A stretch of 64,000 bases of DNA from Escherichia coli. Its GTDB lineage: Bacteria > Pseudomonadota > Gammaproteobacteria > Enterobacterales > Enterobacteriaceae. Positions 1 to 64,000 of this stretch are shown here, in pieces. Location of the stretch: the NCBI RefSeq assembly GCF_003018115.1, contig NZ_CP027457.1. One strand, given 5' to 3'. Numbering within the stretch: position 1 is the first letter of the stretch; the number at the start of each line of letters is the position of its first letter. Position numbers and translations under genes: made by a program. Under the pieces are notes generated by a model. That model was given only the letters and a program-made list of their open reading frames with translations, searched no databases and had not been told where the DNA came from.

Positions 1-989
1 TCGCAGAGCACTTTATTCCGTTCCTCAACGACCATATCAAGCCATTACTGGTAGGCCGCGATGTGGATGCTTTCCTGCCGAATGCCCGTTTCTTCGACAA
101 ATTGCGTATTGACGGCAACTTGCTGCATACCGCCGTGCGCTACGGATTATCACAGGCGCTGCTTGATGCTACCGCGCTGGCAACCGGCCGTCTGAAAACT
201 GAAGTGGTCTGTGATGAATGGCAGTTGCCACGCGTGGCGGAATCCATTCCATTATTTGGTCAGAGCGGCGACGATCGATATATCGCCGTCGATAAGATGA
301 TCCTTAAGGGCATCGACGTGCTGCCCCATGCGCTGATTAATAACGTCGAAGAGAAGCTGGGCTTTAAAGGTGAAAAACTGCGCGAATATGTCCGCTGGTT
401 GTCGGATCGCATTCTAAGCAAGCGCACCAGCGCACGCTACCACCCTACCCTGCACATCGATGTATACGGCACTATCGGTCTGATCTTCGATATGGATCCG
501 CTTCGCTGTGCGCAATACATCGCCAGCCTGGAAAAAGAAGCGCAAGGCCTGCCGCTCTACATTGAAGGGCCGGTCGATGCCGGTAACAAGCCCGACCAAA
601 TTCGCCTGCTGACCGCGATTACCAAAGAGCTGACGCGCCTCGGTTCCGGCGTGAAAATTGTGGCCGATGAATGGTGTAACACCTACCAGGATATTGTTGA
701 TTTCACTGATGCCGCCAGTTGTCACATGGTGCAAATCAAAACCCCGGATCTGGGCAGTATTCACAACATCGTCGATGCGGTTCTTTACTGCAATAGCCAC
801 AGCATGGAAGCGTACCAGGGCGGCACCTGCAATGAAACTGATGTCAGTGCCCGCACCTGTGTCCACGTCGCCCTTGCCGCTCGCCCTATGCGTATGCTGG
901 TAAAACCAGGGATGGGCTTTGACGAAGGCCTCGATATCGTCTTCAACGAAATGAATCGTACTATCGCGCTGTTGCAGGCTAAGGATTAA
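1..989 (+). CDS. 3-methylaspartate ammonia-lyase (methylaspartase), C-terminal ~330 codons; 5' end lies outside the window
   Basis: Frame (phase from base 3) is open from the window edge to the stop at 987-989. Translation carries methylaspartase/enolase-superfamily signatures LPHALINNVEEKLG, HIDVYGTIG, ADEWCNT, HMVQIKTPDLG, GGTCNET, KPGMGxDEG, matching clostridial methylaspartase as I remember it. Confidence 0.85.
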   Translation, partial: AEHFIPFLNDHIKPLLVGRDVDAFLPNARFFDKLRIDGNLLHTAVRYGLSQALLDATALATGRLKTEVVCDEWQLPRVAESIPLFGQSGDDRYIAVDKMILKGIDVLPHALINNVEEKLGFKGEKLREYVRWLSDRILSKRTSARYHPTLHIDVYGTIGLIFDMDPLRCAQYIASLEKEAQGLPLYIEGPVDAGNKPDQIRLLTAITKELTRLGSGVKIVADEWCNTYQDIVDFTDAASCHMVQIKTPDLGSIHNIVDAVLYCNSHSMEAYQGGTCNETDVSARTCVHVALAARPMRMLVKPGMGFDEGLDIVFNEMNRTIALLQAKD

Positions 990-992
990 CAA

Positions 993-2363
993 ATGGCTCG
1001 TTCTTTTAAAGTCTTATCGCCAACGGCAATCCTCGGGTATGGATTCCCGGAAGAGAGCTTCCGCAAAGCGATGGCAGAATCGCCCGATCTGATCGCCGTT
1101 GATGCAGGCTCTTCCGATCCAGGCCCCCACTACCTCGGGGCAGGCAAACCGTTTACCGATCGCGCAGGGGTCAAGCGCGATCTGCGCTATATGATCACCG
1201 CAGGCGTGCAAAATAATATACCGGTGGTGATCGGAACGGCTGGCGGTTCTGGTGCCGCACCACACCTGGAGTGGTGCCGAGAAATAATTCATGAGATTGC
1301 CCTGGAAGAGCAACTCGCGTTCTCCATGGCGTTGATCCCGGCAGACGTTGACAAAGCCATCGTCCACCAGGCGCTGGATAACGGCAAAATCACGGCGCTG
1401 GATTTTGTCCCGCCGTTAACCCACGACGCGATTGACGAAAGTACGTATATCGTTGCGCAAATGGGCATCGAACCCTTCCAGCGGGCGCTGAAAGAAGGCG
1501 CGCAAGTGGTGCTGGGCGGGCGCGCTTACGACCCGGCCTGCTTTGCTGCGCTACCGATCATGCAAGGCTTTGATGAAGGTCTGGCGCTGCATTGTGGGAA
1601 AATCCTTGAATGCGCGGCAATCGCCGCAACGCCCGGCTCAGGCTCTGACTGTGCGATGGGCATCATTGATGACAACGGCTTTACGCTGAAGACATTTAAT
1701 CCGAAGCGTAAATTTACCGAAACGTCAGCAGCTGCACACACACTGTATGAGAAATCCGATCCCTACTTCCTGCCAGGACCTGGCGGCGTGTTGAACCTGA
1801 AAGGCTGCACATTTAAAGCAGTCAATGACGGCGAAGTCTACGTCAGCGGTTCTAAGCATGAAGAAACGCCGTATGCCCTGAAACTGGAAGGTGCACGACG
1901 GGTGGGCTTCCGCTGTCTGACCATCGCCGGAACGCGCGACCCGATTATGATCGCCGGGATCGATAAAATCATCGATGAAGTCAAAACCAGCGTTTCGCGT
2001 AACCTGTCGCTCGACGATGACAGCATTCGCATCAATTTCCACCTGTACGGCAAAAACGGGGTGATGGGAGACCATGAACCGATGCAAACTGCCGGGCATG
2101 AGCTGGGGATTGTCCTTGATGTAGTTGCACCGACCCAGGAAATTGCCAATAGCGTTTGCTCGCTGGTGCGCTCTACCATGCTGCACTACGGCTATGAAAA
2201 CCGCATCGCTACCGCAGGCAATCTGGCGTTCCCGTTCTCCCCTTCTGATATCCAGGGCGGGCCGGTATACGAATTTTCCATATATCACCTGATTGAAGCC
2301 AACGACGCTCTGCGTTTTGATTTCCATATTGAACAGGTGACGCCAGAAGGAGTTCAGGCATGA
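993..2363 (+). CDS. hypothetical protein, 456 aa; tentatively DUF1446/AtuA-like
   Basis: ATG at 993 with AAGGA about 7 nt upstream, starting 4 nt after the methylaspartase stop. Long ORF with normal composition. Family assignment is from memory only and unverified. Confidence 0.6.
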   Translation: MARSFKVLSPTAILGYGFPEESFRKAMAESPDLIAVDAGSSDPGPHYLGAGKPFTDRAGVKRDLRYMITAGVQNNIPVVIGTAGGSGAAPHLEWCREIIHEIALEEQLAFSMALIPADVDKAIVHQALDNGKITALDFVPPLTHDAIDESTYIVAQMGIEPFQRALKEGAQVVLGGRAYDPACFAALPIMQGFDEGLALHCGKILECAAIAATPGSGSDCAMGIIDDNGFTLKTFNPKRKFTETSAAAHTLYEKSDPYFLPGPGGVLNLKGCTFKAVNDGEVYVSGSKHEETPYALKLEGARRVGFRCLTIAGTRDPIMIAGIDKIIDEVKTSVSRNLSLDDDSIRINFHLYGKNGVMGDHEPMQTAGHELGIVLDVVAPTQEIANSVCSLVRSTMLHYGYENRIATAGNLAFPFSPSDIQGGPVYEFSIYHLIEANDALRFDFHIEQVTPEGVQA

Positions 2364-2677
2364 AACAGTCAATTGTCTCACTGGCGCAAGTCATTCGTTC
2401 GAAAAATGCCGGACCTTACGAACTGGTTTTAGATATTTTATTTAAAACGAAAGAAAACTATGAGCGAGTTAAATCATCAGGGCAATTAACCCCAGAACTG
2501 ATTGCGCGCTTATATCATGTTGAACCTGACTTTATTCATCGTATTGTCTGGTTTGATCCTTCTAACGCAGTAAAAATCGTCATGCCACGAGATATTATCT
2601 CCGGGAATGTAGGTGACAATGATGTCTATGGTGCACAGCAACATGCACCTTTATTAAATATGAGTTTCGATTTGTAA
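2360..2677 (+). CDS. small hypothetical protein, 105 aa; tentatively the DUF4387-like partner of the preceding ORF
   Basis: Start overlaps the upstream stop (ATGA, 2360-2363), indicating translational coupling. Family assignment unverified. Confidence 0.55.
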   Translation: MKQSIVSLAQVIRSKNAGPYELVLDILFKTKENYERVKSSGQLTPELIARLYHVEPDFIHRIVWFDPSNAVKIVMPRDIISGNVGDNDVYGAQQHAPLLNMSFDL

Positions 2678-2760
2678 AAATCCGAATACTTTTAGCCAAC
2701 TGACATCCCGTCACTTATTGCAGTTCAACACTTCAGCTATTTGTAAGGTTGTAATAGCAG

Positions 2761-2792
2761 GTAGATGCCTGAATCTCTATTCAGGCATCTAC
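2761..2792. promoter_or_regulatory. perfect palindrome (14-bp arms, 4-nt loop) GTAGATGCCTGAAT-CTCT-ATTCAGGCATCTAC; possible intra-operon attenuator, RNA processing site or protein-binding site
   Basis: Read directly from the sequence, between the small ORF stop (2677) and the transporter start (2838). No clean T-run follows it. Confidence 0.4.
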
Positions 2793-2837
2793 TTCTCCTG
2801 ATTCTGATTTATCGCCGTGCACCTGATGGAGGAAAAA

Positions 2838-4118
2838 ATGAAGAAAATAAGTTTAACCACGATGATTCTTTTGGCGCTGGTACTTGGAATGATTATCGGC
2901 GTAGTGCTCAATAACACTGCTTCACCGGAAACCGCAAAACTCTATGCGCAAGAAATATCGATATTCACGACGATTTTCTTACGACTGATAAAAATGATTA
3001 TCGCTCCGTTAGTGGTCTCTACCCTGGTGGTAGGTATTGCTAAAATGGGCGATGCCAAAGCCCTTGGTCGTATTTTTTCTAAAACACTTTTTTTATTTAT
3101 TTGCGCCTCATTGCTGTCAATTGCCTTAGGCTTGATAACGGTAAATTTCTTCATGCCAGGCACAGGAATTAATTTTGTTGCACACGGTGCCGAAACCACA
3201 GGAGTGGTCGCGTCAGAACCCTTTACGCTAAAAGTATTTATTTCGCATGCTTTCCCCACCAGCATTGTCGATGCCATGGCGCACAATGAAATTTTGCAAA
3301 TCGTGGTGTTCTCAATTTTCCTCGGCTGTAGCCTGACGGCGATTGGCGAGAAAGGCAGCGCCATCGTTCACGCCTTAGATTCGCTGGCACATGCCATGTT
3401 AAAGCTCACTGGCTACGTCATGCTCTTCGCTCCCCTGACCGTATTCGCCGCTATTTCAGCATTGATTGCTGAACGAGGACTGGCCGTTATGGTGAGCGCC
3501 GGGATCTTTATGGGTGAATTTTATTTCACCATGTTATTACTTTGGGTGCTGCTTATCGGTCTGGCCATCGTTTATGTCGGCCCCTGCATCAGACGCCTGA
3601 CCCGCGCCCTTTCGGAACCCGCCCTGCTGGCATTTACCACATCCAGTTCTGAAGCGGCTTTTCCGGGAACGCTTGAAAAACTGGAGCAATTTGGCGTTTC
3701 CCCCAAAATTGCCAGCTTTGTCTTACCCATTGGCTACTCATTTAATCTCGTTGGATCAATGGCCTACTGCTCCTTCGCCACAGTTTTCATCGCCCAGGCC
3801 TGCAATATCCATTTATCCATCGGTGAACAAATCACCATGCTGTTGATCCTGATGTTGACCTCGAAAGGAATGGCTGGCGTACCACGCGCCTCAATGGTGG
3901 TTATCGCCGCCACGCTCAACCAGTTCAATATTCCGGAAGCGGGGCTGATCTTGCTGATGGGCGTTGATCCGTTCCTTGATATGGGGCGTTCCGCGACAAA
4001 CGTCATGAGCAACGCAATGGGCGCTGCGATGGTGAGTCGGTGGGAAGGCGAACATTTCGGCGAGGGCTGTCGGGGTAAAGCATTAAAACCCAATGAATCG
4101 AACGTTGCTCTGCCCTGA
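2838..4118 (+). CDS. dicarboxylate/amino acid:cation symporter (DAACS family, DctA/GltP-like), 426 aa
   Basis: ATG at 2838 preceded by GGAGG. Highly hydrophobic multi-helix protein with DAACS-like segments; the longer ORF from 2817 is probably an upstream extension. Confidence 0.8.
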   Translation: MKKISLTTMILLALVLGMIIGVVLNNTASPETAKLYAQEISIFTTIFLRLIKMIIAPLVVSTLVVGIAKMGDAKALGRIFSKTLFLFICASLLSIALGLITVNFFMPGTGINFVAHGAETTGVVASEPFTLKVFISHAFPTSIVDAMAHNEILQIVVFSIFLGCSLTAIGEKGSAIVHALDSLAHAMLKLTGYVMLFAPLTVFAAISALIAERGLAVMVSAGIFMGEFYFTMLLLWVLLIGLAIVYVGPCIRRLTRALSEPALLAFTTSSSEAAFPGTLEKLEQFGVSPKIASFVLPIGYSFNLVGSMAYCSFATVFIAQACNIHLSIGEQITMLLILMLTSKGMAGVPRASMVVIAATLNQFNIPEAGLILLMGVDPFLDMGRSATNVMSNAMGAAMVSRWEGEHFGEGCRGKALKPNESNVALP

Positions 4119-4225
4119 GGGGGATCTTAAGCAATCAGAAGCCAATGACTACGCATTTTTATAAGCCGGATCATGAAGTTAGACGGCAATTAAGTAACAC
4201 TAACGTTTAAGGTGAAAAGTGAAAT

Positions 4226-5878
4226 ATGTCCAAACCATTTATCTGGCAAGAACCGTTTCTACAAAATAAAGACGGTACAGAATATACATTAATTAGCGAT
4301 CAGCATATTACAGTAACGGAATTAGACGGCGAAGAAGTGATAAAAATCGCTCCTGAAGCATTAACGCTGCTTGCCCGGCAGGCATTTTATGAAGCCTCTT
4401 TTTTCTTACGTTCCGCTCATTTGCAACAGGTCGCCAGCATTCTTAACGATCAGCAGGCCAGTAGTAATGATAAATACGTTGCGTTGCAGTTATTACGTAA
4501 TGCTGAAGTCTCAGCAAAAGGGGTATTACCCAACTGTCAGGATACCGGCACCGCAACTATTGTTGCCAGTAAAGGGCAACAGATATGGACCGGAGGTAAC
4601 GACGCTGAAGCCTTAAGCAAAGGCATTTACAGTACTTTCCAGGAAAATAATCTGCGCTTTTCACAAAATGCGCCGCTGGATATGTATACCGAAGTCAATA
4701 CGCAAACCAATCTCCCGGCGCAGATTGATATCAGCGCTGTCGCTGGTGATGAGTACCATTTTCTCTGTGTTAATAAAGGGGGCGGCTCCGCCAATAAAGC
4801 CGCGCTTTATCAGGAAACCAAATCCTTATTGCAACCAGAAAAACTGACCGCATTTTTAATCGAAAAAATGAAATCGCTGGGCACCGCTGCCTGCCCGCCT
4901 TACCACATCGCCTTTGTCGTCGGAGGGCTTTCAGCCGATCAAACCTTAAAAGTTGCCAAGCTGGCCTCAACGAAATATTACGACAATTTGCCCACCAGCG
5001 GAAACGAGCAGGGACAAGCATTCCGTGATATTGAGCTGGAAAAAGCGTTGCTCGAGGCCAGTCAGCAATTTGGTATTGGTGCACAATTTGGGGGGAAATA
5101 TTTCGCTCATGATATTCGCGTCATGCGTCTGCCGCGTCACGGTGGCTCTTGCCCGATAGCTATGGCGCTCTCCTGTTCTGCCGATCGCAATATCAAAGCA
5201 AAAATTAACAAACACGGTATCTGGCTGGAAAAACTCGAACACAATCCGGGGCAATATATTCCAGCCTCATTGCGGGAAGAAAATCACGCGCAACATGTAC
5301 AACTGGATCTAAACCGTCCGTTGCGTGACGTGATGCTGGATCTCGCCAGATTACCGGTAGGCACCCGCGTGTCGTTAAGTGGTCCCATCGTAGTGGCGCG
5401 CGATATCGCCCACGCCAAAATAAAAGCGCGGCTGGATAGCGGCGAATCGATGCCGGAGTACCTGAAGCATCATATTGTCTATTACGCTGGCCCGGCGAAA
5501 ACACCGGAGAACATGGCCTGCGGTTCACTGGGTCCAACCACGGGCGGTCGAATGGACGGTTATATCGATACCTTCCAGGCGGCTGGCGGCAGTCTGGTGA
5601 TGTTATCGAAAGGTAACCGCAGCCAGCAGGTCACCGATGCCTGTCACAAACATGGCGGCTTCAATCTGGGAAGTATTGGCGGTGCTGCTGCGTTACTGGC
5701 GCAAGAATATGTCAAAAGTCTGCGTTGCCTGGAATATCCGGAGCTGGGTATGGAAGCGGTGTGGATGATGGAAGTGGAAAATCTGCCCGCATTCATCCTG
5801 GTAGATGATAAAGGCAATAATTTCTTTAGTCAGTTTGAGCAGCAACACCGCTGCGCCAGTTGCCCTGCGGGACATTAA
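4226..5878 (+). CDS. fumD: class I (Fe-S) fumarate hydratase paralog, 550 aa; candidate mesaconase (FumD-like)
   Basis: Near full-length similarity to E. coli FumA/FumB as I remember them (WQEPF, GVLPxCQDTGTA, [41 protein letters not shown], GSLGPTTxGRMD). The symbol is from my memory of a described O157:H7 mesaconase and is not verified. Confidence 0.75.
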
Positions 5879-5887
5879 GGAAAATGA

Positions 5888-6490
5888 ATGGAAGCGCGAA
5901 TTTCAACTGAACGGCATGTGCAGCGCCAACAGAAATTGAAGGAACAGGTCGATACGCGCGTCGCGGCGGCGATAGAGAAAAAAGGGATCTTGATTGTTTT
6001 CACCGGCAACGGCAAAGGGAAATCCACTGCCGCGTTTGGTACTGTGACGCGCGCGGTGGGTCATGGCAAAACGGTGGGGGTTGCGCAGTACATCAAGGGG
6101 CAATGGGACAACGGCGAATACAACCTTCTCCAGCCGCTGGGGGTTGAGTTTCATATTATGGGAACCGGTTTTACCTGGGAGACACAGAACCGGCAAGCGG
6201 ATATCGACGCGGCGAAAGAGGTCTGGTCGGAAAGCAAACGGATGCTGGCTGACAAGCGTTACGACTTAGTGGTGCTTGATGAGCTGACCTATATGCTGGC
6301 TTACCATTATCTGGATACCGAAGAAGTGATCGCTTCTCTGCAAAACCGCCCGGCACAACAAAGTGTCATTGTCACCGGACGCGGTTGCCACAGTCAGATA
6401 TTAAAAATGGCAGATACGGTCAGCGAAATCCGCCCCGTCAAACATGCTTTTGATAACGGCATACAGGCCCAGCCGGGTATCGACTGGTAA
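5888..6490 (+). CDS. ATP:cob(I)alamin adenosyltransferase, BtuR/CobA paralog, 200 aa
   Basis: P-loop VFTGNGKGKSTAAFG plus GFTWETQNR and LDELTYM motifs align along the whole length with E. coli BtuR as remembered. RBS AAGG upstream of the ATG at 5888. Confidence 0.85.
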   Translation: MEARISTERHVQRQQKLKEQVDTRVAAAIEKKGILIVFTGNGKGKSTAAFGTVTRAVGHGKTVGVAQYIKGQWDNGEYNLLQPLGVEFHIMGTGFTWETQNRQADIDAAKEVWSESKRMLADKRYDLVVLDELTYMLAYHYLDTEEVIASLQNRPAQQSVIVTGRGCHSQILKMADTVSEIRPVKHAFDNGIQAQPGIDW

Positions 6491-6493
6491 TAA

Positions 6494-6520
6494 CTGCGCC
6501 TGGCATCCTGCCAGGCGCAG
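6494..6520. terminator. hairpin CTGCGCCTGGCA-TCC-TGCCAGGCGCAG between convergent genes
   Basis: Perfect 12-bp inverted repeat lying between the adenosyltransferase stop (6490) and the LysR stop (6524), followed by GTTTTA. Confidence 0.5.
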
Positions 6521-6523
6521 GTT

Positions 6524-7429
6524 TTACATCTCCTGCGGTACGACCGATTTCGCCAGCAACCATTCACGAAATTGCTGCAAGTGCGGTGAGTCAGACTTCT
6601 CTTCCTGCCACGTCATAATAAAACGATTACCGGTACGAATAGGCACATCACAGGGGATCACCATATCGCCACTATCCAAATCATGTTGAATAGCGAACCG
6701 TGGTAACAGCGCCACGCCGAGATTAGAGCGCACGGCGGCAATCAGCATTGAAAGCAAATCGAAACGTGGTCCGTTGTTGACCAGCGGACTGCTAACGCCA
6801 GATAAAGCAAACCACTCTTCCCAGCCAGTAATACGGGTGCTTTGATGCAGAAGTGGTAACTCAGTAAGCAGTTCTGCCACTGACAGTTTTTGATCGGACA
6901 TTGCAAGCAAACTGCCGCTGCATACCGGCAAAATCTCCTCATCAAAGAGATATTCTACTTCCGCCCAGGGCGCGCAAAAATTTTCGCGCATAATGACAGC
7001 ATCGTACTCCCGATTAAGAAAATCGCCGTTATTAGCTAAAGAATGAATATTAACAATAATATCGGGATGTAACTTTGTGAATTCATGTAAATTTGGGATC
7101 AACCAGTGGGTACTAAAAGTAGGATTAACGGCAAGTTCAATAACCTGAACCGTAGGCTGCCAGGTCATAATGGTATTGGTATCGCGTTCCAGCTTATTTA
7201 ATGTTTCTTTTACTATCCCCAGGTAATACTTCCCTGCATCATTAAGAAAAATGCGTTTTTTAGAGTGTGAAAATAACGGAGTACGTAAAAATTCCTCCAG
7301 CGCACTTACTTGTCTGAATACTGCACTTTGGGTTAACGCTAACTCCTCTGCCGCTCTGGTATAACTTTCATGACGTGCGACGACCTCAAAAGTCACCAGC
7401 AGTTCCGTTTTAGGTATTTTCCCTCGCAT
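6524..7429 (-). CDS. LysR-family transcriptional regulator, 301 aa
   Basis: N-terminal HTH region (LTQSAVFRQVSALEEFL) and the usual ~300 aa length. Convergent with the pathway operon. Confidence 0.85.
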   Translation of the reverse strand: MRGKIPKTELLVTFEVVARHESYTRAAEELALTQSAVFRQVSALEEFLRTPLFSHSKKRIFLNDAGKYYLGIVKETLNKLERDTNTIMTWQPTVQVIELAVNPTFSTHWLIPNLHEFTKLHPDIIVNIHSLANNGDFLNREYDAVIMRENFCAPWAEVEYLFDEEILPVCSGSLLAMSDQKLSVAELLTELPLLHQSTRITGWEEWFALSGVSSPLVNNGPRFDLLSMLIAAVRSNLGVALLPRFAIQHDLDSGDMVIPCDVPIRTGNRFIMTWQEEKSDSPHLQQFREWLLAKSVVPQEM

Positions 7430-8194
7430 AATGCCTTCCGTGAAAAAAATAACAATTCAAAAAATTATTTTATAAAAAATAGTAGTGCTAATGAATATCA
7501 TAATTCAAATAAACAAACCAGTCAGCTATATGTCCAACCAGAAAAATAAAGTGACAATAATCCTAAAACAGAAATTTCACCTCAGTTATCCGCATGCAAT
7601 ACTTTAAAGCTATTATTGCAAGAATATTATTCATATACATGAATATACTCTAAATAACTCGAGTTGCAGGAAGGCAACAAATAATGAATTTCCAGAAACT
7701 TACATAAGTCAGTGGCCAGGGTGAGCGAACATCGATGCAGAACATGCAACTTGAAGTATGACAAGTATACAATGATAAATTTAGATACCCTATGTTATAT
7801 ATTATCTATGTCTGGTTAAATTGAATGAGTCATGGCCTTAAAAGACTTCGCAAAAGATAATTTCTCTTTAACAATAAGCCAGATTTACCACTTGTAAAAA
7901 TTGCTATCGCCACATACACTACGCGCGTTTTCTTTCCCTTTTGCTGGCTGCTGACCGGAAAGACAAAATTACCCTCGCAATACAGGGGGTTTTTTAACGT
8001 CTATATTTCAGGACAGCGTTATTCATCATCTTTCAAGGCTTGATAAAGCCTTTCTGCGCAAAGGGATCCAACTTTCCCGCGCCAACAATATTGTTTCATT
8101 ATCTCGTCCATCTGGTGCCAGTGCCCGCGTACTGCTGCCGGACGAACTACCGCTGGAAGAAAAAGCAGTAACACAACTGCTTGATTTTGCAGAA

Positions 8195-9418
8195 GTGAAG
8201 CTACCAGACCACCCAGGTTATGTGCGCCAGACGTGCGCGACGCCAGATTTTCACCCCGGCAATGGCGTCCCCGTTGGCGCGGTGGTGGCCTCAACGCCGG
8301 ATTTAGTCATTCCCGCCGCCATCGGCACCGATATTTCTTGCGGCATGCGGCTGCTAACGACTGGATTAACACTTGAGCAAGCCGAAGCGAATAAAGACGT
8401 CATCACTCAGCGGTTAACGCAAGTGCTACTGCAAAATGAGCGCGATGTTCCGTTATCCGCACAAGCGTTCACTGCGCTTTTTGATGGCGGACCGGCAGAT
8501 TACGTATCGACCTTGCCATCAGCAGGTCTCTGGACACGCACGAATATCCCCCGAATGGTACAAGAGATTGACCGCTGCATTGGGCTTAACGAGCATAACA
8601 GTCATTCGCGTTATGCCCCACCCGCCCTACTGGCAACGGACCGCGCATTACTCCGCGATCCTTGTCTGGGTACGCCAGGTTCAGGTAATCATTTTATTGA
8701 ACTTCAGGTGGTTGATAGCGTGGTCGATCGCCATGTGGCCTGGCAACAAGGGCTGAAAACGGGCGATATCGTGGTGATGATCCACAGTGGATCGCGAGAT
8801 GTCGGCTTTTACGTCGGACGACGCTGGATGGACCGTGCCCGTGCTGAATGGCCCGCCGGGCATAAACACCCACAAAGCGGGTTATATGGTCTGGCTGGTG
8901 GACTGGCGGAGGAATATCTACAAGCGATGGGAATGGCGGCGCGTTACGCATGGTTAAATCGCGTGACCATTGCGGAAATGGTTCGCGTATGTTTTGCCGA
9001 TTTATTTCATCAGGATGATTCACATCTGGTGGTGGATGTGCCGCATAACATCATCCTTCGCGAACATGAAATGAATATTCATCGCAAAGGTGCAACACCG
9101 GCACACGCGGGCGCTCTGGCATTAATCCCCGGTTCAATGGGCGATTATACGTGGCTTGCGGTAGGTTGCGGCAACTCGGAGTGGTTGTGGTCATGCAGTC
9201 ATGGAGCAGGACGCAGCCAGCGTCGGCAGGCGATGCGCTCACGCGCGACTGAAGAGTCAACGCTGCCGTGGCAATGCGTCACATTGCGTGAAGAACGACG
9301 TCTTGAAGAAGCGCCAGCTGCTTATAAAGATATTGCTCCGGTTATCGAAGCCCAACAAGAAGCCGGATTGATTCAGCCTGCGGTCAGATTACGACCGTGG
9401 TTAACGTTTAAGGGGTAA
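8195..9418 (+). CDS. RtcB-family RNA ligase homolog, 407 aa from the first canonical start (GTG at 8195)
   Basis: RtcB motifs DISCGM, GSGNHFIE, HSGSRDVG, HRKGAT, SCSHGAGR. The frame stays open for 80 codons upstream (7955-8194) with no ATG, GTG or TTG, so the true start is uncertain. Confidence 0.8.
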   Translation: MKLPDHPGYVRQTCATPDFHPGNGVPVGAVVASTPDLVIPAAIGTDISCGMRLLTTGLTLEQAEANKDVITQRLTQVLLQNERDVPLSAQAFTALFDGGPADYVSTLPSAGLWTRTNIPRMVQEIDRCIGLNEHNSHSRYAPPALLATDRALLRDPCLGTPGSGNHFIELQVVDSVVDRHVAWQQGLKTGDIVVMIHSGSRDVGFYVGRRWMDRARAEWPAGHKHPQSGLYGLAGGLAEEYLQAMGMAARYAWLNRVTIAEMVRVCFADLFHQDDSHLVVDVPHNIILREHEMNIHRKGATPAHAGALALIPGSMGDYTWLAVGCGNSEWLWSCSHGAGRSQRRQAMRSRATEESTLPWQCVTLREERRLEEAPAAYKDIAPVIEAQQEAGLIQPAVRLRPWLTFKG

Positions 9419-9433
9419 CTGAAATGATAAATG

Positions 9434-9526
9434 GCCTGCGGTTCTCACGCAGGTCAAATCTGGTATCTGCGTAAGCTAACAAACTTGTTTATCAACAATT
9501 TCAGGCCATCCGAAGATGGCCTGAAA
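9434..9526. terminator. two hairpins (CCTGCGGTTCTCACGCAGG and TTCAGGCCATCCGAAGATGGCCTGAA) between convergent rtcB-like and mngB
   Basis: Inverted repeats read directly in the 145-bp gap between convergent 3' ends. Confidence 0.45.
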
Positions 9527-9562
9527 TTGTTGCCCCCCTTAGATACACTTTAAGCGCAATAA

Positions 9563-12196
9563 TCAGCCAAGGCGGTAGCTAAATGTCCGTGACTGCCCCG
9601 GTAAAAATGCCCCCAGTTCCTTTAAATTATCTCTTTCCGCTGTGCTGATGCTTTCATCCATCATCGTTTGCGTACATGAAATCACCTCACGACTGAACGC
9701 AACAGTTGCCTCACAGGTTGTCGATTCTGCCGGATTAAACAGTCGCAATACCACTTCTTGCCGGTCCTCCGCTTTTTTAAGAGCGCTAATCAGGCATCCC
9801 ACAGGTGGCATTTTCAGCAAGCTATAGCTTTCCGGCACATTGAATCCGGCTTTATTTAACTTCATCGCATCCCATGGGATTTTGTTGTAACACTGTACTG
9901 GCGTCAGCCATGCACGCGCCTGCTGGGCTACACCGGCGGTCGCAGGCGTACCTGTATAACTTAATAAGCTCAGACGGCAGCTAAAGGAGCCACGTAATTG
10001 TGAATCGGGCACCGGCATTTTTATGCCTGAAGGACGTCCAGGCCTTAAAAGCAGATCTTCTTTGCCCAGTAAGCCCACGCCACGCAGCAACGTAATGGCA
10101 AAGGTTTTCTTCTCTTCACCGATGACTTCAAATTCACGTAGCCCTTCGCTAAAGACAGCCATGCCGTTACGCCCTTCCTGTAAGGCTGCATAGTTGAGCA
10201 TATTCCATACCGGAACCGGCGCTTCTTTCCAGCCTTCTTGCTGCCAGTTGTTCATTGCACTGTCGTTCACGGGGCGCGTTAGCGAACCAAACTGGGTATC
10301 TGCCAGAACACTATCGGTGTTAAAAGATGTAGGGATCAGGACGCGAAGGCGATGATCGTCAGCCTGGTTATCAAGGTTGATATCCACATCAATGCGCCTG
10401 CTGTTATGACTAAGAGTGACAACCAACTCCACCCCTACTCTACCCGTGGATTGCCGGGCGCTGCGTTCTTGCAGATTACGCGGCACCGCCATTTCATAGC
10501 GGATAACAGCCCTGCTCTGCCAGGCCTCATGAATAATCTCGCATTGCGGTTTCGCATTCGCCGAAGTAATTACCCACTCTTCTTTTGCGGGTGAATAGTC
10601 ATATTCATCACCATCATCAGAGCTTTCTTCAATTTGCAATACCCGGTCATAGCGCACACCGCTGTCTTTATCTACCAGTTGTAGCGTTCCATCCTCATTG
10701 AGCGCAATTTGCCAGAAAGCATTTTCCAGTATCCCTTCAGCGTCACTTTTTGCCGCAATCACGTTGCCAGGCTGATTCGCTTCGATATAAAGCGTTCGAT
10801 AGCCCATAGAAGGGACAATCTGGTTGATCTGAATATCAAACTCCATAAAGGGATCGTAATTACCGTAATGAACGATTTGCCGATCGATTAAGCCTGGATC
10901 GATCTCACGGGCATGGCGAATAAAATACGGTACAGGCTGACCGCGATCGTCTCGTAGATTAAACTGGCTGGCGCGCAGCCGCACAGTGGTGTTAATAACT
11001 TCTTCACGCGGCCAGGGCATCAGGTTAAACAGCACAAGTTTGTCGGCATCACTCTGTGGCATGTTATCGGCAATTTTGCGCATGTAGAAACGCAGCAGAT
11101 TATCCGCCATGTCTTCAGCCAGTTCGAAGCGGGCGACGATTTCGCGATGAACTTTGTCACTACAGCAGCAGCCGATGCTGTCGTGGGCATGATTTTTTAA
11201 GATCTCTTTCCACATTTTCTCCAGCAAGCCGTGGTGGTATTCAAAACCCAACGTCCAGGCCAGCGTTGCCAGCGGTTCCAGCAGATTAACAATCTTATTT
11301 TCAATACGTGCGTGGGCAACTTTGATATCCATGCGCGTGGAACCGATGGTGCGATGCACGCGCATATATTTGCCATCAATAAATTCACCTTTCAGGGTCG
11401 CCAGACTTTCACGCTGCGCTTCAATCTGCTCGAATACCTCTTCAAAGCGGCTCATCACAAACTTTCGTTGAGGATAAATTTCGCGAAGTTTCTCCATTAC
11501 TTCGAAGATATTTTGCTGCAATGGCATCTGGTCATGACCATTCGGCAGCAAAATCTCTTTGGTTACAGACGCTTTTTCCAGCACGTCAAAATAACTGTCG
11601 AGGCGTTTGCGTAATCCGTTTTCGTCCGCAGGTAAGTACTTACCGATGGCATAACCCAACGGCAGCACCTGCGCCGTCACTTCGCTACCGTCACTGCTTT
11701 GCCACAAAAACTCGTTTTTATCAGTACCGTGGCGCTCAGAACATCCACGCCAGAACATGGTGCGGGTAATGCCAAATCCATTGTAGATATGCGGCAGTTG
11801 CCCGGACATGCCAAAGGAATCCGGTAAATAACCTATTTTCATCGGCTCGCCAAACGCGAGGCAGTCACGCATTCCGTACATCAGATTACGGACGATGGAT
11901 TCCGCAGAAACAATCGTGGTATCGGTCTGGGTATACCAGGGGCCGATAATCAACTTGCCGGCTTCTACCAGTTTCTTCACGCGGTCTTTGTTTTCCGGTT
12001 TCACCGCGAAATAATCTTCGAGGATCGCCGTTTGCCCGTCGAGTACGTAATATTTGTATTCGTTGTCCTGTTCCAGTCGGCACAGGATCTCTTCCATATT
12101 ATTGACCAGCAGAATGCGTGACTCTTCGGTGGTGAAATACCACTCCCGATCCCAGTGCATATGCGGGGTGATGTGAACGCGAGATACCGCTTTCAT
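9563..12196 (-). CDS. mngB: alpha-mannosidase (mannosylglycerate hydrolase), 877 aa
   Basis: Length and sequence fit the family 38 glycosyl hydrolase MngB; position next to mngA. Confidence 0.9.
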
Positions 12197-12213
12197 CGTC
12201 GTTTCCTTTTTGT

Positions 12214-14190
12214 TTATGGCATTACGCCATCAGTCAGATAGTTGCCATGCTTAACCGCGTGACGCCGCCAGATAAGGAGAATTGCAGTCGAGATTGCAGC
12301 CCCCACCAATGCCGCACCAAACCAGCCAATTGCCGCCATAACACCGCCCGCGCCATTATCATGAAGTAAAAAGAGCGAGAAAATGCCGGCACCGGGTGTC
12401 GAAAGGCCGATATTCATCGCGCCGACAATAGCGCCCGTTACCATAGAGCCCAGCACAAACGAACCAATAACCCGCAGCGGATCTTCAATCGCCATCGGGA
12501 TCGCCCCTTCGGTAATACCTGCCAGCCCTAACAGCCAGGTGGATTTTCCGGTCTCAATTTCAAACTCTTTAAACAGGCGCGGTGCGAGCATCGTGGAAGC
12601 GGTTACGGTAAATGCCGAAACCATTTTGACGGAGGCGAAAATGGCATACGGGCCATAAACGCCGTTCGCCATTGCGCCCAGGCAGAATGCATAAGCGGCT
12701 TTGTTCACTGGCCCTCCAAGGTCAAAGGAACACATAAAACCGAGAATGGCACCCAGCAACAGCGCGTTACTTCCTGACAGACCGTTCAGCCAGGCGGTAA
12801 GCGAGTTATTGATCCAGGCGACAGGTTCCCCCACCACAAACAGCATCAGACTGCCCGCTCCCAATGTACCGAGCACCGGGTAGAGATAAAAAGTCAGGAA
12901 TCCATTGAATTTACTGCTAAGACGCAAGTGATTTTTCACCCAGCGCATCAGATAACCGGCTATCAATCCGCCAACGACCGCGCCGAGAAACCCGGAACCG
13001 ATCATGTTGGCGGCAAGTCCAGCCGCAAAGCCTGGCGCTAACGCCGGTTTATCTGCCAGTGAATAGGCGGTATAGGCCGCGAGCACCGGCACCATCAAAA
13101 TCCCGAGCATCCCGCCGCCCAGCTTGCGGTACATCCACAGCCAGGAGTTTTCTTCATTAAACAGATCTTGTAGCCCGAAGATTTGCGACAGTAATACCGC
13201 GACCGCCAGCACCGTGCCCCCCGCGACAATCAACGGTACGGCAAAAGAGATCCCGCTCAACAGTGCCTGTTTCAGCTCCGTTTTGACACTTTTCACCGGT
13301 TGCGTATCTTGCTGTACGATACGCGTCTCATCGCTACGCTTGAGGGTAAGCGCTTGTTGAATCAAAGCTTCTGCATGGCGAATCGGCTCGGCAACAGGCA
13401 CCGAAAGCGCGGGAATGCCGTTAAAACGCTCACTCTCCTTGATGGCGACTTCAGCCGCAAAAATACAGGCAGTTGCACTATTGAGTTGATCCGCCGTTAA
13501 ACGCCCTTCAATGCCGTTAGCACCTTGCTTTTCAACGTAGACATTCACGCCGAGTTTGCGTCCGGCTTTTTCCAGATACTCCGCAGCCATGTAGGTGTGA
13601 GCAATACCCGCCGGGCAGGCCGTTACGCAGACAATAGTTGGCGCGTTGGAAAAAGAGGCAGAAGGTTGCGTGCCTCCCTTGTCATCCAGCGCCGAGAGCA
13701 ATTCATCAGGCGTCGTCGCCGACTGTATACGCGCCCGAATCTCATCATCCGCCAGGCGCGTGGTCAGCGCTGTCAGCAGTTGCATATGCGTAGTACCCGC
13801 TTCATTGGGGGGAATCGCCAGCAACACCACTAAATCAACCGCTTCCGGGCCATCAACGCCTTCCCACTGAAGCGGCTCGCTGAGTGTGGCGACCGCAAAC
13901 GCCGCTTCTTTTACCGCAGCAGTTTTGCCATGCGGCACAGCCAACCCTTCACCTAAGGCGGTCGGGCCAAGGCTTTCACGGCGATACACTTCTTCCAGAA
14001 ATTGCTCAGTACTGGAAATTTTCCCCAGAGCAGCAAGACGTTGAGTCAACGCGTGGATGGCCTCTTCACGGCTGGTAAAGCGCGCATTCAGACACAACGC
14101 ATCGCGGTGGGTCAGAGTCGTCAGATTCATCATGATCCTCACTTGATCGTTTTTATAGTCGCGCCAGTGTGCCCGATAAAACAATACCAT
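12214..14190 (-). CDS. mngA: PTS 2-O-alpha-mannosyl-D-glycerate-specific EIIABC component, 658 aa
   Basis: N-terminal EIIA-like region, then EIIB and a hydrophobic EIIC domain; synteny with mngR and mngB. Confidence 0.9.
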
Positions 14191-14299
14191 TATGTGATCA
14201 ATTTCACTTGATTGAAATTATTTGTATTTTATTTGTATTATTTACAGGATGAGTTTATCGGGCATAATGGCTAAATTCGTATTAATGAGATGCTAAATC

Positions 14300-15022
14300 A
14301 TGGGACGGAAACCCTTATACCGACAGATTGCTGATCGCATTCGTGAGCAAATTGCGCGTGGCGAGCTTAAACCTGGCGATGCGTTACCCACTGAATCAGC
14401 GCTACAAACAGAGTTTGGCGTCAGCCGGGTTACGGTGCGCCAGGCTTTGCGCCAGTTAGTTGAACAGCAGATCCTCGAAAGTATTCAGGGCAGCGGGACT
14501 TACGTAAAAGAAGAGCGAGTCAATTACGATATTTTTCAGTTAACCAGTTTTGATGAAAAACTGACGGACCGTCACGTCGATACACACAGTGAAGTTCTGA
14601 TATTCGAAGTGATTCCGGCTGACGATTTTCTTCAGCAACAGCTACAAATCACCCCGCAGGATCGTGTGTGGCATGTGAAGCGCGTGCGCTATCGCAAGCA
14701 AAAGCCAATGGCGCTGGAAGAAACCTGGATGCCGCTTGCGTTGTTCCCGGATCTCACCTGGCAGGTCATGGAAAATTCGAAATATCACTTTATCGAAGAA
14801 GTGAAGAAAATGGTTATCGATCGTAGCGAACAGGAAATCATTCCTCTGATGCCAACCGAAGAGATGAGCCGTCTGCTTAATATCAGCCAGACAAAGCCGA
14901 TTCTTGAAAAAGTATCGCGTGGATATTTAGTTGATGGTCGGGTGTTTGAATATAGCCGCAACGCTTTTAATACCGATGACTATAAATTTACCCTGATAGC
15001 GCAGCGAAAATCATCGCGATAA
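14300..15022 (+). CDS. mngR: GntR/HutC-family repressor, 240 aa
   Basis: N-terminal GntR HTH (LPTESALQTEFGVSRVTVRQAL); divergent from mngA. Confidence 0.9.
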   Translation: MGRKPLYRQIADRIREQIARGELKPGDALPTESALQTEFGVSRVTVRQALRQLVEQQILESIQGSGTYVKEERVNYDIFQLTSFDEKLTDRHVDTHSEVLIFEVIPADDFLQQQLQITPQDRVWHVKRVRYRKQKPMALEETWMPLALFPDLTWQVMENSKYHFIEEVKKMVIDRSEQEIIPLMPTEEMSRLLNISQTKPILEKVSRGYLVDGRVFEYSRNAFNTDDYKFTLIAQRKSSR

Positions 15023-15024
15023 GC

Positions 15025-15125
15025 ACAAAAAAGGCCATCATACGATGGCCAACCATGTCGAAACCGACAGCCCTTCGCCATTCCTGTAGAGGGAAGCGGC
15101 GAGGGCTATTTCTTATTACAGATAT
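15025..15125 (-). ncRNA. sdhX: SdhX-type sRNA from the sucD 3' UTR, ending at a Rho-independent terminator (GGCCATCGTATGATGGCC + T-run on the minus strand)
   Basis: Hairpin and T-run seen directly downstream of the sucD stop. Assignment rests on established knowledge that the sdh-suc operon 3' UTR encodes SdhX; exact ends not determined. Confidence 0.5.
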
Positions 15126-15995
15126 TTATTTCAGAACAGTTTTCAGTGCTTCACCGATATCCGCCAGGCTGCGAACGGTTTTCACGCCTGCGGCTTCCAG
15201 AGCAGCGAATTTCTCATCCGCAGTCCCTTTACCACCGGCAATGATGGCACCCGCGTGGCCCATACGTTTGCCTTTCGGCGCAGTCACACCAGCGATGTAA
15301 CCCACAACTGGCTTGGTAACGTGCTCTTTGATGTACGCAGCCGCTTCTTCTTCAGCGCTACCGCCGATCTCACCGATCATCACGATCGCTTCGGTCTGCG
15401 GATCTTTTTCGAACATTTCGAGAATGTCGATAAAGTTAGAGCCAGGGATCGGGTCACCGCCGATACCGACACAGGTCGACTGACCGAAACCGTAATCTGT
15501 GGTCTGTTTAACCGCTTCATAGGTCAGTGTACCGGAACGGGAAACGATACCCACTTTACCCGGTTTGTGAATGTGACCCGGTTGGATACCAATTTTGCAT
15601 TCACCCGGGGTGATAACGCCCGGGCAGTTCGGGCCGATCATACGAACGCCGGCTTCATCCAGTTTCACTTTCACAGTCAGCATATCCAGCGTCGGGATGC
15701 CTTCAGTGATGGTGATAATCAGTTTGATGCCTGCGTCGATGGCTTCCAGAATGGAGTCTTTGCAGAACGGTGCTGGCACATAGATAACAGAAGCGGTAGC
15801 GCCAGTGGCAGCAACAGCTTCACGCACGGTGTTGAACACCGGCAGGCCGAGGTGGGTAGTACCGCCTTTACCTGGAGTTACACCGCCAACCATTTTGGTG
15901 CCGTAGGCAATGGCCTGTTCAGAGTGGAAAGTCCCCTGGCTACCAGTAAAGCCCTGGCAGATAACCTTGGTGTTTTTATCAATTAAAATGGACAT
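15126..15995 (-). CDS. sucD: succinyl-CoA synthetase alpha subunit, 289 aa
   Basis: Near-exact recall of E. coli SucD ([28 protein letters not shown]...). Confidence 0.95.
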
Positions 15996-17161
15996 TATTT
16001 CCCCTCCACTGCGGCAACAACCTGCTGAGCTGCATCCGTCAGACCTTTTGCTGCAATAATATTCAGGCCGCTGTCAGCCAGTTTCTTCGCGCCGAGTTCG
16101 GCGTTGTTACCTTCCAGACGTACCACGACCGGTACGTTAACACCCACTTCCGCTACCGCGCCGATGATACCGTCAGCGATCAGGTCGCAACGAACGATAC
16201 CGCCGAAGATGTTAACCAGAACGGCTTTCACTTTGTCGTCAGAGAGGATGATTTTGAACGCTTCGGTTACACGTTCTTTGGTTGCGCCGCCGCCAACGTC
16301 AAGGAAGTTAGCTGGTTCGCCGCCGTGCAGTTTAACGATGTCCATCGTACCCATCGCCAGACCTGCGCCGTTAACCATACAACCGATGTTACCGTCCAGC
16401 GCAACGTAGTTCAGTTCCCACTGTGCAGCCTGTGCTTCACGTGGATCTTCCTGCGACTGGTCACGCATTTCGCGCAGATCAGGCTGGCGGAACAGTGCGT
16501 TGCCATCAGCGCCCAGTTTGCCGTCGAGGCAAATCAGATCGCCCTGTTTGGTAATGACCAGCGGGTTGATTTCGATCAGCGCCAGGTCACGCTCCAGGAA
16601 AATGGTCGCCAGGCCCATGAAGATTTTGGTGAACTGCTGAACCAGTTTACCTTCCAGACCCAGTTTGAACGCCAGCTCGCGTCCCTGATACGGCATCGGG
16701 CCTGTCAGCGGATCAAGCGCAACTTTATGGATCAGGTGCGGAGTTTCTTCCGCCACTTTTTCGATTTCCACGCCGCCTTCGGTGGAGGCCATAAAGACCA
16801 CACGACGGGAACTACGGTCTACAACGGCACCGAGATACAGCTCTTTAGCGATATCGGTCGCTGCTTCAACCAGAATCTGGTTAACCGGTTGGCCATTGGC
16901 ATCTGTTTGATACGTTACCAGACGCTTGCCGAGCCAGTTTTCTGCAAAAGCACGGATGTCTTCTTTGCTGTTTACAACTTTCACACCGCCCGCTTTACCG
17001 CGGCCACCAGCGTGAACCTGACATTTCACTACCCACGGACCGGCACCGATTTTTGAAGCGGCTTCTTCTGCTTCGCGCGGAGTAGTACAGGCATAACCCA
17101 CCGGTGCTGGTAAGCCATAGCGGGCAAACAGTTGTTTTGCCTGATATTCATGTAAGTTCAT
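15995..17161 (-). CDS. sucC: succinyl-CoA synthetase beta subunit, 388 aa
   Basis: [19 protein letters not shown]-terminus; 1-nt stop/start overlap with sucD. Confidence 0.95.
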
Positions 17162-17239
17162 GTGTTCTGTCCATCCTTCAGTAATCGTTATCTTTTAAAC
17201 CGTAGACCGAATATTTCGTATCGCTTCCGGGTATTGTCG

Positions 17240-17415
17240 GTCACCCGTAGGCCTGATAAGACGTGTAAGCGTCGCATCTGGCATCGCTTGTCGGATGCGG
17301 CGCGAGCGCCTTATCCGACCTACATCGGTGCTTCCCGTAGGCCTGATAAGACGCGTTAAGCGTCGCATCAGGCTTCAATTGCCGGAGAAAGCAATAATGT
17401 CTTATCCGGTCTACA
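17240..17415. repeat. cluster of REP (repetitive extragenic palindromic) units in the sucB-sucC intergenic region
   Basis: Repeated GCCTGATAAGACG...CGTCGCATC(A/T)GGC and GCCGGATGCGGCG...CCTTATCCG palindromic units. Confidence 0.7.
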
Positions 17416-17436
17416 GTGCAGGTGAAACTTAAACTA

Positions 17437-18654
17437 CTACACGTCCAGCAGCAGACGCGTCGGATCTTCCAGCAACTCTTTGATCGTTACGAGGAAGCCC
17501 ACGGATTCGCGACCATCGATCAGACGGTGATCGTAGGACAGCGCCAGGTACATCATCGGCAGGATCTCAACCTGACCATTCACCGCCATCGGACGATCTT
17601 TGATAGCGTGCATACCCAGAATTGCGCTCTGCGGCGGGTTGATGATAGGCGTAGACATCAGGGAACCGAACACACCACCGTTGGTGATGGTGAAGTTACC
17701 ACCGGTCAGATCTTCAACCGTCAGCTTGCCGTCACGGCCTTTAACTGCCAGCTCTTTGATTTTCTTCTCGATGTCTGCCATGCCGAGGGTATCGACATCA
17801 CGCAGTACCGGCGTCACCAGGCCGCGCGGCGTAGAAACCGCCATGCTGACGTCGAAATAGTTGTGGTAAACCACGTCATCGCCGTCGATAGAAGCATTCA
17901 CTTCCGGGTAACGTTTCAGGGCTTCAACCACCGCTTTCACGTAGAAGGACATAAAGCCCAGACGGATGCCGTGGCGTTTTTCAAACGCTTCACCGTACTG
18001 CTTACGCAGATCCATAATCGGCTTCATGTTGACTTCGTTGAACGTGGTCAGCATGGCGGTGGAGTTTTTCGCTTCCAGCAGACGCTCTGCCACACGCTTA
18101 CGCAGGCGAGTCATCGGGACACGTTTTTCACTACGTGCAGCCAGAGCCGGTTGCGCCGCCGGAGCAGCCGCTGCCGGTGCAGACTCTTTCGCCGGGGATT
18201 TCGCCAGATGTTTTTCCACATCTTCACGGGTCAGACGACCACCCACACCGGTGCCTTTAATGGCGCTGGCGTCGAGGTTATGTTCAGCCAGCAAGCGACG
18301 GATCGCCGGGCTTAACGCATCGTTGTTTTGCTCTTCCAGAGACGCCTGCTGGCGTTGCGCCGGAGTGGACGCTTTCTCTTCAGATTTGGCGCTGGTTTCT
18401 TTACCGGCGCTGTTGCCTTCACGCAGGCGACCAAGGATCTGACGAGACGTTACCGTTGTACCTTCATCTTCCAGAACCGCATCCAGAATGCCGTCTGCTG
18501 ATGCCGGTACTTCCAGTACCACTTTGTCAGTTTCGATTTCTACCAGCACTTCATCACGTACGACTGCGTCGCCGGGTTTTTTATGCCAGGTTGCGACGGT
18601 GGCATCGGCTACGGATTCAGGCAGGTCAGGGACCAGAATATCTACGCTACTCAT
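17437..18654 (-). CDS. sucB: 2-oxoglutarate dehydrogenase E2 (dihydrolipoyl succinyltransferase), 405 aa
   Basis: Lipoyl domain at the N-terminus, Ala/Pro-rich linker, catalytic domain with the DHRLIDG motif. Confidence 0.95.
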
Positions 18655-18668
18655 TGTGTATCCTTTAT

Positions 18669-21470
18669 TTATTCGACGTTCAGCGCGTCATTAACCAGAT
18701 CTTGTTGCTGTTTCTGGTGAACGGACATATACCCTACCGCCGGAGAGGCGGAGGCCGGGCGGCCTGCATAACGCAGAGAAGCCCCAAACGGAATCACTTC
18801 ACGGAAATGATGCTGGCTGCAGTACCATGCGCCCTGGTTGAGCGGCTCTTCCTGGCACCAGACAAAATCCTTGACGTGAGCAAACTGCTGCAACACTTCC
18901 TGCATCGCTTTATGCGGGAACGGGTAGAGTTGCTCGATACGCACAATGGCGACATCGTGTTGATTGTTCTTACGACGTTGTTCCAGCAGGTCGTAATAAA
19001 CCTTACCAGAACACATCACTACGCGCTTCACGCCCTTCGGATCAAGCTCGTCGATTTCACCGATGGCTGGCAGGAAGGTGCCGTTCGCCAGTTCTTCGAG
19101 GCTGGAAACCGCCAGCGGATGACGCAGCAGGGATTTCGGCGACATCACGACCAGCGGACGACGCATCCCGCGCAGCGCCTGACGACGCAGCATGTGGTAA
19201 ACCTGTGCCGGGGTAGACGGTACGCACACCTGCATGTTTTGCTCAGCACAAAGTTGCAGATAACGTTCCAGACGCGCGGAGGAGTGCTCCGGCCCCTGCC
19301 CTTCGTAACCGTGCGGCAGCAACATCACCAGACCACACATCCGGCCCCATTTCTGTTCGCCAGAGGAGATGAACTGGTCGATAACCACCTGCGCACCGTT
19401 GGCGAAGTCACCGAACTGAGCTTCCCAGATAGTCAGAGTGCGTGGTTCTGCGGTGGCATAACCGTATTCAAACGCCAGCACTGCTTCTTCAGAAAGTACG
19501 GAGTCCCAGACACGGAACGCGCCCTGGCCGTTATGGATGTGTTGCAGCGGCGTGTAAGTGGAACCGTTAGACTGGTTGTGGATCACCGCGTGGCGGTGGA
19601 AGAACGTACCGCGACCGGAGTCTTCACCCGACAGGCGAACCGGAATGCCTTCATCAACCAGCGTGGCGTAAGCGAGGTTTTCCGCGCCGCCCCAGTCGAA
19701 CAGTTTCTCACCGGCTGCCATTGCCTGGCGATCGCCATAAATCTTGGCAACGCGAGACTGCATTTCAACTGCTTCCGGCACCGTGCTGATGCGTTTAGCC
19801 AGTTCCTGCAGGCGCTTCATCTCAACTTTGTTCGGGTACTCTTCGTCCCATTCGTGGTTGAGGTACGGCGACCAGGTGAAAGAGTGCATGTTCATCGGAC
19901 GCCACTCTGCCACTACGCAATCGCCAGCATCCAGCGCATCGCGGTACAGGTTAACCATCTCGGTGGCATCTTCCAGCGTCGCCACTTTTTCCTGCTCCAG
20001 CTTGTCAGCATAGATTTTGCGCGGCGTCGGATGTTTTTTGATTTTCTGATACATCAGCGGCTGGGTTGCGCTCGGCTCGTCGGCTTCGTTGTGGCCGTGA
20101 CGGCGGTAGCACACCAGGTCGATGAAGACATCACGTTTAAAGGTGTTACGGAAATCGAGCGCCAGACGGGTCACAAAGGCAACGGCTTCCGGATCATCCG
20201 CGTTAACGTGGAAAATCGGTGCCTGAACCATCTTACCGATATCAGTACAGTACGGTGTAGAACGAGCATCCAGCGGATTAGAGGTGGTGAAACCAACCTG
20301 GTTGTTGATAACGATACGTACCGTACCGCCAACTTCATAACCACGCGCTTTCGACATGTTCAGAGTTTCCTGAACCACGCCCTGCCCGGTCACTGCGGCG
20401 TCACCGTGGATGGTGATTGGCAGCACTTTGTTGCTGCTCGGCTCATCAAGTCTGTCCAGACGGGCACGAACAGAACCGATAACTACCGGGCTTACAATCT
20501 CAAGGTGAGACGGGTTAAACGCCAGCGCCAGGTGCACCAGGCCGCCATCGGTCTGGAAGTCAGACGAGAAGCCCATGTGGTATTTCACGTCACCCGTGCC
20601 GAGGTGTTCTTTATGTTTACCGGCAAACTCGTCGAACAAGTCTTGCGGTTTTTTACCCAGCACGTTCACCAGCACGTTCAGACGACCACGGTGCGCCATC
20701 CCGAGAACCACTTCCCGGGTGCCGCTGTTGCCAGCGTGGCGGATCATCTCTTTAAGCATCGGGATTAACGCGTCACCGCCTTCCAGCGAGAAGCGTTTTG
20801 CGCCAGGGAATTTTGCGCCGAGGTAACGTTCAAGGCCTTCAGCGGCGGTCAGTTCGCTTAAGAAGCGTTTTTTCTCTTCGCTATTGAAAGTCGCGCGACC
20901 AGACTCGAAACGCTGTTGGATCCAGCGTTTTTCTTCGGTGCTGGTGATGTGCATATACTCGGCACCAATCGGGCCGCAGTAGGTTTGCTTGAGGGCTTCC
21001 AGCAGCTCGCCGAGTTTCATGGTTTCTTTGCCGCTGGCAAATGAACCGACGTTGAAGGTCTCCTGGAAGTCTGCTTCGGTCAGATCGTGGAAAGACGGAT
21101 CCAGATCGGCCACTTTATCTTGCTGCCACAGTCCCAGCGGATCGAGATTCGCATGCTGGTGACCACGGAAGCGGTATGCGTTAATGAGCTGCAGGACTTT
21201 AACCTGCTTCACATTGGTGTCAGGGTCGGAGATCGTTGAAGAGTAACGTGAAGCGTCTTTCGCCAGGCGGCGGAAATATTCACGCGTTTGAGAGTGGAAT
21301 TGATCCGGTTTGACTCCCGTACCAGGTAACTGCTGGAACGTCGAACGCCAGTTAGCGTCAACCGAGTCAGGATCGGTTAAGAAGTCTTCATAGAGCTGTT
21401 CTATCCAGCTCTGGTTTGCGCCAGAGAGGTAAGAAGAGTCCAACCAGGCTTTCAAAGCGCTGTTCTGCAT
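18669..21470 (-). CDS. sucA: 2-oxoglutarate dehydrogenase E1 component, 933 aa
   Basis: [39 protein letters not shown]-terminus; length and synteny. Confidence 0.95.
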
Positions 21471-21647
21471 CGTGATCCCTTAAGCATCTTTTTTATGCTT
21501 ACTTCGCCGTGGATACTACCACGCACAGTGATGTGCGTGCCGGGGTTCACTTGCGAGCTCTTGTCTACGTAGTGGCTCGCGAAGGAACCTTTAAAAACTG
21601 TCTTAGTGTCAGGGGCAGTTTTTAAAGATTTCCTGCATTTCTTTGTT

Positions 21648-21768
21648 ACGCCTGATGCGCTGCGCTTATCAGGCCTACGGGTAATGACTTGTAGGCCGGA
21701 TAAGGCATTCACGCCGCATCCGGCACTGGTTGCCTGATGCGACGCTTGCGCGTCTTATCAGGCCTACG
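21648..21768. repeat. REP units in the sdhB-sucA intergenic region
   Basis: Palindromic GCCTGATGCG/CGCATCCGGC-type units read directly. Confidence 0.65.
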
Positions 21769-21770
21769 GT

Positions 21771-22487
21771 TTACGCATTACGTTGCAACAACATCGACTT
21801 GATATGACCGATGGCGCGCGTCGGGTTCAGCCCCTTCGGACATACACTGACGCAGTTCATGATGCTGTGACAGCGGAATACGCTGAATGCATCGCTCAAA
21901 CCGTCGAGGCGGCTGTCAGTCTCGGTATCACGGCTATCGATCAGGAAACGATATGCCGCTAACAAGCCTGCCGGGCCGATAAACTTATCGGGATTCCACC
22001 AGAAAGACGGACAAGAGGTTGAACAACATGCGCAGAGAATACATTCATACAGCCCGTCGAGTTTTTCGCGCTGCTCTGGCATCTGTAAATGCTCGCGAGC
22101 TGGCGGATTTTGTCCATTATTCAACAGGTAAGGCTTAATTTTCTCATATTGCGCATAGAATTGTCCCATGTCTACCACCAAATCGCGGATCACCGGTAAA
22201 CCTGGCAGCGGGCGAATCACAATCTTCTTGCCCGGCTGGTTGAGTGCCGAAATCGGGGTAATACAGGCCAGACCATTCTTGCCGTTCATGTTCAGACCGT
22301 CGGAACCGCACACACCTTCACGACAGGAGCGGCGGAACGACAGGCTGGGATCTTTCTCTTTCAGCTGGATAAGCGCATCCAGCAGCATCATGTCGCGACC
22401 TTCTTCCGCTTCCAGGGTGTAATCCTGCATACGCGGAGCATCATCAACATCCGGGTTATAGCGATAAATTGAAAACTCGAGTCTCAT
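21771..22487 (-). CDS. sdhB: succinate dehydrogenase iron-sulfur subunit, 238 aa
   Basis: Cysteine clusters for the 2Fe-2S, 4Fe-4S and 3Fe-4S centres; synteny. Confidence 0.95.
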   Translation of the reverse strand: MRLEFSIYRYNPDVDDAPRMQDYTLEAEEGRDMMLLDALIQLKEKDPSLSFRRSCREGVCGSDGLNMNGKNGLACITPISALNQPGKKIVIRPLPGLPVIRDLVVDMGQFYAQYEKIKPYLLNNGQNPPAREHLQMPEQREKLDGLYECILCACCSTSCPSFWWNPDKFIGPAGLLAAYRFLIDSRDTETDSRLDGLSDAFSVFRCHSIMNCVSVCPKGLNPTRAIGHIKSMLLQRNA

Positions 22488-22502
22488 TTTCCTGTCTCCG
22501 CA

Positions 22503-24269
22503 TTAGTAAGTACGAATCTTCGGCGGGAATGCCGGGCGCAGTTTCGGTTCCATGTTGACGCTTCGGCGCGTCATGGATTCCGACTCAGGCAGATACAGGG
22601 AGTGGCACAGCCAGTTTTCATCATCACGATCCGGGAAGTCGAAGCGGCTATGTGCGCCACGGCTTTCGGTACGGAAGTTGGCAGAAACAGCCGTTGCATA
22701 CGCCGTTTCCATCAGGTTATCCAGTTCCAGGCACTCAACGCGCTGGGTGTTGAACTCGCTGGAAGTGTCATCCAGACGGGCATTTTTCAGACGCTCGCGG
22801 ATCACTTTCAACTGCTCAAGCCCTTTCGCCATCGCATCACCTTCACGGAAGACCGAGAAGTTATGCTGCATACATTCTTGCAGTGCTTTACGGATCGCCA
22901 CCGGATCTTCACCGTTACGGTTGTTGTTCCAGCGGTTCAGGCGATCCAGAGACGCTTCAACATCAGACTCGCTGGCATCGCGCAGTGCGCCCTGCTCGGC
23001 GATAGACTCTTGCAGATGCAGACCCGCTGCGCGACCAAAGACCACCAGGTCCAGCAGCGAGTTGCCGCCCAGACGGTTAGCGCCGTGTACCGATACACAA
23101 GCGATTTCACCAACGGCAAACAGCCCCGGAACAACCACATCTTCGCCTTTCTCATTCACAGTCAGCGCCTGACCGGTCACTTTGGTCGGAATACCGCCCA
23201 TCATGTAGTGACAGGTTGGGATAACCGGAATCGGCTCTTTCACCGGATCAACGTGAGCGAAGGTACGGGAAAGCTCCAGGATACCCGGCAGACGGGATTC
23301 GAGAACTTCTTTACCCAGGTGATCGAGTTTCAGTTTCGCGTGTGGCCCCCACGGACCATCACAGCCGCGACCTTCACGGATTTCGATCATGATGGAACGC
23401 GCCACCACATCACGGCCCGCCAGGTCTTTGGCGTTCGGCGCATAACGCTCCATAAAGCGTTCGCCATGTTTGTTCAGCAGATAACCGCCTTCACCACGGC
23501 AACCTTCGGTGACCAGTACGCCCGCACCGGCAATGCCGGTCGGGTGGAATTGCCACATTTCCATATCCTGCACCGGTACGCCTGCGCGGATAGCCATGCC
23601 GACACCGTCGCCAGTGTTAATGTGGGCGTTAGTGGTAGACTGATAAATACGCCCTGCTCCGCCAGTCGCCAGCACGGTAGCGCGGGCTTTAAAATAAACC
23701 ACTTCACCGGTTTCGATGCACAGTGCGGTACAACCCACCACCGCACCATCCTGGTTTTTCACCAGATCCAGCGCATACCACTCGGAGAAAATGGTGGTGT
23801 GGTTTTTCAGGTTCTGCTGATAAAGCGTGTGCAACAGTGCGTGACCGGTACGGTCAGCAGCCGCCGCGGTACGTGCCGCCTGCTCGCCGCCGAAGTTCTT
23901 CGACTGACCGCCAAACGGACGTTGATAGATACGACCATCATCAAGACGCGAGAACGGCAGGCCCATGTGTTCGAGTTCCAGAATCGCTTCCGGCCCGGTT
24001 TTACACATATATTCAATCGCGTCCTGGTCACCGATATAGTCCGACCCTTTTACGGTGTCGTACATATGCCATTCCCAGTTATCTTCATGGGTATTACCCA
24101 GCGCAACGGTAATGCCGCCTTGCGCAGAAACGGTATGGGAACGGGTCGGGAAGACTTTAGAGAGCAGCGCACAGGTCTGGCCGCTCTGGGAAATTTGCAG
24201 CGCCGCGCGCATACCTGCGCCACCGGCACCAATCACAACTGCATCAAATTCTCTGACTGGCAATTTCAT
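22503..24269 (-). CDS. sdhA: succinate dehydrogenase flavoprotein subunit, 588 aa
   Basis: Start placed at [24 protein letters not shown] (FAD-binding fold), four codons inside the tracked ORF. Confidence 0.95.
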
Positions 24270-24616
24270 CACACACCCCACACCACAACGAATCCATAAA
24301 TCACGTAAACCACCAGTGCAACGACAATCACCAGTTGCAGCATCAGGCGCAAGGCCAGCGGTTTAACGTAGTCGGTCAACACCTGCCACATGCCGATCCA
24401 GGCATGAATCAAGATAGAAAACAGCGCCAGCAGGGTGAACACTTTGGTGAACGCAGAGGCGAAGAAACCGATCCAGACTTCATATGTCAGTTCGCCACTG
24501 GTGGCGAAAAAACCGACCATATAAATGATGTAGAGCGTCAGGACGATAGCGGTAGCGCGAACGAGGATGAAATCATGTACGCCATTGCGTCCTAATGCGG
24601 AGGCGTTGCTTACCAT
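24269..24616 (-). CDS. sdhD: succinate dehydrogenase membrane anchor subunit, 115 aa
   Basis: Small hydrophobic protein between sdhC and sdhA; overlaps both neighbours. Confidence 0.9.
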
Positions 24617-24999
24617 ACGAGGACTCCTGCGAGAAGTGAAAGCACGACAGTAATAACAAAGGAGATTTTGGCGGAGCGTTTACCCGCTTCGAATGTTTCT
24701 TCCAGATAGCCAAAATCCATCATCATGTGGCGAATACCTACGACTACGTGATACGCCAGAGCGGTAAGGATGCCCCACATGATAAATTTGACGAAGAAGC
24801 TGCCCATAATCGCGGAAGCTTGCTCGAAACCTTCAGGGGAAGAGAGGCTGGTACCCAGAAGCCACAGCAGGATGCCCACTGCAACAAAGGTGATCACACC
24901 GGAAACGCGATGGAGAATGGACGCTATCGCCGTGATGGGGAACCGGATGGTCTGTAGGTCCAGATTAACAGGTCTTTGTTTTTTCACATTTCTTATCAT
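24610..24999 (-). CDS. sdhC: succinate dehydrogenase cytochrome b556 subunit, 129 aa
   Basis: Start placed at [15 protein letters not shown] inside the longer tracked ORF; hydrophobic. Confidence 0.9.
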
Positions 25000-25707
25000 G
25001 AATAACGCCCACATGCTGTTCTTATTATTCCCTGGGGACTACGGGCACAGAGGTTAACTTTCTGTTACCTGGAGACGTCGGGATTTCCTTCCTCCGGTCT
25101 GCTTGCGGGTCAGACAGCGTCCTTTCTATAACTGCGCGTCATGCAAAACACTGCTTCCAGATGCGAAAACGACACGTTACAACGCTGGGTGGCTCGGGAT
25201 TGCAGGGTGTTCCGGAGACCTGGCGGCAGTATAGGCCGTTCACAAAATCATTACAATTAACCTACATATAGTTTGTCGGGTTTTATCCTGAACAGTGATC
25301 CAGGTCACGATAACAACATTTATTTAATTTTTAATCATCTAATTTGACAATCATTAAACAAAGTTGTTACAAACATTACCAGGAAAAGCATATAATGCGT
25401 AAAAGTTATGAAGTCGGTATTTCACCTAAGATTAACTTATGTAACAGTGTGGAAGTATTGACCAATTCATTCGGGACAGTTATTAGTGGTAGACAAGTTT
25501 AATAATTCGGATTGCTAAGTACTTGATTCGCCATTTATTCGTCATCAATGGATCCTTTACCTGCAAGCGCCCAGAGCTCTGTACCCAGGTTTTCCCCTCT
25601 TTCACAGAGCGGCGAGCCAAATAACAAACGGGTAAAGCCAGGTTGATGTGCGAAGGCAAATTTAAGTTCCGGCAGTCTTACGCAATAAGGCGCTAAGGAG
25701 ACCTTAA
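25000..25707. promoter_or_regulatory. divergent sdhC / gltA promoter-control region
   Basis: 708-bp AT-rich non-coding gap between divergently transcribed sdhC and gltA. Established knowledge that both promoters and their global-regulator sites lie here; individual sites not mapped. Confidence 0.6.
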
Positions 25708-26991
25708 ATGGCTGATACAAAAGCAAAACTCACCCTCAACGGGGACACAGCTGTTGAACTGGATGTGCTGAAAGGCACGCTGGGTCAAGATGTTATTGAT
25801 ATCCGTACTCTCGGTTCAAAAGGTGTGTTCACCTTTGACCCAGGCTTCACTTCAACCGCATCCTGCGAATCTAAAATTACTTTTATTGATGGTGATGAAG
25901 GTATTTTGCTGCACCGCGGTTTCCCGATCGATCAGCTGGCGACCGATTCTAACTACCTGGAAGTTTGTTACATCCTGCTGAATGGTGAAAAACCGACTCA
26001 GGAACAGTATGACGAATTTAAAACTACGGTGACCCGTCATACCATGATCCACGAGCAGATTACCCGTCTGTTCCACGCTTTCCGTCGCGACTCACATCCA
26101 ATGGCAGTCATGTGTGGTATTACCGGCGCGCTGGCGGCGTTCTATCACGACTCGCTGGATGTTAACAATCCTCGTCATCGTGAAATTGCCGCGTTCCGCC
26201 TGCTGTCGAAAATGCCGACCATGGCCGCGATGTGTTACAAGTATTCCATTGGTCAGCCATTTGTTTATCCGCGCAACGATCTCTCCTATGCCGGTAACTT
26301 CCTGAATATGATGTTCTCCACGCCGTGCGAACCGTATGAAGTTAATCCGATTCTGGAACGTGCTATGGACCGTATTCTGATCCTGCACGCTGACCATGAA
26401 CAGAACGCCTCTACCTCCACCGTGCGTACCGCTGGCTCTTCGGGTGCGAACCCGTTTGCCTGTATCGCAGCAGGTATTGCTTCACTGTGGGGACCTGCGC
26501 ACGGTGGTGCTAACGAAGCGGCGCTGAAAATGCTGGAAGAAATTAGCTCCGTTAAACACATTCCGGAATTTGTTCGTCGTGCGAAAGATAAAAATGATTC
26601 TTTCCGCCTGATGGGCTTCGGTCACCGCGTGTACAAAAATTACGACCCGCGCGCCACCGTAATGCGTGAAACCTGCCATGAAGTTCTGAAAGAGCTGGGC
26701 ACCAAAGATGACCTGCTGGAAGTGGCTATGGAGCTGGAAAACATCGCGCTGAACGACCCGTACTTTATCGAGAAGAAACTGTACCCGAACGTCGATTTCT
26801 ACTCTGGTATCATCCTGAAAGCGATGGGTATTCCGTCTTCCATGTTCACCGTCATCTTCGCTATGGCCCGTACCGTTGGCTGGATCGCTCACTGGAGCGA
26901 AATGCACAGTGACGGCATGAAGATCGCCCGTCCGCGCCAGTTGTATACAGGATATGAAAAACGCGACTTTAAAAGCGATATCAAGCGTTAA
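25708..26991 (+). CDS. gltA: citrate synthase, 427 aa
   Basis: [37 protein letters not shown]-terminus and full length. Confidence 0.95.
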
Positions 26992-27019
26992 TGGTTGATT
27001 GCTAAGTTGTAAATATTTT

Positions 27020-27050
27020 AACCCGCCGTTCAAATGGCGGGTTAATTTTT
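27020..27050 (+). terminator. Rho-independent terminator of gltA (AACCCGCCGTTCAAATGGCGGGTT + T-run)
   Basis: GC-rich hairpin followed by TTAATTTTT, 30 bp after the gltA stop. Confidence 0.65.
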
Positions 27051-27381
27051 ATATACCTAAACACAAAAAATTGTAAAAATAAAATCCACTATCGGACATT
27101 CATATATTCTAAAAAAAAATATATCGGTATAAATTATAAACAAATCGATGATTTTTAATCATGTATCTTCCTCTCAGTTACATGAATAAACCACCAAATA
27201 TAGCGCACCCCTATAATTTCCAATACTTTATTCATCAAACATTTAATTCATACCATCAATTAATTACTTTTACATTTAATAAAATTAATAATATTTTTAA
27301 GAAAAACTAAAAACATTCGACAATCAAATAAGATATTCTTGCACCGATATACTTTTTTCTTTTCTGTTAAAGGACTCCGTT

Positions 27382-27948
27382 ATGTTTAAAGGACAAAAAA
27401 CATTGGCCGCACTGGCCGTATCTCTGTTGTTCACTGCACCTGTTTATGCAGCTGATGAAGGATCCGGTGCAATTCATTTTAAAGGTGAGGTTATTGAAGC
27501 GCCTTGTGAAATACATCAGGATGATATTGATAAAGAAGTTGAACTTGGTCAGGTGACCACCAGCCACATTAATCAGTCACATCACAGCGATGCCGTTGCT
27601 GTCGACCTGCGCTTAGTCAACTGTGATCTGGAAAACTCCAGCAACGGTTCCGGTGGCAAGATTTCTAAAGTTGCAGTCACCTTTGATAGCTCAGCGAAAA
27701 CCACCGGCGCAGATCCGATTCTCAACAACACCAGCACGGGTGAAGCCACCGGCGTCGGCGTGCGTTTATTGAATAAAGATCAAACCAATATCGTTTTAGG
27801 CACTGCTGCTCCAGACATCGACCTGGCACCGACCTCCAGCGAACAAACGCTGAATTTCTTTGCCTGGATGGAACAAATTGATCAGGCTACACCTGTAACG
27901 CCAGGTGCAGTTACAGCGAATGCTACCTACGTGCTGGATTATAAATAA
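27382..27948 (+). CDS. ybgD: fimbrial major subunit-like protein, 188 aa
   Basis: Signal peptide (LAALAVSLLFTAPVYA), fimbrial-subunit size, C-terminal YVLDYK-type strand; synteny. Confidence 0.8.
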   Translation: MFKGQKTLAALAVSLLFTAPVYAADEGSGAIHFKGEVIEAPCEIHQDDIDKEVELGQVTTSHINQSHHSDAVAVDLRLVNCDLENSSNGSGGKISKVAVTFDSSAKTTGADPILNNTSTGEATGVGVRLLNKDQTNIVLGTAAPDIDLAPTSSEQTLNFFAWMEQIDQATPVTPGAVTANATYVLDYK

Positions 27949-27998
27949 GTATTACTTTGGCGGCGCTATCGCCGCCTTTCTTCAAATATTTATCAGGT

Positions 27999-30458
27999 AT
28001 GGACACCGTGAATATTTATCGACTCTCTTTTGTATCCTGCCTGGTTATGGCGATGCCTTGCGCATTGGCGGTCGAATTCAACCTTAATGTTCTCGATAAA
28101 TCGATGCGAGACCGCATTGATATTTCATTATTAAAGGAAAAAGGAGTCATTGCTCCCGGTGAATATTTTGTTAGCGTTGCGGTGAATAACAACCAAATCA
28201 GTAATGGGCAAAAAATCAACTGGCAAAAAAAGGGTGACAAAACCATTCCATGCATCAATGATTCACTGGTCGATAAATTTGGTTTAAAACCAGATATCCG
28301 TCAGTCCTTGCCACAGATAGATCGGTGTATTGATTTCAGTTCCCGACCTGAAATGCTCTTCAATTTCGATCAAGCCAATCAGCAACTGAATATTAGTATT
28401 CCGCAAGCCTGGCTGGTGTGGCACTCAGAAAACTGGGCTCCCCCCTCTACATGGAAAGAAGGTGTCGCCGGTGTCCTGATGGATTACAACCTGTTTGCCA
28501 ACAGCTACCGCCCACAGGACGGCAGCAGCAGCACTAACCTGAACGCCTACGGTACCACCGGAATTAACGCCGGGTCATGGCGCTTACGCAGTGATTACCA
28601 GCTTAATAAGACCGATAGCGAAGATAGCCATGAACAGTCAGGCGGAATATCGCGCACCTATCTTTTTCGTCCATTACCGCAATTAGGCTCTAAATTAACC
28701 CTCGGCGAAACCGATTTCAGTTCCAATATTTTCGATGGTTTTTCTTATACCGGCGCGGCACTGGCGAGTGACGATCGAATGTTGCCATGGGAGCTACGCG
28801 GCTACGCCCCACAAATTAGCGGTATTGCACAGACCAATGCCACGGTGACGATCAGTCAATCAGGCCGCGTCATTTACCAGAAAAAAATTCCGCCAGGCCC
28901 GTTTATTATTGATGACCTCAATCAGTCTGTTCAGGGCACGCTGGATGTCAAAGTGACGGAAGAAGATGGTCGGGTGAACAATTTCCAGGTTTCGGCAGCA
29001 TCGACGCCCTTCCTGACTCGCCAGGGACAGGTTCGCTATAAACTGGCCGCGGGTCAGCCACGGCCTTCCATGTCACATCAAACTGAAAATGAAACCTTTT
29101 TTAGCAATGAAGTTTCCTGGGGGATGCTCTCAAACACCTCGCTGTACGGCGGCCTGCTGCTTTCTGGTGATGACTACCATTCTGCCGCAATGGGTATCGG
29201 GCAAAATATGCTGTGGCTTGGCGCGCTGTCGTTTGATGTCACCTGGGCCAGTAGCCATTTTGATACTCAGCAGGACGAGCGGGGCTTAAGCTACCGATTT
29301 AACTACAGCAAACAAGTGGATGCCACCAACAGCACGATTTCGCTCACCGCTTATCGCTTCTCCGATCGTCATTTTCACAGCTACGCCAACTATCTGGATC
29401 ACAAATACAACGACAGCGATGCGCAGGACGAAAAACAGACGATCAGCTTATCCGTGGGCCAACCGATTACCCCGCTAAACCTCAATCTTTACGCCAACCT
29501 GCTGCATCAAACCTGGTGGAATGCAGACGCCTCCACGACTGCCAACATCACAGCCGGTTTTAATGTTGATATTGGTGACTGGAGAGATATCTCGATTTCG
29601 ACGTCATTCAATACGACCCACTACGAAGATAAAGATCGCGACAACCAGATTTACCTGTCGATTTCGCTCCCCTTCGGTAACGGTGGTCGGGTTGGTTATG
29701 ACATGCAAAACAGTAGCCACAGCACCACACACCGCATGTCGTGGAACGATACGCTGGATGAACGTAATAGCTGGGGCATGTCTGCCGGACTGCAATCCGA
29801 CCGTCCTGACAATGGAGCCCAGGTGAGCGGTAACTATCAGCACCTGAGTTCAGCAGGTGAGTGGGATATTTCTGGTACCTATGCCGCCAATGATTACAGT
29901 TCCGTCAGCAGCAGCTGGAGCGGTTCTTTCACCGCAACCCAATATGGTGCAGCGTTTCATCGCCGCAGCTCCACCAATGAACCACGCCTGATGGTCAGCA
30001 CCGATGGCGTGGCAGATATTCCGGTTCAGGGCAATCTCGACTACACCAACCATTTTGGCATTGCGGTGGTGCCGTTGATTTCCAGTTACCAGCCTTCCAC
30101 CGTGGCGGTGAACATGAATGACTTACCCGACGGCGTTACAGTTGCAGAAAACGTTATCAAAGAAACGTGGATTGAAGGCGCGATAGGTTACAAATCACTG
30201 GCTTCCCGTTCCGGTAAAGACGTTAACGTCATCATTCGCAACGCCAGCGGTCAGTTTCCTCCCCTCGGAGCGGATATCCGCCAGGATGACAGCGGCATTA
30301 GCGTGGGGATGGTTGGCGAGGAAGGACATGCCTGGTTAAGCGGAGTCGCTGAAAATCAAAAGTTTACCGTGGTCTGGGGTGATAGCCAGCATTGCTCGCT
30401 CCATCTTCCTGAACATATGGAAGACACCGCAAATCGCCTGATTTTACCTTGTCATTAA
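27999..30458 (+). CDS. ybgQ: outer-membrane fimbrial usher, about 819 aa
   Basis: Large beta-rich protein with a signal peptide, following the subunit gene. Start chosen at the ATG inside the tracked ORF; uncertain by a few codons. Confidence 0.8.
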   Translation: MDTVNIYRLSFVSCLVMAMPCALAVEFNLNVLDKSMRDRIDISLLKEKGVIAPGEYFVSVAVNNNQISNGQKINWQKKGDKTIPCINDSLVDKFGLKPDIRQSLPQIDRCIDFSSRPEMLFNFDQANQQLNISIPQAWLVWHSENWAPPSTWKEGVAGVLMDYNLFANSYRPQDGSSSTNLNAYGTTGINAGSWRLRSDYQLNKTDSEDSHEQSGGISRTYLFRPLPQLGSKLTLGETDFSSNIFDGFSYTGAALASDDRMLPWELRGYAPQISGIAQTNATVTISQSGRVIYQKKIPPGPFIIDDLNQSVQGTLDVKVTEEDGRVNNFQVSAASTPFLTRQGQVRYKLAAGQPRPSMSHQTENETFFSNEVSWGMLSNTSLYGGLLLSGDDYHSAAMGIGQNMLWLGALSFDVTWASSHFDTQQDERGLSYRFNYSKQVDATNSTISLTAYRFSDRHFHSYANYLDHKYNDSDAQDEKQTISLSVGQPITPLNLNLYANLLHQTWWNADASTTANITAGFNVDIGDWRDISISTSFNTTHYEDKDRDNQIYLSISLPFGNGGRVGYDMQNSSHSTTHRMSWNDTLDERNSWGMSAGLQSDRPDNGAQVSGNYQHLSSAGEWDISGTYAANDYSSVSSSWSGSFTATQYGAAFHRRSSTNEPRLMVSTDGVADIPVQGNLDYTNHFGIAVVPLISSYQPSTVAVNMNDLPDGVTVAENVIKETWIEGAIGYKSLASRSGKDVNVIIRNASGQFPPLGADIRQDDSGISVGMVGEEGHAWLSGVAENQKFTVVWGDSQHCSLHLPEHMEDTANRLILPCH

Positions 30459-30472
30459 TTAAGGAAATGAAA

Positions 30473-31204
30473 ATGACATTTATGAAAGGACTACCCCTTT
30501 TGTTGTTGGTTGCCAGTCTGTGCAGCCACGCTGCACTACAACCCGATCGCACTCGTATTGTGTTTAACGCTAATGATAAAGCTACCAGTCTGCGGGTGGA
30601 TAATCGTAGCGATAAACTCCCCTACCTCGCTTATTCCTGGCTCGAAAATGAAAAAGGGGAGAAAAGCGATGATCTTCTGGTCGCCCTGCCGCCGATACAA
30701 CGTCTGGAACCGAAAGCAACAACGCAGGTACGGATAGTAAAGCAAGCCTCGACCACAAAATTACCGGGCGATCGCGAAACGCTATTTTTCTACAATATGC
30801 GTGAAATTCCTCCCGCCCCGGAAAAAAACAGCGACCATGCCGTTCTGCAAGTCGCCATTCAGAGTCGTATCAAGGTGTTCTGGCGACCGGCTGCATTACG
30901 CAAGAAAGCAGGAGAAAAGGTCGAACTGCAGTTACAGGTCAGCCAGCAGGGCAACCAACTGACACTGAAAAATCCTACCGCGTATTATCTGACCATTGCC
31001 TACCTGGGACGAAATGAAAAAGGCGTTCTCCCCAGCTTCAAAACCGTGATGGTTGCGCCTTTTAGTACGGTCAACACAAACACCGGAAATTATAGCGGCA
31101 GCCAGTTTTATCTCGGTTATATGGATGATTACGGCGCGTTACGCATGACGACGCTCAACTGCAGCGGACAATGCCATTTACAAGCCGTGGAGGCGAAGAA
31201 ATGA
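30473..31204 (+). CDS. ybgP: periplasmic fimbrial chaperone (PapD-like), about 243 aa
   Basis: Signal peptide and chaperone-like length; start chosen at the ATG with an AAGGA spacer; overlaps the usher stop. Confidence 0.8.
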
Positions 31205-32262
31205 GTGCTGGCAAGGGAGTGTTGCTCGTCATCTGTCTGTTATTTCTGCCGTTGAAGTCTGCGCTTGCCCTGAACTGCTACTTTGGTTCATCCGGTGGCT
31301 CGGTAGAAAAATCAGAAGCGATTCAACCTTTTGCTGTACCAGGCAATGCCAAACTCGGCGATAAGATTTGGGAATCTGACGATATTAAAATTCCCGTCTA
31401 TTGTGACAACAATACCAACGGCAATTTTGAAAGTGAGCATGTTTATGCCTGGGTAAACCCCTACCCGGGGGTGCAGGATCGCTATTATCAACTCGGCGTA
31501 ACTTACAATGGCGTTGATTATGACGCCAACCAGGGAAAAAGCCGCATCGACACTAACCAGTGTATCGACAGTAAGAACATTGACATTTATACCCCTGAGC
31601 AGATTATCGCGATGGGATGGCAGAACAAAATTTGCTCGGGTGATCCCGCTAATATTCACATGTCGCGTACCTTTCTCGCTCGCATGCGGTTATACGTCAA
31701 AATACGAGAAATGCCGCCGCATGATTATCAAAGTACGCTTAGCGACTATATCGTCGTGCAATTTGACGGTGCCGGTAGCGTTAACGAAGATCCTACTGCC
31801 CAAAACCTGAAATATCATATTACCGGTCTGGAAAACATTCGCGTGCTGGATTGCAGCGTCAATTTTTCCATTTCACCGGAAACACAGGTGATTGATTTTG
31901 GTAAATTTAATTTGCTGGATATTCGTCGCCACACAATGTCGAAAACATTCAGTATTAAGACGACAAAATCACAAAATGACCAATGCACCGACGGATTTAA
32001 AGTCAGTTCCTCCTTTTATACCGAAGAAACGTTGGTTGAAGAAGATAAAGCATTGTTGATTGGTAATGGTCTGAAGCTACGTTTGCTGGATGAAAACGCC
32101 TCGCCTTATACATTCAATAAATATACTGAATACGCCGATTTCACCAGCGATATGCTGATCTACGAAAAAACCTATACGGCTGAACTTTCGTCCATTGCAG
32201 GCACCCCCATCGAGGCTGGCCCCTTCGATACAGTGGTGCTTTTTAAGATTAACTATAACTGA
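31201..32262 (+). CDS. ybgO: fimbrial adhesin-like protein, 353 aa
   Basis: Signal peptide; last gene of the chaperone-usher operon; overlaps the ybgP stop. Confidence 0.7.
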
Positions 32263-32413
32263 CTTGCCATGATGCCCTTTGCAGCCGGAAAGGGCATCTC
32301 TTTCAGAAAATTGCTGATTTTCCCCTTTTCCTTGATTGCTGTTATTTTTTCCTGGCCCGGCTTTCTTTATGCTGTATCGATACACCAAAGAGAAAATAAT
32401 GAGGGAGCAAAGG

Positions 32414-33460
32414 ATGCCAGTTTTGCAGTGGGGAATGTTATGTGTGCTATCACTTCTCCTTTCTATTGGTTTCCTCGCGGTACATCTCCCGGCGGCATTA
32501 TTACTTGGGCCGATGATCGCCGGGATCATCTTTAGTATGCGCGGGGTTACCCTGCAACTCCCCCGCTCCGCTTTTCTCGCCGCGCAGGCCATTCTTGGCT
32601 GCATGATTGCGCAAAACTTGACCGGTTCGATCCTGACCACGCTGGCGGTTAACTGGCCGATTGTGTTAGCTATTTTACTGGTGACGTTGCTTTCCAGCGC
32701 TATCGTGGGATGGCTACTGGTGCGCTATAGCTCACTGCCCGGAAATACTGGTGCCTGGGGCTCCTCGCCTGGCGGGGCGGCGGCAATGGTCGCGATGGCG
32801 CAGGATTACGGCGCAGATATCCGCCTGGTGGCGTTTATGCAGTATCTGCGAGTGCTGTTTGTCGCGGGGGCCGCAGTTCTGGTCACGCGAATGATGCTGG
32901 GCGATAACGCTGAAGCGGTTAACCAGCATATCGTCTGGTTCCCGCCAGTGAGCATTAATCTCCTGCTTACTATTTTGCTCGCGGTCGTTGCCGGTACAGT
33001 GGGATGCCTGCTGCGTCTTCCTTCCGGCACGATGCTCATCCCGATGCTTGCGGGCGCAGTGCTCCAGTCTGGTCAGCTCATCACCATCGAACTACCGGAA
33101 TGGCTGCTGGCGATGGCGTATATGGCAATTGGCTGGCGGATTGGTCTTGGTTTCGATAAACAAATATTACTGCGGGCATTGCGCCCACTGCCACAAATCC
33201 TGCTGTCGATTTTTGCTCTGCTGGCTATTTGTGCGGGTATGGCGTGGGGACTGACCCGGTTTATGCACATTGATTTTATGACTGCCTACCTCGCCACCAG
33301 CCCCGGCGGGCTTGATACCGTGGCGGTCATCGCCGCAGGGAGCAATGCCGATATGGCGCTCATTATGGCGATGCAAACCCTGCGCCTGTTCAGTATTTTG
33401 CTGACTGGGCCTGCCATTGCACGGTTTATTTCGACCTATGCGCCGAAGCGGTCGGCCTAG
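32414..33460 (+). CDS. abrB: AbrB-family membrane protein (putative regulator), 348 aa
   Basis: Start placed at MPVLQWGML; polytopic hydrophobic protein; synteny with nei. Confidence 0.8.
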
Positions 33461-34248
33461 TGCTGGCAGCCTGGACACCAGTAAAACGGGCGCGAGGACA
33501 ACGTGGTTTTCTCAATGATGCCGCCACAGCGTTCGCACAGTTCGCCATCACGATGAAAAACCTTAAAGCGAAACAGCGCCCCATGATGCTTATTCTCATC
33601 CACCTGCCCCCGCGTAGCGTAAGAAAATCGAGGAATCTCCAGTAACGCGTGTGCGAGTGCATCCAGTTGCGCCGCATTGAGATCTTTCGCTTTATGATTT
33701 CCAGTCAACCCAACCTGCCAGAGGATCTCCACCCGCAAATAATTGCCAAGTCCTGCCAGAAACGCCTGATCGAGCAGTAATCCAGCAAACTGACGGTTAC
33801 GAAAGCGCGGCGACAATAACCGTTCTTTCACCACCTCCGGCGTCAGATTCGGATCCAGCACATCGGGACCAACGCGTTGTAAAAACGGATGCGTGGTCAG
33901 TTGTTCCGGCCTCAACATCTCAATATCCGAGGCGCTATAAAGCAGAATGGTTTTGTCAGCCGTTTGCAGTTTTACCCGCAATACTCGCGTGGTCTGCGAC
34001 TCTTCGCCGGTATCAACCACGCGCCAGACGCCATAAAGCTGATTATGGCTGTAGAGCGTTAAGTCGTTGGAAAAATGAGTTAACAACGCCTTACCACGCG
34101 TTTCCACATGGGTAACGTGTTGACCGATAAGTTGTGATTGATAAGTTTTTAACTGCGGGAAGGCAAACCAGACATCAGTTAGTGGTTTGCCTTTGATCGC
34201 CGCCTCCAGGTTATCCGCTGCACGGCGGATCTCCGGGCCTTCAGGCAT
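33457..34248 (-). CDS. nei: endonuclease VIII (DNA glycosylase/AP lyase), 263 aa
   Basis: N-terminal [18 protein letters not shown] (Fpg/Nei catalytic P2-E3) and C-terminal zinc finger [25 protein letters not shown]. Confidence 0.9.
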
Positions 34249-34283
34249 GGTGATATCCTTTTTTCATTCTTTATTAATCGGGG

Positions 34284-35018
34284 TTATGCTGCGACAACAA
34301 TCCCCTTTTCGGCAAATGCAGAGCGTAGTCGGCGGGCGAACGCCAGTGCGTGCTCGCCGTCGCCATGCAGGCAGACCGTTTGCGCCGTGACCGTTGCCCA
34401 TTCGCCGGTGATACTTTTGACTCTGCCGTGTTGCACCATCTCCAGCGTTTGCGCCAGCGCCTGTTCTTCGTTTTCAATCAACGCGCCTGACTGGCTTCGC
34501 GGCACCAGCGAGCCGTCAGCCTGATAACCGCGATCGGCAAACACTTCCTCGCGCGTTGTCAGACCATATTGCTTGCCTGCACGAATCAGCTCGCTTCCTG
34601 CCAGCCCGACGAGAATCAATGCCGGATCGCAAGCGTATACCGCTCTGGCGATGACGTCTGCCAGTTGTGCTTCTTTCGCCGCCTGGTTGTACAACATGCC
34701 GTGCGGTTTGACATGACGCATTACGCCGCCTTGCGCACGGGCAATCGTTGCCAGCGCGCCAATTTGATACAGCGTCTGGGCGTAAACGGTTTCTGGCGGC
34801 AGCTGCATAGCGCTGCGACCAAAATTTTCCCTGTCGGGAAAACTCGGATGAGCGCCAATCGCGACACCATTTTTTATTGCTTCACGCACGCAAGCCTGCA
34901 TGGTTTGCGCATCGCCTGCATGAAATCCACAGGCAATATTGGCAGAGGAAACCAGCGTTAATAGCTCTGCGTCACTGGTGCAGCCTTCGCCCAGATCGGC
35001 GTTCAGGTCAATTTTCAT
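34284..35018 (-). CDS. pxpA: 5-oxoprolinase subunit A (LamB/YcsF family), 244 aa
   Basis: [13 protein letters not shown]-terminus typical of LamB/YcsF; overlaps pxpC. Confidence 0.85.
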
Positions 35019-35940
35019 TGTGCAGCCGCCACGCTAATTGTTCGAAATAACGTTGCTGATCTTGCCGCGCTTTCAGTGCCTCTTCCAGTGAACACTGGAC
35101 AAAATGAATCGGCTGACCGAGCGGAATTTGCGCCAGATGGTACATATCAGCCTCAATGATACAGGCAATACGCGGGTAACCACCGGTGGTCTGTGCGTCG
35201 TTCATCAACACAATGGGCTGCCCGTTATGTGGCACCTGCACCACGCCCGGTAACAAACCGTGAGATAACAGTTCGCGATCGGTGGTGCGTTTTAAAATTT
35301 GCCCCTGTAAGCGATAGCCCATGCGGTTACTTTGCGGGCTAAGCTGCCAGGGCGAACGCCAGAATGCATCCTGCGAGGCGCGATCGAACTCATGATATTC
35401 CGGCCCCGGCAAGGCGCGAATGCGGTTGCCCCACAGCAGCTGTTTAACGCCTTGCGCTTCCATAAAATCACGCTTCGCTTTGCCAATCGGGAGCCGGTCA
35501 CCATCCCTCAGTAAACGGCCTTCCAGCCCGCCAATCCCCACTTTGAGATCGGTGCTGCATGATCCCATTACCGGCGGAACATCAATACCACCCGCGACCG
35601 CCAGATAACTGCGCATCCCGTGCTGCGGGCGTTTAAGCGTTAAACGCTGGCCTGCTTTCATCGGCAATCGCCAGCCGGTCCAGACGGCATTATCATCCAG
35701 CCGCGCTTCGCAACCGGCACCCGTCAGAGCAAACCACCCATCAGTTTCGAACTCAACCGTTAACTGACCGAGCGTGATCTCCAGCGCGGGGGCATTGGCG
35801 TCATTACCCACCAGCAGGTTAGCAATGCGTAACGCAGGCATATCCAGTGCGCCGCAGTGGCTGATACCCGACTGGCGAAAACCGTGACGACCGCCATCTT
35901 GCACAGTGGTATACATGCCCGCACGAATAATCTTCAGCAT
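35008..35940 (-). CDS. pxpC: 5-oxoprolinase subunit C (allophanate hydrolase subunit 2-like), 310 aa
   Basis: Size and position between pxpB and pxpA; overlaps both neighbours. Confidence 0.85.
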
Positions 35941-36590
35941 ACTCCCTCCTTTTGCGGAACAAAGCGCACGCTGTCTCCCGGACGTAATAAGATGGGTTCG
36001 TCACGCGCCGGATCAAACAGGCTGAGTGAGGTATGACCAATCAACTGCCAGCCACCCGGCGTTGCCAGCGGATAAACACCAGTCTGAGGCCCGCCGATCC
36101 CGACAGAACCTGCCGGAACGAGCAAGCGCGGTTCAGCGCGCCGTGGCGTGTGTAGTTGTTCCGGCAAACTCCCGAGATACGGGAAGCCCGGTTGAAAACC
36201 TAAAAACCAGACCACGTATTCCACGGAGGAGTGCAATTCAACAACCTGTTTTTCGCTCAACCCGCAATGCGCCGCGACCACCGCCAAATCCGGTCCGCCT
36301 GCACCACCGTAAACCACCGGAATTTCAATAAAGCGAGACTCAGGTTCCAGGGCCTCGCTCTCCTCCCACCAGCGTTGCAAACGCTCTATGGCATCCAGCG
36401 CCAGCGACTCAGGATTACGCAAAATCACCGTGATATTGTTCATGCCGGGAATGGCTTCAACCACATTCGGCATATCCACCAGACGCTGCGCCAGTCGCCA
36501 GATCCGTTTCTGGCTAGCCAGCGTCACCGGCGGTTCCAGTTCCAGCACTACCGCCGTTTCACCTATCAGATAACAACGCGCTCGTTGCAC
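35934..36590 (-). CDS. pxpB: 5-oxoprolinase subunit B (allophanate hydrolase subunit 1-like), 218 aa
   Basis: Size and operon position. Confidence 0.85.
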
Positions 36591-36612
36591 TTTCGATCCC
36601 TCTGATTATTCG

Positions 36613-37356
36613 TTATGCAGGATTAGGAATATCAATAAAAGTCACATCAAGATCGGTATTTTCATTCAGCCACTCGCTCAATGCGCGAATACCACCACGT
36701 TCAGTGGCATGGTGACCTGCAGCATAAAAATGCAATCCCTGCTCGCGGGCTGAATGAATGGTCTGTTCAGAAACTTCGCCAGTAATAAAAGCATCCACGC
36801 CAAAACGCGCGGCGCTATCGATAAAACTTTGCCCGCCGCCCGTGCACCAGGCGACGCGCTGGACCACCTCAGGTCCGGTATCGCCACACCATAACGGCTT
36901 ACGTCCCAGACGCGCTTCAATCCAGGAAGCCAGCTCCAGTCCCGGCACAGGCATGGTCAGCTCTCCCCACGGCACCAACGGCTCAATTTCGCCCATGACC
37001 GTGATCCCCAGTAACGCCGCCAGCTGTGCGTTATTGCCCAGCTCAGGATGTGCGTCAAGCGGCAAATGCCAGCCATACAGGTTGATATCATTTGCCAGCA
37101 ACGTTTTTAAACGGTTACGCTTCATGCCGCGAATGACCGGAGATTCACCTTTCCAGAAGTAGCCATGATGCACAATGACCGCATCCGCGCCCAGACGCAC
37201 TGCCTCATCGAGCAAAGCCTGGCTGGCAGTGACACCGGTAACAATTTTTTGCACCGTCTCTTTGCCTTCCACCTGCAAACCATTCGGCGCGTAATCACTA
37301 ATCGCCGCGCTGTTCAGTTTTTCGTTAATCAGTTGTTCCAGTTCGGTGTTTTTCAT
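36613..37356 (-). CDS. ybgI: NIF3-family metal-binding protein, 247 aa
   Basis: Size and synteny upstream of pxpB; HHGYFWKG-type motif. Confidence 0.85.
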   Translation of the reverse strand: MKNTELEQLINEKLNSAAISDYAPNGLQVEGKETVQKIVTGVTASQALLDEAVRLGADAVIVHHGYFWKGESPVIRGMKRNRLKTLLANDINLYGWHLPLDAHPELGNNAQLAALLGITVMGEIEPLVPWGELTMPVPGLELASWIEARLGRKPLWCGDTGPEVVQRVAWCTGGGQSFIDSAARFGVDAFITGEVSEQTIHSAREQGLHFYAAGHHATERGGIRALSEWLNENTDLDVTFIDIPNPA

Positions 37357-37443
37357 CTTCGCGCCTTCCGTATTCTGATAGCTACACCGTTAACATAGCG
37401 TTACCTCGCCTGTTCGTCGATAGCCAATCTTTTGACATATTAA

Positions 37444-39108
<1,665 letters not shown>

Positions 39109-39119
39109 TAGGCCAGCAC

Positions 39120-39235
39120 CGATGCCTGATGCGACGCTTGACGCGTCTTATCAGGCCTACGTATTTCCTGCAATTTATTGAATTTGCACAAATTTGTAGG
39201 CTGGATAAGGCGTTCACGCCGCATCCGGCATCTGG
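39120..39235. repeat. REP units between dtpD and phr
   Basis: GCCTGATGCGACGCTTG...CGTCTTATCAGGCCTAC and GTAGGCTGGATAAGGCG...CGCATCCGGCA palindromes. Confidence 0.65.
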
Positions 39236-39257
39236 GCTCGATTGCCTGACGCGTCTG

Positions 39258-40676
39258 TTATTTCCCCTTCCGCGCCGCCTCATACGCTGCCAACGTTTGT
39301 ACTCTCGCCTCTTTGTGCTCGACTATCGGTTGCGGATAATCCAGCTTCACACCTGCTTTCTCAGCCCACTTCCACGGCTCATGCACCACTTTCCCTGGCA
39401 CATCGCGCAGTTCCGGTAGCCACTGGCGGATAAACTCGCCTTCGCGGTCAAATTTCTCGCCCTGGGTTGTCGGGTTGAAAATACGAAAATACGGCGCTGC
39501 ATCAGTACCCGTAGAAGCCGCCCACTGCCAGCCACCGTTATTGGCTGCCAAATCACCATCAATCAGCTGCGACATGAAATATCGCTCGCCTTCGCGCCAG
39601 TCGATCAATAAATCTTTCACCAGAAAACTGGCTGTAATCATCCGTAGCCGGTTATGCATCCAGCCAGTGCTATTAAGCTGACGCATGGCAGCATCGACAA
39701 TCGGGTATCCCGTTATGCCTTCCTGCCAGGCCTTTAAATGGGCGGGATTGCTTTGCCACTGTACACGATCCGTCCAGGCAATAAATGGACGATGTTTACA
39801 CAACGAGGGGTAATACGTCATCAGATGACGGTAGAACTCGCGCCAGATCAGCTCATTAAGCCAGACACTACCGGCCCCACCGTCCAGCGCCTGCGGCTGT
39901 TCCGCCAACAAGCGATGCAAACACTGGCGAGGCGATAACCCGCCCGTTGCCAGGCTGGCGGACAAACGACTGGTGCCTTCCACTGCCGGAAAATCTCGTT
40001 GTTGCTCATATTCTCCGGCACCGTTCTGGCAAAACTGGCGTAATTGCGCAATCGCCGCTTTTTCTTCCACCGGGAAATGCGCAGTATCGAAAGACTGACG
40101 AGGATAATTCAGCGTAATGGATGGCGCGGGCTTTATCGATCCGCTACTACGAACTTTTGGTGCAGCGACGCACTCCGGCATCCCTTCCCGCAGCCGTTTC
40201 AGCCAGGCATTCTTAAAAGGCGTAAAGACTTTGTACATCTCATGATTGCCGGTCATCACCGCGCCAGGCGGCAGGATCACGCTGTCATCAAATCCTTCAC
40301 ACACCACGTTACGCAGCGCTCTTTCAACTTCCACATCCCGCGCCCGCTCATTCACCTCATACTGATAGTTATAAAAAAGATGAGTAACGCTGTTTTCCGC
40401 GCACACCTGTTTAATTATTTCGACGCTGGCGGCAAAGTCATCCACTTCACGGAACAATAAAGGAATACCTTTTTCCGCCAGCGCGATTTGTAGCCCGTTC
40501 AGTTGAGCATTGATAAGTTCAGCCTGACGCGGCGACATATTATGCGCCGCCCACTGGCGTGGTGTAGCGATATACAACGCCAGCACGCGTGCAGACGAAT
40601 TGCGACAGGCGGCAGCCAGCGCGAGATTATCGTGCAGACGTAAATCCTGGCGAAACCAGACCAGATGAGTAGTCAT
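39258..40676 (-). CDS. phr: deoxyribodipyrimidine photolyase, 472 aa
   Basis: MTTHLVWFRQDLRLHDNLAL N-terminus and FAD-binding C-terminal half; overlaps the ybgA stop. Confidence 0.9.
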   Translation of the reverse strand: MTTHLVWFRQDLRLHDNLALAAACRNSSARVLALYIATPRQWAAHNMSPRQAELINAQLNGLQIALAEKGIPLLFREVDDFAASVEIIKQVCAENSVTHLFYNYQYEVNERARDVEVERALRNVVCEGFDDSVILPPGAVMTGNHEMYKVFTPFKNAWLKRLREGMPECVAAPKVRSSGSIKPAPSITLNYPRQSFDTAHFPVEEKAAIAQLRQFCQNGAGEYEQQRDFPAVEGTSRLSASLATGGLSPRQCLHRLLAEQPQALDGGAGSVWLNELIWREFYRHLMTYYPSLCKHRPFIAWTDRVQWQSNPAHLKAWQEGITGYPIVDAAMRQLNSTGWMHNRLRMITASFLVKDLLIDWREGERYFMSQLIDGDLAANNGGWQWAASTGTDAAPYFRIFNPTTQGEKFDREGEFIRQWLPELRDVPGKVVHEPWKWAEKAGVKLDYPQPIVEHKEARVQTLAAYEAARKGK

Positions 40677-41182
40677 AAAACTCCTGAATGGCGCAAGTTA
40701 ATCACACGCGGCCAAAGTTCGAAATAACGCTGCCCTGAAAGCCAGGCGTCAGGATAAAGCGCCATATAGTGTTTGATACGCATCAGCGGCGCAAGAAGCG
40801 GTTGCTCGCCACGGCGATAACTGTCGATAAGCGCTGCCAGCTGCTGGCGTTCTGTGGAATCAATATGCGGGCGAAAATAACCCTGAACGTGCATCAAAAC
40901 GTTGGTGTGATCGCGCGGGTTGGCGGGATGAGAAAGCAAAACAATTACGCGTTGGCGGTACTGGTTGTAAAAATCATCCAGATTTTGCCACTGGTGAATA
41001 TCAGCCACGAACGGGCCAAGTTTGCGGTATTCCGGCTGGGAATGAGCCAGAAAGACGAGTTTATAGCGGCTGTGATAATCGTTGAGCGCCCCGCGCGTTA
41101 AGCCATGTTCTTTCAGTCGATGTAACTCATGAAGGGCGAAGATACGGATTAGGGTGCTGTCATCAAATCGTTGCTGATTCAT
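40673..41182 (-). CDS. ybgA: DUF1722-family protein co-transcribed with phr, 169 aa
   Basis: Size and position immediately upstream of phr, with a 4-nt overlap. Confidence 0.85.
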   Translation of the reverse strand: MNQQRFDDSTLIRIFALHELHRLKEHGLTRGALNDYHSRYKLVFLAHSQPEYRKLGPFVADIHQWQNLDDFYNQYRQRVIVLLSHPANPRDHTNVLMHVQGYFRPHIDSTERQQLAALIDSYRRGEQPLLAPLMRIKHYMALYPDAWLSGQRYFELWPRVINLRHSGVL

Positions 41183-41355
41183 TACTGCTCCTGAACGGTT
41201 TACAGGAGTAAGTGTAGACGATGGTAAATGAATTTTGTGGGGTTATGCTTTCTTCCCTACCAAGCTGTTATATCCAGTTCAAAAACAATCATTTTACATC
41301 ATCATCAAAGCAGCGAATACTTGACCGATTGGTAGTACCGCTGCATATTTCACCA

Positions 41356-41613
41356 TCAATTATATTTTATAATTTGTTGTATTGCTGACTTTATATTGCC
41401 AATGACATCCTCATCATTAAATTCATTTAATATATTTTTTAGAATAGGATGTAGTTTAATATCACCTAAAATACCTGCCGAAATAATCACTTCATCAAAA
41501 ATTATGTTTTTTTGCAGTTCATAAATTATAGCAGTTATAACACGATTATCTTTTCTTTCTGCCAGTCCGCTTATAGCTTCAATTCTGGCACAATCATTCT
41601 TATCTGTCAGCAT
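41356..41613 (-). pseudogene. 85-codon ORF with HEAT-like repeat character; possible remnant of a gene disrupted by the adjacent H-repeat element
   Basis: Starts 13 nt after the H-repeat ORF stop, in a different frame, with no convincing RBS. Repeat-like AISGLAE.../ILGDIKLHPILKNIL pattern. Weak call. Confidence 0.25.
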
Positions 41614-41625
41614 TCCAGGGCAAGA

Positions 41626-42762
41626 TTACGAAAGCCCGCTCCCCGCAAGGACTGACGCCAGATAGTTTCTGTCCATGGCTGCTTTTCGCATCTTACGTCT
41701 TAACCCTGCCTTGAATACCTTATCATTCGTCAAAATATTAATAGCAATGTGCCGTATCCCTGAAAATAATTCTGCTGCATTTCCTCTTCTTATCTTGCAG
41801 TCGTCTTCATTCATTACCACGTCCAGACGCCAGTGCAGCTTATTCTCCACGTGCCAGTGGTTTCGGATTGCTGTGGCGAACTTCTCTGCGGTTAAATCAG
41901 CAGAACTGATATAATATCTGACCGTCATTTCTGGTTCTTTCTTTTGTTCTGCTATTATGGACCGAAAGGAGACTGCCACGCATAATTTCTTCAGCCCTTT
42001 CCATTCAAACGTGAAATCAATAAGTTCATAAGGGACATCGCAAACAATATGAAGACGGATCTCTTCTCTGCCGTGACTCTTTTCACTGATTGCGTAACTG
42101 TCATGCTCTGGATTATTTAATTCTTTCAGCGGAAATTTTTCCTCAAAGGCTTTATTTAGCCGCCCCTGGTTTCCTTTTACCGCGAATAAATAATCACCTC
42201 CCTGTTTTTGTATCTTCTCTGCAATATCTTTCTGGCAACCCATCGCATCAGTTGTGATGATTTTTCCTTTAATATCCAGCATGTTAAGAAGTTCTGGGAT
42301 AGCTGTAATCTCATTAGATTTCTCATCCGTCTTGATCTGTCCGATGACCAGACTGTGCATTGTTGAGAACGCACTAATGACATGAATCGCTCCCCTGCGG
42401 CGACTCTTGTCATAAGAGTGCCGGAGCGTTTTTCCATCAATTGCAATGACGTCTTTATCATCTGAAGAATGGCAGTCACGCATCCAGTTAATAAAGCACT
42501 CGTGAAATTTTGCAGGACTGATACAGGATACAACTCTGGCAATGGTATCGTGAACAGGAATACCATTTTCAAAATCACCATATTGCTTCAAAAAATCGAG
42601 ATGTGTTTCCCCAAAATCCTCTATATCTTCCCAGCCTTCTGCACCAGAAATAACGGCACAAATAGTCAACAGTAGAATATCAGATAATTTATGTTCCACT
42701 TTCCAGGCTTGTCTGTAATCAGGGATAAGAGAAATATGTTCCATCAATTTTTTAAGCTCCAT
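41626..42762 (-). mobile_element. H-repeat (ISAs1-family) transposase-like ORF, 378 aa, of the kind found beside Rhs elements
   Basis: [64 protein letters not shown] is the H-repeat protein N-terminus as I recall it; sits between ybgA and the Rhs locus. Confidence 0.85.
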
Positions 42763-43420
42763 TTTGTTCTCCTTAATTATGTAAGGAGTATTTGATCATG
42801 TATAAGCAATAAAAAACAGCTTCAGGTAATGAGGAATATCTCAATTTTTAAACATAAAATGCGAATTATTTAGTACAAAAAGTGAACTTCTGATGATCTT
42901 TCCCTGTGATTGCTTCCCGTTTCCCGATACGGCGGCGCGGGGAGTCATAAAGGTAAGAAATTTCCAGCAGTACGGCGTCCTATTGTTCACGGCGGTAATG
43001 CACCAGCCAGTATTGGCTATCGTAGTGATAACCGTGTAACCTGCCGCCGCATCGCGTATCTAATGTTCATTCTTTTCCATAAACCGTCCGTACACATTGT
43101 GATAGTAAAAATACAATACATCTTCGCTGATGCGGTTATTCTGCTGCATGTGGGAAGCGCCGAATACTGCTCCCGGTATGGCCAGTAATTACTATTTAGT
43201 ACGACGTTAGGGGGAGTCACTTAATCTCACAGATACTTCAAGTAACAGATGAAAATCGCTCCTGAAATGAAAAAAGAATTTTTTTTGAATGTGTTTCTGT
43301 CAAATCAAGTGGTTTTTTCGTCGATATGTAGAGTCATATTGTACACAAAATAGTTACGAAACACACCTTGGTAAAATATTTGAATCGACTGTACAGTGGA
43401 TTATTTTGTGTGTATTACAT

Positions 43421-43675
43421 TCAACACTTGCCCATCTTTTTCGCTATTAGTATTGTAAAATTTCCTCCTAACGTCTTCGGTTGTTTTCCCTCGATTTTCC
43501 AACAATTATTGTCATCTGTAATACTATATGGTTTCTGAAATTCTGCTTTTTCTTTCCCGTATACATATTTAATGTAAACATATGATAATTCCAAAGCCAT
43601 TTCACGACTATTTACTAAAATTTCCACAGGATTTTCTTTTCCAAATACTGAGTGTGATATTGTAAACAATATCAT
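43421..43675 (-). CDS. small hypothetical protein, 84 aa; candidate orphan immunity protein
   Basis: ORF directly downstream of a short toxin-like open frame (about 43712-43849, minus strand) in the Rhs-associated AT-rich region. No family recognised. Confidence 0.3.
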   Translation of the reverse strand: MILFTISHSVFGKENPVEILVNSREMALELSYVYIKYVYGKEKAEFQKPYSITDDNNCWKIEGKQPKTLGGNFTILIAKKMGKC

Positions 43676-43870
43676 AATAAGTAATATTAGTGAGTTTCTC
43701 GTGTTCTACACCTATCGAATCTCAAAAGTTGTGGGTAAAACATTACATTCAGAATATATGATATTCTTACCATCGGAATCCATTTTTCCAAATCGACCTT
43801 CTGGTGTACCTGGATATCCATTAAGAACATGTTTTTCCGAATGGTTAATTTATTTTCTCAGGAAGATGTT

Positions 43871-44440
43871 TTATTTTTCTTCACTACGAAGCAGTTCATG
43901 CTGTATTTTTGTTAAACATTCGTAAGACTCATCTTTGTTCGGGAGATGTGCTGTCATTCGAGCATAAGTTGGCTTCTCATCTTTAAAATATTTAACCATG
44001 ATTGAATTATCAAGGACTGCCAACAACTGAGCTGGATCACTGCTCTTTTTTTGATAGATACCCGCTCTTATATAACTTCTAAACCGATCGCCGAGAAACG
44101 CCGTTTTTTCTGCTGTATTTATCAACTCCTGCAACGTTCCTTTGATGGTATGATTTTCATTAAGGCGTAGTGACCCGACGCGAATTAAGAGTCTCGCCCC
44201 GCTTGGTGTGAATTTATTATTTTTACATGTGCCCAGTTCTGTTTGCCAATAATACTCACCGATGTCCTCATTCTGATACCATCTCCACATGGCTTTATTA
44301 TTTAAGACAGGAAACGCGGAAAAAATAGTACCCTTAGCGAAAATAGTAAAACAATCATGATCTTTAGCTTGTATTTCGCAATCAGCTATAACACCAAAAC
44401 TAACAAATATCATCAGCAAAAAGAACAAAACTCTTTTCAT
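43871..44440 (-). CDS. Rhs immunity candidate with a Sec signal peptide, 189 aa (YbfC-like)
   Basis: Starts inside the last codons of the Rhs gene (4-nt overlap). N-terminus [21 protein letters not shown] is a classical signal peptide with a V-I-A cleavage motif. Confidence 0.6.
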
Positions 44441-47400
44441 TTTCTTATTCCTCTCGATGTTCTCTGTTTCATTTTAGCTAAAATTTCACCCAAATCATCT
44501 ATCCCTGCTGTTGCTGGCCCATCGGGTTTATTAATGTCTGGGAATAAATAGGGTTCTGCACAAGTATATCCTGGTGGTAATTGAGTTGTTGGCCAATTTG
44601 TCTGTGGCAGGTAATCACTTGCTGTCTTTGTATCCATCCCTGGATACTGGGGATCATCCTGTGGCGTACAAGTCAGATTTGGTTTTACCCACTTCCTGCA
44701 ATACAGTGTGTAGTCGTAAGGGCTTAATACTCTGAAGAATGTTTTGAAAACATTAGGCGCACTACTGGCCTGGTCAATAGGATATGGCAGTCTTAATTGT
44801 TTCGCTATGTCTGGCAATTTACTTGGATCGGGCGTAGGCGGTTTGTTGGGTCTCGCTCCATATCCGCCATTATTTAAGTGTCCATATTTTGATGCCAGTC
44901 CCATTGAATCTATATACTGAACCGGATTCAACGGATACTGATAAAAATTCCATCCCCCCTTCAGTCCAATCGGATCCTGAGTGATATATCGCCCCTGCAG
45001 CGGGTCATAATAGCGGTGGCGGTTGTAATACAGGCCGGACTCCTCATCATACTGCTGCCCCGGCAGGCGGATAAGCTGCTGCAGCTGATGCGGGTTCTCT
45101 TCATTCAGCAGGTTGCCCCACTCATCGTATTCTGCGCACCATTCTGTTGCCCCTTCCGTGCTGATAAGCACCAGCGGCAGGCCGCGATGGTCGCAGTGGT
45201 ACAGGTGAATTTTTCGCGCCGGCGTGTACACCGGGTCCAGCTGGTTTTGCATCTGCTTCACCGTCAGGCCGCACGATGCCAGCCAGCGGCGGCTTTCCTC
45301 ACTCACCCGGTCAGCCAGGATTTCACTTTCCAGCCGGTCGAGCATCTGCACCAGCACCGGCGGGAACACCACACTGCCACCGTCTTCGCCGCCGGACTGC
45401 TGAAGCGCATCCGCCAGGCTGCGGCGCTGCGTTTTCGCCAGCTCACCGGTGGCGGTTTCAACCCTGATGAGTGGCGTGAAGCTCCCCGGCTGATAAATCG
45501 TCTGGATGCGGGTTCTGTCGTTCTGTATTGTGGTCAGCCGGTCGCCGTCCCAGCCGTACCAGGTCACTTGCGGTTTCCGTGACAGCGACATCCAGCCCGT
45601 CAGGTCCCGTTCACGTCGCCACACCCGTTTTGCCACCCTGCGGCCCAGCGGGTCGTAAAGATAGCGACTTTCGACCAGCGGCTCTGCATATTGTGTCCGC
45701 GTGTAGTGCACCAGCCGGTGCTGACTGTCGTAATGGTACCGGTGGGTGCGCTCATCATCCGTGCGGATAACCCCTTCCGGGATGAGGTCGGTTTTCTCTG
45801 TCAGTCTGCCGTGACGGTCATACCGGTAAAGATAGTGCGCGTCACGGGCGATACGGTTATCCGGCCACATGCTGAGGGTGCTGTCCGGGTGCAGCTCCGG
45901 GTCGGGCAGGCGGTTACCTGCCGGGTCTGTGGCATACGGGATGCGGATATCCAGAGTTGAGGTGGTGGTGTGAACGCCGGTCAGCCTGCCGGTGGTGCTG
46001 TAGCTGTAACTCCGGGTATGGCGCGGGCTGCTGATGCGGATGAGTTCGCCGTTGTCGTTCCAGGTGTAATCGCGGTCATACTGCAGGCTGTTCAGGTGCT
46101 GACGCTGTAACTGCCCGGCAGGGGTGTAAGCGGTGGTGAGTTCATAACGGCCGAAGCTGCGCAGCGTTTCCCGGTGCAGGCGGTCGCGGGTGAAATCCAC
46201 CAGCGGTGTGTCGCCGAGCTTCATGCCTGCCAGGTAACCGCTGCCGTAGGCCAGCCATTCCACGGCGGGCAGGCTGTCCGGTATACAGCGGTTCGCCAGT
46301 CCCTGCGCGTTGTACGCATGTCTGGTCTCATGCTGCCAGAGCAGTGCTTCCGTCTGCGGGTGATGCACCGTCTGACGCTCACCGGTCAGCCGGCCTTTCT
46401 CATCATACCCGTAATGCACCGTCACCCGGTGCCCTTCGCTGATATGGCTGATGTCTGTCAGCCAGCCGCGTTCGTCGTACCGCCACCGCTCTGCGGTTTC
46501 ACCCTTCACGGTGCGCTGCGTGAGGCGGTCTGCTTCGTCATAGTGCCAGTGGGTGACCAGCCCCTCATCCTCGCTGCGGATAAGTTTGCCGGTCAGGTCG
46601 TGGTGATAACGCTGTGTGCGGCCGTCAAAGCCGGTTTCCTGTATCAGCCGGTCGAGTACATCGTAACGGAAGGTGGTGTGGCTGCCGTTTTCACTGGTCA
46701 GGCGGATGACCCGTCCGGCAGCATTGTATTCCATACTGCGCGTCAGACCGCCCTGCGTGGTACGGATGGCCTTTCCCCACGCATCGTACTGTGTCCCGTT
46801 TCTGCTGCCGTCCGGGGCAATGACGGCGGTCAGGTCACCGGCGATGTTGTATTCATACCGCATTTCATGGCCCTGCATGTCTTTCACCGCAATTAACTGT
46901 CCACGGCTGTCGTATGCACGGTACTGGCTCAGCCCTTCCTCGCGGTGCACCGCCGTCATCTGCCCGAAGCGGTCATGGTCATAACGGGTTACATAACCGG
47001 AACAGTCGGTGAAGCTCAGCAACTGGCCGTAACGGCTCCATGTCATGGTTTTCCGGCTGCCGGTGGCATCGTCCGTTGCGCAGGGTAAGTCACTGTGTGG
47101 ATTATCATAACGGTAGCGGGTGATATCGCCGTTGTGTGCAGTTTCCTGAATCAGACGGCCCAATTCATCATATTCCCGGCGTATTTCCAGCCCGTCTGGC
47201 CCGGTGGCTGACGTTAACTGGCTGTGGTGGTTATAGTAAAACGCCGATGCCCTGCCATCCGGCGTGGTGATGCGCGTGATGAGTCCCGTCACCACATCCG
47301 GGCTGTACTCAGTCGTCCGGCCTGCGGCATCCGTCTGTGCCTTAAGCCTGCCCACCGCGTCAAACTGACTCTGCGTGACGCTGCCGTCCGCGTGTTCCTT

Positions 47401-48636
47401 TTTCACCACCCGCTTCAGCCCGGCTTCACCCTGCGTGTGCAGGACTTCACGGCGGTCCAGGCTGTCGGTGATGGTGATGCGGTCTTTCTCATACTGATAC
47501 GTGTAGCTTAAGCCTGCCGGGTTTAGCTGTTCTGTCACCCGCCCGTCGCGGTCGTAACGGTAACGGATTTCCGGTCGGCCCGTGTGACGGTGCGCCACCA
47601 TCCGGCCCCGGTATTTATCATCGTAAGTAAAGCTGCGCACCTGTGTATTGCTGCGGTCATACACCGCCGCCAGTTCGCCGCGCGGCGTCCAGCCATAGCG
47701 CACCAGCGGCGCGGCAGGTAAATTCTCCGGGTATTCCGGGTCGTGCGTCAGCCACACGGCAGACAGACGGATGCCGTTGTCCCGGCCATATTCGGTGTAA
47801 CCCGGCAGGGTATCAGGAAAAGCGGACGGTTCCGTCCCGCCGGAAATGGCCTGCTGCCGGGCTTCTTCTGCCCGCTGCGCCTGCGTGGTCAGTACCAGCC
47901 GGAAGTGACGCCCGGCACCATCCGTCACGCCGGTGATTTCGCCGCTGAATTCACCGGCGGCTTCGCGGTGGAACGTCTGTGTGCGCCCGAAGCGGTCCAC
48001 CAGCCCGGTCAGTACCCGGTACGGCGGCAGCGGCGCAGGCAGCACCTCATCCGCTTCCGGCACCCGCTCACACCAGCCGAGCAGCCACCACGGCCCCTGC
48101 GGGCTGTTTGTCGCCAGATAACGATGCGGACTTAAGCGGAGTTCTTCCGGCAGCGCCTGCCAGAGTGCGGCCAGCCGGTGACCTTCATCCAGTTTCGCCA
48201 CACCGCCGCGCACCAGCCACAGTGACTCGCTGCGGCTGTAACCGTCCTCACGGGGAAACAGGTGCTCAAAATACAGGCTTCTGCCGCCGTTATCACTGAG
48301 TATCAGTGTGTTATCGCGCAGCTGTAAGCGGATATCCGCAGGCATTTTCCAGCCGGGGCCGAGGCTCCCCACCGGCGCGGGCGTTTTTGTCCGGTAACTG
48401 CTGTAGGTGCGGGAGAGAATGAACGGCAGCGGGGCGGGCAGGGCGATGTCGGTTTCACCGGGAAGGACCTTTGCACCCAGCAGCGGATTGACCGGATGGC
48501 CGGACGTCACTCCGCCGGGGCACACCGAACAGGCCACGCCGGTGGGGGCACCAATGCGCACCCCGGCTGAACCCTGGACAATGCTACCGCCATACTGCGT
48601 CATGTCGCCCTGACGCGCCGCCGGTTTTCCGCTCAT
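44437..48636 (-). CDS. rhsC: Rhs-family polymorphic toxin, 1399 aa: conserved core with YD repeats, then a ~150-aa variable C-terminal toxin domain after [27 protein letters not shown]
   Basis: N-terminus [33 protein letters not shown] and YD-repeat core match E. coli Rhs proteins as remembered; locus position next to ybfA/kdp corresponds to rhsC. C-terminal domain family not recognised. Confidence 0.9.
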
Positions 48637-48824
48637 CTGCTCATCCTTGTTTTATCGAGTTATTTGTCTGCTTCCAGGCAAAACCCTACAGATTTATAAG
48701 AAAGCCTTAAGTGAGATATCCATCAGATAGAAACAATTAGGAAAATATTTATATATATTTCATGAATATATGTTTCGATTGGTATAACGGTGTCTAAATA
48801 TTCCTCTGAACATCTTCCTTATAC

Positions 48825-48859
48825 AAAAAACCGCCAGCGTTTCCGCTGGCGGTTTTCAA
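48825..48859. terminator. bidirectional hairpin AAAAAACCGCCAGCGTTTCCGCTGGCGGTTTTCAA downstream of ybfA
   Basis: GC stem flanked by an A-run and a T-run, 20 bp after the ybfA stop on the minus strand. Confidence 0.55.
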
Positions 48860-48878
48860 TGTATTCAAAACTCAGCAA

Positions 48879-49085
48879 TCAGTAAAAATCACCAGTTGCC
48901 TTTTCGGCCTGATCCATCCACACCGGTTTATCGCTGGTTTTCGACCAGACGCGATGCAGGTAGCTGTAAAAGCGGGCGCGGTCTTTCCAGAAAAGCATGA
49001 AAGGCAGCGCCAGAACGCCCGCTGCAACCGCATAAGTACGGCGTAAAAAGATAAGCCATGCAGGATATTCTCTGTAGAGTTCCAT
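48879..49085 (-). CDS. ybfA: small membrane protein, 68 aa (DUF2517)
   Basis: [33 protein letters not shown]; synteny between the Rhs locus and kdp. Confidence 0.8.
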
Positions 49086-49294
49086 ACTTTTCTCCCCCTT
49101 TTGTATCTACCCGGTGAATAGCACCGGAAAAATGAATTTGTTTATCTGATGAAAATAGTACCGCCTTTTGTGTAATTTTACTACTCATCCGACCACTTAT
49201 TTTTGCTTATTGATGGTTTATTTACATTCACCCTGTAATTAAGTTACACAAAAGTTAAATTAATACTAAACATTAGTTAAATCATGGCTTTTGC

Positions 49295-49325
49295 CATTTT
49301 TATACTTTTTTTACACCCCGTCCGC
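49295..49325 (+). promoter_or_regulatory. KdpE-binding site / kdpFABC promoter element (TTTTTATACTTTTTTACACCCCGTCCG)
   Basis: T-rich direct-repeat sequence about 75-100 bp upstream of kdpF, matching my memory of the KdpE operator. Confidence 0.5.
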
Positions 49326-49397
49326 AGATTTTTGCGAAATCTTTGCAGCCAGAATTCTACCCTTCCGGTATCACTTTTAGGCCACTGGAGGTGCACT

Positions 49398-49487
49398 GTG
49401 AGTGCAGGCGTGATAACCGGCGTATTGCTGGTGTTTTTATTACTGGGTTATCTGGTTTATGCCCTGATCAATGCGGAGGCGTTCTGA
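49398..49487 (+). CDS. kdpF: K+-transporting ATPase small subunit KdpF, 29 aa, GTG start
   Basis: [29 protein letters not shown] lies inside the longer tracked ORF 49284-49487; its stop overlaps the kdpA start (TGATG). Confidence 0.8.
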
Positions 49488-51160
49488 TGGCTGCGCAAGG
49501 GTTCTTACTGATCGCCACGTTTTTACTGGTGTTAATGGTGCTGGCGCGTCCTTTAGGCAGCGGGCTGGCGCGGCTGATTAATGACATTCCTCTTCCAGGT
49601 ACAGCGGGCGTTGAACGTATACTCTTTCGTTTACCTGGCGTCTCTGACCATGAGATGAACTGGAAGCAGTATCTCTGTGCCATTCTCGGCCTGAACATGC
49701 TGGGGCTGGCGGTGCTGTTTTTTATGTTGCTCGGTCAGCACTATCTGCCGCTTAATCCACAGCAGTTGCCGGGGCTGTCGTGGGATCTGGCGCTGAATAC
49801 CGCCGTCAGCTTTGTCACGAATACCAACTGGCAATCTTATAGCGGTGAAACCACGTTGAGCTATTTCAGCCAGATGGCAGGCTTAACGGTACAAAACTTT
49901 CTTTCTGCCGCCAGCGGGATTGCGGTGATTTTTGCCCTCATTCGTGCATTTACCCGCCAGAGCATGAGCACACTCGGGAATGCCTGGGTCGATCTGCTAC
50001 GCATCACGTTATGGGTGCTCGTCCCTGTGGCGTTGGTGATCGCACTGTTTTTTATTCAACAAGGTGCGCTGCAAAACTTTCTGCCCTATCAGGCAGTGAA
50101 TACCGTTGAAGGAGCGCAACAGCTGTTACCAATGGGTCCGGTGGCTTCTCAGGAAGCGATCAAGATGCTCGGCACTAACGGCGGTGGTTTCTTTAATGCC
50201 AACTCGTCGCATCCGTTTGAAAACCCAACCGCACTGACCAACTTCGTGCAGATGCTGGCGATCTTCTTGATCCCAACAGCGCTGTGCTTTGCCTTTGGTG
50301 AAGTGACGGGCGATCGCCGCCAGGGGCGCATGTTGCTGTGGGCGATGTCGGTGATTTTTGTCATCTGCGTAGGCGTGGTGATGTGGGCAGAAGTTCAGGG
50401 TAATCCTCATCTGCTGGCGCTGGGTGCGGACAGCAGCATCAATATGGAAGGTAAAGAGAGCCGTTTCGGCGTGTTGGTCAGTAGCCTGTTTGCGGTCGTG
50501 ACTACGGCGGCGTCCTGTGGCGCGGTGATTGCGATGCATGATTCGTTTACCGCTCTCGGTGGCATGGTGCCGATGTGGCTGATGCAAATTGGTGAAGTGG
50601 TATTCGGCGGTGTCGGTTCTGGTCTTTACGGCATGATGCTGTTTGTCCTGCTGGCGGTGTTTATTGCCGGGCTGATGATTGGTCGTACACCGGAATATCT
50701 GGGTAAAAAAATCGACGTACGTGAGATGAAACTGACTGCACTGGCGATTCTGGTCACCCCGACGCTGGTGCTGATGGGCGCGGCGCTGGCAATGATGACC
50801 GACGCCGGACGTAGCGCCATGCTCAACCCTGGCCCGCATGGTTTTAGCGAAGTGCTGTACGCCGTGTCATCCGCCGCTAACAACAACGGCAGCGCCTTTG
50901 CCGGATTAAGCGCCAACTCTCCGTTCTGGAACTGTTTACTGGCGTTCTGCATGTTTGTCGGTCGCTTCGGGGTGATTATCCCGGTGATGGCAATTGCCGG
51001 TTCGCTGGTGAGTAAAAAGAGCCAACCCGCCAGCTCCGGCACGCTGCCAACGCACGGCCCGCTGTTTGTTGGCCTGTTAATCGGCACCGTGTTGCTGGTT
51101 GGCGCACTGACCTTTATCCCTGCCCTGGCGCTTGGTCCGGTGGCGGAATATCTCTCCTGA
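49487..51160 (+). CDS. kdpA: K+-transporting ATPase subunit A, 557 aa
   Basis: Start at [26 protein letters not shown] inside the tracked ORF; polytopic membrane protein. Confidence 0.95.
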
Positions 51161-51182
51161 TGATATTGAGTGAGCACTGAAT

Positions 51183-53231
51183 ATGAGTCGTAAACAACTG
51201 GCGCTATTCGAACCAACACTTGTCGTTCAGGCGCTGAAAGAAGCGGTGAAAAAATTAAACCCGCAGGCGCAATGGCGCAATCCGGTGATGTTTATCGTCT
51301 GGATCGGCAGTCTGCTGACCACCTGTATTAGCATCGCGATGGCAAGCGGTGCGATGCCCGGCAATGCGCTGTTTAGCGCGGCCATTAGCGGTTGGCTGTG
51401 GATCACCGTACTGTTCGCTAATTTCGCCGAGGCGCTGGCAGAAGGCCGCAGTAAAGCGCAGGCCAACAGTCTGAAAGGGGTGAAAAAAACTGCCTTTGCC
51501 CGCAAGCTGCGTGAGCCGAAATATGGCGCTGCGGCGGACAAAGTTCCTGCCGATCAACTTCGTAAAGGCGATATCGTACTGGTAGAAGCTGGCGATATTA
51601 TCCCCTGCGATGGTGAAGTTATTGAAGGGGGTGCATCGGTCGATGAAAGCGCCATCACCGGGGAATCGGCACCGGTGATCCGTGAATCCGGCGGCGATTT
51701 TGCCTCCGTCACTGGCGGCACGCGTATTCTTTCTGACTGGCTGGTGATTGAGTGTAGCGTTAACCCCGGCGAGACATTTCTGGATCGGATGATCGCGATG
51801 GTGGAAGGCGCACAGCGACGTAAAACGCCGAACGAGATTGCCCTGACCATCCTGCTGATTGCCCTGACTATCGTCTTTTTACTGGCAACCGCCACGCTGT
51901 GGCCGTTTTCCGCGTGGGGCGGTAATGCAGTCAGTGTAACGGTACTGGTGGCGCTGCTGGTCTGTCTGATCCCAACCACTATTGGCGGCCTGTTGTCAGC
52001 GATCGGCGTCGCCGGGATGAGTCGGATGCTGGGCGCGAATGTGATTGCCACCAGCGGACGTGCAGTTGAAGCGGCAGGTGACGTTGACGTTCTGCTGCTG
52101 GATAAAACCGGCACCATCACACTCGGTAACCGTCAGGCATCGGAGTTTATCCCCGCGCAGGGCGTGGATGAAAAAACACTGGCTGACGCCGCACAACTGG
52201 CTTCGCTGGCTGATGAAACGCCGGAAGGCCGCAGTATTGTGATCCTCGCCAAGCAACGTTTTAACCTGCGCGAGCGCGATGTGCAGTCGCTCCATGCCAC
52301 CTTTGTACCGTTTACTGCGCAAAGCCGGATGAGCGGGATAAACATCGACAACCGCTTGATCCGTAAAGGTTCTGTCGATGCCATTCGCCGCCATGTTGAG
52401 GCTAACGGTGGTCACTTCCCTGCCGATGTTGATCAAAAAGTCGATCAGGTTGCGCGTCAGGGAGCCACGCCGCTGGTGGTGGTGGAAGGTTCTCGTGTGC
52501 TGGGTGTTATTGCGCTGAAAGATATCGTCAAAGGCGGTATTAAAGAGCGCTTCGCCCAGCTGCGTAAAATGGGCATTAAAACGGTGATGATTACCGGCGA
52601 TAACCGTCTGACTGCCGCCGCGATTGCTGCGGAAGCGGGTGTCGATGATTTTCTCGCCGAAGCGACACCGGAGGCCAAGCTGGCATTGATCCGTCAGTAT
52701 CAGGCGGAAGGCCGTTTGGTAGCGATGACCGGCGACGGCACCAACGATGCTCCGGCGCTGGCGCAGGCAGATGTCGCGGTGGCGATGAACTCTGGTACTC
52801 AGGCGGCGAAAGAAGCGGGCAATATGGTGGATCTCGACTCTAACCCGACCAAGTTGATCGAGGTGGTGCATATTGGCAAACAGATGCTGATGACCCGTGG
52901 CTCGCTGACCACCTTCAGCATTGCCAACGATGTGGCGAAATACTTCGCCATTATTCCGGCGGCATTCGCGGTAACGTATCCACAGTTAAATGCGCTGAAC
53001 ATCATGCGCCTGCATTCGCCCGACTCCGCCATTCTCAGTGCGGTCATTTTCAACGCCTTGATTATCGTCTTTTTGATTCCCCTGGCGTTAAAAGGCGTGA
53101 GTTATAAACCGCTTACCGCTTCTGCCATGTTGCGCCGTAACTTATGGATTTACGGTCTGGGTGGGCTGCTGGTGCCGTTTATTGGTATCAAAGTCATTGA
53201 TTTACTGCTGACCGTTTGCGGTCTGGTGTGA
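51183..53231 (+). CDS. kdpB: K+-transporting P-type ATPase subunit B, 682 aa
   Basis: P-type ATPase motifs DKTGTIT and [12 protein letters not shown]. Confidence 0.95.
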
Positions 53232-53239
53232 GGTTTACC

Positions 53240-53812
53240 ATGCGTGGATTACGTCCGGCATTATCGACATTTATCTTTCTGTTATTGATTACTGGCGGTG
53301 TTTACCCGCTGCTGACCACCGCGCTGGGGCAATGGTGGTTTCCCTGGCAGGCCAACGGTTCGTTGATCCGTGAAGGTGATACGGTGCGGGGTTCGGCATT
53401 AATCGGGCAGAATTTTACCGGCAACGGCTATTTTCATGGTCGCCCGTCGGCAACGGCAGAAATGCCTTATAATCCACAGGCTTCTGGCGGGAGCAATCTG
53501 GCAGTCAGTAACCCGGAGCTGGATAAACAGATAGCCGCACGCGTTGCTGCATTACGGGCCGCTAACCCGGATGCCAGCGCGAGCGTTCCGGTTGAACTGG
53601 TGACGGCATCGGCAAGCGGGCTGGACAATAACATCACCCCACAAGCGGCGGCCTGGCAGATCCCACGCGTAGCGAAAGCGCGTAATCTCAGCGTTGAACA
53701 GCTCACGCAACTGATCGCAAAATACAGCCAACAACCACTGGTGAAATATATCGGCCAGCCGGTCGTCAACATTGTCGAACTCAATCTGGCGCTGGATAAA
53801 CTTGATGAATAA
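53240..53812 (+). CDS. kdpC: K+-transporting ATPase subunit C, 190 aa
   Basis: Start placed at the second in-frame ATG ([20 protein letters not shown]). Confidence 0.9.
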
Positions 53813-56489
53813 CGAACCCTTACGTCCCGACCCCGATCGTCTGCTGGAACAAACTGCCGCGCCGCATCGGGGGAAGCTGAAAGTTTTCTTCGGTGCCTGC
53901 GCAGGCGTCGGGAAGACCTGGGCGATGCTGGCAGAAGCCCAGCGACTGCGGGCGCAAGGGCTGGATATTGTGGTTGGCGTGGTAGAAACCCACGGGCGGA
54001 AAGATACCGCCGCCATGCTGGAAGGGCTGGCTGTTCTGCCGCCAAAACGCCTGGCGTACCGTGGGCGGCACATCAGCGAGTTTGATCTCGATGCCGCCCT
54101 CGCCCGCCGTCCGGCGCTGATCTTAATGGACGAACTGGCGCACAGTAATGCGCCAGGTTCTCGTCATCCTAAACGCTGGCAGGATATCGAAGAACTGCTG
54201 GAAGCTGGCATTGATGTTTTCACAACCGTCAACGTTCAGCATCTGGAAAGTCTGAATGATGTGGTCAGCGGCGTCACCGGAATTCAGGTACGGGAAACCG
54301 TGCCCGATCCTTTTTTCGATGCCGCCGACGACGTGGTGCTGGTGGACTTGCCCCCGGACGATCTGCGCCAGCGGCTGAAAGAAGGCAAAGTCTATATTGC
54401 TGGGCAGGCGGAGCGCGCCATTGAACATTTTTTCCGCAAAGGCAATCTGATCGCCCTGCGCGAACTGGCACTGCGCCGTACTGCCGATCGCGTTGATGAG
54501 CAAATGCGCGCCTGGCGGGGGCATCCTGGCGAAGAGAAAGTCTGGCACACGCGCGACGCGATCCTTTTATGCATCGGCCATAACACCGGCAGCGAAAAAC
54601 TGGTCCGCGCGGCGGCGCGGCTGGCGTCACGGCTGGGGAGCGTCTGGCACGCGGTGTATGTTGAAACCCCTGCCCTGCATCGCTTACCGGAGAAAAAACG
54701 TCGGGCAATTCTCAGCGCCTTACGTCTGGCGCAGGAGCTGGGCGCGGAGACGGCAACACTTTCTGATCCAGCGGAAGAGAAAGCGGTAGTGCGTTATGCC
54801 CGTGAACATAATCTCGGCAAGATTATTCTCGGTCGCCCAGCCTCGCGCCGCTGGTGGCGTCGGGAAACGTTTGCTGACCGACTGGCGCGCATCGCCCCCG
54901 ATCTCGATCAGGTGCTGGTCGCGCTTGATGAACCACCCGCCCGCACGATTAACAACGCGCCGGATAGCCGCTCTTTTAAAGACAAGTGGCGGGTACAGAT
55001 TCAGGGATGCGTGGTTGCCGCCGCGTTATGCGCCGTTATCACCTTAATTGCCATGCAGTGGCTGATGGCGTTTGATGCCGCCAACCTGGTGATGCTGTAT
55101 CTACTTGGCGTGGTGGTGGTGGCGCTATTTTATGGACGCTGGCCTTCGGTGGTTGCTACCGTCATTAATGTGGTGAGTTTCGATCTCTTTTTTATCGCCC
55201 CACGCGGCACGCTCGCCGTCTCTGATGTGCAATATCTGCTGACCTTCGCGGTGATGTTAACCGTCGGGCTGGTGATCGGGAACCTTACTGCGGGTGTGCG
55301 TTATCAGGCGCGGGTAGCCCGTTACCGCGAGCAACGCACACGGCACTTATATGAAATGTCGAAAGCTCTGGCTGTGGGCCGCAGTCCGCAGGACATCGCC
55401 GCCACCAGCGAACAATTTATTGCCTCCACGTTTCATGCCCGCAGCCAGGTATTGTTACCCGATGACAACGGTAAATTGCAGCCGTTAACGCATCCGCAAG
55501 GAATGACGCCGTGGGACGATGCCATCGCGCAGTGGAGTTTTGATAAAGGCCTGCCTGCGGGTGCGGGCACCGACACGTTACCCGGCGTGCCATATCAGAT
55601 TTTGCCGTTAAAAAGCGGTGAGAAAACTTACGGGCTGGTGGTGGTGGAACCGGGGAATCTGCGCCAGTTGATGATCCCGGAACAGCAGCGCCTGCTGGAG
55701 ACGTTTACGCTGTTAGTCGCCAATGCGCTTGAGCGGCTGACGCTGACCGCCAGCGAAGAACAGGCGCGGATGGCAAGCGAACGTGAACAGATCCGCAACG
55801 CCCTGCTGGCAGCGCTTTCGCATGATTTACGCACTCCGCTCACGGTGTTGTTCGGTCAGGCAGAAATCTTAACGCTCGATCTGGCAAGCGAAGGATCGCC
55901 CCACGCCCGCCAGGCCAGCGAGATTCGTCAGCATGTGCTGAACACTACCCGACTGGTGAATAATCTACTGGATATGGCGCGAATTCAGTCCGGCGGCTTT
56001 AATTTGAAGAAAGAGTGGTTAACGCTGGAAGAAGTAGTCGGCAGCGCGCTGCAAATGCTGGAACCGGGTTTATCGTCGCCCATCAATCTTTCTCTGCCAG
56101 AACCGCTGACCTTAATCCACGTTGACGGGCCACTCTTTGAACGGGTGCTGATTAATCTGCTGGAGAACGCGGTGAAATATGCGGGTGCGCAGGCCGAAAT
56201 TGGTATCGATGCCCACGTTGAGGGCGAAAATCTACAACTGGATGTCTGGGATAACGGCCCCGGTCTTCCGCCAGGCCAGGAGCAGACGATATTTGATAAG
56301 TTTGCTCGCGGGAATAAAGAGTCGGCAGTACCGGGGGTAGGGCTTGGACTGGCAATTTGTCGGGCGATTGTGGATGTACACGGCGGCACCATTACCGCGT
56401 TCAACCGACCGGAAGGTGGTGCCTGTTTTCGTGTTACACTTCCCCAGCAAACCGCTCCTGAACTTGAAGAATTTCATGAGGATATGTGA
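53805..56489 (+). CDS. kdpD: sensor histidine kinase KdpD, 894 aa
   Basis: Start at [16 protein letters not shown]; N-terminal P-loop GACAGVGKT, membrane segments, C-terminal HisKA ([10 protein letters not shown]) and ATPase domains; overlaps kdpC by 8 nt. Confidence 0.9.
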
Positions 56490-57163
56490 CAAACGTTCTG
56501 ATTGTTGAAGATGAACAAGCTATTCGTCGCTTTCTGCGCACGGCGCTGGAGGGCGACGGGATGCGCGTCTATGAGGCCGAAACGCTGCAACGCGGCTTGC
56601 TGGAAGCGGCTACCCGTAAGCCAGATTTGATTATTCTCGATCTCGGCCTGCCCGATGGTGATGGGATTGAGTTTATCCGCGACCTGCGCCAGTGGAGCGC
56701 GGTGCCGGTGATTGTGCTTTCCGCACGCAGCGAAGAGAGCGACAAAATCGCCGCGCTGGATGCCGGAGCTGATGATTACCTGAGTAAGCCGTTTGGCATT
56801 GGCGAATTGCAGGCCCGTCTGCGCGTCGCCTTACGCCGCCATTCAGCCACCGCCGCACCCGATCCGCTGGTGAAATTTTCCGATGTGACCGTCGATTTAG
56901 CCGCCCGCGTGATTCACCGGGGTGAGGAAGAGGTGCATCTTACGCCAATTGAATTTCGCCTGCTGGCGGTGCTGCTCAACAATGCCGGAAAAGTGCTCAC
57001 CCAGCGCCAACTCCTTAACCAGGTATGGGGGCCAAACGCGGTCGAACACAGTCACTATTTGCGTATTTATATGGGACATCTGCGACAAAAACTGGAACAG
57101 GATCCCGCCCGCCCCCGCCATTTCATTACTGAAACCGGTATTGGTTATCGGTTTATGCTTTAG
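56486..57163 (+). CDS. kdpE: OmpR-family response regulator KdpE, 225 aa
   Basis: Receiver domain with DLIILDLGLPDGDG and a winged-helix C-terminus; 4-nt overlap with kdpD. Confidence 0.95.
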   Translation: MTNVLIVEDEQAIRRFLRTALEGDGMRVYEAETLQRGLLEAATRKPDLIILDLGLPDGDGIEFIRDLRQWSAVPVIVLSARSEESDKIAALDAGADDYLSKPFGIGELQARLRVALRRHSATAAPDPLVKFSDVTVDLAARVIHRGEEEVHLTPIEFRLLAVLLNNAGKVLTQRQLLNQVWGPNAVEHSHYLRIYMGHLRQKLEQDPARPRHFITETGIGYRFML

Positions 57164-57171
57164 GCGGTTAA

Positions 57172-57312
57172 ATGCTGGATCCGGCGTGAACGCCTTATCC
57201 GGCCTACAAAATAGCTTAAATTCAATAAATTGCACCATCCTCGCAGGCCTGATAAGCATAGCGCATCAGGCAGTCATAAGTAAAAAAGGGCGATCTTGCG
57301 ACCGCCCTTTTT
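57172..57312. repeat. REP units (57172-57272) followed by a bidirectional terminator hairpin AAAAAGGGCGATCTTGCGACCGCCCTTTTT (57283-57312) between kdpE and pgm
   Basis: Palindromic GGCGTGAACGCCTTATCCGGCCTAC / GCAGGCCTGATAAGCATAGCGCATCAGGC units and a GC hairpin flanked by A- and T-runs. Confidence 0.6.
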
Positions 57313-57326
57313 CTTATTTAATGTGT

Positions 57327-58967
57327 TTACGCGTTTTTCAGAACTTCGCTAACAATCTCAACCGCTTCTTTCTCAATCTGCTTGCGATGTTCTTCACCGA
57401 GGAAGCTTTCGCAGTAGATCTTATATGCGTCTTCCGTGCCTGACGGACGCGCGGCGAACCAGCCGTTGTCAGTCATCACTTTCAGACCGCCAATAGAAGC
57501 ACCGTTGCCCGGAGCAGCAGTCAGGCGCGCGGTGATCGGGTCACCAGCCAGGGTGCTGGCGCTCACCATTTCCGGAGACAGCTTAGACAGCGCCGCTTTT
57601 TGTGCGGAAGTCGCAGCTGCCTGCAAACGGTTGTAGCTCGGCGCACCAAAGCGTTTTGCCAGTTCGTTGTAGTGTTCCTGCGGGTTCTTACCGGTGACAG
57701 CGGTGATTTCCGCCGCCAGCAGACACATGATGATGCCGTCTTTGTCGGTGGACCACGGCGTGCCGTCGAAACGCAGGAAGGAAGCCCCTGCGCTCTCTTC
57801 GCCGCCAAAGCCGAAGCTGCCGTCGAACAGACCATCAACAAACCATTTGAAACCTACCGGGACTTCTACCAGCTTACGACCCAAGTCATTGACCACACGG
57901 TCGATCATCGCAGAAGAAACCAGCGTTTTACCAACGGCAACATCTTTGCCCCACTGCGGACGATGCTGGAACAGGTAATTGATCGCCACCGCCAGGTAGT
58001 GGTTCGGATTCATCAAACCTGCCGGAGTGACGATACCGTGACGGTCATAATCCGGGTCGTTAGCAAACGCCAGATCGAACTTATCACGCAGTGCCAGCAG
58101 GCCCGCCATCGCACACTCGGAGGAGCAGTCCATACGGATCGCGCCGTCTTTATCAAGGTGCATAAAGCGGAAGGTTTGATCGACCTGATCGTTAACGATA
58201 GTCAGGTTGAGGTTGTAATACTCGCCAATACGCTTCCAGTATTCGATACCGGAACCGCCCAGCGGATCAACGCCAAGCGTCAGGCCCGCTTTCTGAATCG
58301 CCGCCATATCAACGATATCGGCCAGCCCTTCCACGAACGGCTGCACCAGATCCTGCTCTTTCACATGACCGGATGCCATCGCTTCGTCGAGGGAGATACG
58401 CTTCACGCCTTTCAGGCCATCGGCCAGCAGTGCGTTGGCACGATCTTCCACCACTTTAGTGACGTTGGTATCAGCCGGGCCACCATTTGGCGGATTGTAC
58501 TTGATACCACCATCTTCCGGCGGGTTATGGGACGGTGTAATAACGATACCGTCTGCCAGCGGGCCACCTTTTTTATTGTGAACCAGGATGGCATTGGAAA
58601 CGGCAGGCGTCGGGGTGAAGCCATTGTTTTCCTGCACAATAACATCTACGCCGTTCGCTGCCAGCACTTCCAGAACGGAAATAAATGCAGGTTCGGACAG
58701 GGCGTGAGTATCTTTACCCACATAGCAAGGGCCAGTGATGCCGTTTTTCGCACGTTCTTCAGCAATTGCCTGAGCGATCGCCAGAATGTGCGGCTCGTTA
58801 AAGCTGTGGCGCGCTGCACTGCCACGGTGACCGGAAGTACCGAATTTCACCGCGTGCTCCGCATTCCCTGCTTCTGGTTTCAGTACATAATATTGCGCCG
58901 TCAGTTGGGCGACGTTAATCAAATCACTCTGTTGTGCAGGTTGGCCTGCACGATTGTGGATTGCCAT
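57327..58967 (-). CDS. pgm: phosphoglucomutase, 546 aa
   Basis: Start at [16 protein letters not shown] inside the tracked ORF; phosphoserine loop GTSGHRGS near the N-terminus. Confidence 0.9.
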
Positions 58968-58992
58968 TGCTTTGTCCTTTGTCTGCAACGTG

Positions 58993-59538
58993 TTAGATAG
59001 TTCCGCAAACCTTCTCAATCAATTCCGCCGGGAATTGCATCGACTGCATGATGTGTTCGATCATGCTGCATTTACGGCCGGTGTTGGTGTTGGTGATCAC
59101 CCAATACGGCGTGCCTGGCACATGTTTCGGCTTGGTCTGATTACCATTTTTCAGCAGCGTTTGTTCATCTGCCGCAAAGTAAACGCGCGTACGACCGTGC
59201 AACGATTCCGTTGCTTCGGCAAACGCCTGGGCGTCAAGAGAATATAGTGTAGACAACAGCAGCATAAAGCGATTGACCGCTCGCTTTTGCTCTGCGTATT
59301 CATCCGAAAGCAGAAGTTCACGCATTGCGCGAACCTTGTCTTTAATCGTTTTGACCGGCTTCGCTTCGACGATAGCAGGTGACGCAACGCGAACCTCTTT
59401 CGTCACCGGAGCAGCAGGCTGTGATGCGGCGGAAAATTTCAACATACGCCGTAAAATGTCGGATGCGCTCTCGCCGATATGCTTAGTGTGGCTGGCAATA
59501 TAGCTGTAGAGTTCATCATCAACTTCAATCGTTTTCAT
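58993..59538 (-). CDS. seqA: replication initiation negative regulator SeqA, 181 aa
   Basis: Start at [35 protein letters not shown] inside the tracked ORF. Confidence 0.9.
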
Positions 59539-59722
59539 CTTAATCCAGTGCAGTGTCTTAGCTGAATACAAGTCGCCAGGAGTATATGAATAAATCCCGG
59601 CAGCGGATAGCGTCAAGCCTGGCTTGCAGAAAAACTCGGAATAAACCTTATTTGTTGCAGCCCTGTGGCACAATGGTCAACATAATACCCTAACCCGACA
59701 ACGCGAAAAAAAGAACTTTGCC

Positions 59723-60487
59723 ATGAAATTGAATATCCGCGCGCAAACTGCACAAAACCAGCACAATAATTCTCCCATCGTTCTTGTCCACGGTCTGTTT
59801 GGCAGCCTCGACAACCTTGGCGTACTGGCTCGCGATCTGGTAAACGATCACAATATCATCCAGGTTGATATGCGTAACCACGGTCTTTCACCGAGAGATC
59901 CGGTGATGAATTACCCGGCGATGGCGCAGGATCTTGTTGATACCCTGGATGCACTGCAGATCGACAAAGCAACATTTATCGGTCACTCCATGGGCGGTAA
60001 AGCGGTAATGGCACTTACTGCACTGGCCCCCGATCGCATCGATAAACTGGTGGCGATCGATATCGCACCGGTCGACTATCACGTACGCCGTCATGATGAG
60101 ATTTTCGCGGCTATCAACGCGGTCAGTGAATCGGACGCACAAACTCGCCAGCAAGCAGCAGCAATAATGCGCCAGCATCTAAATGAAGAAGGGGTGATTC
60201 AGTTTCTGTTGAAATCTTTTGTTGACGGGGAGTGGCGTTTTAACGTGCCGGTATTGTGGGATCAGTATCCGCATATTGTGGGTTGGGAGAAAATCCCGGC
60301 ATGGGATCACCCTACCCTGTTTATCCCTGGTGGTAATTCTCCGTATGTTAGCGAGCAGTACCGTGATGATTTACTGGCACAATTTCCACAGGCACGGGCG
60401 CATGTGATTGCAGGCGCGGGTCACTGGGTCCATGCTGAAAAACCGGATGCGGTATTACGCGCTATCCGTCGCTATCTCAATGATTAA
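59723..60487 (+). CDS. ybfF: alpha/beta-hydrolase fold esterase, 254 aa
   Basis: GHSMGG nucleophile elbow and HGLFGS oxyanion region; synteny. Confidence 0.85.
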   Translation: MKLNIRAQTAQNQHNNSPIVLVHGLFGSLDNLGVLARDLVNDHNIIQVDMRNHGLSPRDPVMNYPAMAQDLVDTLDALQIDKATFIGHSMGGKAVMALTALAPDRIDKLVAIDIAPVDYHVRRHDEIFAAINAVSESDAQTRQQAAAIMRQHLNEEGVIQFLLKSFVDGEWRFNVPVLWDQYPHIVGWEKIPAWDHPTLFIPGGNSPYVSEQYRDDLLAQFPQARAHVIAGAGHWVHAEKPDAVLRAIRRYLND

Positions 60488-60626
60488 CGCAACTGATTAA
60501 AAACCCAGCGTCCGCGTCGCTTTCCGCGCGTGGGCGTTGGCGTGACTCATCGCGCTGATGTATTATGGCGCGCTATCCATCCGGGCAGAGGCCTGGCTGA
60601 TTGTTTCCCCCGAAGTCACCAAGATC

Positions 60627-60920
60627 ATGGCCAAAGAACAAACGGACCGTACGACATTAGATCTGTTCGCGCACGAGCGTCGACCGGGACGACCGAAAAC
60701 AAATCCGCTTTCGCGCGATGAACAGCTGCGTATTAATAAACGCAACCAACTAAAACGCGACAAAGTACGTGGCCTTAAGCGTGTCGAACTGAAGCTGAAC
60801 GCGGAAGCTGTCGAGGCGCTGAACGAGCTGGCGGAATCGCGCAATATGAGCCGTAGCGAACTGATCGAAGAGATGTTAATGCAGCAACTGGCGGCGCTGC
60901 GTAGTCAGGGCATCGTTTAA
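60627..60920 (+). CDS. ybfE: small CopG/ribbon-helix-helix-like protein (LexA-regulated), 97 aa
   Basis: Start at MAKEQTDRT inside the tracked ORF; synteny between ybfF and fldA. Confidence 0.7.
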
Positions 60921-61059
60921 ATTTCCACTTTCATGTAGCACAGTGTGCAGTCCTGCTCGTTTGCTGATTCCGCAAGACTGCCTGTTCTGCTATGATTGCC
61001 TTTATCCGTGGGCAATTTTCCACCCCCATTTCAATAAGTTTCAAGAGGTTATTTCACTC

Positions 61060-61590
61060 ATGGCTATCACTGGCATCTTTTTCGGCAGCGACACCGGTAA
61101 TACCGAAAATATCGCAAAAATGATTCAAAAACAGCTTGGTAAAGACGTTGCCGATGTCCATGACATTGCAAAAAGCAGCAAAGAAGATCTGGAAGCTTAT
61201 GACATTCTGCTGCTGGGCATCCCAACCTGGTATTACGGCGAAGCGCAGTGTGACTGGGATGACTTCTTCCCGACTCTCGAAGAGATTGATTTCAATGGCA
61301 AACTGGTTGCGCTGTTTGGTTGTGGTGACCAGGAAGATTACGCCGAATATTTCTGCGACGCATTGGGCACCATCCGCGACATCATTGAACCGCGCGGCGC
61401 AACCATCGTTGGTCACTGGCCAACTGCGGGCTATCATTTCGAAGCATCAAAAGGTCTGGCTGATGACGACCACTTTGTCGGTCTGGCTATCGACGAAGAC
61501 CGTCAGCCGGAACTGACCGCTGAACGTGTAGAAAAATGGGTTAAACAGATTTCTGAAGAGTTGCATCTCGACGAAATTCTCAATGCCTGA
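61060..61590 (+). CDS. fldA: flavodoxin 1, 176 aa
   Basis: [30 protein letters not shown]-binding N-terminus. Confidence 0.9.
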
Positions 61591-61795
61591 TGTGATGCGG
61601 CGTAGACTCATGTCTACGCCGTATTAATAGATAATGCCAATCAAAATAATTGCTACAAATTTGTAACTTTTGCTGTTGTACCTGTACAATGTCCCGGTGT
61701 TCAAGTGGCCTTGCCGTTGTAAATGTAAGCTGTGCCACGTTTTTATTAACAATATTTGCCAGGGACTTGTGGTTTTCATTTAGGCGTGGCAATTC

Positions 61796-61814
61796 TATAA
61801 TGATACGCATTATC
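61796..61814 (+). promoter_or_regulatory. Fur box TATAATGATACGCATTATC at the uof-fur promoter
   Basis: 19-bp AT-rich imperfect palindrome overlapping the uof start, matching the Fur operator as I remember it. Confidence 0.6.
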
Positions 61815-61886
61815 TCAAGAGCAAATTCTGTCACTTCTTCTAATGAAGTGAACCGCTTAGTAACAGGACAGATTCCGCATGACTGA
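61800..61886 (+). CDS. uof: upstream-of-fur leader peptide Uof, 28 aa
   Basis: MIRIISRANSVTSSNEVNRLVTGQIPHD at the end of tracked ORF 61650-61886; its stop overlaps the fur start region. Confidence 0.7.
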   Translation: MIRIISRANSVTSSNEVNRLVTGQIPHD

Positions 61887-62325
61887 TAACAATACCGCCC
61901 TAAAGAAAGCTGGCCTGAAAGTAACGCTTCCTCGTTTAAAAATCCTGGAAGTTCTTCAGGAGCCGGACAACCATCACGTCAGTGCGGAAGATTTATACAA
62001 ACGTCTGATCGATATGGGTGAAGAAATTGGTCTGGCTACGGTATATCGCGTACTGAACCAGTTTGACGACGCTGGTATCGTCACCCGCCACAATTTTGAA
62101 GGCGGTAAATCCGTATTTGAACTGACACAGCAACATCACCACGATCACCTGATCTGCCTCGACTGCGGCAAGGTTATCGAATTTAGTGATGATTCCATCG
62201 AAGCGCGTCAGCGTGAAATTGCCGCAAAACATGGCATTCGCCTGACTAACCACAGTCTCTATCTTTACGGTCACTGTGCCGAAGGCGATTGCCGCGAAGA
62301 TGAGCACGCGCACGAAGGCAAATAA
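61879..62325 (+). CDS. fur: ferric uptake regulator, 148 aa
   Basis: MTDNNTALKKAGLKVTLPRLKILEVLQEP and the C-terminal HHDHLICLDCGKVIEF metal site. Confidence 0.95.
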   Translation: MTDNNTALKKAGLKVTLPRLKILEVLQEPDNHHVSAEDLYKRLIDMGEEIGLATVYRVLNQFDDAGIVTRHNFEGGKSVFELTQQHHHDHLICLDCGKVIEFSDDSIEARQREIAAKHGIRLTNHSLYLYGHCAEGDCREDEHAHEGK

Positions 62326-62340
62326 GCCAGTCTGAACGAG

Positions 62341-62368
62341 AAAAGCCAACCTGCGGGTTGGCTTTTTT
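62341..62368. terminator. Rho-independent terminator after fur (AAAAGCCAACCTGCGGGTTGGCTTTTTT)
   Basis: Hairpin with flanking A- and T-runs read directly. Confidence 0.65.
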
Positions 62369-62408
62369 ATGCAAGGGAAATAAGAAAAGCGAGAGTTACA
62401 GCTCTCAC

Positions 62409-62735
62409 TTATTTGTTATTACTGCGAATTTCCTGCCAGACCTTATCACAATCGGCTTTCACCGCCTGATCATTTCCGGTTTGCGTTGCACGCAGACACT
62501 GCTGATAATCCAGTACGCGGACACTTTCCTGGTCGGCAAACTGCTGATGTTGTTTCTCTTTCTTCAGCACGTTTAACACGCTCTGGCAGGCTTCAATTTT
62601 TTCCGGCGAACCTTGTGCGGTGTTGATACAGGCGCTGTATGCCTCTTTCAGACGGCTGTCTTCCTGTGGTGCGGTTGATTGCGCACAAGCTACCAGCCCC
62701 GATGCCATCATAGCGATGAGAATCAGTTTTTTCAT
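62409..62735 (-). CDS. chiQ: lipoprotein, 108 aa
   Basis: Signal peptide ending in a lipobox (LVAC); directly downstream of chiP. Confidence 0.8.
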   Translation of the reverse strand: MKKLILIAMMASGLVACAQSTAPQEDSRLKEAYSACINTAQGSPEKIEACQSVLNVLKKEKQHQQFADQESVRVLDYQQCLRATQTGNDQAVKADCDKVWQEIRSNNK

Positions 62736-62784
62736 AGCAAATTCCTCAAACGTGCGGCAGGCACAAAACCTGCCGCGTCGGGCA

Positions 62785-64000
62785 TCAGAAGATGGTGAAT
62801 GGTGCGATTACCATAAATTTTACGTCACGCTCATCCTGGAAGATGTTGCCGTAACCACCGCCCCAGCTTGGGATGTCGGAGTGGTTGTCGTATTCGGTGA
62901 AGTGCAGTTTGAACATCGTGCCTTTGGCGCGACCGTCCTGAATGGTGTAGACCGCATCCAGGCTGTAGGCAGACTCTTCAATAGTCCGGTTTTTGTCGTA
63001 GTACGCATCCGGATTGCTCTGCCAGGTCGCAGGTTTAGCATCCCATGCGTAAACGTAGGAAGCGCCGATGGCGAAGCCTGGAAGATTCCAGTTTTTCAGG
63101 TCATACATCGCACCGAAGAAGACCGCTTTTTCGCCGTTGGCGTTGAAGTCAGAACGGTTATCCCACCAGATATCCAGGCGACCGTTTGAGGATGCGTAGG
63201 TCGGAGTCATACGTTGCAGGAAGTATCCCTGCTGACCGTCAGCTTTAACCCAGGTGCCTTCGAGACGCAAATCCACTACGTCAGCCGCCCGGTAACCAAA
63301 GGTCAACGCTTGCAGCCAGGCGGTGCCGTCATAAAGATCGTTGACGCTGCGATCGTCAACTTTATCGCGGGTACCGTAGAACTGGTAGCTGGTGGTTAAT
63401 GGGCTACCGGCGATATCAAATTTGTAGCTGGCTTTGGCAAAATATTGATCGATATACCCTCCTGCCTGACCAAATGCCGCTTCCAGTACGAAGTTATTTT
63501 TGAAGTCGTATTTCGCCCCAAGGGAGTGCAGATAATCAACTTTGGTGGTTTTATCGTTCTGATAAAACTCATCCATTTCCAGATGCCACGGTGCTTTGTA
63601 TTCGTTGGTCCACATGTAGGAGAAACTCAACGCACCAGCATCGCCGTAATCAAAATTCGCTCCGGCTTCCGCCCCCTGATAAGTACCCGGCATAAAGCTC
63701 CAGTGAGGCGCTAACAGCGTCTGACCGGTTGGCTGAATATAACCTGCCCTCGCCCAAACCGGACCGTATTTAAATTTGGCCGCAGCTTTATACAGGCTTA
63801 TACCGCTTTTGTCGCCGGACCAGTCTTCGTCATAGGCTTTATTACTTTTTGAAAACGCGATTTCGTTCGGGTGAGAGCTGTCGCCGTTTTCCGCCATTTC
63901 AATCGCCGTAAACGCAGCAATATCAAGGCCGAACATATCAGCAGCATAACCGGACTGAAAATCGAGGTTGGCATTCCAGGTGGAGTGAGAAAGGTTGGTT
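62785..64000 (-). CDS. chiP: chitoporin (outer-membrane porin), C-terminal ~400 codons; 5' end lies outside the window
   Basis: Beta-barrel-like sequence ending in a C-terminal F; tracked ORF 62785-63936 continues open to the window edge; synteny with chiQ. Confidence 0.85.

Follow-up and report, generated by a model that had tools for sequence, protein, structure and literature searches.

Layout of the segment between cydA and mngB

The window, a 64,000-nt stretch of Escherichia coli DNA (GCF_003018115.1, NZ_CP027457.1), carries in positions 1–9559 the rightmost two thirds of an accessory segment, 15.5 kb long, that lies between cydA and mngB and that K-12 lacks. The features of this part of the window and its flank are the following:

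1–989, + strand: mal, methylaspartate ammonia-lyase, 3′ 329 of 413 codons (PGAP coding sequence at L001 11748–12989)
993–2363, + strand: cmlA, predicted large citramalate lyase subunit (AtuA/DUF1446 family)
2360–2677, + strand: cmlB, predicted small citramalate lyase subunit (DUF4387; PDB 9erq_B, E = 5.2e-57)
2838–4118, + strand: SDF/DAACS dicarboxylate or amino-acid:cation symporter (PGAP start at 2838)
4226–5878, + strand: fumD, class I fumarase, mesaconase (NF011921 equivalog)
5888–6490, + strand: cobO, ATP:cob(I)alamin adenosyltransferase (NF004637, TIGR00708)
6494–6520, unstranded: hairpin at the point where cobO and the LysR gene converge, its 12-bp stem containing 9 G-C pairs
6524–7429, − strand: LysR-type (GcvA-like) regulator gene, convergent with the operon
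7448–7912, unstranded: AT-rich filler, 465 bp, configuration-specific, with an ERIC/IRU-like dispersed repeat at 7635–7769
8021–9418, + strand: stand-alone RtcB-family RNA ligase paralogue, 465 aa (Pfam RtcB)
9419–9559, unstranded: junction spacer between the RtcB gene and mngB; K-12 homology resumes at 9560
9563–12196, − strand: mngB flank, intact, 877 codons, with a 3′ end unusually divergent from K-12

The window itself starts inside mal, and the glm genes are taken from the PGAP annotation of an identical genome. E. coli F9792, of the O169:H41 clone, is 100% identical to window positions 1–9560 and supplies the view of the left flank, where two AT-rich hypothetical genes, glmS, glmL, glmE, and the start of mal are found. 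The full non-K-12 segment measures 15,537 bp (L001 6023–21559) and replaces 470 bp of K-12-specific sequence; it runs past the left window edge, as the preliminary description had it, and K-12 lacks it entirely at this position. The segment of positions 1–9420 in that description is a real accessory segment, and each gene listed for it is present by the ORF list, the PGAP annotation of the 100% identical genome, and NCBIfam and Pfam; its right end, however, lies not at 9420 but, by blastn against K-12, at 9559, 3 bp from the mngB stop at 9563. The shift in GC content suspected there is also observed, with a drop to 35–37% over 7000–8000 followed by 53–56% in the RtcB gene.

Divergence from K-12 increases toward the island on both flanks. 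Within mngB, identity to K-12 is 80% at 9560–9859, 89% at 9860–10159, 92–97% up to 11659, and mostly 96–100% afterwards; by megablast, the 3′ 940 bp of the gene are 88.5% identical to K-12-type strains. A sensitive blastn search of the junction at 9419–9559 against K-12, O157, and hut spacers gave no significant match.

Pathway genes and the predicted citramalate lyase

The mal gene starts 252 bp to the left of the window, which carries codons 85–413; the ORF list entry at 63–989 is part of this 3′ portion. Mal scores 539.9 bits against the equivalog model TIGR01502 (cut-off 286). Directly upstream in the identical genome (L001 8447–11748) are glmS and glmE, for the B12-dependent glutamate mutase, and glmL, for its reactivase, the very genes that had been expected upstream of the window. 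FumD reaches 1277.7 bits with NF011921 (cut-off 1060), and CobO reaches 295.6 bits with NF004637 (cut-off 185) and 246.6 bits with TIGR00708 (cut-off 167.75). The symporter, whose frame is also open from a GTG at 2817, matches the NCBIfam DctA and GltP models at ~1e-90, yet below their cut-offs; it was named GltP by Kronen and Berg (PMC4682846), and from its position it is presumed to import glutamate (or a C4/C5-dicarboxylate). The LysR protein, at 221.5 bits with NF008352, likewise falls below the cut-off; a LysR gene occupies the equivalent place in the Pseudescherichia and Enterobacter islands, and its position next to the operon makes it the presumed regulator of it. Between the convergent cobO and LysR genes, the hairpin at 6494–6520 is the best terminator-like site within window positions 1–9700 and, by its consensus match, is likely a bidirectional terminator. 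An Rfam search at a permissive E-value over window positions 1–9700 and L001 5600–12100 returned nothing, including no cobalamin riboswitch.

The two AT-rich hypothetical proteins on the left flank (314 and 140 aa) have no match in NCBIfam, PHROGs, or PADLOC, results that leave a reading as a defence system or toxin-antitoxin pair unsupported, and a Pfam scan of the 314-aa protein was also without a match.

The two ORFs following mal, described as unknown in the preliminary description, match solved structures. CmlA and CmlB share ~92% identity with PDB 9ERQ/9EVF, “citramalate lyase subunits A and B”, with chain 9erq_B deposited as “Citramalate lyase, subunit B (cmlB)”; the entries, released in October 2025, are titled “Citramalate lyase - AMPPNP - citramalate complex” (9ERQ) and “Citramalate lyase - ADP - pyruvate complex” (9EVF), and an adenine nucleotide is present in both. 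The 3′ end of cmlA and the start of cmlB share 4 nt. The cmlA-DUF4387 gene pair is conserved across phyla: the order glmS-mutL-glmE-mal-cmlA-cmlB-...-fumarase is kept in Rifleibacterium, and in a Holophagaceae contig cmlAB adjoins a split class I fumarase. The Raoultella planticola Cml enzyme, obtained as a gift by the authors of a preprint (bioRxiv 10.64898/2026.01.16.699985), was used in vivo there, whereas the proteins considered here are its E. coli orthologue as known from sequence. The identity to the solved enzyme, the PDB titles, and the in vivo use of the Raoultella enzyme together suggest that CmlAB cleaves (S)-citramalate. Literature searches found no primary paper on CmlAB. In public annotation, cmlA appears as “AtuA family” or, wrongly, as “3-methylaspartate ammonia-lyase”, and cmlB as DUF4387; gene context by itself also points to DUF1446/DUF4387 as the missing lyase, in agreement with the PDB entries.

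With this assignment, the citramalate step left open in 2015 would be filled by CmlAB, completing a sequence from glutamate through methylaspartate, mesaconate, and (S)-citramalate to pyruvate plus acetate. We consider it very probable that window positions 1–7447 are the distal two thirds of an enterobacterial methylaspartate-pathway operon and that this is an old polymorphism, not a recent mobile element. In the proposed route, the SDF symporter would import the substrate; GlmS/GlmE, with B12 and the reactivase GlmL, would convert L-glutamate to (2S,3S)-3-methylaspartate; Mal would remove ammonia to give mesaconate; FumD would hydrate mesaconate to (S)-citramalate, a step for which the biochemistry comes from the O157:H7 protein; and the two-subunit CmlAB would yield pyruvate plus acetate. 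CobO would supply adenosylcobalamin, and the convergent LysR protein may regulate the operon. The gene set and the upstream glm genes thus bear out the route from glutamate to mesaconate to citramalate proposed earlier. Clostridium tetanomorphum and C. tetani also convert glutamate to pyruvate plus acetate by this chemistry, with the same families of mutase, reactivase, and ammonia-lyase; in place of the fused FumD and the unrelated CmlAB found here, they have MesAB, a split mesaconase, and a CitDEF-like lyase complex that depends on an acyl carrier.

The preliminary description was correct that such a cluster with a mesaconase exists in O157:H7. Kronen and Berg described the glutamate-fermentation cluster of E. 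coli O157:H7 in 2015 and identified FumD as a mesaconase, with a kcat/Km of 2e6 on mesaconate and of 7.5e5 on fumarate (PMC4682846). Both clusters share the order of two hypotheticals, glmS, glmL, glmE, mal, DUF1446, DUF4387, transporter, fumD, cobO, and LysR; DNA identity is 99.3% over window positions 1–7447, and the proteins are 97–100% identical (545/550 residues for FumD, 410/413 for Mal). The O157:H7 cluster also lies between cydA and sucD, but it is without mngRAB and has only remnants of hut and rtcB, in contrast to the intact RtcB gene and mngRAB here. The island is already known, since the 2015 paper covered the cluster, FumD, and how the cluster is distributed, and structures of the missing lyase were deposited in 2025; what is added here is the mosaic nature of the interval, the occupation of the same interval in other genera without mobility signatures, and the separateness of RtcB, with its ATG to ATT change.

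That the pathway operates in E. coli is what its genes suggest; in O157:H7, no activity was detected. Under the conditions tried by Kronen and Berg, O157:H7 neither grew on glutamate nor was stimulated by it, and methylaspartase activity was not found (PMC4682846). The absence of detected expression, activity, or growth benefit lends some weight to the notion, which we regard as possible though rather unlikely, that the cluster does not serve glutamate fermentation and either carries another flux, for instance the use of mesaconate, citramalate, or methylaspartate from outside the cell or the release of nitrogen from glutamate or histidine, or is a silenced, cryptic operon. The Holophagaceae contig, with cmlAB and fumarase and without glm or mal, indicates that a mesaconate/citramalate module can stand alone, the operon and the LysR gene are both preceded by AT-rich DNA of the sort that H-NS may silence, and in 144 genomes a hut cluster, of which glutamate is the end product, adjoins the island. 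Against this notion, all twelve proteins are intact and 97–100% conserved between distant E. coli lineages, the order from glmS through cmlB with a downstream class I fumarase is conserved as far as Rifleibacterium, and a dedicated B12 adenosyltransferase and a mutase reactivase make sense only if glutamate mutase is used. Under the methylaspartate-pathway reading, and with corrected names for cmlA and cmlB, the full route from glutamate to pyruvate and acetate is encoded by about one in five complete E. coli genomes.

History of the cydA-sucD interval

The interval between cydA and sucD has at least four configurations in E. coli and holds mngRAB, a hut cluster, and the stand-alone RtcB gene in different combinations. 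Among 5426 genomes, ~1,130 have the island, 143 in the form seen here and 144 with hut. The window represents the combination of island, RtcB, and mngRAB and belongs to an O169:H41 ETEC clone; the placement beside mngB given in the preliminary description applies here, but it is a minority arrangement (143 of ~1,130 island-bearing complete genomes), and in O157:H7, which lacks mngRAB, the island is found by itself. Pseudescherichia vulneris and an Enterobacter carry the operon in this interval too. Neither a tRNA gene nor an integrase or transposase gene occurs in the segment, and its two breakpoints share no repeat of 9 bp or longer in direct or inverted orientation. The segment is very probably not a recent mobile integrant but an old polymorphism, present or absent between cydA and sucD, and the locus illustrates that alternative catabolic cassettes can occupy a fixed chromosomal interval without mobile-element machinery.

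The contrary view, that the 15.5 kb are a classical mobile genomic island recently inserted by mngB through site-specific recombination or transposition, could appeal to the absence of the segment from K-12 and most E. coli and to its heterogeneous GC content, with AT-rich ends of 27–37%. This view is largely refuted, and we judge it very unlikely: besides the missing mobility genes and breakpoint repeats and the shared interval in the two other genera, flank identity to K-12 falls gradually to 80–88% with no sharp break, and the decayed hut and rtcB remnants of O157:H7 show deletion from a larger ancestral array.

Within the reading as an old polymorphism, a more specific history may be suggested, tentatively: that Enterobacteriaceae share, between cydA and sucD, an ancient plasticity locus for amino-acid catabolism, of which the hut-bearing form is ancestral and the window a hut-less recombinant with mngRAB. 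The accompanying proposal that O157:H7 is a deletion derivative of the hut-bearing form is held with equal reserve. In ~2.7% of complete E. coli genomes, the hut cluster, which takes histidine to glutamate, lies next to the glm-mal-fumD-cmlAB operon, which would take glutamate on to pyruvate plus acetate, an arrangement that makes a contiguous histidine-to-pyruvate block beside a conserved stand-alone RtcB gene. Significant hut or K-12 remnants were found in neither the filler nor the junction. The hut-linked configuration points to a testable condition, namely histidine plus B12 under anoxia. If the hut and glm clusters are co-regulated via the LysR gene between them, histidine rather than glutamate could be the natural inducer; if true, this would account for the failure to find conditions of expression.

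The RtcB paralogue and the AT-rich filler

The RtcB gene comprises 465 codons, and Pfam RtcB (PF01139) covers residues 63–465 (E = 1.7e-95). The six active-site residues of the Pyrococcus horikoshii enzyme, D95, C98, H203, H234, H329, and H404, are all identical in the alignment, so that the two-metal site and the GMP-accepting histidine are complete. These features, the RtcB domain and the complete metal-binding and GMP-histidine residues, are shared with K-12 RtcB (rtcBA operon) and the PrfH-associated RtcB2. Unlike those, the paralogue scores below both subfamily cut-offs (207.9 vs 407 for NF007153 and 172.5 vs 271.8 for TIGR03073), and rtcA, rtcR, and prfH are all absent from its neighbourhood; at 465 aa it is also longer than K-12 RtcB, which has about 408 aa. 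PADLOC gave no match. Full-length homologues of 465 aa occur in Pseudomonas, Burkholderia, and others.

The gene starts with ATT in this clone and with ATG in two sister sequences (L007 and L008), and 5 of 283 genomes carry its exact window sequence. The GTG at 8195, the earliest canonical start codon of the frame, was rejected as the start, since homologues are 465 aa long with the N-terminal 58 residues conserved and the sister alleles have ATG at 8021.

The preliminary description counted the RtcB gene among the island genes; it is instead a separate module, common to hut-bearing strains and lost in O157:H7. That it is a functional island member, for example by coupling RNA repair to the pathway or its regulation, is most improbable despite its intact catalytic residues and its position adjoining, and divergent from, the LysR gene, given that in ~850 island-bearing genomes, including O157:H7, it is missing or reduced to remnants of 57 and 40 bp, that 8.7 kb separate it from the island in hut-bearing strains, that the Pseudescherichia and Enterobacter islands are without it, that its homologues in Pseudomonas and in a further gammaproteobacterium are solitary genes in unrelated surroundings, and that its ATG is lost in this clone.

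The entire AT-rich filler is found in only 144 genomes, and a sensitive blastn search for hut or K-12 remnants within its 465 bp gave nothing significant. The ERIC/IRU-like repeat at 7635–7769 has inverted arms at 7644–7668 and 7745–7769. Its 135-bp core is present in 2–10 copies in 5425 of the 5426 genomes at ~83% identity, and in another strain a copy sits in the spacer between pgk and fbaA.

Genes of the island and their continuation to the left

The left end of the window carries part of a glutamate-fermentation (methylaspartate) operon, as the preliminary description had interpreted it, and the finding is real. The ORF list for window positions 1–13000 gives a run of plus-strand ORFs up to 6490, followed by a minus-strand gene, an AT-rich gap, and a plus-strand ORF ending at 9418. 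Together with the PGAP names in strain F9792 and the concurring NCBIfam and Pfam results, this list upholds the gene content first proposed.

Genes of the window, named from the PGAP annotation of F9792 (mngB also from the ORF list)
to 989, plus strand: methylaspartate ammonia-lyase (mal), partial
993–2363, plus strand: AtuA-family protein (cmlA)
2360–2677, plus strand: DUF4387 protein (cmlB)
2817/2838–4118, plus strand: dicarboxylate/amino-acid:cation symporter
4226–5878, plus strand: class I fumarate hydratase (fumD)
5888–6490, plus strand: cobO
6524–7429, minus strand: LysR regulator
ORF ending at 9418, plus strand: RtcB-family protein
9563–12196, minus strand: mngB, 877 codons

In a megablast search of 5,426 complete E. 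coli genomes, positions 1–9560 are 100% identical in five chromosomes, including F9792, F8111-1SC3, and two O169:H41-typed strains. The F9792 locus (L001, whose coordinates exceed those of the window by 12000) continues the operon leftwards with glmE, glmL, and glmS; the upstream glutamate mutase genes, whose absence had been named as evidence against the interpretation, are thus present in this identical genome. Beyond glmS, towards cydA, the island closes with a stretch of 37% GC that contains two hypothetical genes (L001 6452–7396, 314 aa, and 7477–7899, 140 aa), and then comes the cydA upstream region. NCBIfam, PHROGs, and PADLOC gave no match for either hypothetical protein, nor did Pfam for the larger one of 314 aa. 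A strong hairpin at 6494–6520 lies between the convergent cobO and LysR genes, and no Rfam family, the cobalamin riboswitch included, was matched anywhere in the island.

Citramalate lyase and the encoded pathway

The cluster is already published: a 2015 paper covered all of it, gave its frequency in E. coli as 26.5%, listed the DUF1446 gene without a known function, called the fate of citramalate unclear, and identified no expression condition for the cluster genes (PMC4682846). The enzyme that was still lacking has been identified since then. In a PDB sequence search, the cmlA product matches chain A of 9ERQ/9EVF, “Citramalate lyase, subunit A (cmlA)” (E=4.7e-292), and the cmlB product matches chain B of the same entries, “subunit B (cmlB)” (E=5.2e-57). 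The AlphaFold model (30 homologues, pLDDT 86) superposes on 9evf_A at TM 0.92; this entry, titled “Citramalate lyase - ADP - pyruvate complex”, was released on 2025-10-08. No primary paper on the CmlAB enzyme was found in the literature; in vivo work on Raoultella planticola Cml reports growth dependent on mesaconate and on the lyase (bioRxiv 10.64898/2026.01.16.699985). The two ORFs previously listed as unknown now have an answer as the predicted citramalate lyase subunits CmlA and CmlB.

Gene context in other phyla supports this assignment. Orthologues of CmlA from distant phyla share over 60% identity; the order in Rifleibacterium is GntR, glmS, mutL, glmE, mal, cmlA, cmlB, an unknown ORF, and a class I fumarase, and a Holophagaceae contig has cmlAB beside a split class I fumarase, without the mutase. 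An ORF of 317–323 aa with no Pfam match is conserved 3′ of cmlB in both (L009 11712–12665 and L010 11714–12685, respectively), occupying the position of the SDF transporter in enterobacteria. The match of CmlA to Pfam AtuA is weak (66 bits), and CmlA therefore represents a divergent AtuA subfamily; the founding member of AtuA still lacks an assigned function. Publicly, CmlA and its homologues P0122, P0180, and P0192 are labelled “AtuA family protein” or, wrongly, “3-methylaspartate ammonia-lyase”.

FumD scores above the cut-off of the FumD-type equivalog NF011921 and is identical to the O157:H7 protein at 545 of 550 positions; all twelve proteins are intact and 97–100% identical to their O157:H7 counterparts. 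With the CmlAB assignment and its conserved context, the pathway predicted from sequence is complete from glutamate to pyruvate and acetate. GlmSE would convert glutamate to methylaspartate, with GlmL reactivating the mutase and CobO providing adenosylcobalamin; Mal would then yield mesaconate, FumD (S)-citramalate, and CmlAB pyruvate plus acetate. The cluster also carries the symporter and the LysR regulator.

Boundaries and rearrangement of the cydA–sucD interval

Boundaries were set by blastn of the K-12 sucB–cydB region against L001. K-12 homology ends at L001 6022 (373 bp 5′ of the cydA start) and restarts 3 bp past the mngB stop, at L001 21560 (window 9560). The accessory segment between these limits is 15,537 bp, of which the right-hand 9,559 bp lie inside the window, and stands in place of 470 bp found only in K-12-type genomes. 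No tRNA gene was found at the segment, no integrase or transposase is annotated in it (PGAP, F9792), and its breakpoints share no repeat of at least 9 bp.

The breakpoints are not sharp. Identity to K-12 is 80% at 9560–9859, 89% in the following 300 bp, 92–97% up to 11659, and mostly 96–100% past that point; upstream of cydA, it is 87.7% at L001 5504–5802, the last 300-bp window measured, versus 97–100% within cydAB. The core flanks (window 9560–11659; L001 5504–6022) thus diverge progressively towards the island, identity falling to 80% at the 3′ end of mngB and to 88% on the cydA side, which indicates old linked haplotypes around a presence/absence polymorphism.

Among the 5,426 complete genomes, about 1,130 (21%) match window 1–7447, and in only 143 does the match extend across RtcB as far as mngB.

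Configurations from cydA to sucD
A, K-12: mngBAR only
B, O157:H7: island; mngRAB absent
C, this window: island, 465-bp filler, RtcB, mngBAR
D, EM10-18-28: island, 8.7-kb hut cluster, RtcB

Configuration D occurs in 144 of 5426 genomes. Its hut cluster (L008 16357–25011, between the LysR gene and RtcB) encodes a HAL-family lyase, hutG, hutI, hutD, an NCS1-type permease, and hutU. Compared with D, the window lacks hut, has the filler (7448–7912) in its place, and carries mngRAB (9414–15022) as an insertion that separates rtcB from the sucD downstream region. Within the filler is a 135-bp repeat (7635–7769; imperfect inverted arms 7644–7668 and 7745–7769), which we take to be an ERIC/IRU element; it is dispersed and intergenic, with 2–10 copies at ~83% identity in 5425 of 5426 genomes. 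Decayed pieces of the HAL-family gene and rtcB persist in O157:H7, so its form probably derives by deletion from a D-like array.

In Pseudescherichia vulneris the operon has cydA and sucD as its immediate neighbours, and in an Enterobacter contig mngR and sucD flank it, so that mngRAB and the operon have their sides exchanged relative to the window. Together with the E. coli configurations, these placements lead us to reject a recent insertion beside mngB; the island is most plausibly a long-standing resident of the family's cydA–sucD interval that has undergone repeated loss and reshuffling. The 314- and 140-aa hypothetical genes are kept in configurations B, C, and D and missing from the Pseudescherichia and Enterobacter islands. 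In the Enterobacter island (L013), a glutaminase gene is added between transporter and fumD, and the LysR gene has a PocR/AraC-type regulator beside it (13119–14135 and 17499–18389).

The hut-linked configuration D suggests to us histidine as a candidate for the substrate on which E. coli turns the operon on. Glutamate is both the hut end product and the island substrate.

The RtcB paralogue

The RtcB protein has a full Pfam RtcB domain and, in alignment, all six catalytic residues of Pyrococcus horikoshii RtcB; it scores below the cut-offs of the NCBIfam models of both named RtcB subfamilies. It belongs to a 465-aa family with members in Pseudomonas, Burkholderia, Variovorax, and others, which outside E. 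coli stand alone, without rtcA, rtcR, or prfH. The start codon (8021–8023), ATG in sister alleles of E. coli (L007 7520, L008 25120), is ATT in the window through a G-to-T change at 8023. Of the 283 gene-bearing genomes, only 5 have exactly the sequence of the window around the start, all in the window-identical clone, and we read the ATT as a probable clone-specific weakening of translation initiation rather than evidence of special function. On the plus strand, a hairpin with a T-run behind it, resembling a terminator (7971–7990), lies ~30 bp upstream of the start codon, inside the block that the window has in common with hut-bearing strains, and could be a chance occurrence or a leader element.

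What the first reader, a model, noticed from the sequence alone, without database searches (positions are those of the whole stretch)
993..2677. Two translationally coupled ORFs of unknown function inside the methylaspartate operon
A 456-aa ORF starts 4 nt after the methylaspartase stop, and a 105-aa ORF overlaps its stop (ATGA). Both are therefore almost certainly co-translated with the pathway genes, yet neither matches any enzyme of the canonical methylaspartate route (mutase, methylaspartase, mesaconase, citramalate lyase). My tentative family guess is a DUF1446/AtuA-like protein with a DUF4387-like partner, a pair with no assigned biochemistry. By operon context they could supply the unassigned step of the pathway in this host, for example handling of citramalate or mesaconate, or an accessory function for the B12 enzyme. 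That is inference, not observation.
Basis: partly seen in the sequence, partly recalled or inferred. Interest (0 to 1): 0.6.

Follow-up and report, generated by a model that had tools for sequence, protein, structure and literature searches.

The report
Known two-subunit citramalate lyase CmlAB
These two overlapping E. coli genes encode the close counterpart of a recently crystallised two-subunit citramalate lyase (CmlAB), so they supply the missing last step of the glutamate-to-pyruvate-plus-acetate pathway, and that enzyme has already been found by others.

Summary
A 456-aa ORF (993..2363) starts 3 nt after the methylaspartase stop. A 105-aa ORF (2360..2677) overlaps its stop in ATGA. Both have Shine-Dalgarno sequences.

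The family guess is right: Pfam AtuA/DUF1446 (E 3.4e-18) and DUF4387 (E 2.9e-39). "No assigned biochemistry" is out of date. PDB entries 9ERQ and 9EVF (released October 2025) hold proteins 92% and 84% identical. They are named "Citramalate lyase, subunit A (cmlA)/subunit B (cmlB)". One was solved with AMPPNP and citramalate, the other with ADP and pyruvate. A 2026 preprint uses Raoultella planticola cmlAB in vivo to cleave citramalate to pyruvate and acetate.

My AlphaFold model of the fused pair (pLDDT 92.9) superposes on the crystal chains (TM 0.98).

Among the 80 closest loci from many phyla:
- cmlB follows cmlA in 79.
- Methylaspartase lies directly upstream in 69.
- No CitDEF-type lyase gene lies nearby, apart from one weak CitE-like match.
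- Several loci couple cmlAB only to a class I fumarase (mesaconase).

It is unrelated in sequence to the classical enzyme and has no other solved fold relative. It is already known, although RefSeq, Pfam and NCBIfam do not yet name it. The role of the bound nucleotide remains open.

The parts
1..989 (+). 3' part of the methylaspartate ammonia-lyase gene (mal). The window starts inside the gene.
   Evidence: RefSeq annotation of a 100% identical genome; ORF ending with TAA at 987-989.
979..983 (+). Shine-Dalgarno-like AAGGA for cmlA, inside the last codons of mal.
   Evidence: Sequence read; function inferred.
993..2363 (+). cmlA, the large subunit of citramalate lyase (456 aa, AtuA/DUF1446 family).
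2345..2351 (+). Shine-Dalgarno-like GAAGGAG for cmlB, inside the 3' end of cmlA.
   Evidence: Sequence read; function inferred.
2360..2677 (+). cmlB, the small subunit of citramalate lyase (105 aa, DUF4387). Its start overlaps the cmlA stop (ATGA).
2760..2793 (+). Perfect 15-bp hairpin in the cmlB-gltP spacer. It may be a partial terminator or an mRNA-stabilising element.
   Evidence: RNA fold of 2675-2840: -42.3 kcal/mol, z -2.8. No clean T-run follows. Function not tested.
2838..4118 (+). Dicarboxylate/amino acid:cation symporter (GltP-like), the presumed glutamate importer.
   Evidence: RefSeq annotation; named GltP, glutamate transporter, in PMC4682846 Fig. 5 legend.
4226..5878 (+). fumD, a class I fumarase/mesaconase that makes (S)-citramalate from mesaconate. 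It supplies the substrate of CmlAB.
   Evidence: RefSeq annotation; FumD of E. coli O157:H7 characterised as a mesaconase in PMC4682846.
5888..6490 (+). cobO, a corrinoid adenosyltransferase that supplies the coenzyme B12 form needed by glutamate mutase.
   Evidence: RefSeq annotation.
6494..6520 (+). Terminator-like hairpin (12 pairs, 9 of them G-C) closing the operon.
6524..7429 (-). Convergent LysR-family regulator gene, the candidate regulator of the operon.
   Evidence: RefSeq annotation; called a putative regulator (LTTR) in PMC4682846.

Best explanation
ORF 993..2363 and ORF 2360..2677 are cmlA and cmlB. They are the two subunits of a CoA- and acyl-carrier-protein-independent (S)-citramalate lyase, and they finish the methylaspartate route encoded by this E. 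coli island.

The pathway reads as follows:
1. Glutamate is imported by the GltP-like carrier.
2. Glutamate mutase GlmS/GlmE rearranges it. GlmL reactivates the mutase and CobO supplies adenosylcobalamin.
3. Methylaspartase deaminates the product to mesaconate.
4. FumD hydrates mesaconate to (S)-citramalate.
5. CmlAB splits the C2-C3 bond to give pyruvate and a C2 unit that ends up as acetate.

The large AtuA-type subunit and the small DUF4387 subunit form one unit. This follows from the crystal entries holding both chains, the confident fused model, and natural single-chain fusions in the family. The enzyme binds an adenine nucleotide together with its substrate or product.

What is shown and what is inferred:
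- Shown by others for a 92%/84% identical orthologue: the subunit composition and the ligands citramalate, pyruvate, AMPPNP and ADP. Shown for the R. planticola cmlAB genes: citramalate-lyase-dependent growth in vivo.
- Inferred here: the E. coli pair does the same job. This rests on near-identity, model superposition and conserved gene order.
- My inference only: ATP takes part in catalysis, most plausibly by transiently phosphorylating the C4 carboxylate. The leaving group would then be an acyl-phosphate enolate, and ATP would be recovered through acetate kinase. I give this about 0.35. The alternative, that the nucleotide is not consumed and acts as a cofactor or effector, is about equally likely.
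For: - PDB 9ERQ/9EVF chains A and B match both ORFs over their full length (E 4.7e-292 and 5.2e-57). They are named citramalate lyase subunit A (cmlA) and subunit B (cmlB).
- The entry titles are 'Citramalate lyase - AMPPNP - citramalate complex' and 'Citramalate lyase - ADP - pyruvate complex'.
[quoted passage not shown] Growth on mesaconate was lost when the plasmid was cured, and label from mesaconate reached leucine via acetyl-CoA.
- PMC4682846 reported that the fate of citramalate in E. coli O157:H7 was unknown. Cell extracts grown on citrate, acetate or propionate showed no citramalate lyase activity. The paper also noted a DUF1446 gene downstream of mal.
- In the 80 closest loci from many phyla, cmlB follows cmlA in 79, mal is directly upstream in 69 and glmE is present in 61.
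- No CitD/CitE/CitF homologue lies in the up to 10 kb of flanking DNA held for any locus, apart from one weak CitE-like match.
- cmlAB sits next to only a class I fumarase in L084/L085, L072 and L093.
- Natural single-chain AtuA+DUF4387 fusions exist.
Against: - No enzyme assay or mutant exists for the E. coli proteins in any source I could search.
[quoted passage not shown] They detected no citramalate lyase activity in extracts, but none of the growth conditions tested induced the operon.
- The primary paper describing CmlAB was not found in the library. The activity claim therefore rests on PDB names and titles and on one preprint that used the enzyme as a gift.
- The tools did not show the source organism of the PDB entries.
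- The role of the nucleotide is not stated in any text I could read, and the preprint never mentions ATP.
- Acs up-regulation was observed in the evolved strains, and no pta or ackA deletion is listed for them. This speaks weakly for free acetate rather than acetyl phosphate as the released product.
Confidence: 0.88

Rival explanations
1. The pair is an accessory factor for the B12-dependent glutamate mutase (protection, reactivation or cofactor handling) and is not a pathway enzyme.
For: It sits in an operon with glmS, glmL, glmE and cobO. It binds an adenine nucleotide, as many reactivases do.
Against: The crystal ligands are citramalate and pyruvate. GlmL (MutL) is already the annotated accessory protein in the operon. 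cmlAB occurs with only a class I fumarase and with no mutase or methylaspartase in the DNA held in L084/L085, L072 and L093. cmlAB alone gave citramalate-lyase-dependent growth in an E. coli laboratory strain; to my own knowledge K-12 derivatives lack glutamate mutase.
Confidence: 0.02
2. The pair works like Pseudomonas AtuA in acyclic terpene catabolism. [quoted passage not shown]
For: Pfam places the large subunit in the AtuA family. PMC4847356 lists AtuA as the tentative lyase for that step.
Against: The Pfam score is modest (66 bits). No atu partner genes (geranyl-CoA carboxylase, AtuD, AtuE) lie in the island. The Thauera AtuA in PMC4847356 is 615 aa, the size of the single-chain fusions found, whereas this pair is split. 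The 92% identical orthologue was crystallised with citramalate.
Confidence: 0.02
3. The genes are intact but physiologically silent or decaying in E. coli. They would be a relic of a horizontally acquired island, so no function is exercised in this host.
For: The island is present in only about a fifth of complete E. coli genomes. Kronen and Berg found no condition that induced the cluster and no anaerobic growth on glutamate. To my own knowledge, E. coli cannot make B12 de novo.
Against: Both ORFs have the same full lengths as the crystallised orthologues (456 and 105 aa). The 7.5-kb region is 95-100% identical and at least 80% complete in 1118 genomes. Ribosome-binding sites and the coupling overlap are preserved. 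The operon carries its own transporter, adenosyltransferase and regulator genes.
Confidence: 0.08
4. The large ORF is a second methylaspartate ammonia-lyase, as several database records name it.
For: Some NCBI and nr records label close homologues '3-methylaspartate ammonia-lyase'.
Against: Pfam finds only AtuA and no MAAL_N or MAAL_C domain. PMC4682846 already notes that this label is given 'for unknown reason'. I read it as a label carried over from the neighbouring gene.
Confidence: 0.01

Closest known systems
CmlAB citramalate lyase (PDB 9ERQ and 9EVF; cmlAB of Raoultella planticola used in preprint 10.64898/2026.01.16.699985)
   Same: Same two-gene layout and same lengths (456 and 105 aa). 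92% and 84% identity. The model superposes on the crystal at TM 0.98. Same operon context, as seen in enterobacterial loci L002-L020, L022 and L027.
   Different: Different host species. No assay, expression data or mutant for the E. coli proteins. The tools did not show the source organism of the PDB entries.
Classical citramalate lyase of Clostridium tetanomorphum (EC 4.1.3.22; CitD/CitE/CitF-like complex with an acyl-carrier prosthetic group)
   Same: Same overall reaction, (S)-citramalate to pyruvate plus acetate, and the same place at the end of the methylaspartate pathway (PMC4682846).
   Different: No sequence relationship was found. Two subunits instead of three. No citC/citX/citG activation genes in the operon. 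It binds an adenine nucleotide instead of using an acetyl-thioester carrier. The two systems look like analogous, non-orthologous solutions.
Citramalyl-CoA lyase route (succinyl-CoA:citramalate CoA-transferase plus CitE-like lyase)
   Same: It also disposes of citramalate made by mesaconase (PMC4682846 Fig. 2).
   Different: It needs a CoA ester and yields acetyl-CoA. The preprint uses CmlAB for what it calls a CoA-independent route. No CoA-transferase or CitE-like gene lies in this operon.
AtuA of the Pseudomonas/Thauera acyclic terpene utilisation cluster
   Same: Same Pfam families (AtuA plus DUF4387). The step tentatively assigned to AtuA also removes free acetate from a tertiary 3-hydroxy acid. 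That is the same bond-breaking pattern as citramalate cleavage; this parallel is my inference.
   Different: The Thauera AtuA listed in PMC4847356 is 615 aa, the size of the single-chain fusions seen. Its proposed substrate is a CoA ester, its gene neighbours differ, and its function was never proven. PMC4097962 assigns the same step to LiuE.
Isocitrate lyase / methylisocitrate lyase (mechanistic analogy only, from my own knowledge)
   Same: They cleave a hydroxy acid so that a free carboxylate arm leaves without a thioester.

Membership tests
CmlAB-type citramalate lyase (PDB 9ERQ/9EVF) | Large subunit of about 456 aa with an AtuA (PF07287) domain, alignable end to end with CmlA | tested here: met
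   Pfam E 3.4e-18; phmmer to 9erq_A E 4.7e-292 over residues 1-456 of both; 92% identity.
CmlAB-type citramalate lyase (PDB 9ERQ/9EVF) | Small DUF4387 subunit of about 105 aa encoded directly downstream | tested here: met
   Pfam E 2.9e-39; 9erq_B E 5.2e-57; ATGA overlap at 2360-2363; the same arrangement in 79 of 80 related loci.
CmlAB-type citramalate lyase (PDB 9ERQ/9EVF) | Same three-dimensional structure for both subunits | tested here: met
CmlAB-type citramalate lyase (PDB 9ERQ/9EVF) | Gene neighbourhood with the enzymes that make citramalate (methylaspartase, glutamate mutase, class I fumarase/mesaconase) | tested here: met
   Operon glmS-glmL-glmE-mal-cmlA-cmlB-gltP-fumD-cobO. mal is adjacent in 69 of 80 loci and a class I fumarase is present in 47 of 80.
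CmlAB-type citramalate lyase (PDB 9ERQ/9EVF) | Catalyses (S)-citramalate to pyruvate plus acetate | not testable with these tools
   Inferred only, from the orthologue's PDB names and ligands and from preprint 10.64898/2026.01.16.699985.
CmlAB-type citramalate lyase (PDB 9ERQ/9EVF) | Binds an adenine nucleotide next to the substrate | not testable with these tools
   The PDB titles name AMPPNP and ADP. Ligand-contacting residues could not be read without coordinates. Family-wide invariant residues D42, G87 and R177, and the Gly-rich loop 81-GTAGGSGAAPH-91, are candidates only.
Classical CitDEF-type citramalate/citrate lyase | CitE (HpcH/HpaI-like), CitF and CitD acyl-carrier subunits | tested here: not met
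   No such Pfam domains in either ORF. tblastn with E. coli CitD/E/F finds nothing in the window or in the loci, apart from one weak CitE-like match in L073.
Classical CitDEF-type citramalate/citrate lyase | Prosthetic-group genes citC, citX and citG alongside | tested here: not met
   Absent from the operon. In the same genome they lie with citDEF about 110 kb away in the separate citrate lyase cluster.
AtuA sensu stricto (acyclic terpene utilisation) | AtuA Pfam domain | tested here: met
   PF07287, 66.1 bits. The match is modest and covers residues 63-394 only.
AtuA sensu stricto (acyclic terpene utilisation) | Location in an atu cluster with geranyl-CoA carboxylase (AtuC/AtuF), AtuD and AtuE | tested here: not met
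   None of these genes is in the island.
AtuA sensu stricto (acyclic terpene utilisation) | Single chain of about 600 aa carrying both AtuA and DUF4387 | tested here: not met
   Here the two parts are separate genes. Fused forms exist elsewhere in the family, and the Thauera AtuA is 615 aa.
Methylaspartate ammonia-lyase (a frequent database label for this gene) | MAAL_N and MAAL_C domains | tested here: not met
   Only AtuA is found in the 456-aa ORF. The MAAL domains are in the upstream gene.

The most novel reading that the evidence does not exclude
ATP is a true co-substrate. CmlAB phosphorylates the C4 carboxylate of citramalate and cleaves citramalyl phosphate to pyruvate plus acetyl phosphate. 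An acyl phosphate would then replace the thioester used by all classical citrate and citramalate lyases, and ATP would be recovered by acetate kinase.

The same chemistry would apply to the whole AtuA/DUF4387 family (about 2,400 representative clusters). That includes the long-unassigned acetate-releasing lyase step of terpene catabolism and the fungal single-chain fusions.

In most non-enterobacterial lineages an uncharacterised Walker-A protein encoded just after cmlB would be a third component.

The depositors of 9ERQ/9EVF may already know the answer. Nothing I could read states it.
Probability: 0.3. Interest if true: 0.7.

Novelty: already known. Interest (0 to 1): 0.33.

Why it matters
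The pair closes a gap that was explicit in the literature. In 2015 the fate of citramalate in E. coli O157:H7 and other enterobacteria carrying the methylaspartate genes was called unclear (PMC4682846).

The enzyme that closes the gap is unrelated in sequence to the classical citramalate lyase. It needs no CoA or acyl carrier, and no other solved structure shares its fold. The preprint that uses it builds a CoA-independent synthetic pathway around it.

For genome annotation the practical point is this. RefSeq (PGAP), Pfam and NCBIfam still call these genes 'AtuA family' and 'DUF4387', and some records call the large one '3-methylaspartate ammonia-lyase'. As a result the pathway looks incomplete in about a fifth of complete E. 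coli genomes and in many anaerobes from other phyla.

The discovery itself has already been made by others, so this finding is a correct rediscovery, not a new system.

Tried and rejected
- Single-sequence AlphaFold of the 456-aa ORF gave an unusable model (pLDDT 38.6). I replaced it with a fused-pair prediction on a 101-sequence alignment.
- Seven literature searches for the primary description of CmlAB found only the 2015 Kronen and Berg paper and one 2026 preprint that used the enzyme as a gift. The preprint does not mention ATP or acetyl phosphate.
- NCBIfam has no model for either ORF.
- Context look-ups of more distant family members were uninformative. P0146 is a fungal fusion with unrelated neighbours. 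P0125 and P0124 have no pathway neighbours.
- Of the loci with ample upstream DNA and no mal, five showed unrelated neighbours (L024/L082, L063, L073, L075, L077). I therefore do not claim that every close homologue works in the methylaspartate route.
- Model coordinates are not exposed to scripts. I could not measure the subunit interface or locate the ligand pocket.
- I considered and rejected these readings: B12-enzyme accessory factor, terpene-pathway AtuA, and second methylaspartase (see the rival explanations).
Full report
**Where the window comes from.** The first 7.5 kb of the window are 100% identical to several Escherichia coli chromosomes. The region is present in 1128 of 5426 complete E. 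coli genomes. In one identical genome RefSeq annotates the gene order glmS, glmL, methylaspartate mutase subunit E, methylaspartate ammonia-lyase, 'acyclic terpene utilization AtuA family protein', 'DUF4387 domain-containing protein', a dicarboxylate/amino acid symporter, a class I fumarate hydratase and cobO. A LysR-family gene lies convergent to these. The whole block sits between cydA and mngB. The window begins inside the methylaspartase gene.

**The observation.** It is correct.
- The methylaspartase ORF stops at 987-989.
- A 456-aa ORF runs from ATG 993 to TGA 2361-2363.
- A 105-aa ORF starts at ATG 2360 inside ATGA and ends at 2677.
- Each start has a Shine-Dalgarno-like sequence placed inside the preceding gene (AAGGA at 979-983, GAAGGAG at 2345-2351).
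- The tight junctions are conserved. In 78 related loci the cmlA/cmlB junction is the same 4-nt overlap in 36 and is under 25 nt in most others. The mal/cmlA gap is mostly -8 to +18 nt.

Translational coupling is the natural reading of this layout but was not measured.

**Family assignment.** The large ORF hits Pfam AtuA (PF07287, formerly DUF1446) at E 3.4e-18. The small ORF hits DUF4387 (PF14330) at E 2.9e-39. NCBIfam has no model for either. Database names for close homologues are 'AtuA family protein', 'DUF1446 domain-containing protein', 'hypothetical protein' or, wrongly, '3-methylaspartate ammonia-lyase'.

**The decisive result.** A search of PDB sequences shows that both ORFs match chains A and B of entries 9ERQ and 9EVF over their full length (E 4.7e-292 and 5.2e-57). 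The depositors named these chains 'Citramalate lyase, subunit A (cmlA)' and 'subunit B (cmlB)'.

The entry titles came back from the fold searches:
- 9ERQ: 'Citramalate lyase - AMPPNP - citramalate complex', released 2025-10-22.
- 9EVF: 'Citramalate lyase - ADP - pyruvate complex', released 2025-10-08.

Identity to the E. coli proteins is 92% and 84%.

**Literature.** Kronen and Berg (2015, PMC4682846) characterised FumD of this very cluster as a mesaconase. They noted the DUF1446 gene downstream of mal. They showed that extracts grown on citrate, acetate or propionate had no citramalate lyase activity. They wrote that the fate of citramalate 'is still unclear', and they could not induce the cluster.

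[quoted passage not shown] An evolved E. coli acetyl-CoA auxotroph carrying cmlAB grew on mesaconate. Curing the plasmid abolished this growth, and label from mesaconate reached leucine via acetyl-CoA.

I did not find the primary description of the enzyme in the searchable library.

**Comparative genomics.** A scan of one genome per species found at least 573 relatives. I studied the 80 closest (55-93% identity). They span Enterobacterales, Betaproteobacteria, Riflebacteria, Aminicenantes/Acidobacteriota, Lentisphaerae, Spirochaetes, Chloroflexi, several Firmicutes families, Desulfobacterota and Shewanella.

| Feature near cmlA | Loci (of 80) |
|---|---|
| cmlB directly downstream | 79 (the remaining contig ends there) |
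| Methylaspartase directly upstream | 69 |
| Glutamate mutase subunit E | 61 |
| Class I fumarase | 47 |

Of the 11 loci without methylaspartase:
- Four lack upstream DNA.
- Two with ample upstream DNA (L036, L072) carry a class I fumarase next to cmlAB.
- Five have unrelated neighbours.

A 48%-identical pair is likewise followed by a split fumarase. No CitD, CitE or CitF homologue lies in the up to 10 kb of flanking DNA held for any locus, apart from one weak CitE-like match. Kronen and Berg describe clostridial clusters that instead carry citDEF-type genes. This is the pattern expected of two unrelated enzymes doing the same job. The association with mesaconase alone fits an enzyme whose substrate is citramalate. 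It does not fit a helper of the B12 enzyme.

**How it most likely works.** The island encodes the complete methylaspartate route:
1. Uptake of glutamate by the GltP-like carrier.
2. Rearrangement by glutamate mutase, with its reactivase and an adenosyltransferase.
3. Deamination to mesaconate.
4. Hydration to (S)-citramalate by FumD.
5. Cleavage by CmlAB to pyruvate and acetate.

The two subunits act as one unit. Both chains are in the crystal entries, the fused model is confident, and single-chain AtuA+DUF4387 proteins occur naturally.

Residues conserved across the wider family include D42, G87, R177, D180, H200, E206, C207 and E253 in the large subunit. In the small subunit they include R13, K15, N16, K72, R77, Q93, Q94 and H95. 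These are candidates for substrate, metal or phosphate binding. I could not map them onto the ligand sites.

**The nucleotide.** The bound nucleotide was unexpected. The depositors trapped citramalate with a non-hydrolysable ATP analogue and pyruvate with ADP. That suggests ATP takes part in turnover. Chemically this would solve a real problem: a free carboxylate arm is a poor leaving carbanion, whereas an acyl phosphate, like a thioester, stabilises it.

Two points bear on whether ATP is consumed. The preprint's authors expected high acetate to disfavour the cleavage thermodynamically, which argues against net ATP hydrolysis. Acs up-regulation was observed in evolved strains for which no pta or ackA deletion is listed, which weakly favours free acetate as the product.

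I put about 0.35 on transient acyl-phosphate chemistry with ATP recovered by acetate kinase. I put a similar weight on a non-consumed nucleotide cofactor or effector, and little on stoichiometric ATP hydrolysis. All of this is inference.

**Relation to known families.** The pair is a member of the CmlAB type by every feature I could test. It is not a member of the classical CitDEF citramalate lyase family. It is not an AtuA in the strict sense, because it has no atu neighbours and is split rather than fused.

The step tentatively assigned to AtuA is removal of free acetate from 3-hydroxy-3-isohexenylglutaryl-CoA (PMC4847356). PMC4097962 assigns that step to LiuE instead. It has the same bond-breaking pattern as citramalate cleavage: a tertiary alcohol carbon bearing a CH2-COO- arm gives a ketone plus acetate. 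This suggests a family-wide chemistry, which is my inference only.

**Verdict.** The family guess and the 'handles citramalate' guess are right. The claim of no known biochemistry is outdated. The feature is already known through public structures and a preprint, although annotation resources have not caught up. Interest is modest, and the open points are:
- The role of the nucleotide.
- Whether and when E. coli expresses the operon.
- The Walker-A gene that accompanies cmlAB outside the Enterobacterales.

Noticed in passing
L088:11677-12618, L089:11698-12654, L084:11714-12685 and 44 further loci; absent from the window: An uncharacterised gene of about 313 aa with a Walker A motif (GxxGxGKST) lies directly downstream of cmlB in 47 of 59 non-enterobacterial cmlAB loci (45-72% identity across phyla) and in none of 21 Enterobacterales loci. 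Pfam, NCBIfam and PDB recognise only the P-loop. This is of interest because CmlAB itself binds ATP/ADP.
   Followed up: partly
window 2760-2793: A perfect 15-bp hairpin lies in the 160-nt spacer between cmlB and the GltP-like gene. It has no clean T-run after it. It may be a partial terminator or an mRNA-stabilising element that splits the operon into two expression units.
   Followed up: partly
window 8021-9418: An RtcB-family (RNA ligase-like) gene sits in the same strain-variable island between mngB and cydA, next to the LysR gene. No rtcA or rtcR lies beside it in the annotated genome.
   Followed up: no
P0243, P0219, P0245, P0146, P0167 and others; L086:8001-10630: Natural single-chain fusions of AtuA and DUF4387 (about 610-620 aa, some longer) occur in the wider family. 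One is a fungal gene with introns next to a fungal transcription factor. This supports the two E. coli proteins being one functional unit.
   Followed up: partly
L084/L085 (Holophagaceae), L072 (Deltaproteobacteria), L093: cmlAB is followed by a split class I fumarase, with no glutamate mutase or methylaspartase in the DNA held. This looks like a two-enzyme module taking mesaconate to pyruvate plus acetate.
   Followed up: partly
L082/L083 (Accumulibacter), L063 (Desulfospira), L073 (Haliea), L075 and L077 (Shewanella): Close cmlAB homologues (57-68% identity) stand alone among unrelated genes (RNA polymerase, HrpA helicase, efflux pumps). Their source of citramalate, or their true substrate, is unknown.
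   Followed up: partly
database names of P0002, P0060, P0072: Several public records label the AtuA-type subunit '3-methylaspartate ammonia-lyase'. It has no methylaspartase domain, so I read this as an annotation error carried over from the neighbouring gene.
   Followed up: yes
window 6494-6520: A strong G+C-rich hairpin (12 pairs) with a T-tract lies between the end of cobO and the end of the convergent LysR gene. It probably acts as a terminator for the operon.
   Followed up: no

Follow-up and report, generated by a model that had tools for sequence, protein, structure and literature searches.

A candidate cis-acting RNA stem-loop ahead of the symporter gene in the methylaspartate island of Escherichia coli, and its counterparts in other Enterobacteriaceae

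The methylaspartate island of Escherichia coli carries a perfect palindrome in the spacer between a DUF4387 gene and the symporter gene that follows it, and this raises the question of whether the sequence works as a structure in mRNA, as a terminator, as an operator in duplex DNA or as a copy of a dispersed repeat, or whether it has ceased to work at all. Here we show that it is a single-copy, locus-bound stem-loop that lies within an operon, lacks terminator features and is selected for pairing in the sense-strand RNA.

The window analysed is a 64-kb stretch of E. coli DNA, and the region of interest shows 100% identity to several E. coli chromosomes. The methylaspartate (mesaconate; glutamate fermentation) cluster forms an accessory island between cydA and mngB, with the gene order glmS-glmL-glmE-mal-atuA-DUF4387 and then, beyond the palindrome, symporter-fumD-cobO, where mal is methylaspartate ammonia-lyase, atuA an AtuA-family gene, fumD a class I fumarase, and the symporter is annotated as dicarboxylate/amino-acid:cation (glutamate/dicarboxylate). 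The cluster has been described by Kronen and Berg (PMC4682846), who showed FumD to be a mesaconase, named the transporter GltP, attempted anaerobic growth of an O157:H7 strain on glutamate and regarded the fate of citramalate as unclear; according to the published analysis, the cluster contains no citramalate lyase. The AtuA-family and DUF4387 genes (993–2677 in the window) overlap by 4 nt, and the pair accompanies the methylaspartate genes across Enterobacterales, with distant homologs in Bacillota and in other Proteobacteria MAGs.

The genes from the lyase to cobO are co-oriented, and their junctions are short or overlapping except for the gap that holds the palindrome and a 107-nt gap before fumD. 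Four features frame the spacer and the end of the gene string:

2675–2677, + strand: stop codon of the DUF4387 gene, the upstream edge of the gap (sequence, annotation).
2713–2741, + strand: part of the gap predicted (MFE and ensemble) to pair with the symporter ribosome-binding site (RBS), start codon and first codons; a prediction only, as no covariation is available for it inside E. coli.
2825–2852, + strand: symporter translation initiation region and first codons, with the Shine–Dalgarno (SD) sequence GGAGG at 2828–2832 and ATG at 2838–2840.
6494–6520, + strand: strong terminator-like hairpin 3' of cobO (d score +4.4).

From the DUF4387 stop to the ATG at 2838, a start taken from the RefSeq annotation, the spacer measures 160 nt, exactly the gap that the earlier note on this DNA had given. 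The same note placed the palindrome inside one operon, and the co-oriented gene string agrees, as does the strong hairpin after cobO, which is the sole strong terminator-like site on the + strand and the likely end of the transcription unit that holds the palindrome. No sigma-70-like promoter was found on the + strand inside the gap. The palindrome occupies what we infer to be a transcribed spacer between co-oriented cistrons, acting on the sense strand. A LysR gene (6524–7429, minus strand) lies convergent with cobO, 3.7 kb downstream of the palindrome, and the segment 6487–6527 between these two genes forms a strong hairpin with a 12-bp perfect stem and nine G-C pairs, probably a terminator for both directions. 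In the literature searched, we found no transcript data for locus tags ECs0756–0762 or Z0891–0896 or for the pathway, and the supplementary data of an EHEC RNase E CLASH study held only one rRNA chimera with ECs0760.

The palindrome and the RNA structure that it encodes comprise the following parts:

2761–2774, + strand: 5' arm of the palindrome and of the RNA stem, GTAGATGCCTGAAT, which aligns with the 5' arm of an ortholog hairpin (H2, below).
2775–2778, + strand: loop CTCT (CUCU in RNA; UUUU in about 33 E. coli genomes).
2779–2792, + strand: 3' arm of the palindrome and of the RNA stem, ATTCAGGCATCTAC.
2759–2794, + strand: full RNA stem-loop by RNA folding, 16 pairs including an A-U and a G·U extension.

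The two arms are complementary at 14 of 14 positions across 2761–2792, which makes the description of a perfect palindrome with 14-bp arms exact, and in RNA the stem is lengthened by G2760·U2793 and A2759-U2794. The prediction of a very stable RNA stem-loop also held: in a 76-nt RNA window the centroid structure is the hairpin, at -23.7 kcal/mol (z-score -4.5), a stability that no dinucleotide shuffle out of 200 equalled. The stem-loop itself, with a stem of 14–16 bp, has an energy of -20.9 to -23.2 kcal/mol. In 30 Markov-simulated 64-kb sequences the longest perfect stems reached 8–12 bp, against 14 bp at this site, and in the window itself the palindrome ranks second by length among perfect hairpins. 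No other copy of the 14-mer arm with up to two mismatches occurs in the window.

The longest perfect hairpin of the window, at 9493–9532, has an 18-bp stem (CAACAATTTCAGGCCATC-CGAA-GATGGCCTGAAATTGTTG) and lies 75 nt past an RtcB-family gene, adjoining the end of mngB; a U-tract is absent, and the d score is -46. Its arm and the palindrome have GATG(G)CCTGAA(A)T in common, possibly by chance, and of 5426 E. coli genomes only 133 contain the 91 nt around it.

The earlier note had allowed that the palindrome might prove to be a copy of a common genome-wide repeat. Among 5426 complete E. coli genomes, the surrounding 1-kb region is present in 1124, and a 44-nt query centred on the palindrome found 1123 genomes with one locus each (two BLAST places, as both strands match), so that the carriers of the palindrome coincide with the carriers of the island. 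A genome-wide repeat of the REP/BIME or ERIC-like kind is rejected, because there is a single copy per genome and it occurs only with the island. In one E. coli genome the region is present a second time, on a plasmid. The DUF4387 protein of the window also recurs, at 100% identity, on a 7.3-kb contig labelled as a Collinsella sp. (Actinomycetota) MAG (L005), whose DUF4387-symporter gap has the same sequence as that of E. coli; the contig is most likely a binning or contamination artefact.

Within E. coli, alleles of the 44-nt segment were counted over 1124 records:

Window allele: perfect stem, 610 records.
A2783G: U-A becomes U·G, 316 records.
A2765G: A-U becomes G·U, 96 records.
C2775T + C2777T + A2783G: two loop changes plus U·G, about 33 records.
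A2787T: U·U mismatch, 30 records.
C2786G: G·G mismatch, 11 records.

About 1055 of the 1124 records have a perfect or wobble-compatible stem, and a disruptive allele is present in 41; both common stem variants, A2783G and A2765G, preserve pairing on the sense strand. In a strain designated 100416 (L004, locus 1–400), an IS1B element is inserted within the 5' arm, and at this junction DUF4387 and the upstream genes are missing and the symporter gene is intact.

Comparison beyond the species was based on a scan with the DUF4387 protein, taking one genome per species, which yielded 58 loci. A hairpin of different sequence at the same relative position, here called H2, was found in 32 other Enterobacteriaceae species, belonging to Citrobacter, Klebsiella, Enterobacter, Lelliottia, Pluralibacter, Buttiauxella and a Raoultella MAG, and including Salmonella enterica subsp. 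arizonae and diarizonae. In these carriers the DUF4387-symporter gap spans 161–170 nt, and H2 lies about 85 nt past the DUF4387 stop and about 40–45 nt ahead of the symporter start, typically in the form GGCGTGCGTCTGAGC-(7–11 nt)-GCTCAGGCGCACGCC. All ortholog stems are stable (-16 to -38 kcal/mol), and their loops, of 4–11 nt, are unrelated, free in both sequence and length. In a plain MAFFT alignment of 36 gaps, which was not fitted to structure, the E. coli arms fall on H2, with a common core GCCTGA/TCAGGC and partly conserved flanks. A covariance model trained on the 32 non-Escherichia sequences only has its best match in the 64-kb window at 2736–2819 (24.2 bits, rough E 0.006), arm on arm, and this recovery gives independent support for orthology with H2.

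The pattern of change in H2 bears on the question of which molecule needs the pairing. RNAalifold predicts the hairpin without help; 13 of its 15 pairs vary in both partners, and standard pairs fill 93.6% of cells, against only 28–41% when the 3' partner is slid by 1–3 columns as a control. Among the cells that are not Watson-Crick, 55 are G·U on the + strand and 13 are A·C, the form that a wobble pair of the opposite strand would take; as the sequences are related, these cell counts overstate the number of independent events, and strand-biased deamination may account for some of the surplus of G·U. The two-sided changes together with the G·U excess argue for selection on pairing in the sense-strand RNA and not for a DNA operator. 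By these sequence comparisons, the palindrome is best taken as the E. coli ortholog of H2, with its pairing selected in the sense-strand RNA.

The same observations bear on the proposal, made in the earlier note, that the palindrome is a duplex-DNA operator for a dimeric regulator such as the LysR-family protein of the island. Perfect dyad symmetry and a LysR gene on the same island are what such a site would be expected to offer, but arm sequence varies between genera with complementarity kept, and an excess of G·U over A·C deviations is meaningless in duplex DNA. Moreover, the T-N11-A core of LysR-type sites is absent within 2761–2792, the half-site does not recur elsewhere in the 19-kb island when up to three mismatches are allowed, upstream of glmS and of the LysR gene included, and no promoter-like site is adjacent. 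With neither that core, a conserved half-site nor a second site, a LysR operator is rejected, and operator function of any such kind is extremely improbable.

The operon does not need H2, since Yersinia, Morganella and Pseudescherichia carry the same DUF4387-symporter gene pair and H2 is absent there; Yersinia and Morganella have a hairpin and U-tract directly 3' of DUF4387, and Pseudescherichia a hairpin in that position. In Yersinia alsatica (L043, 5930–6701), the stretch immediately past the symporter region carries, on the opposite strand, five tandem tRNA genes and an RtT RNA. The clusters of Escherichia sp. E1V33 (L007) and E. whittamii (L008) have no symporter, fumD lying 268–290 nt past DUF4387; their gap (4316–4590) carries another, AT-rich hairpin (ATAAATGTACCTG...CAGGTGCATTTAT) about 30 nt past the stop, and the H2 model finds no match in it. 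Insertions of about 120–200 nt occur in the gaps of Klebsiella oxytoca (L027, 4316–4580) and Citrobacter amalonaticus S646 (L016, 4440–4600), and we take them to resemble ERIC/IRU-type repeats (e.g. ...CCCAGGAGCGTACATCCGTACATGACGGGGGTGAGC...); the element built around H2 is intact in the former (79.7 bits for P1-H2, P1 being described below), and H2 is degraded in the latter.

A strong stem-loop in an untranslated spacer is also what a Rho-independent terminator or attenuator looks like, and what follows the stem therefore matters:

2793–2810, + strand: pyrimidine-rich, G-poor tail UUCUCCUGAUUCUGAUUU, without a proper U-tract (T score 2.40, d score -10.2).

Scores were of the d'Aubenton-Carafa type, in our own implementation. 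The T score of the tail (UUCUCCUGAUUCUGA) compares with 1.99–4.75 for the real terminators of the window, but the d score is -10.2 at best and falls to -39 once the stem is extended, where five terminator-like hairpins of the window score from +4.4 to +31.5; the stem has a G+C content of 43%, low for a terminator, and a terminator consensus scan did not call the full hairpin. In the 32 non-Escherichia orthologs there is no U-tract, the stem being followed by tails such as ACCCTACAC and ACCCUACAC with T scores of 0.07–0.77 and d scores of -22 to -65. With negative d for the site and all orthologs, and no U-tract in any ortholog, an intrinsic terminator is rejected as the conserved function. A narrower version would have a leaky intrinsic terminator, specific to E. 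coli, lowering transcription of symporter, fumD and cobO after the enzyme genes; the palindrome is suitably positioned for this, and a pyrimidine-rich stretch after the stem, more U-rich than that of any ortholog, is found in E. coli only. The scores that count against termination in general count against this attenuator as well, and fumD and cobO, which the pathway requires, lie downstream, so that we regard it as quite unlikely.

In the other genera, H2 is the tip of a larger leader with an upstream hairpin (H1), an outer helix (P1) and invariant boxes. Across the 32 non-Escherichia gaps, 31% of columns show no variation, compared with 12% when third codon positions in the adjacent gene are counted. 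The 9 nt of GGTTGGTCA are the same throughout, and CCCTACA and AAC are also conserved. H1 is found in L009–L040, L055 and L058 (at about 4340–4380 in most loci), representing 32 non-Escherichia species. Five of its eight pairs have two-sided changes, G·U outnumbers A·C by 53 to 7, and its loop, GCUGUAUC, is conserved. The 5' arm of H1 (UUGGAG..., SD-like) mimics the SD region of the symporter (CCAUUGGAG versus CCGAUGGAG), and 85% of cells are complementary between the 3' arm and the SD, a share that falls to 29–59% with a slid partner. At about 4386–4396 in the same set of loci, 31 of them, drawn from at least seven genera, share an unchanged 11-mer, GCGGTTGGTCA; because it is invariant although only 12% of the codon third positions in the neighbouring gene are, its conservation suggests, on sequence grounds, recognition of a specific sequence beyond pairing.

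P1 pairs GGUUGGU with ACCARCC around H2; it was predicted de novo on a trimmed alignment and is 94% paired, and all of its variation is one-sided, A or G opposite U, and hence compatible with wobble. A further helix, P0 (CCAUUGGA/UCCGAUGG), would arise from pairing of a CCAUUGG box with UCCGAUGG. Taken jointly, H1, P1 and H2 (30 pairs) contain 18 pairs with two-sided change against 11.8 +/- 1.9 in shuffles, and none of 500 shuffles reached 18. No two-sided covariation was found in P0, P1 or the anti-SD:SD helix, for which shuffles perform equally well, and without it these three remain hypotheses. P0 and the exchange of H1 for an anti-SD:SD alternative are geometrically possible and mostly paired, with one-sided changes only. 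Folding predictions pair the first two G of the SD in nearly all of the 36 sequences, and the hairpin stands at the apex of whole-gap folds.

E. coli lacks H1 and most of the boxes that are invariant in the other genera, and has a degraded counterpart of P1:

2747–2753, + strand: degraded P1-like 5' strand GGUUGUA (covariance-model alignment; predicted only), matching the invariant GGTTGGT box found elsewhere.
2810–2816, + strand: P1-like 3' strand UAUCGCC (covariance-model alignment and MFE; predicted only).

Covariance-model alignment forms six of seven pairs in this helix, and the MFE structure pairs 2747–2749 with 2814–2816 and 2751–2754 with 2809–2812. The E. coli spacer is predicted to fold into a long irregular hairpin, in which 2713–2741 pairs with the SD, the AUG and the first codons; deletion or disruption of the stem in silico leaves the predicted SD pairing unchanged. 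The E. coli version of the leader may be partly decayed.

Attempts to connect the leader with something familiar led to several rejections. A known RNA family is rejected, since Rfam 15 gave no credible match: for E. coli it returned only noise (no score over 20 bits, every E above 1), and at the corresponding site of four ortholog loci, from Citrobacter, Yersinia, Morganella and Pseudescherichia, it returned nothing. A metagenome scan with the loose pattern GGTTGGTCAN{35,62}CCCTACA gave 120 mostly chance matches, of which only L108 fits the model, and no new diversity. The CACAACA and ACACAA boxes of the orthologs had suggested a target of the sRNA GcvB; GcvB itself was recovered and confirmed, but R1 duplex energies were no better than those of dinucleotide shuffles (z from -0.9 to +1.7), and this idea is rejected at the resolution of the R1 duplex-energy test. 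A leader peptide from the gap ORFs of 27 and 49 aa likewise finds no support, since indels of 1, 2 and 8 nt interrupt that stretch among the aligned orthologs.

One way to read the larger leader is as a switchable riboregulator of symporter translation, of which the palindrome would be a module: a P1-H2 domain would lie between H1 and the SD, and a signal (protein, metabolite, sRNA or temperature) would shift the balance between H1 and the anti-SD:SD pairing, with E. coli holding a simplified, perhaps constitutive version. Consistent with this are the covariation and conserved loop of H1, the invariant sequence around the helices, the de novo prediction of P1 with its wobble-compatible changes, the complementarity of the H1 3' arm to the SD and the predicted pairing of the first two G of the SD. 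Set against them, P0, P1 and anti-SD:SD do no better than shuffles in two-sided covariation, nothing in Rfam matches, the arrangement occurs at a single locus and only among closely related genera, which is not typical of riboswitch classes, E. coli has neither the H1 5' arm nor the invariant boxes, and the sole trans-factor candidate tested, GcvB R1, gave no signal. We consider this riboregulator rather unlikely. A more specific version would make the palindrome the simplified E. coli remnant of a signal-sensing Enterobacteriaceae leader of about 150 nt that switches translation of the glutamate transporter, composed of H1 with its GCUGUAUC loop, a GGUUGGUCA box forming P1 around H2, C/A-rich internal loops, and an SD able to pair with the H1 3' arm, the signal being a pathway metabolite, a protein or temperature; taken as a whole, this proposal is improbable.

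It could also be that the palindrome has no present function in E. coli and is the slowly decaying remnant of an ancestral leader hairpin. The loss of H1 and of most conserved boxes would fit, and so would the population data, in which the sampled E. coli polymorphisms concentrate in the palindrome, at least 41 genomes tolerate a broken pair (the U·U and G·G alleles) and one strain has an IS1 inside the 5' arm. Yet the stem is still perfect in more than half of the records (610), the two common variants remain wobble-compatible on the sense strand, and many stem positions in E. coli have changed on both sides relative to the other genera with pairing kept, which requires continued selection along the Escherichia lineage. 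A functionless remnant is accordingly unlikely.

The most likely explanation, which we infer from position, fold and conservation, is that the palindrome acts in cis, as an mRNA element, to set the expression of the transporter against that of the upstream enzymes. More specifically, it may work as RNA in two capacities, as a decay barrier and as the nucleus of a leader fold, tuning symporter-fumD-cobO through effects on mRNA stability and translation, a reading to which we give about an even chance of being right. Transcription would read through the palindrome into symporter-fumD-cobO. The hairpin would then be a barrier to 3'-to-5' decay that shields the upstream enzyme segment of the polycistronic mRNA, coming into play once the single-stranded pyrimidine/AU-rich tail has been cut. 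This tail is a likely place for an endonuclease to enter, and it includes GAUUU, similar to the sequence that RNase E prefers. As the nucleus or tip of an irregular leader fold whose base would partly occlude the symporter RBS, the hairpin would also touch on translation, and barrier and occlusion would jointly set the level of symporter-fumD-cobO against that of the upstream enzymes.

Placed among known systems, the palindrome belongs to a familiar class, the intercistronic mRNA stem-loop, but it is not a REP element. Intercistronic stabilising stem-loops of polycistronic mRNAs include the malE-malF hairpins of E. coli, which are REP repeats, and the hairpins of the Rhodobacter puf operon. 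Like these, the palindrome is stable, has no U-tract, is in sense orientation within an operon, stands between cistrons expected to need different levels, and is constrained in pairing and not in sequence; unlike the mal hairpins it is single-copy and locus-specific, and unlike both systems its counterpart H2 in other genera is flanked by invariant boxes and a second hairpin. It also has points in common with RBS-occluding translational leaders and riboswitch platforms, in that the predicted fold has, at its base, the first half of the gap paired with SD and start codon, and in that unpaired boxes are conserved, and an anti-SD possibly present, in other genera; it differs from them in having no Rfam family, no two-sided covariation in its long-range helices, a single locus, and no known ligand or protein. 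The likeness to Rho-independent terminators ends at the tail: the palindrome has no U-tract and scores below the real terminators of the window, its orthologs continue with ACCCUACAC, and pathway genes are needed downstream. Similarly, apart from its dyad symmetry and the LysR gene on the island, it departs from LysR-type binding sites in core motif, in conservation among orthologs, in its RNA-type substitutions and in having no neighbouring promoter.

We found no description of the hairpin or the leader in the literature searched. The methylaspartate island is present in about one-fifth of E. coli, including O157:H7, O145 and O55:H7, and in many opportunistic Enterobacteriaceae as well, and no regulatory feature of its operon had been proposed before the conserved RNA structure ahead of the transporter gene. 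The palindrome offers a concrete handle for reporter and mutational work on the methylaspartate operon. More interesting than the hairpin itself is the larger conserved leader of Citrobacter, Klebsiella and Enterobacter, which may be regulatory.

Follow-up and report, generated by a model that had tools for sequence, protein, structure and literature searches.

FumD of Escherichia coli, an already characterized class I mesaconase/fumarase encoded in a methylaspartate-route gene cluster

The DNA analyzed here, referred to as the window, is a stretch of 64,000 nucleotides from an Escherichia coli chromosome (contig NZ_CP027457.1). Close to its beginning lies a cluster of genes on one strand, in which mal, an AtuA-family gene, a DUF4387 gene, a gene for a GltP-like transporter, fumD and cobO follow one another, and which is succeeded by a hairpin and a convergent gene for a LysR-family regulator (Table 1). 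The subject of this study, fumD, is the penultimate gene of the cluster. According to an ORF scan of the window, it starts with ATG, ends with TAA and encodes 550 amino acids. The original prediction had placed this gene in a methylaspartate setting, directly before a corrinoid adenosyltransferase gene, and the closer annotation agrees, with mal located upstream and cobO beginning 9 nt after the fumD stop codon, behind a spacer that contains the motif AAGGAA.

Table 1. Features of the fumD cluster, with positions in the window
Feature	Position	Strand	Basis
mal (methylaspartate ammonia-lyase), 3' part; makes mesaconate	3..989	+	Pfam MAAL_N/MAAL_C; TIGR01502, 388 bits
AtuA-family gene, cmlA orthologue (citramalate lyase subunit A)	993..2363	+	Pfam AtuA; PDB 9ERQ/9EVF chain A
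DUF4387 gene, cmlB orthologue (citramalate lyase subunit B)	2360..2677	+	Pfam DUF4387; PDB 9ERQ/9EVF chain B
GltP/DctA-like dicarboxylate/amino acid:cation symporter, presumed glutamate importer	2838..4118	+	Pfam SDF, 343 bits
fumD, class I (Fe-S) mesaconase/fumarase, 550 aa	4226..5878	+	ORF, Pfam, NCBIfam, ECs0757 match
cobO/cobA, ATP:corrinoid adenosyltransferase	5888..6490	+	Pfam CobA_CobO_BtuR, TIGR00708 and NF004637, all above cut-offs
GC-rich hairpin, 12-bp stem, between the convergent cobO and LysR genes	6494..6520	.	consensus match only
LysR-family regulator gene, convergent with the operon, putative cluster regulator	6524..7429	-	Pfam HTH_1, LysR_substrate

The window begins inside mal, and the glutamate mutase genes lie outside it. 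What precedes it can be read from a closely related genome, that of the ETEC isolate L7_E1373 (NZ_LR882990.1), which matches window positions 1-17878 with 99.98% identity and no gaps and is collinear with the rest at 99.2%. In NZ_LR882990.1, glmS-glmL-glmE and a full-length mal are annotated directly upstream, between cydA and the part that is equivalent to the window. The start of the symporter gene at 2838 was also taken from the annotation of the collinear genome, the first in-frame GTG being at 2817. The symporter falls below the cut-offs of both the GltP and the DctA NCBIfam models, and the cobO product scores 246.6 bits against the TIGR00708 model, which has a cut-off of 167.75.

The genes of the cluster are probably co-transcribed, since they lie on one strand, are separated by short gaps or overlap, and since the 107-nt spacer ahead of fumD contains no consensus terminator or promoter. 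The consensus scan of this spacer (4119-4225) covered promoter-like and terminator-like sites on the + strand; promoter-like sites were overall fewer than expected from shuffled sequences, which makes the scan weak evidence either way. No other terminator-like site in the scan has a stem as long as that of the hairpin downstream of cobO, and it is likely that this hairpin marks the end of the operon. The LysR gene behind it is found in the equivalent position in E. coli O157:H7 Sakai, in Klebsiella huaxiensis and in Pseudescherichia vulneris.

The fumD product matches two Pfam families, Fumerase (PF05681) with residues 50-325 (E 7.5e-75) and Fumerase_C (PF05683) with residues 331-536 (E 1.4e-77). 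Its architecture is thus that of a single-chain class I fumarate hydratase of the [4Fe-4S] type, with both domains in one chain. Among the curated NCBIfam models, the equivalog model for the FumD lineage (NF011921; PRK15392) is matched from the first to the last of its 550 positions with 1277.7 bits, against a cut-off of 1060. The FumA model (NF011919) gives 922.7 bits, below its cut-off of 1105, and the FumB-type model (NF011920) gives 920.2 bits, below its cut-off of 1094. It had been stated originally that the protein resembles FumA and FumB over its whole length, and this holds, as 547 positions can be aligned with either protein of the K-12 strain, with 67.8% identity to FumA and 66.7% identity to FumB. 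FumA and FumB themselves share 90% identity. Scores under both curated cut-offs, together with an identity of about 67%, rule out that the gene is an allele of fumA or fumB.

The window protein is identical to ECs0757 of E. coli O157:H7 Sakai in 545 of 550 positions (99.1%), and the two proteins have equal length and align without gaps. ECs0757, also called ECATCC700728_0849, was cloned from the O157:H7 strain ATCC 700728, purified and given the name FumD by Kronen and Berg (PLoS One 2015; PMC4682846). This is the report of a FumD mesaconase in O157:H7 to which the original prediction had referred, and it concerns the same gene: the published forward and reverse cloning primers match window positions 4226-4247 and 5861-5878, respectively, with zero mismatches. 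Full length, gapless alignment with ECs0757 and an intact set of catalytic residues also rule out a pseudogene or a divergent allele. The ORF at 4226-5878 is already known as the characterized FumD of E. coli; both gene and enzymology have been in the literature since 2015, and hence neither is new. The name needs some care, since fumD of K-12 is another gene, which adjoins pykF, and FumD of the toxin literature is a fumonisin esterase. Given these other genes of the same name, it would be a mistake to transfer annotations merely on the strength of the name.

The original prediction had argued for mesaconate (2-methylfumarate) rather than fumarate as the substrate, to be judged by kinetics with both compounds. 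Such kinetics are available for the 99.1% identical ECs0757, and negligible mesaconase activity, which would have spoken against the idea, is not what they show. With mesaconate, Vmax is 292 U/mg, Km is 0.15 mM and kcat/Km is 2x10^6 M-1 s-1; with fumarate, the values are 671 U/mg, 0.9 mM and 7.5x10^5 M-1 s-1 (Kronen and Berg, 2015). Mesaconate is therefore preferred, but "rather than" is too strong, since the preference is only about 2.7-fold by kcat/Km and fumarate gives the higher Vmax. FumD is a promiscuous mesaconase/fumarase. (S,S)-tartrate, with a kcat/Km of 50 M-1 s-1, is a very poor substrate (Kronen and Berg, 2015). The measurements were made with fully anoxic handling, which was required for full activity, and the iron-sulfur cluster of ECs0757 was oxygen-labile, with activity regained in the presence of Fe2+ and a thiol (Kronen and Berg, 2015). 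In the same study, the efficiencies of FumA and FumB with mesaconate amounted to 4% and 19% of their own efficiencies with fumarate, and the Km of FumD for fumarate was found to be 4- to 10-fold above those of FumA and FumB. The other experiment that had been proposed, complementation of a fumA fumB fumC mutant by fumD, is the subject of no report that we found in the literature searched.

The five substitutions that separate the window protein from ECs0757 are V243I, A274V, M300I, L371Q and S408P. At four of these five sites, FumA and FumB also differ from FumD, and none of the five is among the 13 positions that bind the cluster or line the active site. Because the substitutions miss all ligand and active-site positions, we infer that the window allele would have the same kinetics as published for ECs0757.

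These 13 positions were assigned by comparison with the fumarate hydratase FH-2 of Leishmania major (LmFH-2; PDB 5L2R), which among solved structures is the closest in sequence (692 bits over residues 18-536, with a constant offset of 29). In the alignment, C104, C223 and C317 of FumD correspond to the [4Fe-4S] ligands Cys133, Cys252 and Cys346 of LmFH-2, and they are kept in 116 to 117 of the 117 aligned homologues. Ten further residues of LmFH-2 are given as substrate-binding or catalytic in a preprint (bioRxiv 10.1101/2022.09.03.506457). All of them are identical in FumD, namely Q105, D106, R144, G187 and H305 (Gln134, Asp135, Arg173, Gly216 and His334 in LmFH-2), and R392, T438, T439, R442 and K462 (Arg421, Thr467, Thr468, Arg471 and Lys491). 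All 13 positions are thus kept in the window protein, and they are near-invariant among the 117 aligned homologues.

Some positions do distinguish the FumD lineage. F138, N183, A193, G307 and G440 of FumD stand where FumA/FumB-type proteins and LmFH-2 have Y, A, Y, A and A. G307 lies two positions past His305, and G440 directly follows Thr438-Thr439. The five-position signature sets apart 96 of 113 FumD-like sequences; a few sequences are mixed, some of them on short metagenomic contigs. With these few mixed sequences, a clean specificity signature for FumD was not obtained. The five residues may be considered candidates for the accommodation of the methyl group of mesaconate, because the changes near the catalytic residues are mostly toward smaller or less polar residues.

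To judge how common the gene is, we turned to complete E. coli genomes. fumD is found in 1121 of 5426 of them (20.7%), in 1122 matching places, all of which cover at least 80% of the gene with at least 95% identity. One of the 1122 places is on a plasmid and not on the chromosome. DNA similar to fumA/fumB is present in 5425 of the 5426 genomes, with a median of 2 places per genome, so that FumD is an extra class I paralog, just as had been predicted originally. According to Kronen and Berg (2015), 90.6% of O157:H7 strains have the cluster. Outside E. coli, a database search brings up a FumD clade with at least 80% identity in Citrobacter, Buttiauxella, Enterobacter, Klebsiella, the Salmonella subspecies salamae and diarizonae, and E. 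fergusonii. Pseudescherichia forms a group with 73-77% identity, and homologues with about 70% identity occur in Providencia and Hafnia.

Gene order is also kept beyond the species. In K. huaxiensis (85% FumD identity), the order is glmS-glmL-glmE-mal-AtuA-DUF4387-transporter-glutaminase-fumD-cobA, followed by the LysR gene. P. vulneris (76%) has the same order without glutaminase and cobA, and its cluster lies between cydA and sucD, as in E. coli. In Hafnia alvei (70%), a LysR gene lies upstream of fumD and cobA downstream, and glmSLE and cobalamin genes are close by. Conserved linkage of this kind supports a function tied to the pathway over a stray copy of a fumarase gene. The glutaminase gene between the transporter gene and fumD of K. 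huaxiensis is absent from the E. coli window; its insertion would allow the Klebsiella cluster to begin from glutamine.

The genes between mal and the transporter gene are of particular relevance for the fate of the FumD product. The product of the AtuA-family gene matches chain A of PDB 9ERQ/9EVF, deposited as "Citramalate lyase, subunit A (cmlA)", over the full length with 971 bits, and the product of the DUF4387 gene, which overlaps the AtuA-family gene by 4 nt, matches chain B, "Citramalate lyase, subunit B (cmlB)", over the full length with 193.5 bits. The two-subunit Cml of Raoultella planticola has been reported to split citramalate into pyruvate and acetate (bioRxiv 10.64898/2026.01.16.699985). 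The assignment as CmlAB follows the names given by the PDB depositors and this preprint on the Raoultella enzyme; a primary paper on CmlAB was not found in the literature searched. Kronen and Berg (2015) detected no activity that cleaves citramalate and did not settle what becomes of this compound. If the AtuA/DUF4387 pair is CmlAB, this gap in the 2015 paper would be closed, and the cluster would also encode the step after FumD, which updates the earlier picture. As the steps before FumD (Mal) and after it (CmlAB) would then both be encoded in the cluster, the mesaconase assignment is strengthened. In the collinear genome, the RefSeq product names are still AtuA-family and DUF4387 rather than citramalate lyase. 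Metabolic models of enterobacteria, both pathogenic and commensal, would benefit if fumD, cmlA and cmlB were annotated correctly.

Together, these data suggest a model in which the GltP-like carrier would import glutamate, and the adenosylcobalamin-dependent glutamate mutase GlmS/GlmE would convert it to (2S,3S)-3-methylaspartate. GlmL would reactivate the mutase, and CobO would adenosylate corrinoid to provide the adenosylcobalamin cofactor. Mal would then release ammonia from methylaspartate to give mesaconate, and FumD would add water to mesaconate to form (S)-citramalate. By analogy with LmFH-2, the unligated iron of the [4Fe-4S] cluster of FumD would serve as Lewis acid, while the group Thr438/Arg392/Arg442 would provide the base and Asp106/His305 the acid. 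Mesaconate hydration would accordingly be the role of FumD in vivo. We put the probability at about 0.9 that the ORF is fumD, encoding a third fumarate hydratase of class I that acts as an oxygen-sensitive [4Fe-4S] mesaconase in a complete methylaspartate-route cluster and is active on the fumarate/malate pair as well. A cluster for the B12-dependent catabolism of glutamate would then be present in about 21% of the complete E. coli genomes. A caveat concerns physiology, in that strain ATCC 700728 showed no expression of the cluster, no methylaspartate ammonia-lyase activity and no growth on glutamate (Kronen and Berg, 2015).

The lack of expression, enzyme activity and growth phenotype in ATCC 700728 is what one would expect if the cluster were a cryptic or decaying island acquired by horizontal transfer, with a FumD that works in vitro but contributes nothing to the physiology of the cell. 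The patchy distribution, with the cluster gene in about a fifth of the complete genomes, would fit this explanation as well. Moreover, E. coli has no de novo synthesis of cobalamin, so that the pathway depends on external corrinoid. However, all ORFs of the cluster in the window are intact, and they belong to the 17.9 kb that match a fully annotated cluster without gaps. The coverage and identity limits that hold for every one of the 1122 places in E. coli also argue against decay, as do catalytic residues that are invariant across orthologues and a gene order that is kept across genera. Intact ORFs, invariant catalytic residues and conserved gene order are as expected under purifying selection, and we consider a cryptic island unlikely.

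FumD could also serve mainly as a spare fumarase in vivo, for instance when certain anaerobic or iron conditions prevail, in which case its mesaconase activity would be an expression of the general promiscuity of class I enzymes and its place in the cluster would be incidental. The mesaconase activities of FumA and FumB, the higher Vmax of FumD with fumarate (Kronen and Berg, 2015) and the location of the cluster next to the TCA-cycle genes sucABCD could be taken as arguments in favor. Against this explanation stand a Km for fumarate that is higher than those of FumA and FumB, and a catalytic efficiency that favors mesaconate. Carriers of fumD already have fumA and fumB, and fumD is linked to glm-mal-cmlAB in four genera with identities of 70-85%. 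Nor are fumD and the rest of the cluster annotated at this locus in a strain that lacks the glm-mal genes, with co-localization described "in all these cases" (Kronen and Berg, 2015). On balance, a spare fumarase appears even less probable than a cryptic island. Finally, mesaconate might be a surrogate for another substituted C4 or C5 dicarboxylate, such as tartrate, as broad promiscuity is known from class I fumarases and from the tartrate dehydratases related to them (Kronen and Berg, 2015) and as FumD has weak, sub-threshold NCBIfam matches to models of tartrate dehydratase subunits. Since (S,S)-tartrate is turned over so poorly, and since the flanking genes encode enzymes that make mesaconate and consume citramalate, we regard a different true substrate as highly improbable. 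The reading of FumD as the mesaconase of the methylaspartate route is therefore the one that we prefer.

Within this reading, a more specific proposal can be made, which combines two ideas. The five lineage-specific replacements may set the shift toward mesaconate by making room for the C2 methyl group, and, with the AtuA/DUF4387 pair deposited as citramalate lyase, E. coli strains with fumD may run a complete fermentation of glutamate to pyruvate and acetate in the gut, dependent on external corrinoid. We offer the two ideas jointly as a tentative proposal, which may well turn out to be wrong.

It remains to compare the locus and the enzyme with known systems. In O157:H7, the neighbors of FumD (ECs0757) are like those in the window, with a transporter gene upstream and cobO and the LysR gene downstream, and the region near sucD and cydA is also alike. 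Window and Sakai strain differ between the LysR gene and sucD: these two abut each other in Sakai, whereas the window has an additional stretch (7448-15019) with an RtcB-family gene and mngB-mngA-mngR, all of which is missing from Sakai. The ORF of the RtcB-family gene spans 8195-9418; the near-identical genome annotates a start at the equivalent of position 8021, where the window has an Ile codon. Farther downstream, the ybg fimbrial operon region (27381-36830; subunit, usher and chaperone) is 87.5% identical to Sakai, compared to about 99% for its flanks, which points to a divergent fimbrial allele. For the region from about 41600 to 48650, the annotation of the collinear genome lists an ISEc1 transposase, an NTF2-fold immunity protein, ybfC and a 4.2-kb RHS core protein.

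FumA and FumB of K-12 share with FumD the single-chain build from two domains, the Fe-S ligands, the catalytic residues, the reaction chemistry and some mesaconase activity. They differ in genomic context and in preference, as FumA and FumB favor fumarate 5- to 25-fold, whereas the kcat/Km of FumD favors mesaconate. LmFH-2, a fumarase of eukaryotic origin, is extended at its N terminus and has the FumA-type residues at the five signature positions of FumD. The clostridial mesaconase MesAB has the pathway step and the class I fumarase superfamily in common with FumD, but it consists of two subunits and belongs to a separate branch of the tree, whereas FumD is one fused chain. The step that follows also differs, since clostridial clusters encode a citramalate lyase of the CitDEF type, where the E. 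coli cluster has the AtuA/DUF4387 pair. According to Kronen and Berg (2015), mesaconases arose several times independently.

Follow-up and report, generated by a model that had tools for sequence, protein, structure and literature searches.

A second, predicted CobA-type corrinoid adenosyltransferase gene at the end of the glutamate mutase-methylaspartase-fumD operon of Escherichia coli

Introduction

Escherichia coli imports vitamin B12 and does not synthesize it de novo. Glutamate mutase requires adenosylcobalamin, and cobalamin becomes usable for this enzyme only after reduction to cob(I)alamin and ATP-dependent adenosylation. In the pdu operon, the adenosyltransferase PduO is encoded together with the reactivase PduGH, in a cell that also has a separate housekeeping CobA. 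A comparable pairing, of EutT with the reactivase EutA, is found in the eut operon, again in a cell with a separate housekeeping CobA, and provides a precedent for combining an adenosyltransferase with a reactivase (PMC9426561).

The closest described gene cluster is that of Kronen & Berg 2015 (PLoS One 10:e0145098, PMC4682846), whose Figure 5 gives the order GlmS, GlmL, GlmE, Mal, DUF1446, GltP, FumD, CobA, LTTR and labels the penultimate gene 'CobA, cob(I)alamin adenosyltransferase'. The cluster was reported in 26.5% of E. coli and in 90.6% of O157:H7 strains, FumD was characterized biochemically as a promiscuous mesaconase/fumarase, GlmL/MutL was described as a reactivating chaperone of glutamate mutase, and the fate of the citramalate formed by the glutamate mutase pathway was stated to be unknown (PMC4682846). 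In the main text of that paper CobA is labeled only, with no analysis or assay reported, and beyond the figure label we found no work on the activity, expression or genetics of this paralog in the literature searched. Here we describe the gene (hereafter island cobA) as it occurs in a window of E. coli DNA, the whole 64,000-nucleotide stretch that was analyzed; it is the CobA gene of the Kronen & Berg cluster and differs from it in nothing.

Results

The island gene encodes a member of the CobA/CobO/BtuR family

Over its first 25 kb the window matches E. coli F9792, and likewise sister O169:H41 strains, at 100% identity; coordinates given without a prefix refer to the window, and those prefixed L001 to the corresponding locus of F9792. 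Island cobA lies on the + strand at 5888 to 6490, with an ATG at 5888 and a TAA at 6488 to 6490, and encodes a protein of 200 amino acids; these coordinates coincide with the PGAP annotation in F9792. The RefSeq name of the gene is cobO in every genome listed. Over its whole length the protein matches Pfam PF02572 CobA_CobO_BtuR (E 4.7e-64, 216.2 bits against a cut-off of 25.7), NCBIfam TIGR00708 cobA (246.6 bits, cut-off 167.75) and NF004637 (295.6 bits, cut-off 185), in each case above the curated cut-off, which makes it a member of the CobA/CobO/BtuR family.

Residues 6 to 200 of island CobA align without a gap to residues 2 to 196 of Salmonella CobA (PDB ID: 1G5R, E 2.5e-88), and the alignment with a further Salmonella CobA structure (PDB ID: 4HUT) is also gapless; the protein is collinear with the solved enzymes over their full length, so that both the Phe/Trp pair and the N-terminal helix are covered. 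It resembles CobA/BtuR (Salmonella CobA, PDB ID: 1G5R, 1G64 and 4HUT; E. coli BtuR) in family, in a near-identical length and in the P-loop and F/W motif, and differs from them by eight clade-specific substitutions and by an N terminus that is four residues longer. Across 82 CobA-family sequences 75 positions are invariant. The P-loop of island CobA, the motif for MgATP binding, reads G40-N-G-K-G-K-S46-T47, conforming to GNGKGK(T/S)T, and within this motif position 46 alone varies, being Thr in the housekeeping copies and Ser in the island clade. Phe95 and Trp97 are invariant in 82 of 82 sequences; they are the counterparts of Salmonella F91 and W93, a pair with a role in the reaction. With these conserved catalytic motifs in place, the product is predicted to be an active adenosyltransferase.

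At the eight clade-specific positions (K32, S46, D74, H89, I90, G92, I106 and Y125) the 14 island-type sequences all have the same residue, and this residue is not the one carried by 90% or more of the 67 housekeeping sequences. S46 sits in the P-loop, and H89, I90 and G92 stand just ahead of the F95-x-W97 motif. This placement, together with the long stem branch of the island clade described below, would fit an enzyme that differs from BtuR in its corrinoid or reductant preference or in direct hand-off to GlmS. We regard such a specialized variant as very improbable, because the substitutions (T to S, V to I, A to G, Q to H) are conservative and because any old paralog is expected to carry fixed differences; we make no functional claim for them.

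Island cobA closes an accessory operon

The gene order in F9792 is cydA, two hypothetical genes, glmS, glmL, glmE, mal, AtuA/DUF1446, DUF4387, symporter, class I fumarate hydratase, cobO (the island gene), a convergent LysR gene, an RtcB-family gene and mngB. The window begins inside the methylaspartate ammonia-lyase (methylaspartase) gene mal, whose 3' part occupies 1 to 989 on the + strand (Pfam MAAL_C/MAAL_N, NCBIfam TIGR01502) and whose start lies 252 nt before the window; glutamate mutase is therefore encoded just outside it. Directly upstream of mal are glmS, glmL and glmE, which with the full mal gene span L001 4560-9102. A methylaspartate-pathway cluster is thus present, with glmS, glmL, glmE, mal and fumD adjacent and on one strand (L001 4560-13991).

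Downstream of mal, and also on the + strand, the operon continues with an AtuA/DUF1446-family gene (993 to 2363, Pfam PF07287) and a DUF4387 gene (2360 to 2677, Pfam PF14330), whose start overlaps the atuA-like stop by 4 nt. Both genes (993 to 2677) recur in each of the 13 orthologous clusters from other genera, with a conservation of 84 to 92% for the pair and of 91 to 92% for the AtuA/DUF1446 gene. They are followed by a GltP/DctA-like dicarboxylate/amino acid:cation symporter gene at 2838 to 4118 (+ strand, Pfam PF00375), for which we used the PGAP start at 2838 (L001 10951-12231); it is labeled GltP in the published Figure 5 (PMC4682846) and is presumed to be the glutamate importer. The class I fumarase paralog fumD occupies 4226 to 5878 on the same strand (NCBIfam NF011921, 1277.7 bits).

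The junction between fumD and cobA (5876 to 5887, + strand) is tight: the fumD stop codon TAA at 5876 to 5878 is overlapped by the cobA ribosome-binding site, AAGGA at 5877 to 5881, 6 nt ahead of the ATG, and the intergenic gap measures 9 nt. The 13 orthologous clusters from other genera all retain TAAGGAG together with the 9-nt gap. An earlier note on this DNA, made from the sequence alone, had described cobA as close to a fumarase paralog with its ribosome-binding site overlapping the upstream stop, and had expected the B12-dependent enzyme just outside the window to be glutamate mutase; the AAGGA/TAA overlap and the glmS, glmL and glmE genes directly upstream of mal bear out both statements. 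In the accessory operon glmS-glmL-glmE-mal-atuA-DUF4387-symporter-fumD-cobA, whose members are presumably co-transcribed, island cobA stands last and is translationally coupled.

Beyond cobA, the 33-nt gap that separates it from the convergent LysR gene is occupied by a hairpin at 6494 to 6520 (no strand assigned; L001 14607-14633), a likely terminator with a GC-rich stem of 12 bp (9 GC), CTGCGCCTGGCA-TCC-TGCCAGGCGCAG followed by GTTTT, which was the top-ranked terminator-like site in our scan. The LysR-family (GcvA-like) regulator lies at 6524 to 7429 on the - strand (Pfam HTH_1 and LysR_substrate) and follows cobA in all 13 loci of other genera, with 79 to 86% conservation. No sigma-70-like promoter was found on the + strand of L001 3903-15716 in a crude scan whose total hits fell below the shuffle expectation, and an Rfam search detected no B12 riboswitch or other family in the island, the sole match in L001 being an unrelated naRNA4 element near sucC.

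The glmS-to-cobA stretch has an E. coli-like G+C content of 0.51, and the island edges and spacers are AT-rich (0.33-0.38). The cydA-proximal edge consists of the two hypothetical genes upstream of glmS and outside the window (L001 2565-4012; 314 and 140 aa, G+C 0.37-0.38), whose products have no Pfam match, and is followed by a 548-nt AT-rich spacer before glmS. On the other side, a 590-nt AT-rich spacer (G+C 0.33) precedes the RtcB-family gene (region 7430 to 9418) and contains a terminator-like hairpin on the + strand, ACCCTC-gcaataca-GGGGGT followed by TTTTT, at approximately 7971 to 7996, about 25 nt upstream of the ATT codon at 8021 that PGAP uses as the start of the rtcB-like gene. The first canonical in-frame start of that gene is a GTG at 8195, and its 58 N-terminal codons include no ATG, GTG or TTG. 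The 13 orthologous clusters from other genera all lack the rtcB-like gene. Elsewhere on the F9792 chromosome, and outside the window, narK is annotated as frameshifted (L083 33554-34943).

A housekeeping btuR is present in the same genome

F9792 carries an intact housekeeping btuR (annotated cobO, 196 aa) at 1,342,502-1,343,092, in the context sohB / yciK-btuR / rluB, which is the same as in K-12. The two proteins are 67% identical, and the island gene differs from btuR in residing in an accessory catabolic operon, away from the yciK-btuR-rluB locus, and in occurring in only ~21% of E. coli genomes. Of 5426 complete E. coli genomes, 5422 gave a btuR-like sequence, at ~68% DNA identity, in a sensitive DNA search; genomes carrying the island show such sequence at two places.

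Two other origins can be dismissed. Relocation of a sole adenosyltransferase gene is ruled out, because btuR is intact in the same genome, and recent duplication of E. coli btuR is ruled out by the 67% protein identity, by saturated synonymous sites and by placement in a separate clade. In a midpoint-rooted neighbor-joining tree without bootstrap, the island-type sequences group into a single, long-stemmed clade that falls outside the housekeeping clade of Enterobacteriaceae, Erwiniaceae, Pectobacteriaceae and Yersiniaceae. Between E. coli and other genera, pN for island cobA is 0.09 to 0.12, against a saturated pS of 0.67 to 0.83. Island CobA is a long-diverged paralog of housekeeping BtuR, and these values indicate strong purifying selection, as would be seen for a maintained, functional gene and not for a decaying duplicate.

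Island cobA is inherited together with the glutamate mutase genes

Of 5426 complete E. coli genomes, 1121 (20.7%) carry island cobA, with a DNA identity never below 95%, and 1117 contain 80% or more of the 10-kb stretch from glmS to cobA. In one E. coli record the island adenosyltransferase gene is on a plasmid, and in O127:H6 (NZ_LT903847.1) the operon is reduced to a 510-bp glmS remnant. For other genera we retained, with one genome per species, the best 80 of 573 confirmed matches, so that the resulting 80 loci are a sample, and these were screened by tblastn with the island and btuR-neighbor proteins. In all 13 loci at 80 to 86% identity, the gene is preceded by glmL, glmE, mal, atuA, DUF4387, the symporter and fumD and followed by LysR; Citrobacter, Klebsiella michiganensis, Lelliottia, Buttiauxella and one Raoultella metagenome-assembled genome are represented. 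Of the loci at 71% identity or less, 66 of 67 (among the best 80 of 573) show the yciK-btuR-rluB context. Both types, the island-type gene and the yciK-btuR-rluB copy, were seen in nine of the 13 orthologue genomes, again among the best 80 of 573 matches.

The earlier note had proposed a second BtuR/CobA-type adenosyltransferase besides btuR, to be checked by locating btuR elsewhere in the genome and by co-occurrence with glutamate mutase genes, and to be abandoned if the island gene were the only one of its kind. The proposal stands: an intact btuR encoding a 67% identical protein is found at yciK-btuR-rluB in F9792, the gene and the operon occur in near-equal numbers of E. coli genomes (1121 versus 1117), and 13 of 13 close orthologues lie within the cluster.

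A related copy in Morganella morganii

The sister of the island clade is a copy from Morganella morganii FAM24679, which shares four of the eight signature residues. At this locus (L062 6573-18664) the order is symporter, fumD, cobA and a convergent LysR gene, and this unit directly adjoins the 3' end of a cob operon (cobT, cobC, cobS, cobU, cbiP, cbiO, cbiQ), with a truncated LoiP-like ORF between the two. No glm or mal genes are found within 6.5 kb upstream of the Morganella unit, so that fumD and cobA may have been linked before the full cluster existed.

This arrangement raises the possibility that island cobA is a redundant passenger, an active adenosyltransferase acquired from a lineage with a fumD-linked general cobA and having no special tie to glutamate mutase. 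The adjacency to a cob operon without nearby glm or mal genes, the sister position of the Morganella copy with half of the signature residues in common and the identity of the catalytic residues of island CobA with those of BtuR are all compatible with such an origin. The pattern of retention speaks against it: in at least five genera strong purifying selection has kept the island copy intact, a housekeeping copy is also visible in nine of 13 genomes (among the best 80 of 573), the tight fumD stop/Shine-Dalgarno junction is conserved, and loss of cobA alone is essentially unseen in E. coli, the gene being found in 1121 genomes and the operon in 1117. We consider the passenger explanation unlikely, if somewhat less so than a specialized variant.

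Discussion

The island gene was correctly recognized as an adenosyltransferase gene, but it was already known: because it is annotated and was shown in the 2015 paper, it is an ordinary gene and represents no new kind of biology. We think it probable, with good but not complete confidence, that island cobA is a CobA-type paralog that, as the last gene of the operon, makes adenosylcobalamin in step with glutamate mutase. Its dedicated role, of the kind that the earlier note had suggested, would be to supply or regenerate the cofactor for that enzyme, its presumed client. Imported or damaged cobalamin, as cob(II)alamin or hydroxocobalamin, would be reduced to cob(I)alamin, which the predicted adenosyltransferase would adenosylate with ATP ahead of its use by glutamate mutase, so that adenosylcobalamin could be made or re-formed whenever the mutase is expressed. 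Together with the GlmL reactivase, island CobA would constitute a closed local cofactor repair cycle.

Such an assignment places island CobA beside EutT and PduO. Like them, it is encoded in the operon of an adenosylcobalamin-dependent enzyme, with a reactivase alongside (EutA in eut, PduGH in pdu, GlmL here), and it shares the cell with a separate housekeeping enzyme. The combination that defines a dedicated adenosyltransferase, a gene encoded with its client and a separate general enzyme in the same genome, is found in F9792, and at least nine other genomes carry both copies. Unlike EutT and PduO, the island enzyme is CobA-type; the protein families are unrelated, and the likeness is one of role only. 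In Pfam, island CobA gave PF02572 and a sub-threshold Co_AT_N match alone, and thus no sign of homology to EutT or PduO. Unlike the eut and pdu operons, the island operon has no microcompartment genes beside it.

Several observations count against a dedicated role. Kronen & Berg found no laboratory condition under which the E. coli O157:H7 cluster was expressed, with or without hydroxo-, cyano- or adenosylcobalamin (PMC4682846). BtuR has the same catalytic residues and might itself be able to supply glutamate mutase. In the figure legend on the clusters for clostridial glutamate fermentation, no adenosyltransferase is named (PMC4682846); on the strength of that legend, glutamate mutase therefore needs no linked one. 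Nor did the island yield a B12 riboswitch.

A bolder version of the dedicated role is that island CobA is the first CobA-type, as opposed to PduO- or EutT-type, single-client enzyme, that it runs a private repair and loading cycle with GlmL, and that the eight substitutions, in the P-loop and by the F95/W97 lid, alter its corrinoid, reductant or hand-off properties. We offer this only tentatively and think it doubtful as a whole.

With the dedicated supply of adenosylcobalamin as the preferred reading, island cobA would round off the cofactor provision of an accessory pathway from glutamate to citramalate. About one-fifth of E. coli genomes, O157:H7 among them, have this pathway, as do several opportunistic enterobacteria. 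Should it turn out to be relevant in the gut, knowing that it comes with its own B12-activating enzyme would help in its reconstitution and in the metabolic engineering of mesaconate production.

Follow-up and report, generated by a model that had tools for sequence, protein, structure and literature searches.

The window analysed here, the whole stretch of 64,000 nucleotides of Escherichia coli DNA, carries a gene of the RtcB family between a divergent LysR gene and a convergent mngB gene, and the codon at the orthologous start position of the RtcB gene is ATT. The features of the coding region and its neighbours are:

6524-7429, minus strand: LysR gene, divergent neighbour
8010-8013, plus strand: Shine-Dalgarno-like AGGA, 7 nt before the ATT, inside the strand complementary to the leader loop (direct reading)
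8021-8023, plus strand: ATT at the orthologous start position, G8023T, derived from ATG (DNA alignment, allele counts)
8021-9418, plus strand: full-length coding sequence of a stand-alone RtcB-subfamily ligase, 465 aa, with ATT for the ancestral ATG (RefSeq/PGAP WP_024171454.1; Met1 alignment; Pfam; AF2)
8195-8197, plus strand: GTG, the internal Val codon of residue 59; first canonical start, not the real start (ORF listing, alignment, AF2)
9563-12196, minus strand: mngB, convergent neighbour

The ORF listing begins the gene at GTG 8195, the first ATG, GTG or TTG after the stop (8195-9418, plus strand, 407 aa). In translation the in-frame stop is TGA 7952-7954; from 7955 onwards the frame stays open and encodes no Met up to 8195. 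An earlier note, made from the letters alone, had described the GTG as the first canonical start and the frame 7955-8194 as open without ATG, GTG or TTG, and the listing and the translation bear this out. The four motifs that it named (GSGNHFIE, HSGSRDVG, HRKGAT and SCSHGAGR) are all present in the ORF, and its count of about 14 residues between the GTG and the first conserved block agrees with the 14 that precede CATPDFHPG. Likewise, mngB is convergent and no rtcA, rtcR, prfH or archease gene neighbours the locus, as it had stated. The 765-bp AT-rich gap of that description is AT-rich (GC content is 30-33% across 7400-7900) and has this length if measured to the GTG, but only 591 bp separate the LysR gene from the real start position at 8021.

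The start position is evident from orthology. Met1 of 19 homologues (57-97% identity, 462-468 aa) coincides exactly with ATT 8021-8023, and orthologues of 462-468 aa span E. coli to Pseudomonas, Burkholderia and cyanobacteria. The comparison with orthologous loci that the earlier note had recommended reveals the intact version: DNA alignment places ATG at the orthologous codon, with identical flanks, in E. coli SCU-301, wlxctx60, strain 222 and contig L005, and likewise ATG in the relatives L003 and L004 (81-85%). A further 12 more distant gamma- and betaproteobacterial orthologues start with ATG, and the start codons at 78 loci are mostly ATG, in a few cases GTG or TTG, and never ATT. The AUU is therefore not conserved among orthologues; it belongs to one clone, and the other taxa examined have ATG, GTG or TTG.

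In an allele-specific 55-mer search of 5426 complete E. coli genomes, 5 carried the ATT allele and 287 the ATG allele. All 5 ATT genomes are O169:H41 or ETEC lineage 7, and their protein is identical (WP_024171454.1). The missing start codon is real, as the 4 other complete genomes of the clone are identical to the window over 3255 bp bar one SNP, which lies in the LysR gene. The difference from ATG is a single base, for which a sequencing or assembly error might be suspected, but the same base stands in five independently sequenced complete genomes and we regard such an error as practically negligible. PGAP/RefSeq places the start of the coding sequence at the ATT in all five, a call that constitutes annotation and not evidence of translation. 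The AGGA Shine-Dalgarno-like site is kept in all E. coli-group leaders. That the ATG was altered by a clone-specific single point mutation had escaped the earlier note.

The N-terminus encoded upstream of the GTG is conserved and part of the fold. The Pfam model PF01139 (RtcB) matches with E = 2e-95 over model positions 7-426 of 426, and its match starts at residue 85 of the frame read from 7955, just past the GTG. Measuring N-terminal coverage with an RtcB profile, as had been suggested, would consequently mislead, because PF01139 begins past the GTG. With phmmer, the Asp/Cys/His residues that bind metal in Pyrococcus horikoshii RtcB and the His that accepts GMP (D95, C98, N202/H203, H234, H329 and H404) are aligned, and the residues 5' of the GTG align to P. 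horikoshii residues 30-49. The motifs TDISCG, GSGNHF, HSGSR, PHN and SHGAGR match the corresponding P. horikoshii residues and are invariant in a 63-sequence alignment. The AF2 model of the 465-aa protein (pLDDT 91) has P. horikoshii RtcB (PDB 1uc2, 4dwq) as its best structural match, including the N-terminal region before the Pfam domain (Foldseek against 1uc2_A: E = 1.5e-32, TM 0.82), although identity is 26% and the subfamily has an insertion around residues 140-215. Residues 6-57 are confidently folded as a helix, three strands and a helix. Initiation at GTG 8195 would delete the helix 6-13, the strands 17-21, 24-28 and 34-38 and the helix 47-57 (pLDDT ~90), and this segment holds R6, L7, A10, R13, G15, L38-P40, E46, A49, Q52, L53 and A57, all of them either invariant or conserved to 90% or more. 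Because AF2 folds residues 6-57 and phmmer aligns the residues before the GTG, a GTG-initiated product lacks part of the fold.

These observations make a functional paralog with a short N-terminus, initiated at GTG 8195 (407 aa) or GTG 8222 (398 aa), very unlikely. The GTG product still covers the Pfam RtcB model from position 7 of 426, and a related allele has a 398-aa NCBI protein (P0003) starting at the codon that matches GTG 8222. However, such an architecture occurs in no family member, all being 462-468 aa long with a conserved N-terminus, the segment that would be lost is modelled with high confidence and recurs in RtcB proteins of solved structure, and direct reading finds no Shine-Dalgarno sequence ahead of GTG 8195. 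Of the earlier suggestion of a free-standing paralog with a shortened N-terminus, the first part stands, since the gene is free-standing and distinct from both rtcBA/RtcR and RtcB2-PrfH, whereas the second fails against a family of 462-468 aa in which residues 1-58 are conserved.

What the window carries is a complete gene of a distinct, widespread, stand-alone RtcB subfamily of ~465 aa, and its product is presumably a GTP/Mn2+-dependent 3'-P/5'-OH ligase. This subfamily occurs widely among Beta- and Gammaproteobacteria, cyanobacteria and Myxococcota. With E. coli K-12 RtcB (rtcBA operon, sigma-54/RtcR; NF007153) the window protein shares the Pfam family, the fold and the Cys/His/Asp metal- and GMP-binding residues, but it is ~57 aa longer, scores 207.6 bits against the NF007153 equivalog cut-off of 407 bits, and its gene is accompanied not by rtcA or rtcR but by the LysR regulator and mngB. 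RtcB2, a member of the RtcB2-PrfH ribosome-repair module (TIGR03073; PMC9223846, PMC9304027), is likewise an extra RtcB paralog in some E. coli strains; the window protein stays below the TIGR03073 cut-off for PrfH-associated RtcB2 (172.2 against 271.8 bits), and prfH is a neighbour neither at the locus nor in 80 orthologous loci. Crude ORF clustering, with noisy ORF calling in high-GC loci, found no recurrent partner gene in the 80 loci, and none of the families of the PADLOC-DB defence-protein models matched.

The coding sequence is preceded by a leader of ~95 nt (7929-8020) that ends ahead of the ATT and is more conserved than the coding sequence among the 81-85% relatives. The elements of the region upstream of the coding sequence are:

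7892-7920, plus strand: putative sigma-70 promoter, TTGTAA 7892-7897, 17 nt, TACACT 7915-7920 (alignment with other leaders)
7929-8023, plus strand: conserved structured 5' leader, diverged member of the RtcB-subfamily motif (covariance model R2)
7931-7963, plus strand: hairpin P1, TCTTTCC 7931-7937 with GGAAAGA 7957-7963, its loop containing GCTGCTG 7947-7953 (covariance model alignment)
7971-7995, plus strand: hairpin P2, ACCCTC...GGGGGT, then a T6 run; terminator-like site (covariance model alignment)
8008-8017, plus strand: TCAGGACAGC, pairing with the loop GCTGCTGA in 8 bp with a GA bulge and covering the Shine-Dalgarno sequence (RNAduplex -9.1 kcal/mol)

The putative promoter scores below the threshold of a consensus scan, and it aligns to the TTTACA-17-TAGAAT/TACAAT of Gilliamella, Snodgrassella, Xenorhabdus and Pectobacterium leaders. 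Inspection of the conserved block showed no GG-N10-GC arrangement, and a sigma-54 promoter was rejected. A leader peptide or uORF (TTG 7941 to TAA 7995; a GTG-started ORF in Gilliamella) was likewise dropped because the conservation lies at the level of nucleotides and structure and the peptides are unrelated between genera. The in-frame TGA 7952-7954 that bounds the open frame overlaps the GCTGCTG motif in part. At 7992 a clone-specific G-to-T change gives the uninterrupted T6, where other E. coli have TTGTTT.

The leader also bears on the proposal that the gene is a 5'-truncated remnant, its start and N-terminus removed by an insertion or rearrangement behind the AT-rich gap. The AT-rich 590-bp upstream region could be read in this way, as could the occurrence of the gene in two different E. 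coli contexts with a homology break at window 7913. Yet homology to intact orthologues covers codon 1 and ~100 nt of conserved leader and promoter, and the point at which the two contexts diverge is 5' of the leader. The N-terminal coding region, leader and promoter region are thus all present and colinear with intact orthologues, which leaves the truncation raised in the earlier note exceedingly improbable. An upstream frameshift or fusion was ruled out together with truncation, as the orthologue alignment is colinear across codon 1 and the leader.

MAFFT did not align the leaders in a structurally consistent way, and a covariance model was therefore built from a narrow clean seed and then iterated; a hand-padded alignment for counting pairs was abandoned as circular. 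The resulting model R2 finds the window leader at its exact position with a marginal score (16.0 bits, E = 0.58) and the sister sequences L003, L004 and L006 with 17-20 bits. Over 931 kb, all 36 of its matches with E < 0.01 lie directly 5' of the orthologous gene. In the model alignment P1 is 89% paired with compensatory changes at 7 of 7 pairs; for P2 the pairing is 92%, and each of its 7 pairs covaries. In 74 of 80 loci the invariant GCTGCTG stands 56-130 nt 5' of the start, whereas 0.03 occurrences per locus are expected. Rfam 15 gave no relevant match, whether in window 7400-8300 (E <= 10) or in six orthologous loci (E <= 1), and a literature search on an rtcB leader or motif, or on the paralog itself, returned nothing relevant. 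The leader belongs to a structured RNA motif, apparently undescribed so far, that lies upstream of the RtcB subfamily across phyla and consists of the hairpin with the invariant GCUGCUG, two more covarying helices and a CAGCAGC complementary to the loop at the ribosome-binding site.

Unconstrained minimum free energy folds of the E. coli, Gilliamella, Burkholderia and Nostoc leaders pair the loop with the region of the ribosome-binding site. RNAduplex energy was uninformative as a test of this pairing, random windows of the same locus equalling it in a median 21% of trials, and an exact-complement test was adopted for this reason: at the start codon, 37 of 62 leaders carry 6 nt or more of Watson-Crick complement, compared with 6.3% of control windows. 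The 3' strand of P1 re-pairs with a pyrimidine tract adjacent to the ribosome-binding site by 4-6 bp in gammaproteobacterial and Burkholderia leaders and by only 0-2 bp in most others. This re-pairing is not universal, so that a strict two-state switch is not established family-wide.

For the ATT itself, we consider it highly probable that an intact full-length gene has undergone an ATG to ATT change in the O169:H41 clone, and that the allele is either strongly hypomorphic or a start-loss pseudogene of very recent origin. A single G-to-T change at window 8023 has turned the ancestral ATG into ATT in the diarrhoeal ETEC O169:H41 clone; residues 1-58 are still encoded in 8021-8194, with nothing truncated. 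The ancestral canonical start is lost, and no in-frame canonical replacement preserves the protein. Full-length protein would need initiation at AUU 8021, with AGGA 7 nt 5'. In E. coli reporters AUU initiates at ~1-2% of AUG, and infC and pcnB are the only confirmed AUU starts in this species (bioRxiv 10.1101/063800). It is this low efficiency of the near-cognate codon that leads to the choice between hypomorph and pseudogene: initiation would be weak, at a residual level that we infer, or the gene would be silenced. The non-canonical start among the earlier alternatives survives insofar as ATT 8021 is the sole position compatible with orthology and is also annotated by RefSeq. Another near-cognate codon, e.g., the in-frame ATA 8003, may serve as the initiation site.

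Alternatively, the AUU might be adaptive, selection retaining a very low, IF3-sensitive level of ligase as in infC and pcnB. The window gene resembles both in having AUU at the initiation position and a Shine-Dalgarno sequence upstream. In infC and pcnB the AUU start is a long-standing regulatory feature, whereas the window AUU is a derived allele of one clone. The ORF is intact in the five isolates of the clone, the Shine-Dalgarno sequence is preserved, and the clone has a further G-to-T change of its own in the leader (7992), which might hint at a coordinated retuning; moreover, AUU is the one non-canonical codon proven in E. coli (bioRxiv 10.1101/063800). Against this, the allele is limited to one young clone (5 versus 287 ATG genomes) and occurs in none of the other species examined, and the five genomes are near-identical over the locus, so its persistence carries no weight. 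We therefore regard the adaptive explanation as improbable, and the best reading of the start-codon change is an ordinary, recent lesion.

Patterns of substitution agree with a gene that is conserved in the subfamily (dN/dS 0.05-0.17, purifying selection). The branch of the ATT clone carries few changes, 6 synonymous and 3 conservative nonsynonymous ones besides the start codon, and the ORF of the ATT allele has no disabling lesion beyond that codon. The low nonsynonymous count is equally compatible with continued function from the AUU and with a mutation too recent to have left further traces. In E. coli the gene is accessory, dispensable and repeatedly lost: it is carried by ~5% of genomes, is split into a pseudogene fragment in RS571 and is cut down to 198 aa in SCU-172.

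For the leader, we regard it as a serious possibility, somewhat short of an even chance, that it is an undescribed, phylum-spanning cis-regulatory RNA that switches the translation of an RNA-repair ligase ON and OFF. The parts of such a switch would be P1 presenting the invariant GCUGCUG, the helices P2ext and P2, and the complementary CAGCAGC at the Shine-Dalgarno sequence and start codon, and the leader would normally sequester the ribosome-binding site. Similar arrangements, in which a loop pairs with the Shine-Dalgarno or start region amid covarying helices, are present in ribosome-binding-site-sequestering leaders and translational riboswitch pseudoknots (SAM-II, preQ1-II, ribosomal-protein leaders). 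The motif differs from these in lacking an Rfam match and in that the strands of its long-range pairing are conserved in sequence across phyla instead of covarying freely. Sequence conservation of the two strands of the sequestering helix extends from cyanobacteria to enterobacteria, and the loop may therefore be recognised in trans, whether by a protein, by a small ligand or by an RNA that is itself universally conserved. The extended loop CGCGGCUGCUG of cyanobacteria, myxobacteria and Xanthomonadales is the exact complement of CAGCAGCCGCG, which we take to be the 16S rRNA 530-loop sequence. If the 16S 530 loop were the target, the leader would directly sense RNA or ribosome damage. We infer that the subfamily is under the control of a structured leader and not of an RtcR-type activator.

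The start-codon feature itself is minor, being the mutation of one clone in an accessory gene that RefSeq already annotates from the ATT. It carries a caution for annotation, as ORF finders limited to ATG, GTG and TTG mis-call the gene as 407 aa and the Pfam domain alone hides the error. Little is understood of what RtcB paralogs do in bacterial physiology and of how they are regulated; a subfamily without a partner gene but with a conserved structured leader offers a handle on the signal that switches on an RNA-repair ligase, and the O169:H41 allele would provide a natural hypomorph for work on leader and ligase.

The missing canonical start codon for the conserved N-terminus of the rtcB-like gene, reported in the earlier note, is real, though of an ordinary kind: ATG has mutated to ATT, in one clone only, in an intact accessory RtcB paralog that is already annotated from ATT. 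The window is 100% identical to the chromosome of E. coli strain F9792, in which RefSeq/PGAP lists a 465-aa "RtcB family protein" (WP_024171454.1) whose start maps to the ATT at window 8021. An ORF scan that begins at the first ATG, GTG or TTG after a stop returns 8195..9418 (+; 407 aa, GTG start), and translation shows the frame to be open from 7955, behind an in-frame TGA at 7952-7954, with Met absent until 8195. All four active-site motifs quoted in the earlier note are found in the ORF, where they correspond to the residues of Pyrococcus horikoshii RtcB that ligate metal (Asp/Cys/His) and accept GMP (His). The neighbourhood is likewise as described, with a divergent LysR gene, a convergent mngB, no rtcA, rtcR or prfH among the neighbours of the gene in the window, and an AT-rich region (30-33% GC) on its 5' side.

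Homologues place the true N-terminus at the ATT. A protein search returned a tight family of 462-468 aa from Pseudomonas, Burkholderia, Variovorax, Ralstonia, Chitinimonas and other genera, 57-66% identical across 99-100% of the 465-aa translation, and in the protein alignment the ATT codon occupies the Met1 position of every full-length homologue. Conservation is complete or reaches at least 90% at many of the first 58 positions, residues encoded 5' of the GTG match residues 30-49 of P. horikoshii RtcB (phmmer), and in the AlphaFold model (pLDDT 91; TM 0.82 against PDB 1uc2) residues 6-57 fold confidently as a helix, three strands and a helix. Among the three readings offered before, a non-canonical start comes nearest to the truth; the gene is intact rather than truncated, and a naturally short N-terminus is contradicted by the position of Met1 and the conservation of residues 1-58. 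The proposed check of profile coverage is misleading by itself: the Pfam RtcB model does not begin until the residue encoded at 8207, so that the GTG product would wrongly seem near-complete. Public annotation has mis-started the gene, as shown by a 398-aa NCBI entry for a related allele ("RtcB family protein [Escherichia coli]", 189 member sequences; P0003), in which the start is the codon matching GTG 8222.

In DNA alignments the start codon is ATG, with identical flanks, in E. coli SCU-301, a metagenomic E. coli contig and two 81-85% relatives, and it is likewise ATG in E. coli strains wlxctx60 and 222 and in twelve gamma- and betaproteobacterial orthologues. Assigned starts over 78 loci are mainly ATG, at times GTG or TTG, and never ATT. 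Alleles were counted by megablast with 55-mers carrying the variable base centrally, where a mismatch abolishes all 28-nt seeds; among 5426 complete E. coli genomes this found the ATT allele in 5 and the ATG allele in 287. The five ATT carriers belong to ETEC O169:H41 or lineage 7; each annotates the identical protein from ATT, and they match the window over 3255 bp save one SNP, in the LysR gene. We reject sequencing error as the source of ATT, since these five genomes agree with the window, and we reject ATT as a family trait on the allele and locus counts. The absent start codon is therefore a clone-specific substitution, G8023T.

With 207.6 bits against a curated cut-off of 407 for the K-12 RtcB equivalog, and 172 against 272 bits for the RtcB2 model linked to PrfH, the protein qualifies for neither, and none of the PADLOC defence models matched it. 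The suggestion of a free-standing paralog was borne out as a stable property of the subfamily, because no recurrent neighbour gene was found in 80 orthologous loci from Beta- and Gammaproteobacteria, Xanthomonadales, cyanobacteria and Myxococcota. A literature search on this stand-alone paralog found no paper.

Comparisons with the 81-85% relatives give pairwise dN/dS values of 0.05-0.08; within E. coli most pairs give 0.10-0.17 and one reaches 0.35. Beyond the start codon, six synonymous changes and three conservative replacements (C161Y, P386S, F458L) set the window apart from four ATG-bearing E. coli copies, too few to distinguish ongoing constraint from a lesion of very recent date. The ATT has an AGGA 7 nt to its 5' side, and any functional product would initiate at AUU 8021. 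In E. coli reporters AUU initiates at about 1-2% of the AUG level, and the only confirmed AUU genes of E. coli are infC and pcnB (bioRxiv 10.1101/063800). We read the ATT allele as a strong hypomorph or nascent pseudogene; that AUU has been kept adaptively is possible but unsupported. The gene is accessory (about 300 of 5426 E. coli genomes), and in other strains it has been independently damaged and is visibly decaying: RS571 carries it as a pseudogene fragment plus a 287-aa remainder, and SCU-172 retains 198 aa of it, next to downstream DNA that differs.

Two E. coli chromosomal contexts of the gene were found, LysR-mngB and hutU-sucD. In the first (window 1-9562) it lies between a LysR/cobO/fumarase/AtuA-DUF4387 block and mngB; in the second, seen in SCU-301, it lies between hutU and sucD, and mngRAB is missing. 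About 110 bp of upstream DNA goes with the gene in both, the homology breakpoint being at window 7913. The hut context also occurs in L003, an 85% relative.

Among the 81-85% relatives (dS > 1), conservation is higher in the approximately 105 nt 5' of the start than in the coding sequence, and the same architecture recurs in Pectobacterium, Xenorhabdus, Gilliamella and Snodgrassella despite only about 55% protein identity. The feature is:

Window 7929-8020, and just 5' of the rtcB-like start in loci L003, L004 and L008-L081: conserved structured leader, made up of hairpin P1, whose loop carries the invariant GCUGCUG; of helices P2ext and P2; and of the complementary CAGCAGC at the RBS or start codon.

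It occurs in Beta- and Gammaproteobacteria, Xanthomonadales, cyanobacteria and some Myxococcota. GCTGCTG, the 3' side of the P1 hairpin loop, is present in 74 of 80 loci (expected 0.03 per locus), 56-130 nt 5' of the start codon with a mode of 69-73 nt. The P1 stem itself varies by lineage, with 39 distinct stems such as TCTTTCC/GGAAAGA (E. coli), CTTTCTTG/CAAGAAAG (Variovorax) and GAGAC/GTCTC (Nostoc), and its score is at least 5 in 87% of cases vs 32% at random positions. The complement CAGCAGC lies directly 5' of the start codon in proteobacteria or overlaps it in cyanobacteria (AUGCAGCAGCC). Flanks of this loop/RBS pairing covary (UUGGCUGCU/AGCAGCCAA, UUUGCUGCU/AGCAGCAAA, CGCUGCUG/CAGCAGCG, GAUGCUG/CAGCAUC), and 37 of 62 leaders, vs 6.3% of control windows, contain a Watson-Crick complement of 6 nt or more.

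Proteobacterial P1 is strongly polypyrimidine/polypurine (e.g. window 7931-7937/7957-7963; L013, L023, L034), its 5' strand being anti-SD-like (CCUCU, CCUUCC) and its 3' strand SD-like (GGAGG, GGAAGG); cyanobacterial stems (GAGAC/GUCUC) depart from this pattern. Beside the AUG of several betaproteobacterial genes, no SD is recognisable.

A covariance model seeded with six Gilliamella and Snodgrassella leaders and rebuilt on its 23 proteobacterial hits gave 36 matches at E < 0.01 in 931 kb, all immediately 5' of an rtcB-like gene; E. coli-group leaders, including window 7929-8023, scored marginally (15-20 bits). On the alignments derived from these models, pairing in the three nested helices stands at 89-93%, with compensatory changes at each pair.

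Paired cells in the leader alignments A9 and A10, which were fitted to the covariance model, so that pair counts are biased towards structure
A9 (first alignment, 23 sequences), three nested helices: 94.6%
A9, shuffled control: 68.6%
A9, slid registers: 48-65%
A10 (second alignment, 39 sequences): P1 89%, P2ext 93%, P2 92%
A10, loop-RBS pairing, unconstrained by the model: 70.5%

When the full leaders of E. coli, Gilliamella, Burkholderia and Nostoc are folded without constraints, the GCUGCUG region of each joins the SD and start region in one long hairpin (z-scores -2.0 to -3.7). P1 competes with part of this hairpin in some lineages, not clearly so in all.

In the clone, leader and start region (7900-8023) differ from context-matched E. 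coli strain 222 at two positions, setting aside the first base of the compared stretch, and both are G to T. Besides G8023T, by which the start codon is lost, G7992T converts TTGTTT into an uninterrupted T6 straight after hairpin P2; a scan lists this site in the leader as terminator-like, and the change makes it more so. All five O169:H41/ETEC L7 genomes carry G7992T, which none of the other E. coli examined shares. For the long hairpin, folding predicts -25.1 kcal/mol in the window and -29.2 kcal/mol in strain 222, a loss of 4.1 kcal/mol in stability.

An extended loop, (C)GCGGCUGCUG, occurs in cyanobacteria (L058-L081), Xanthomonadales (L042-L045) and Myxococcota (L057, L066, L082). It is exactly complementary to the universally conserved 530-loop of 16S rRNA, CAGCAGCCGC(G), the 515F/519R primer site, and the RBS-side strand CAGCAGCC is identical to the 530-loop sequence; this match between sequences, spotted post hoc, could be due to chance. 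Downstream of the Variovorax orthologue lies a tandem glycine riboswitch (L010 7813-8020, minus strand), and downstream of the Nostoc orthologue lie three matches to a cyanobacterial heterocyst sRNA family below the Rfam gathering score (L059 6863-8448, minus strand); both look unrelated to rtcB.

Rfam 15 holds no match to the leader, and a literature search found no description of it. The comparisons show a conserved structured leader specific to the rtcB-like family, and we infer that it controls translation through sequestration of the RBS. This leader RNA merits follow-up of its own.
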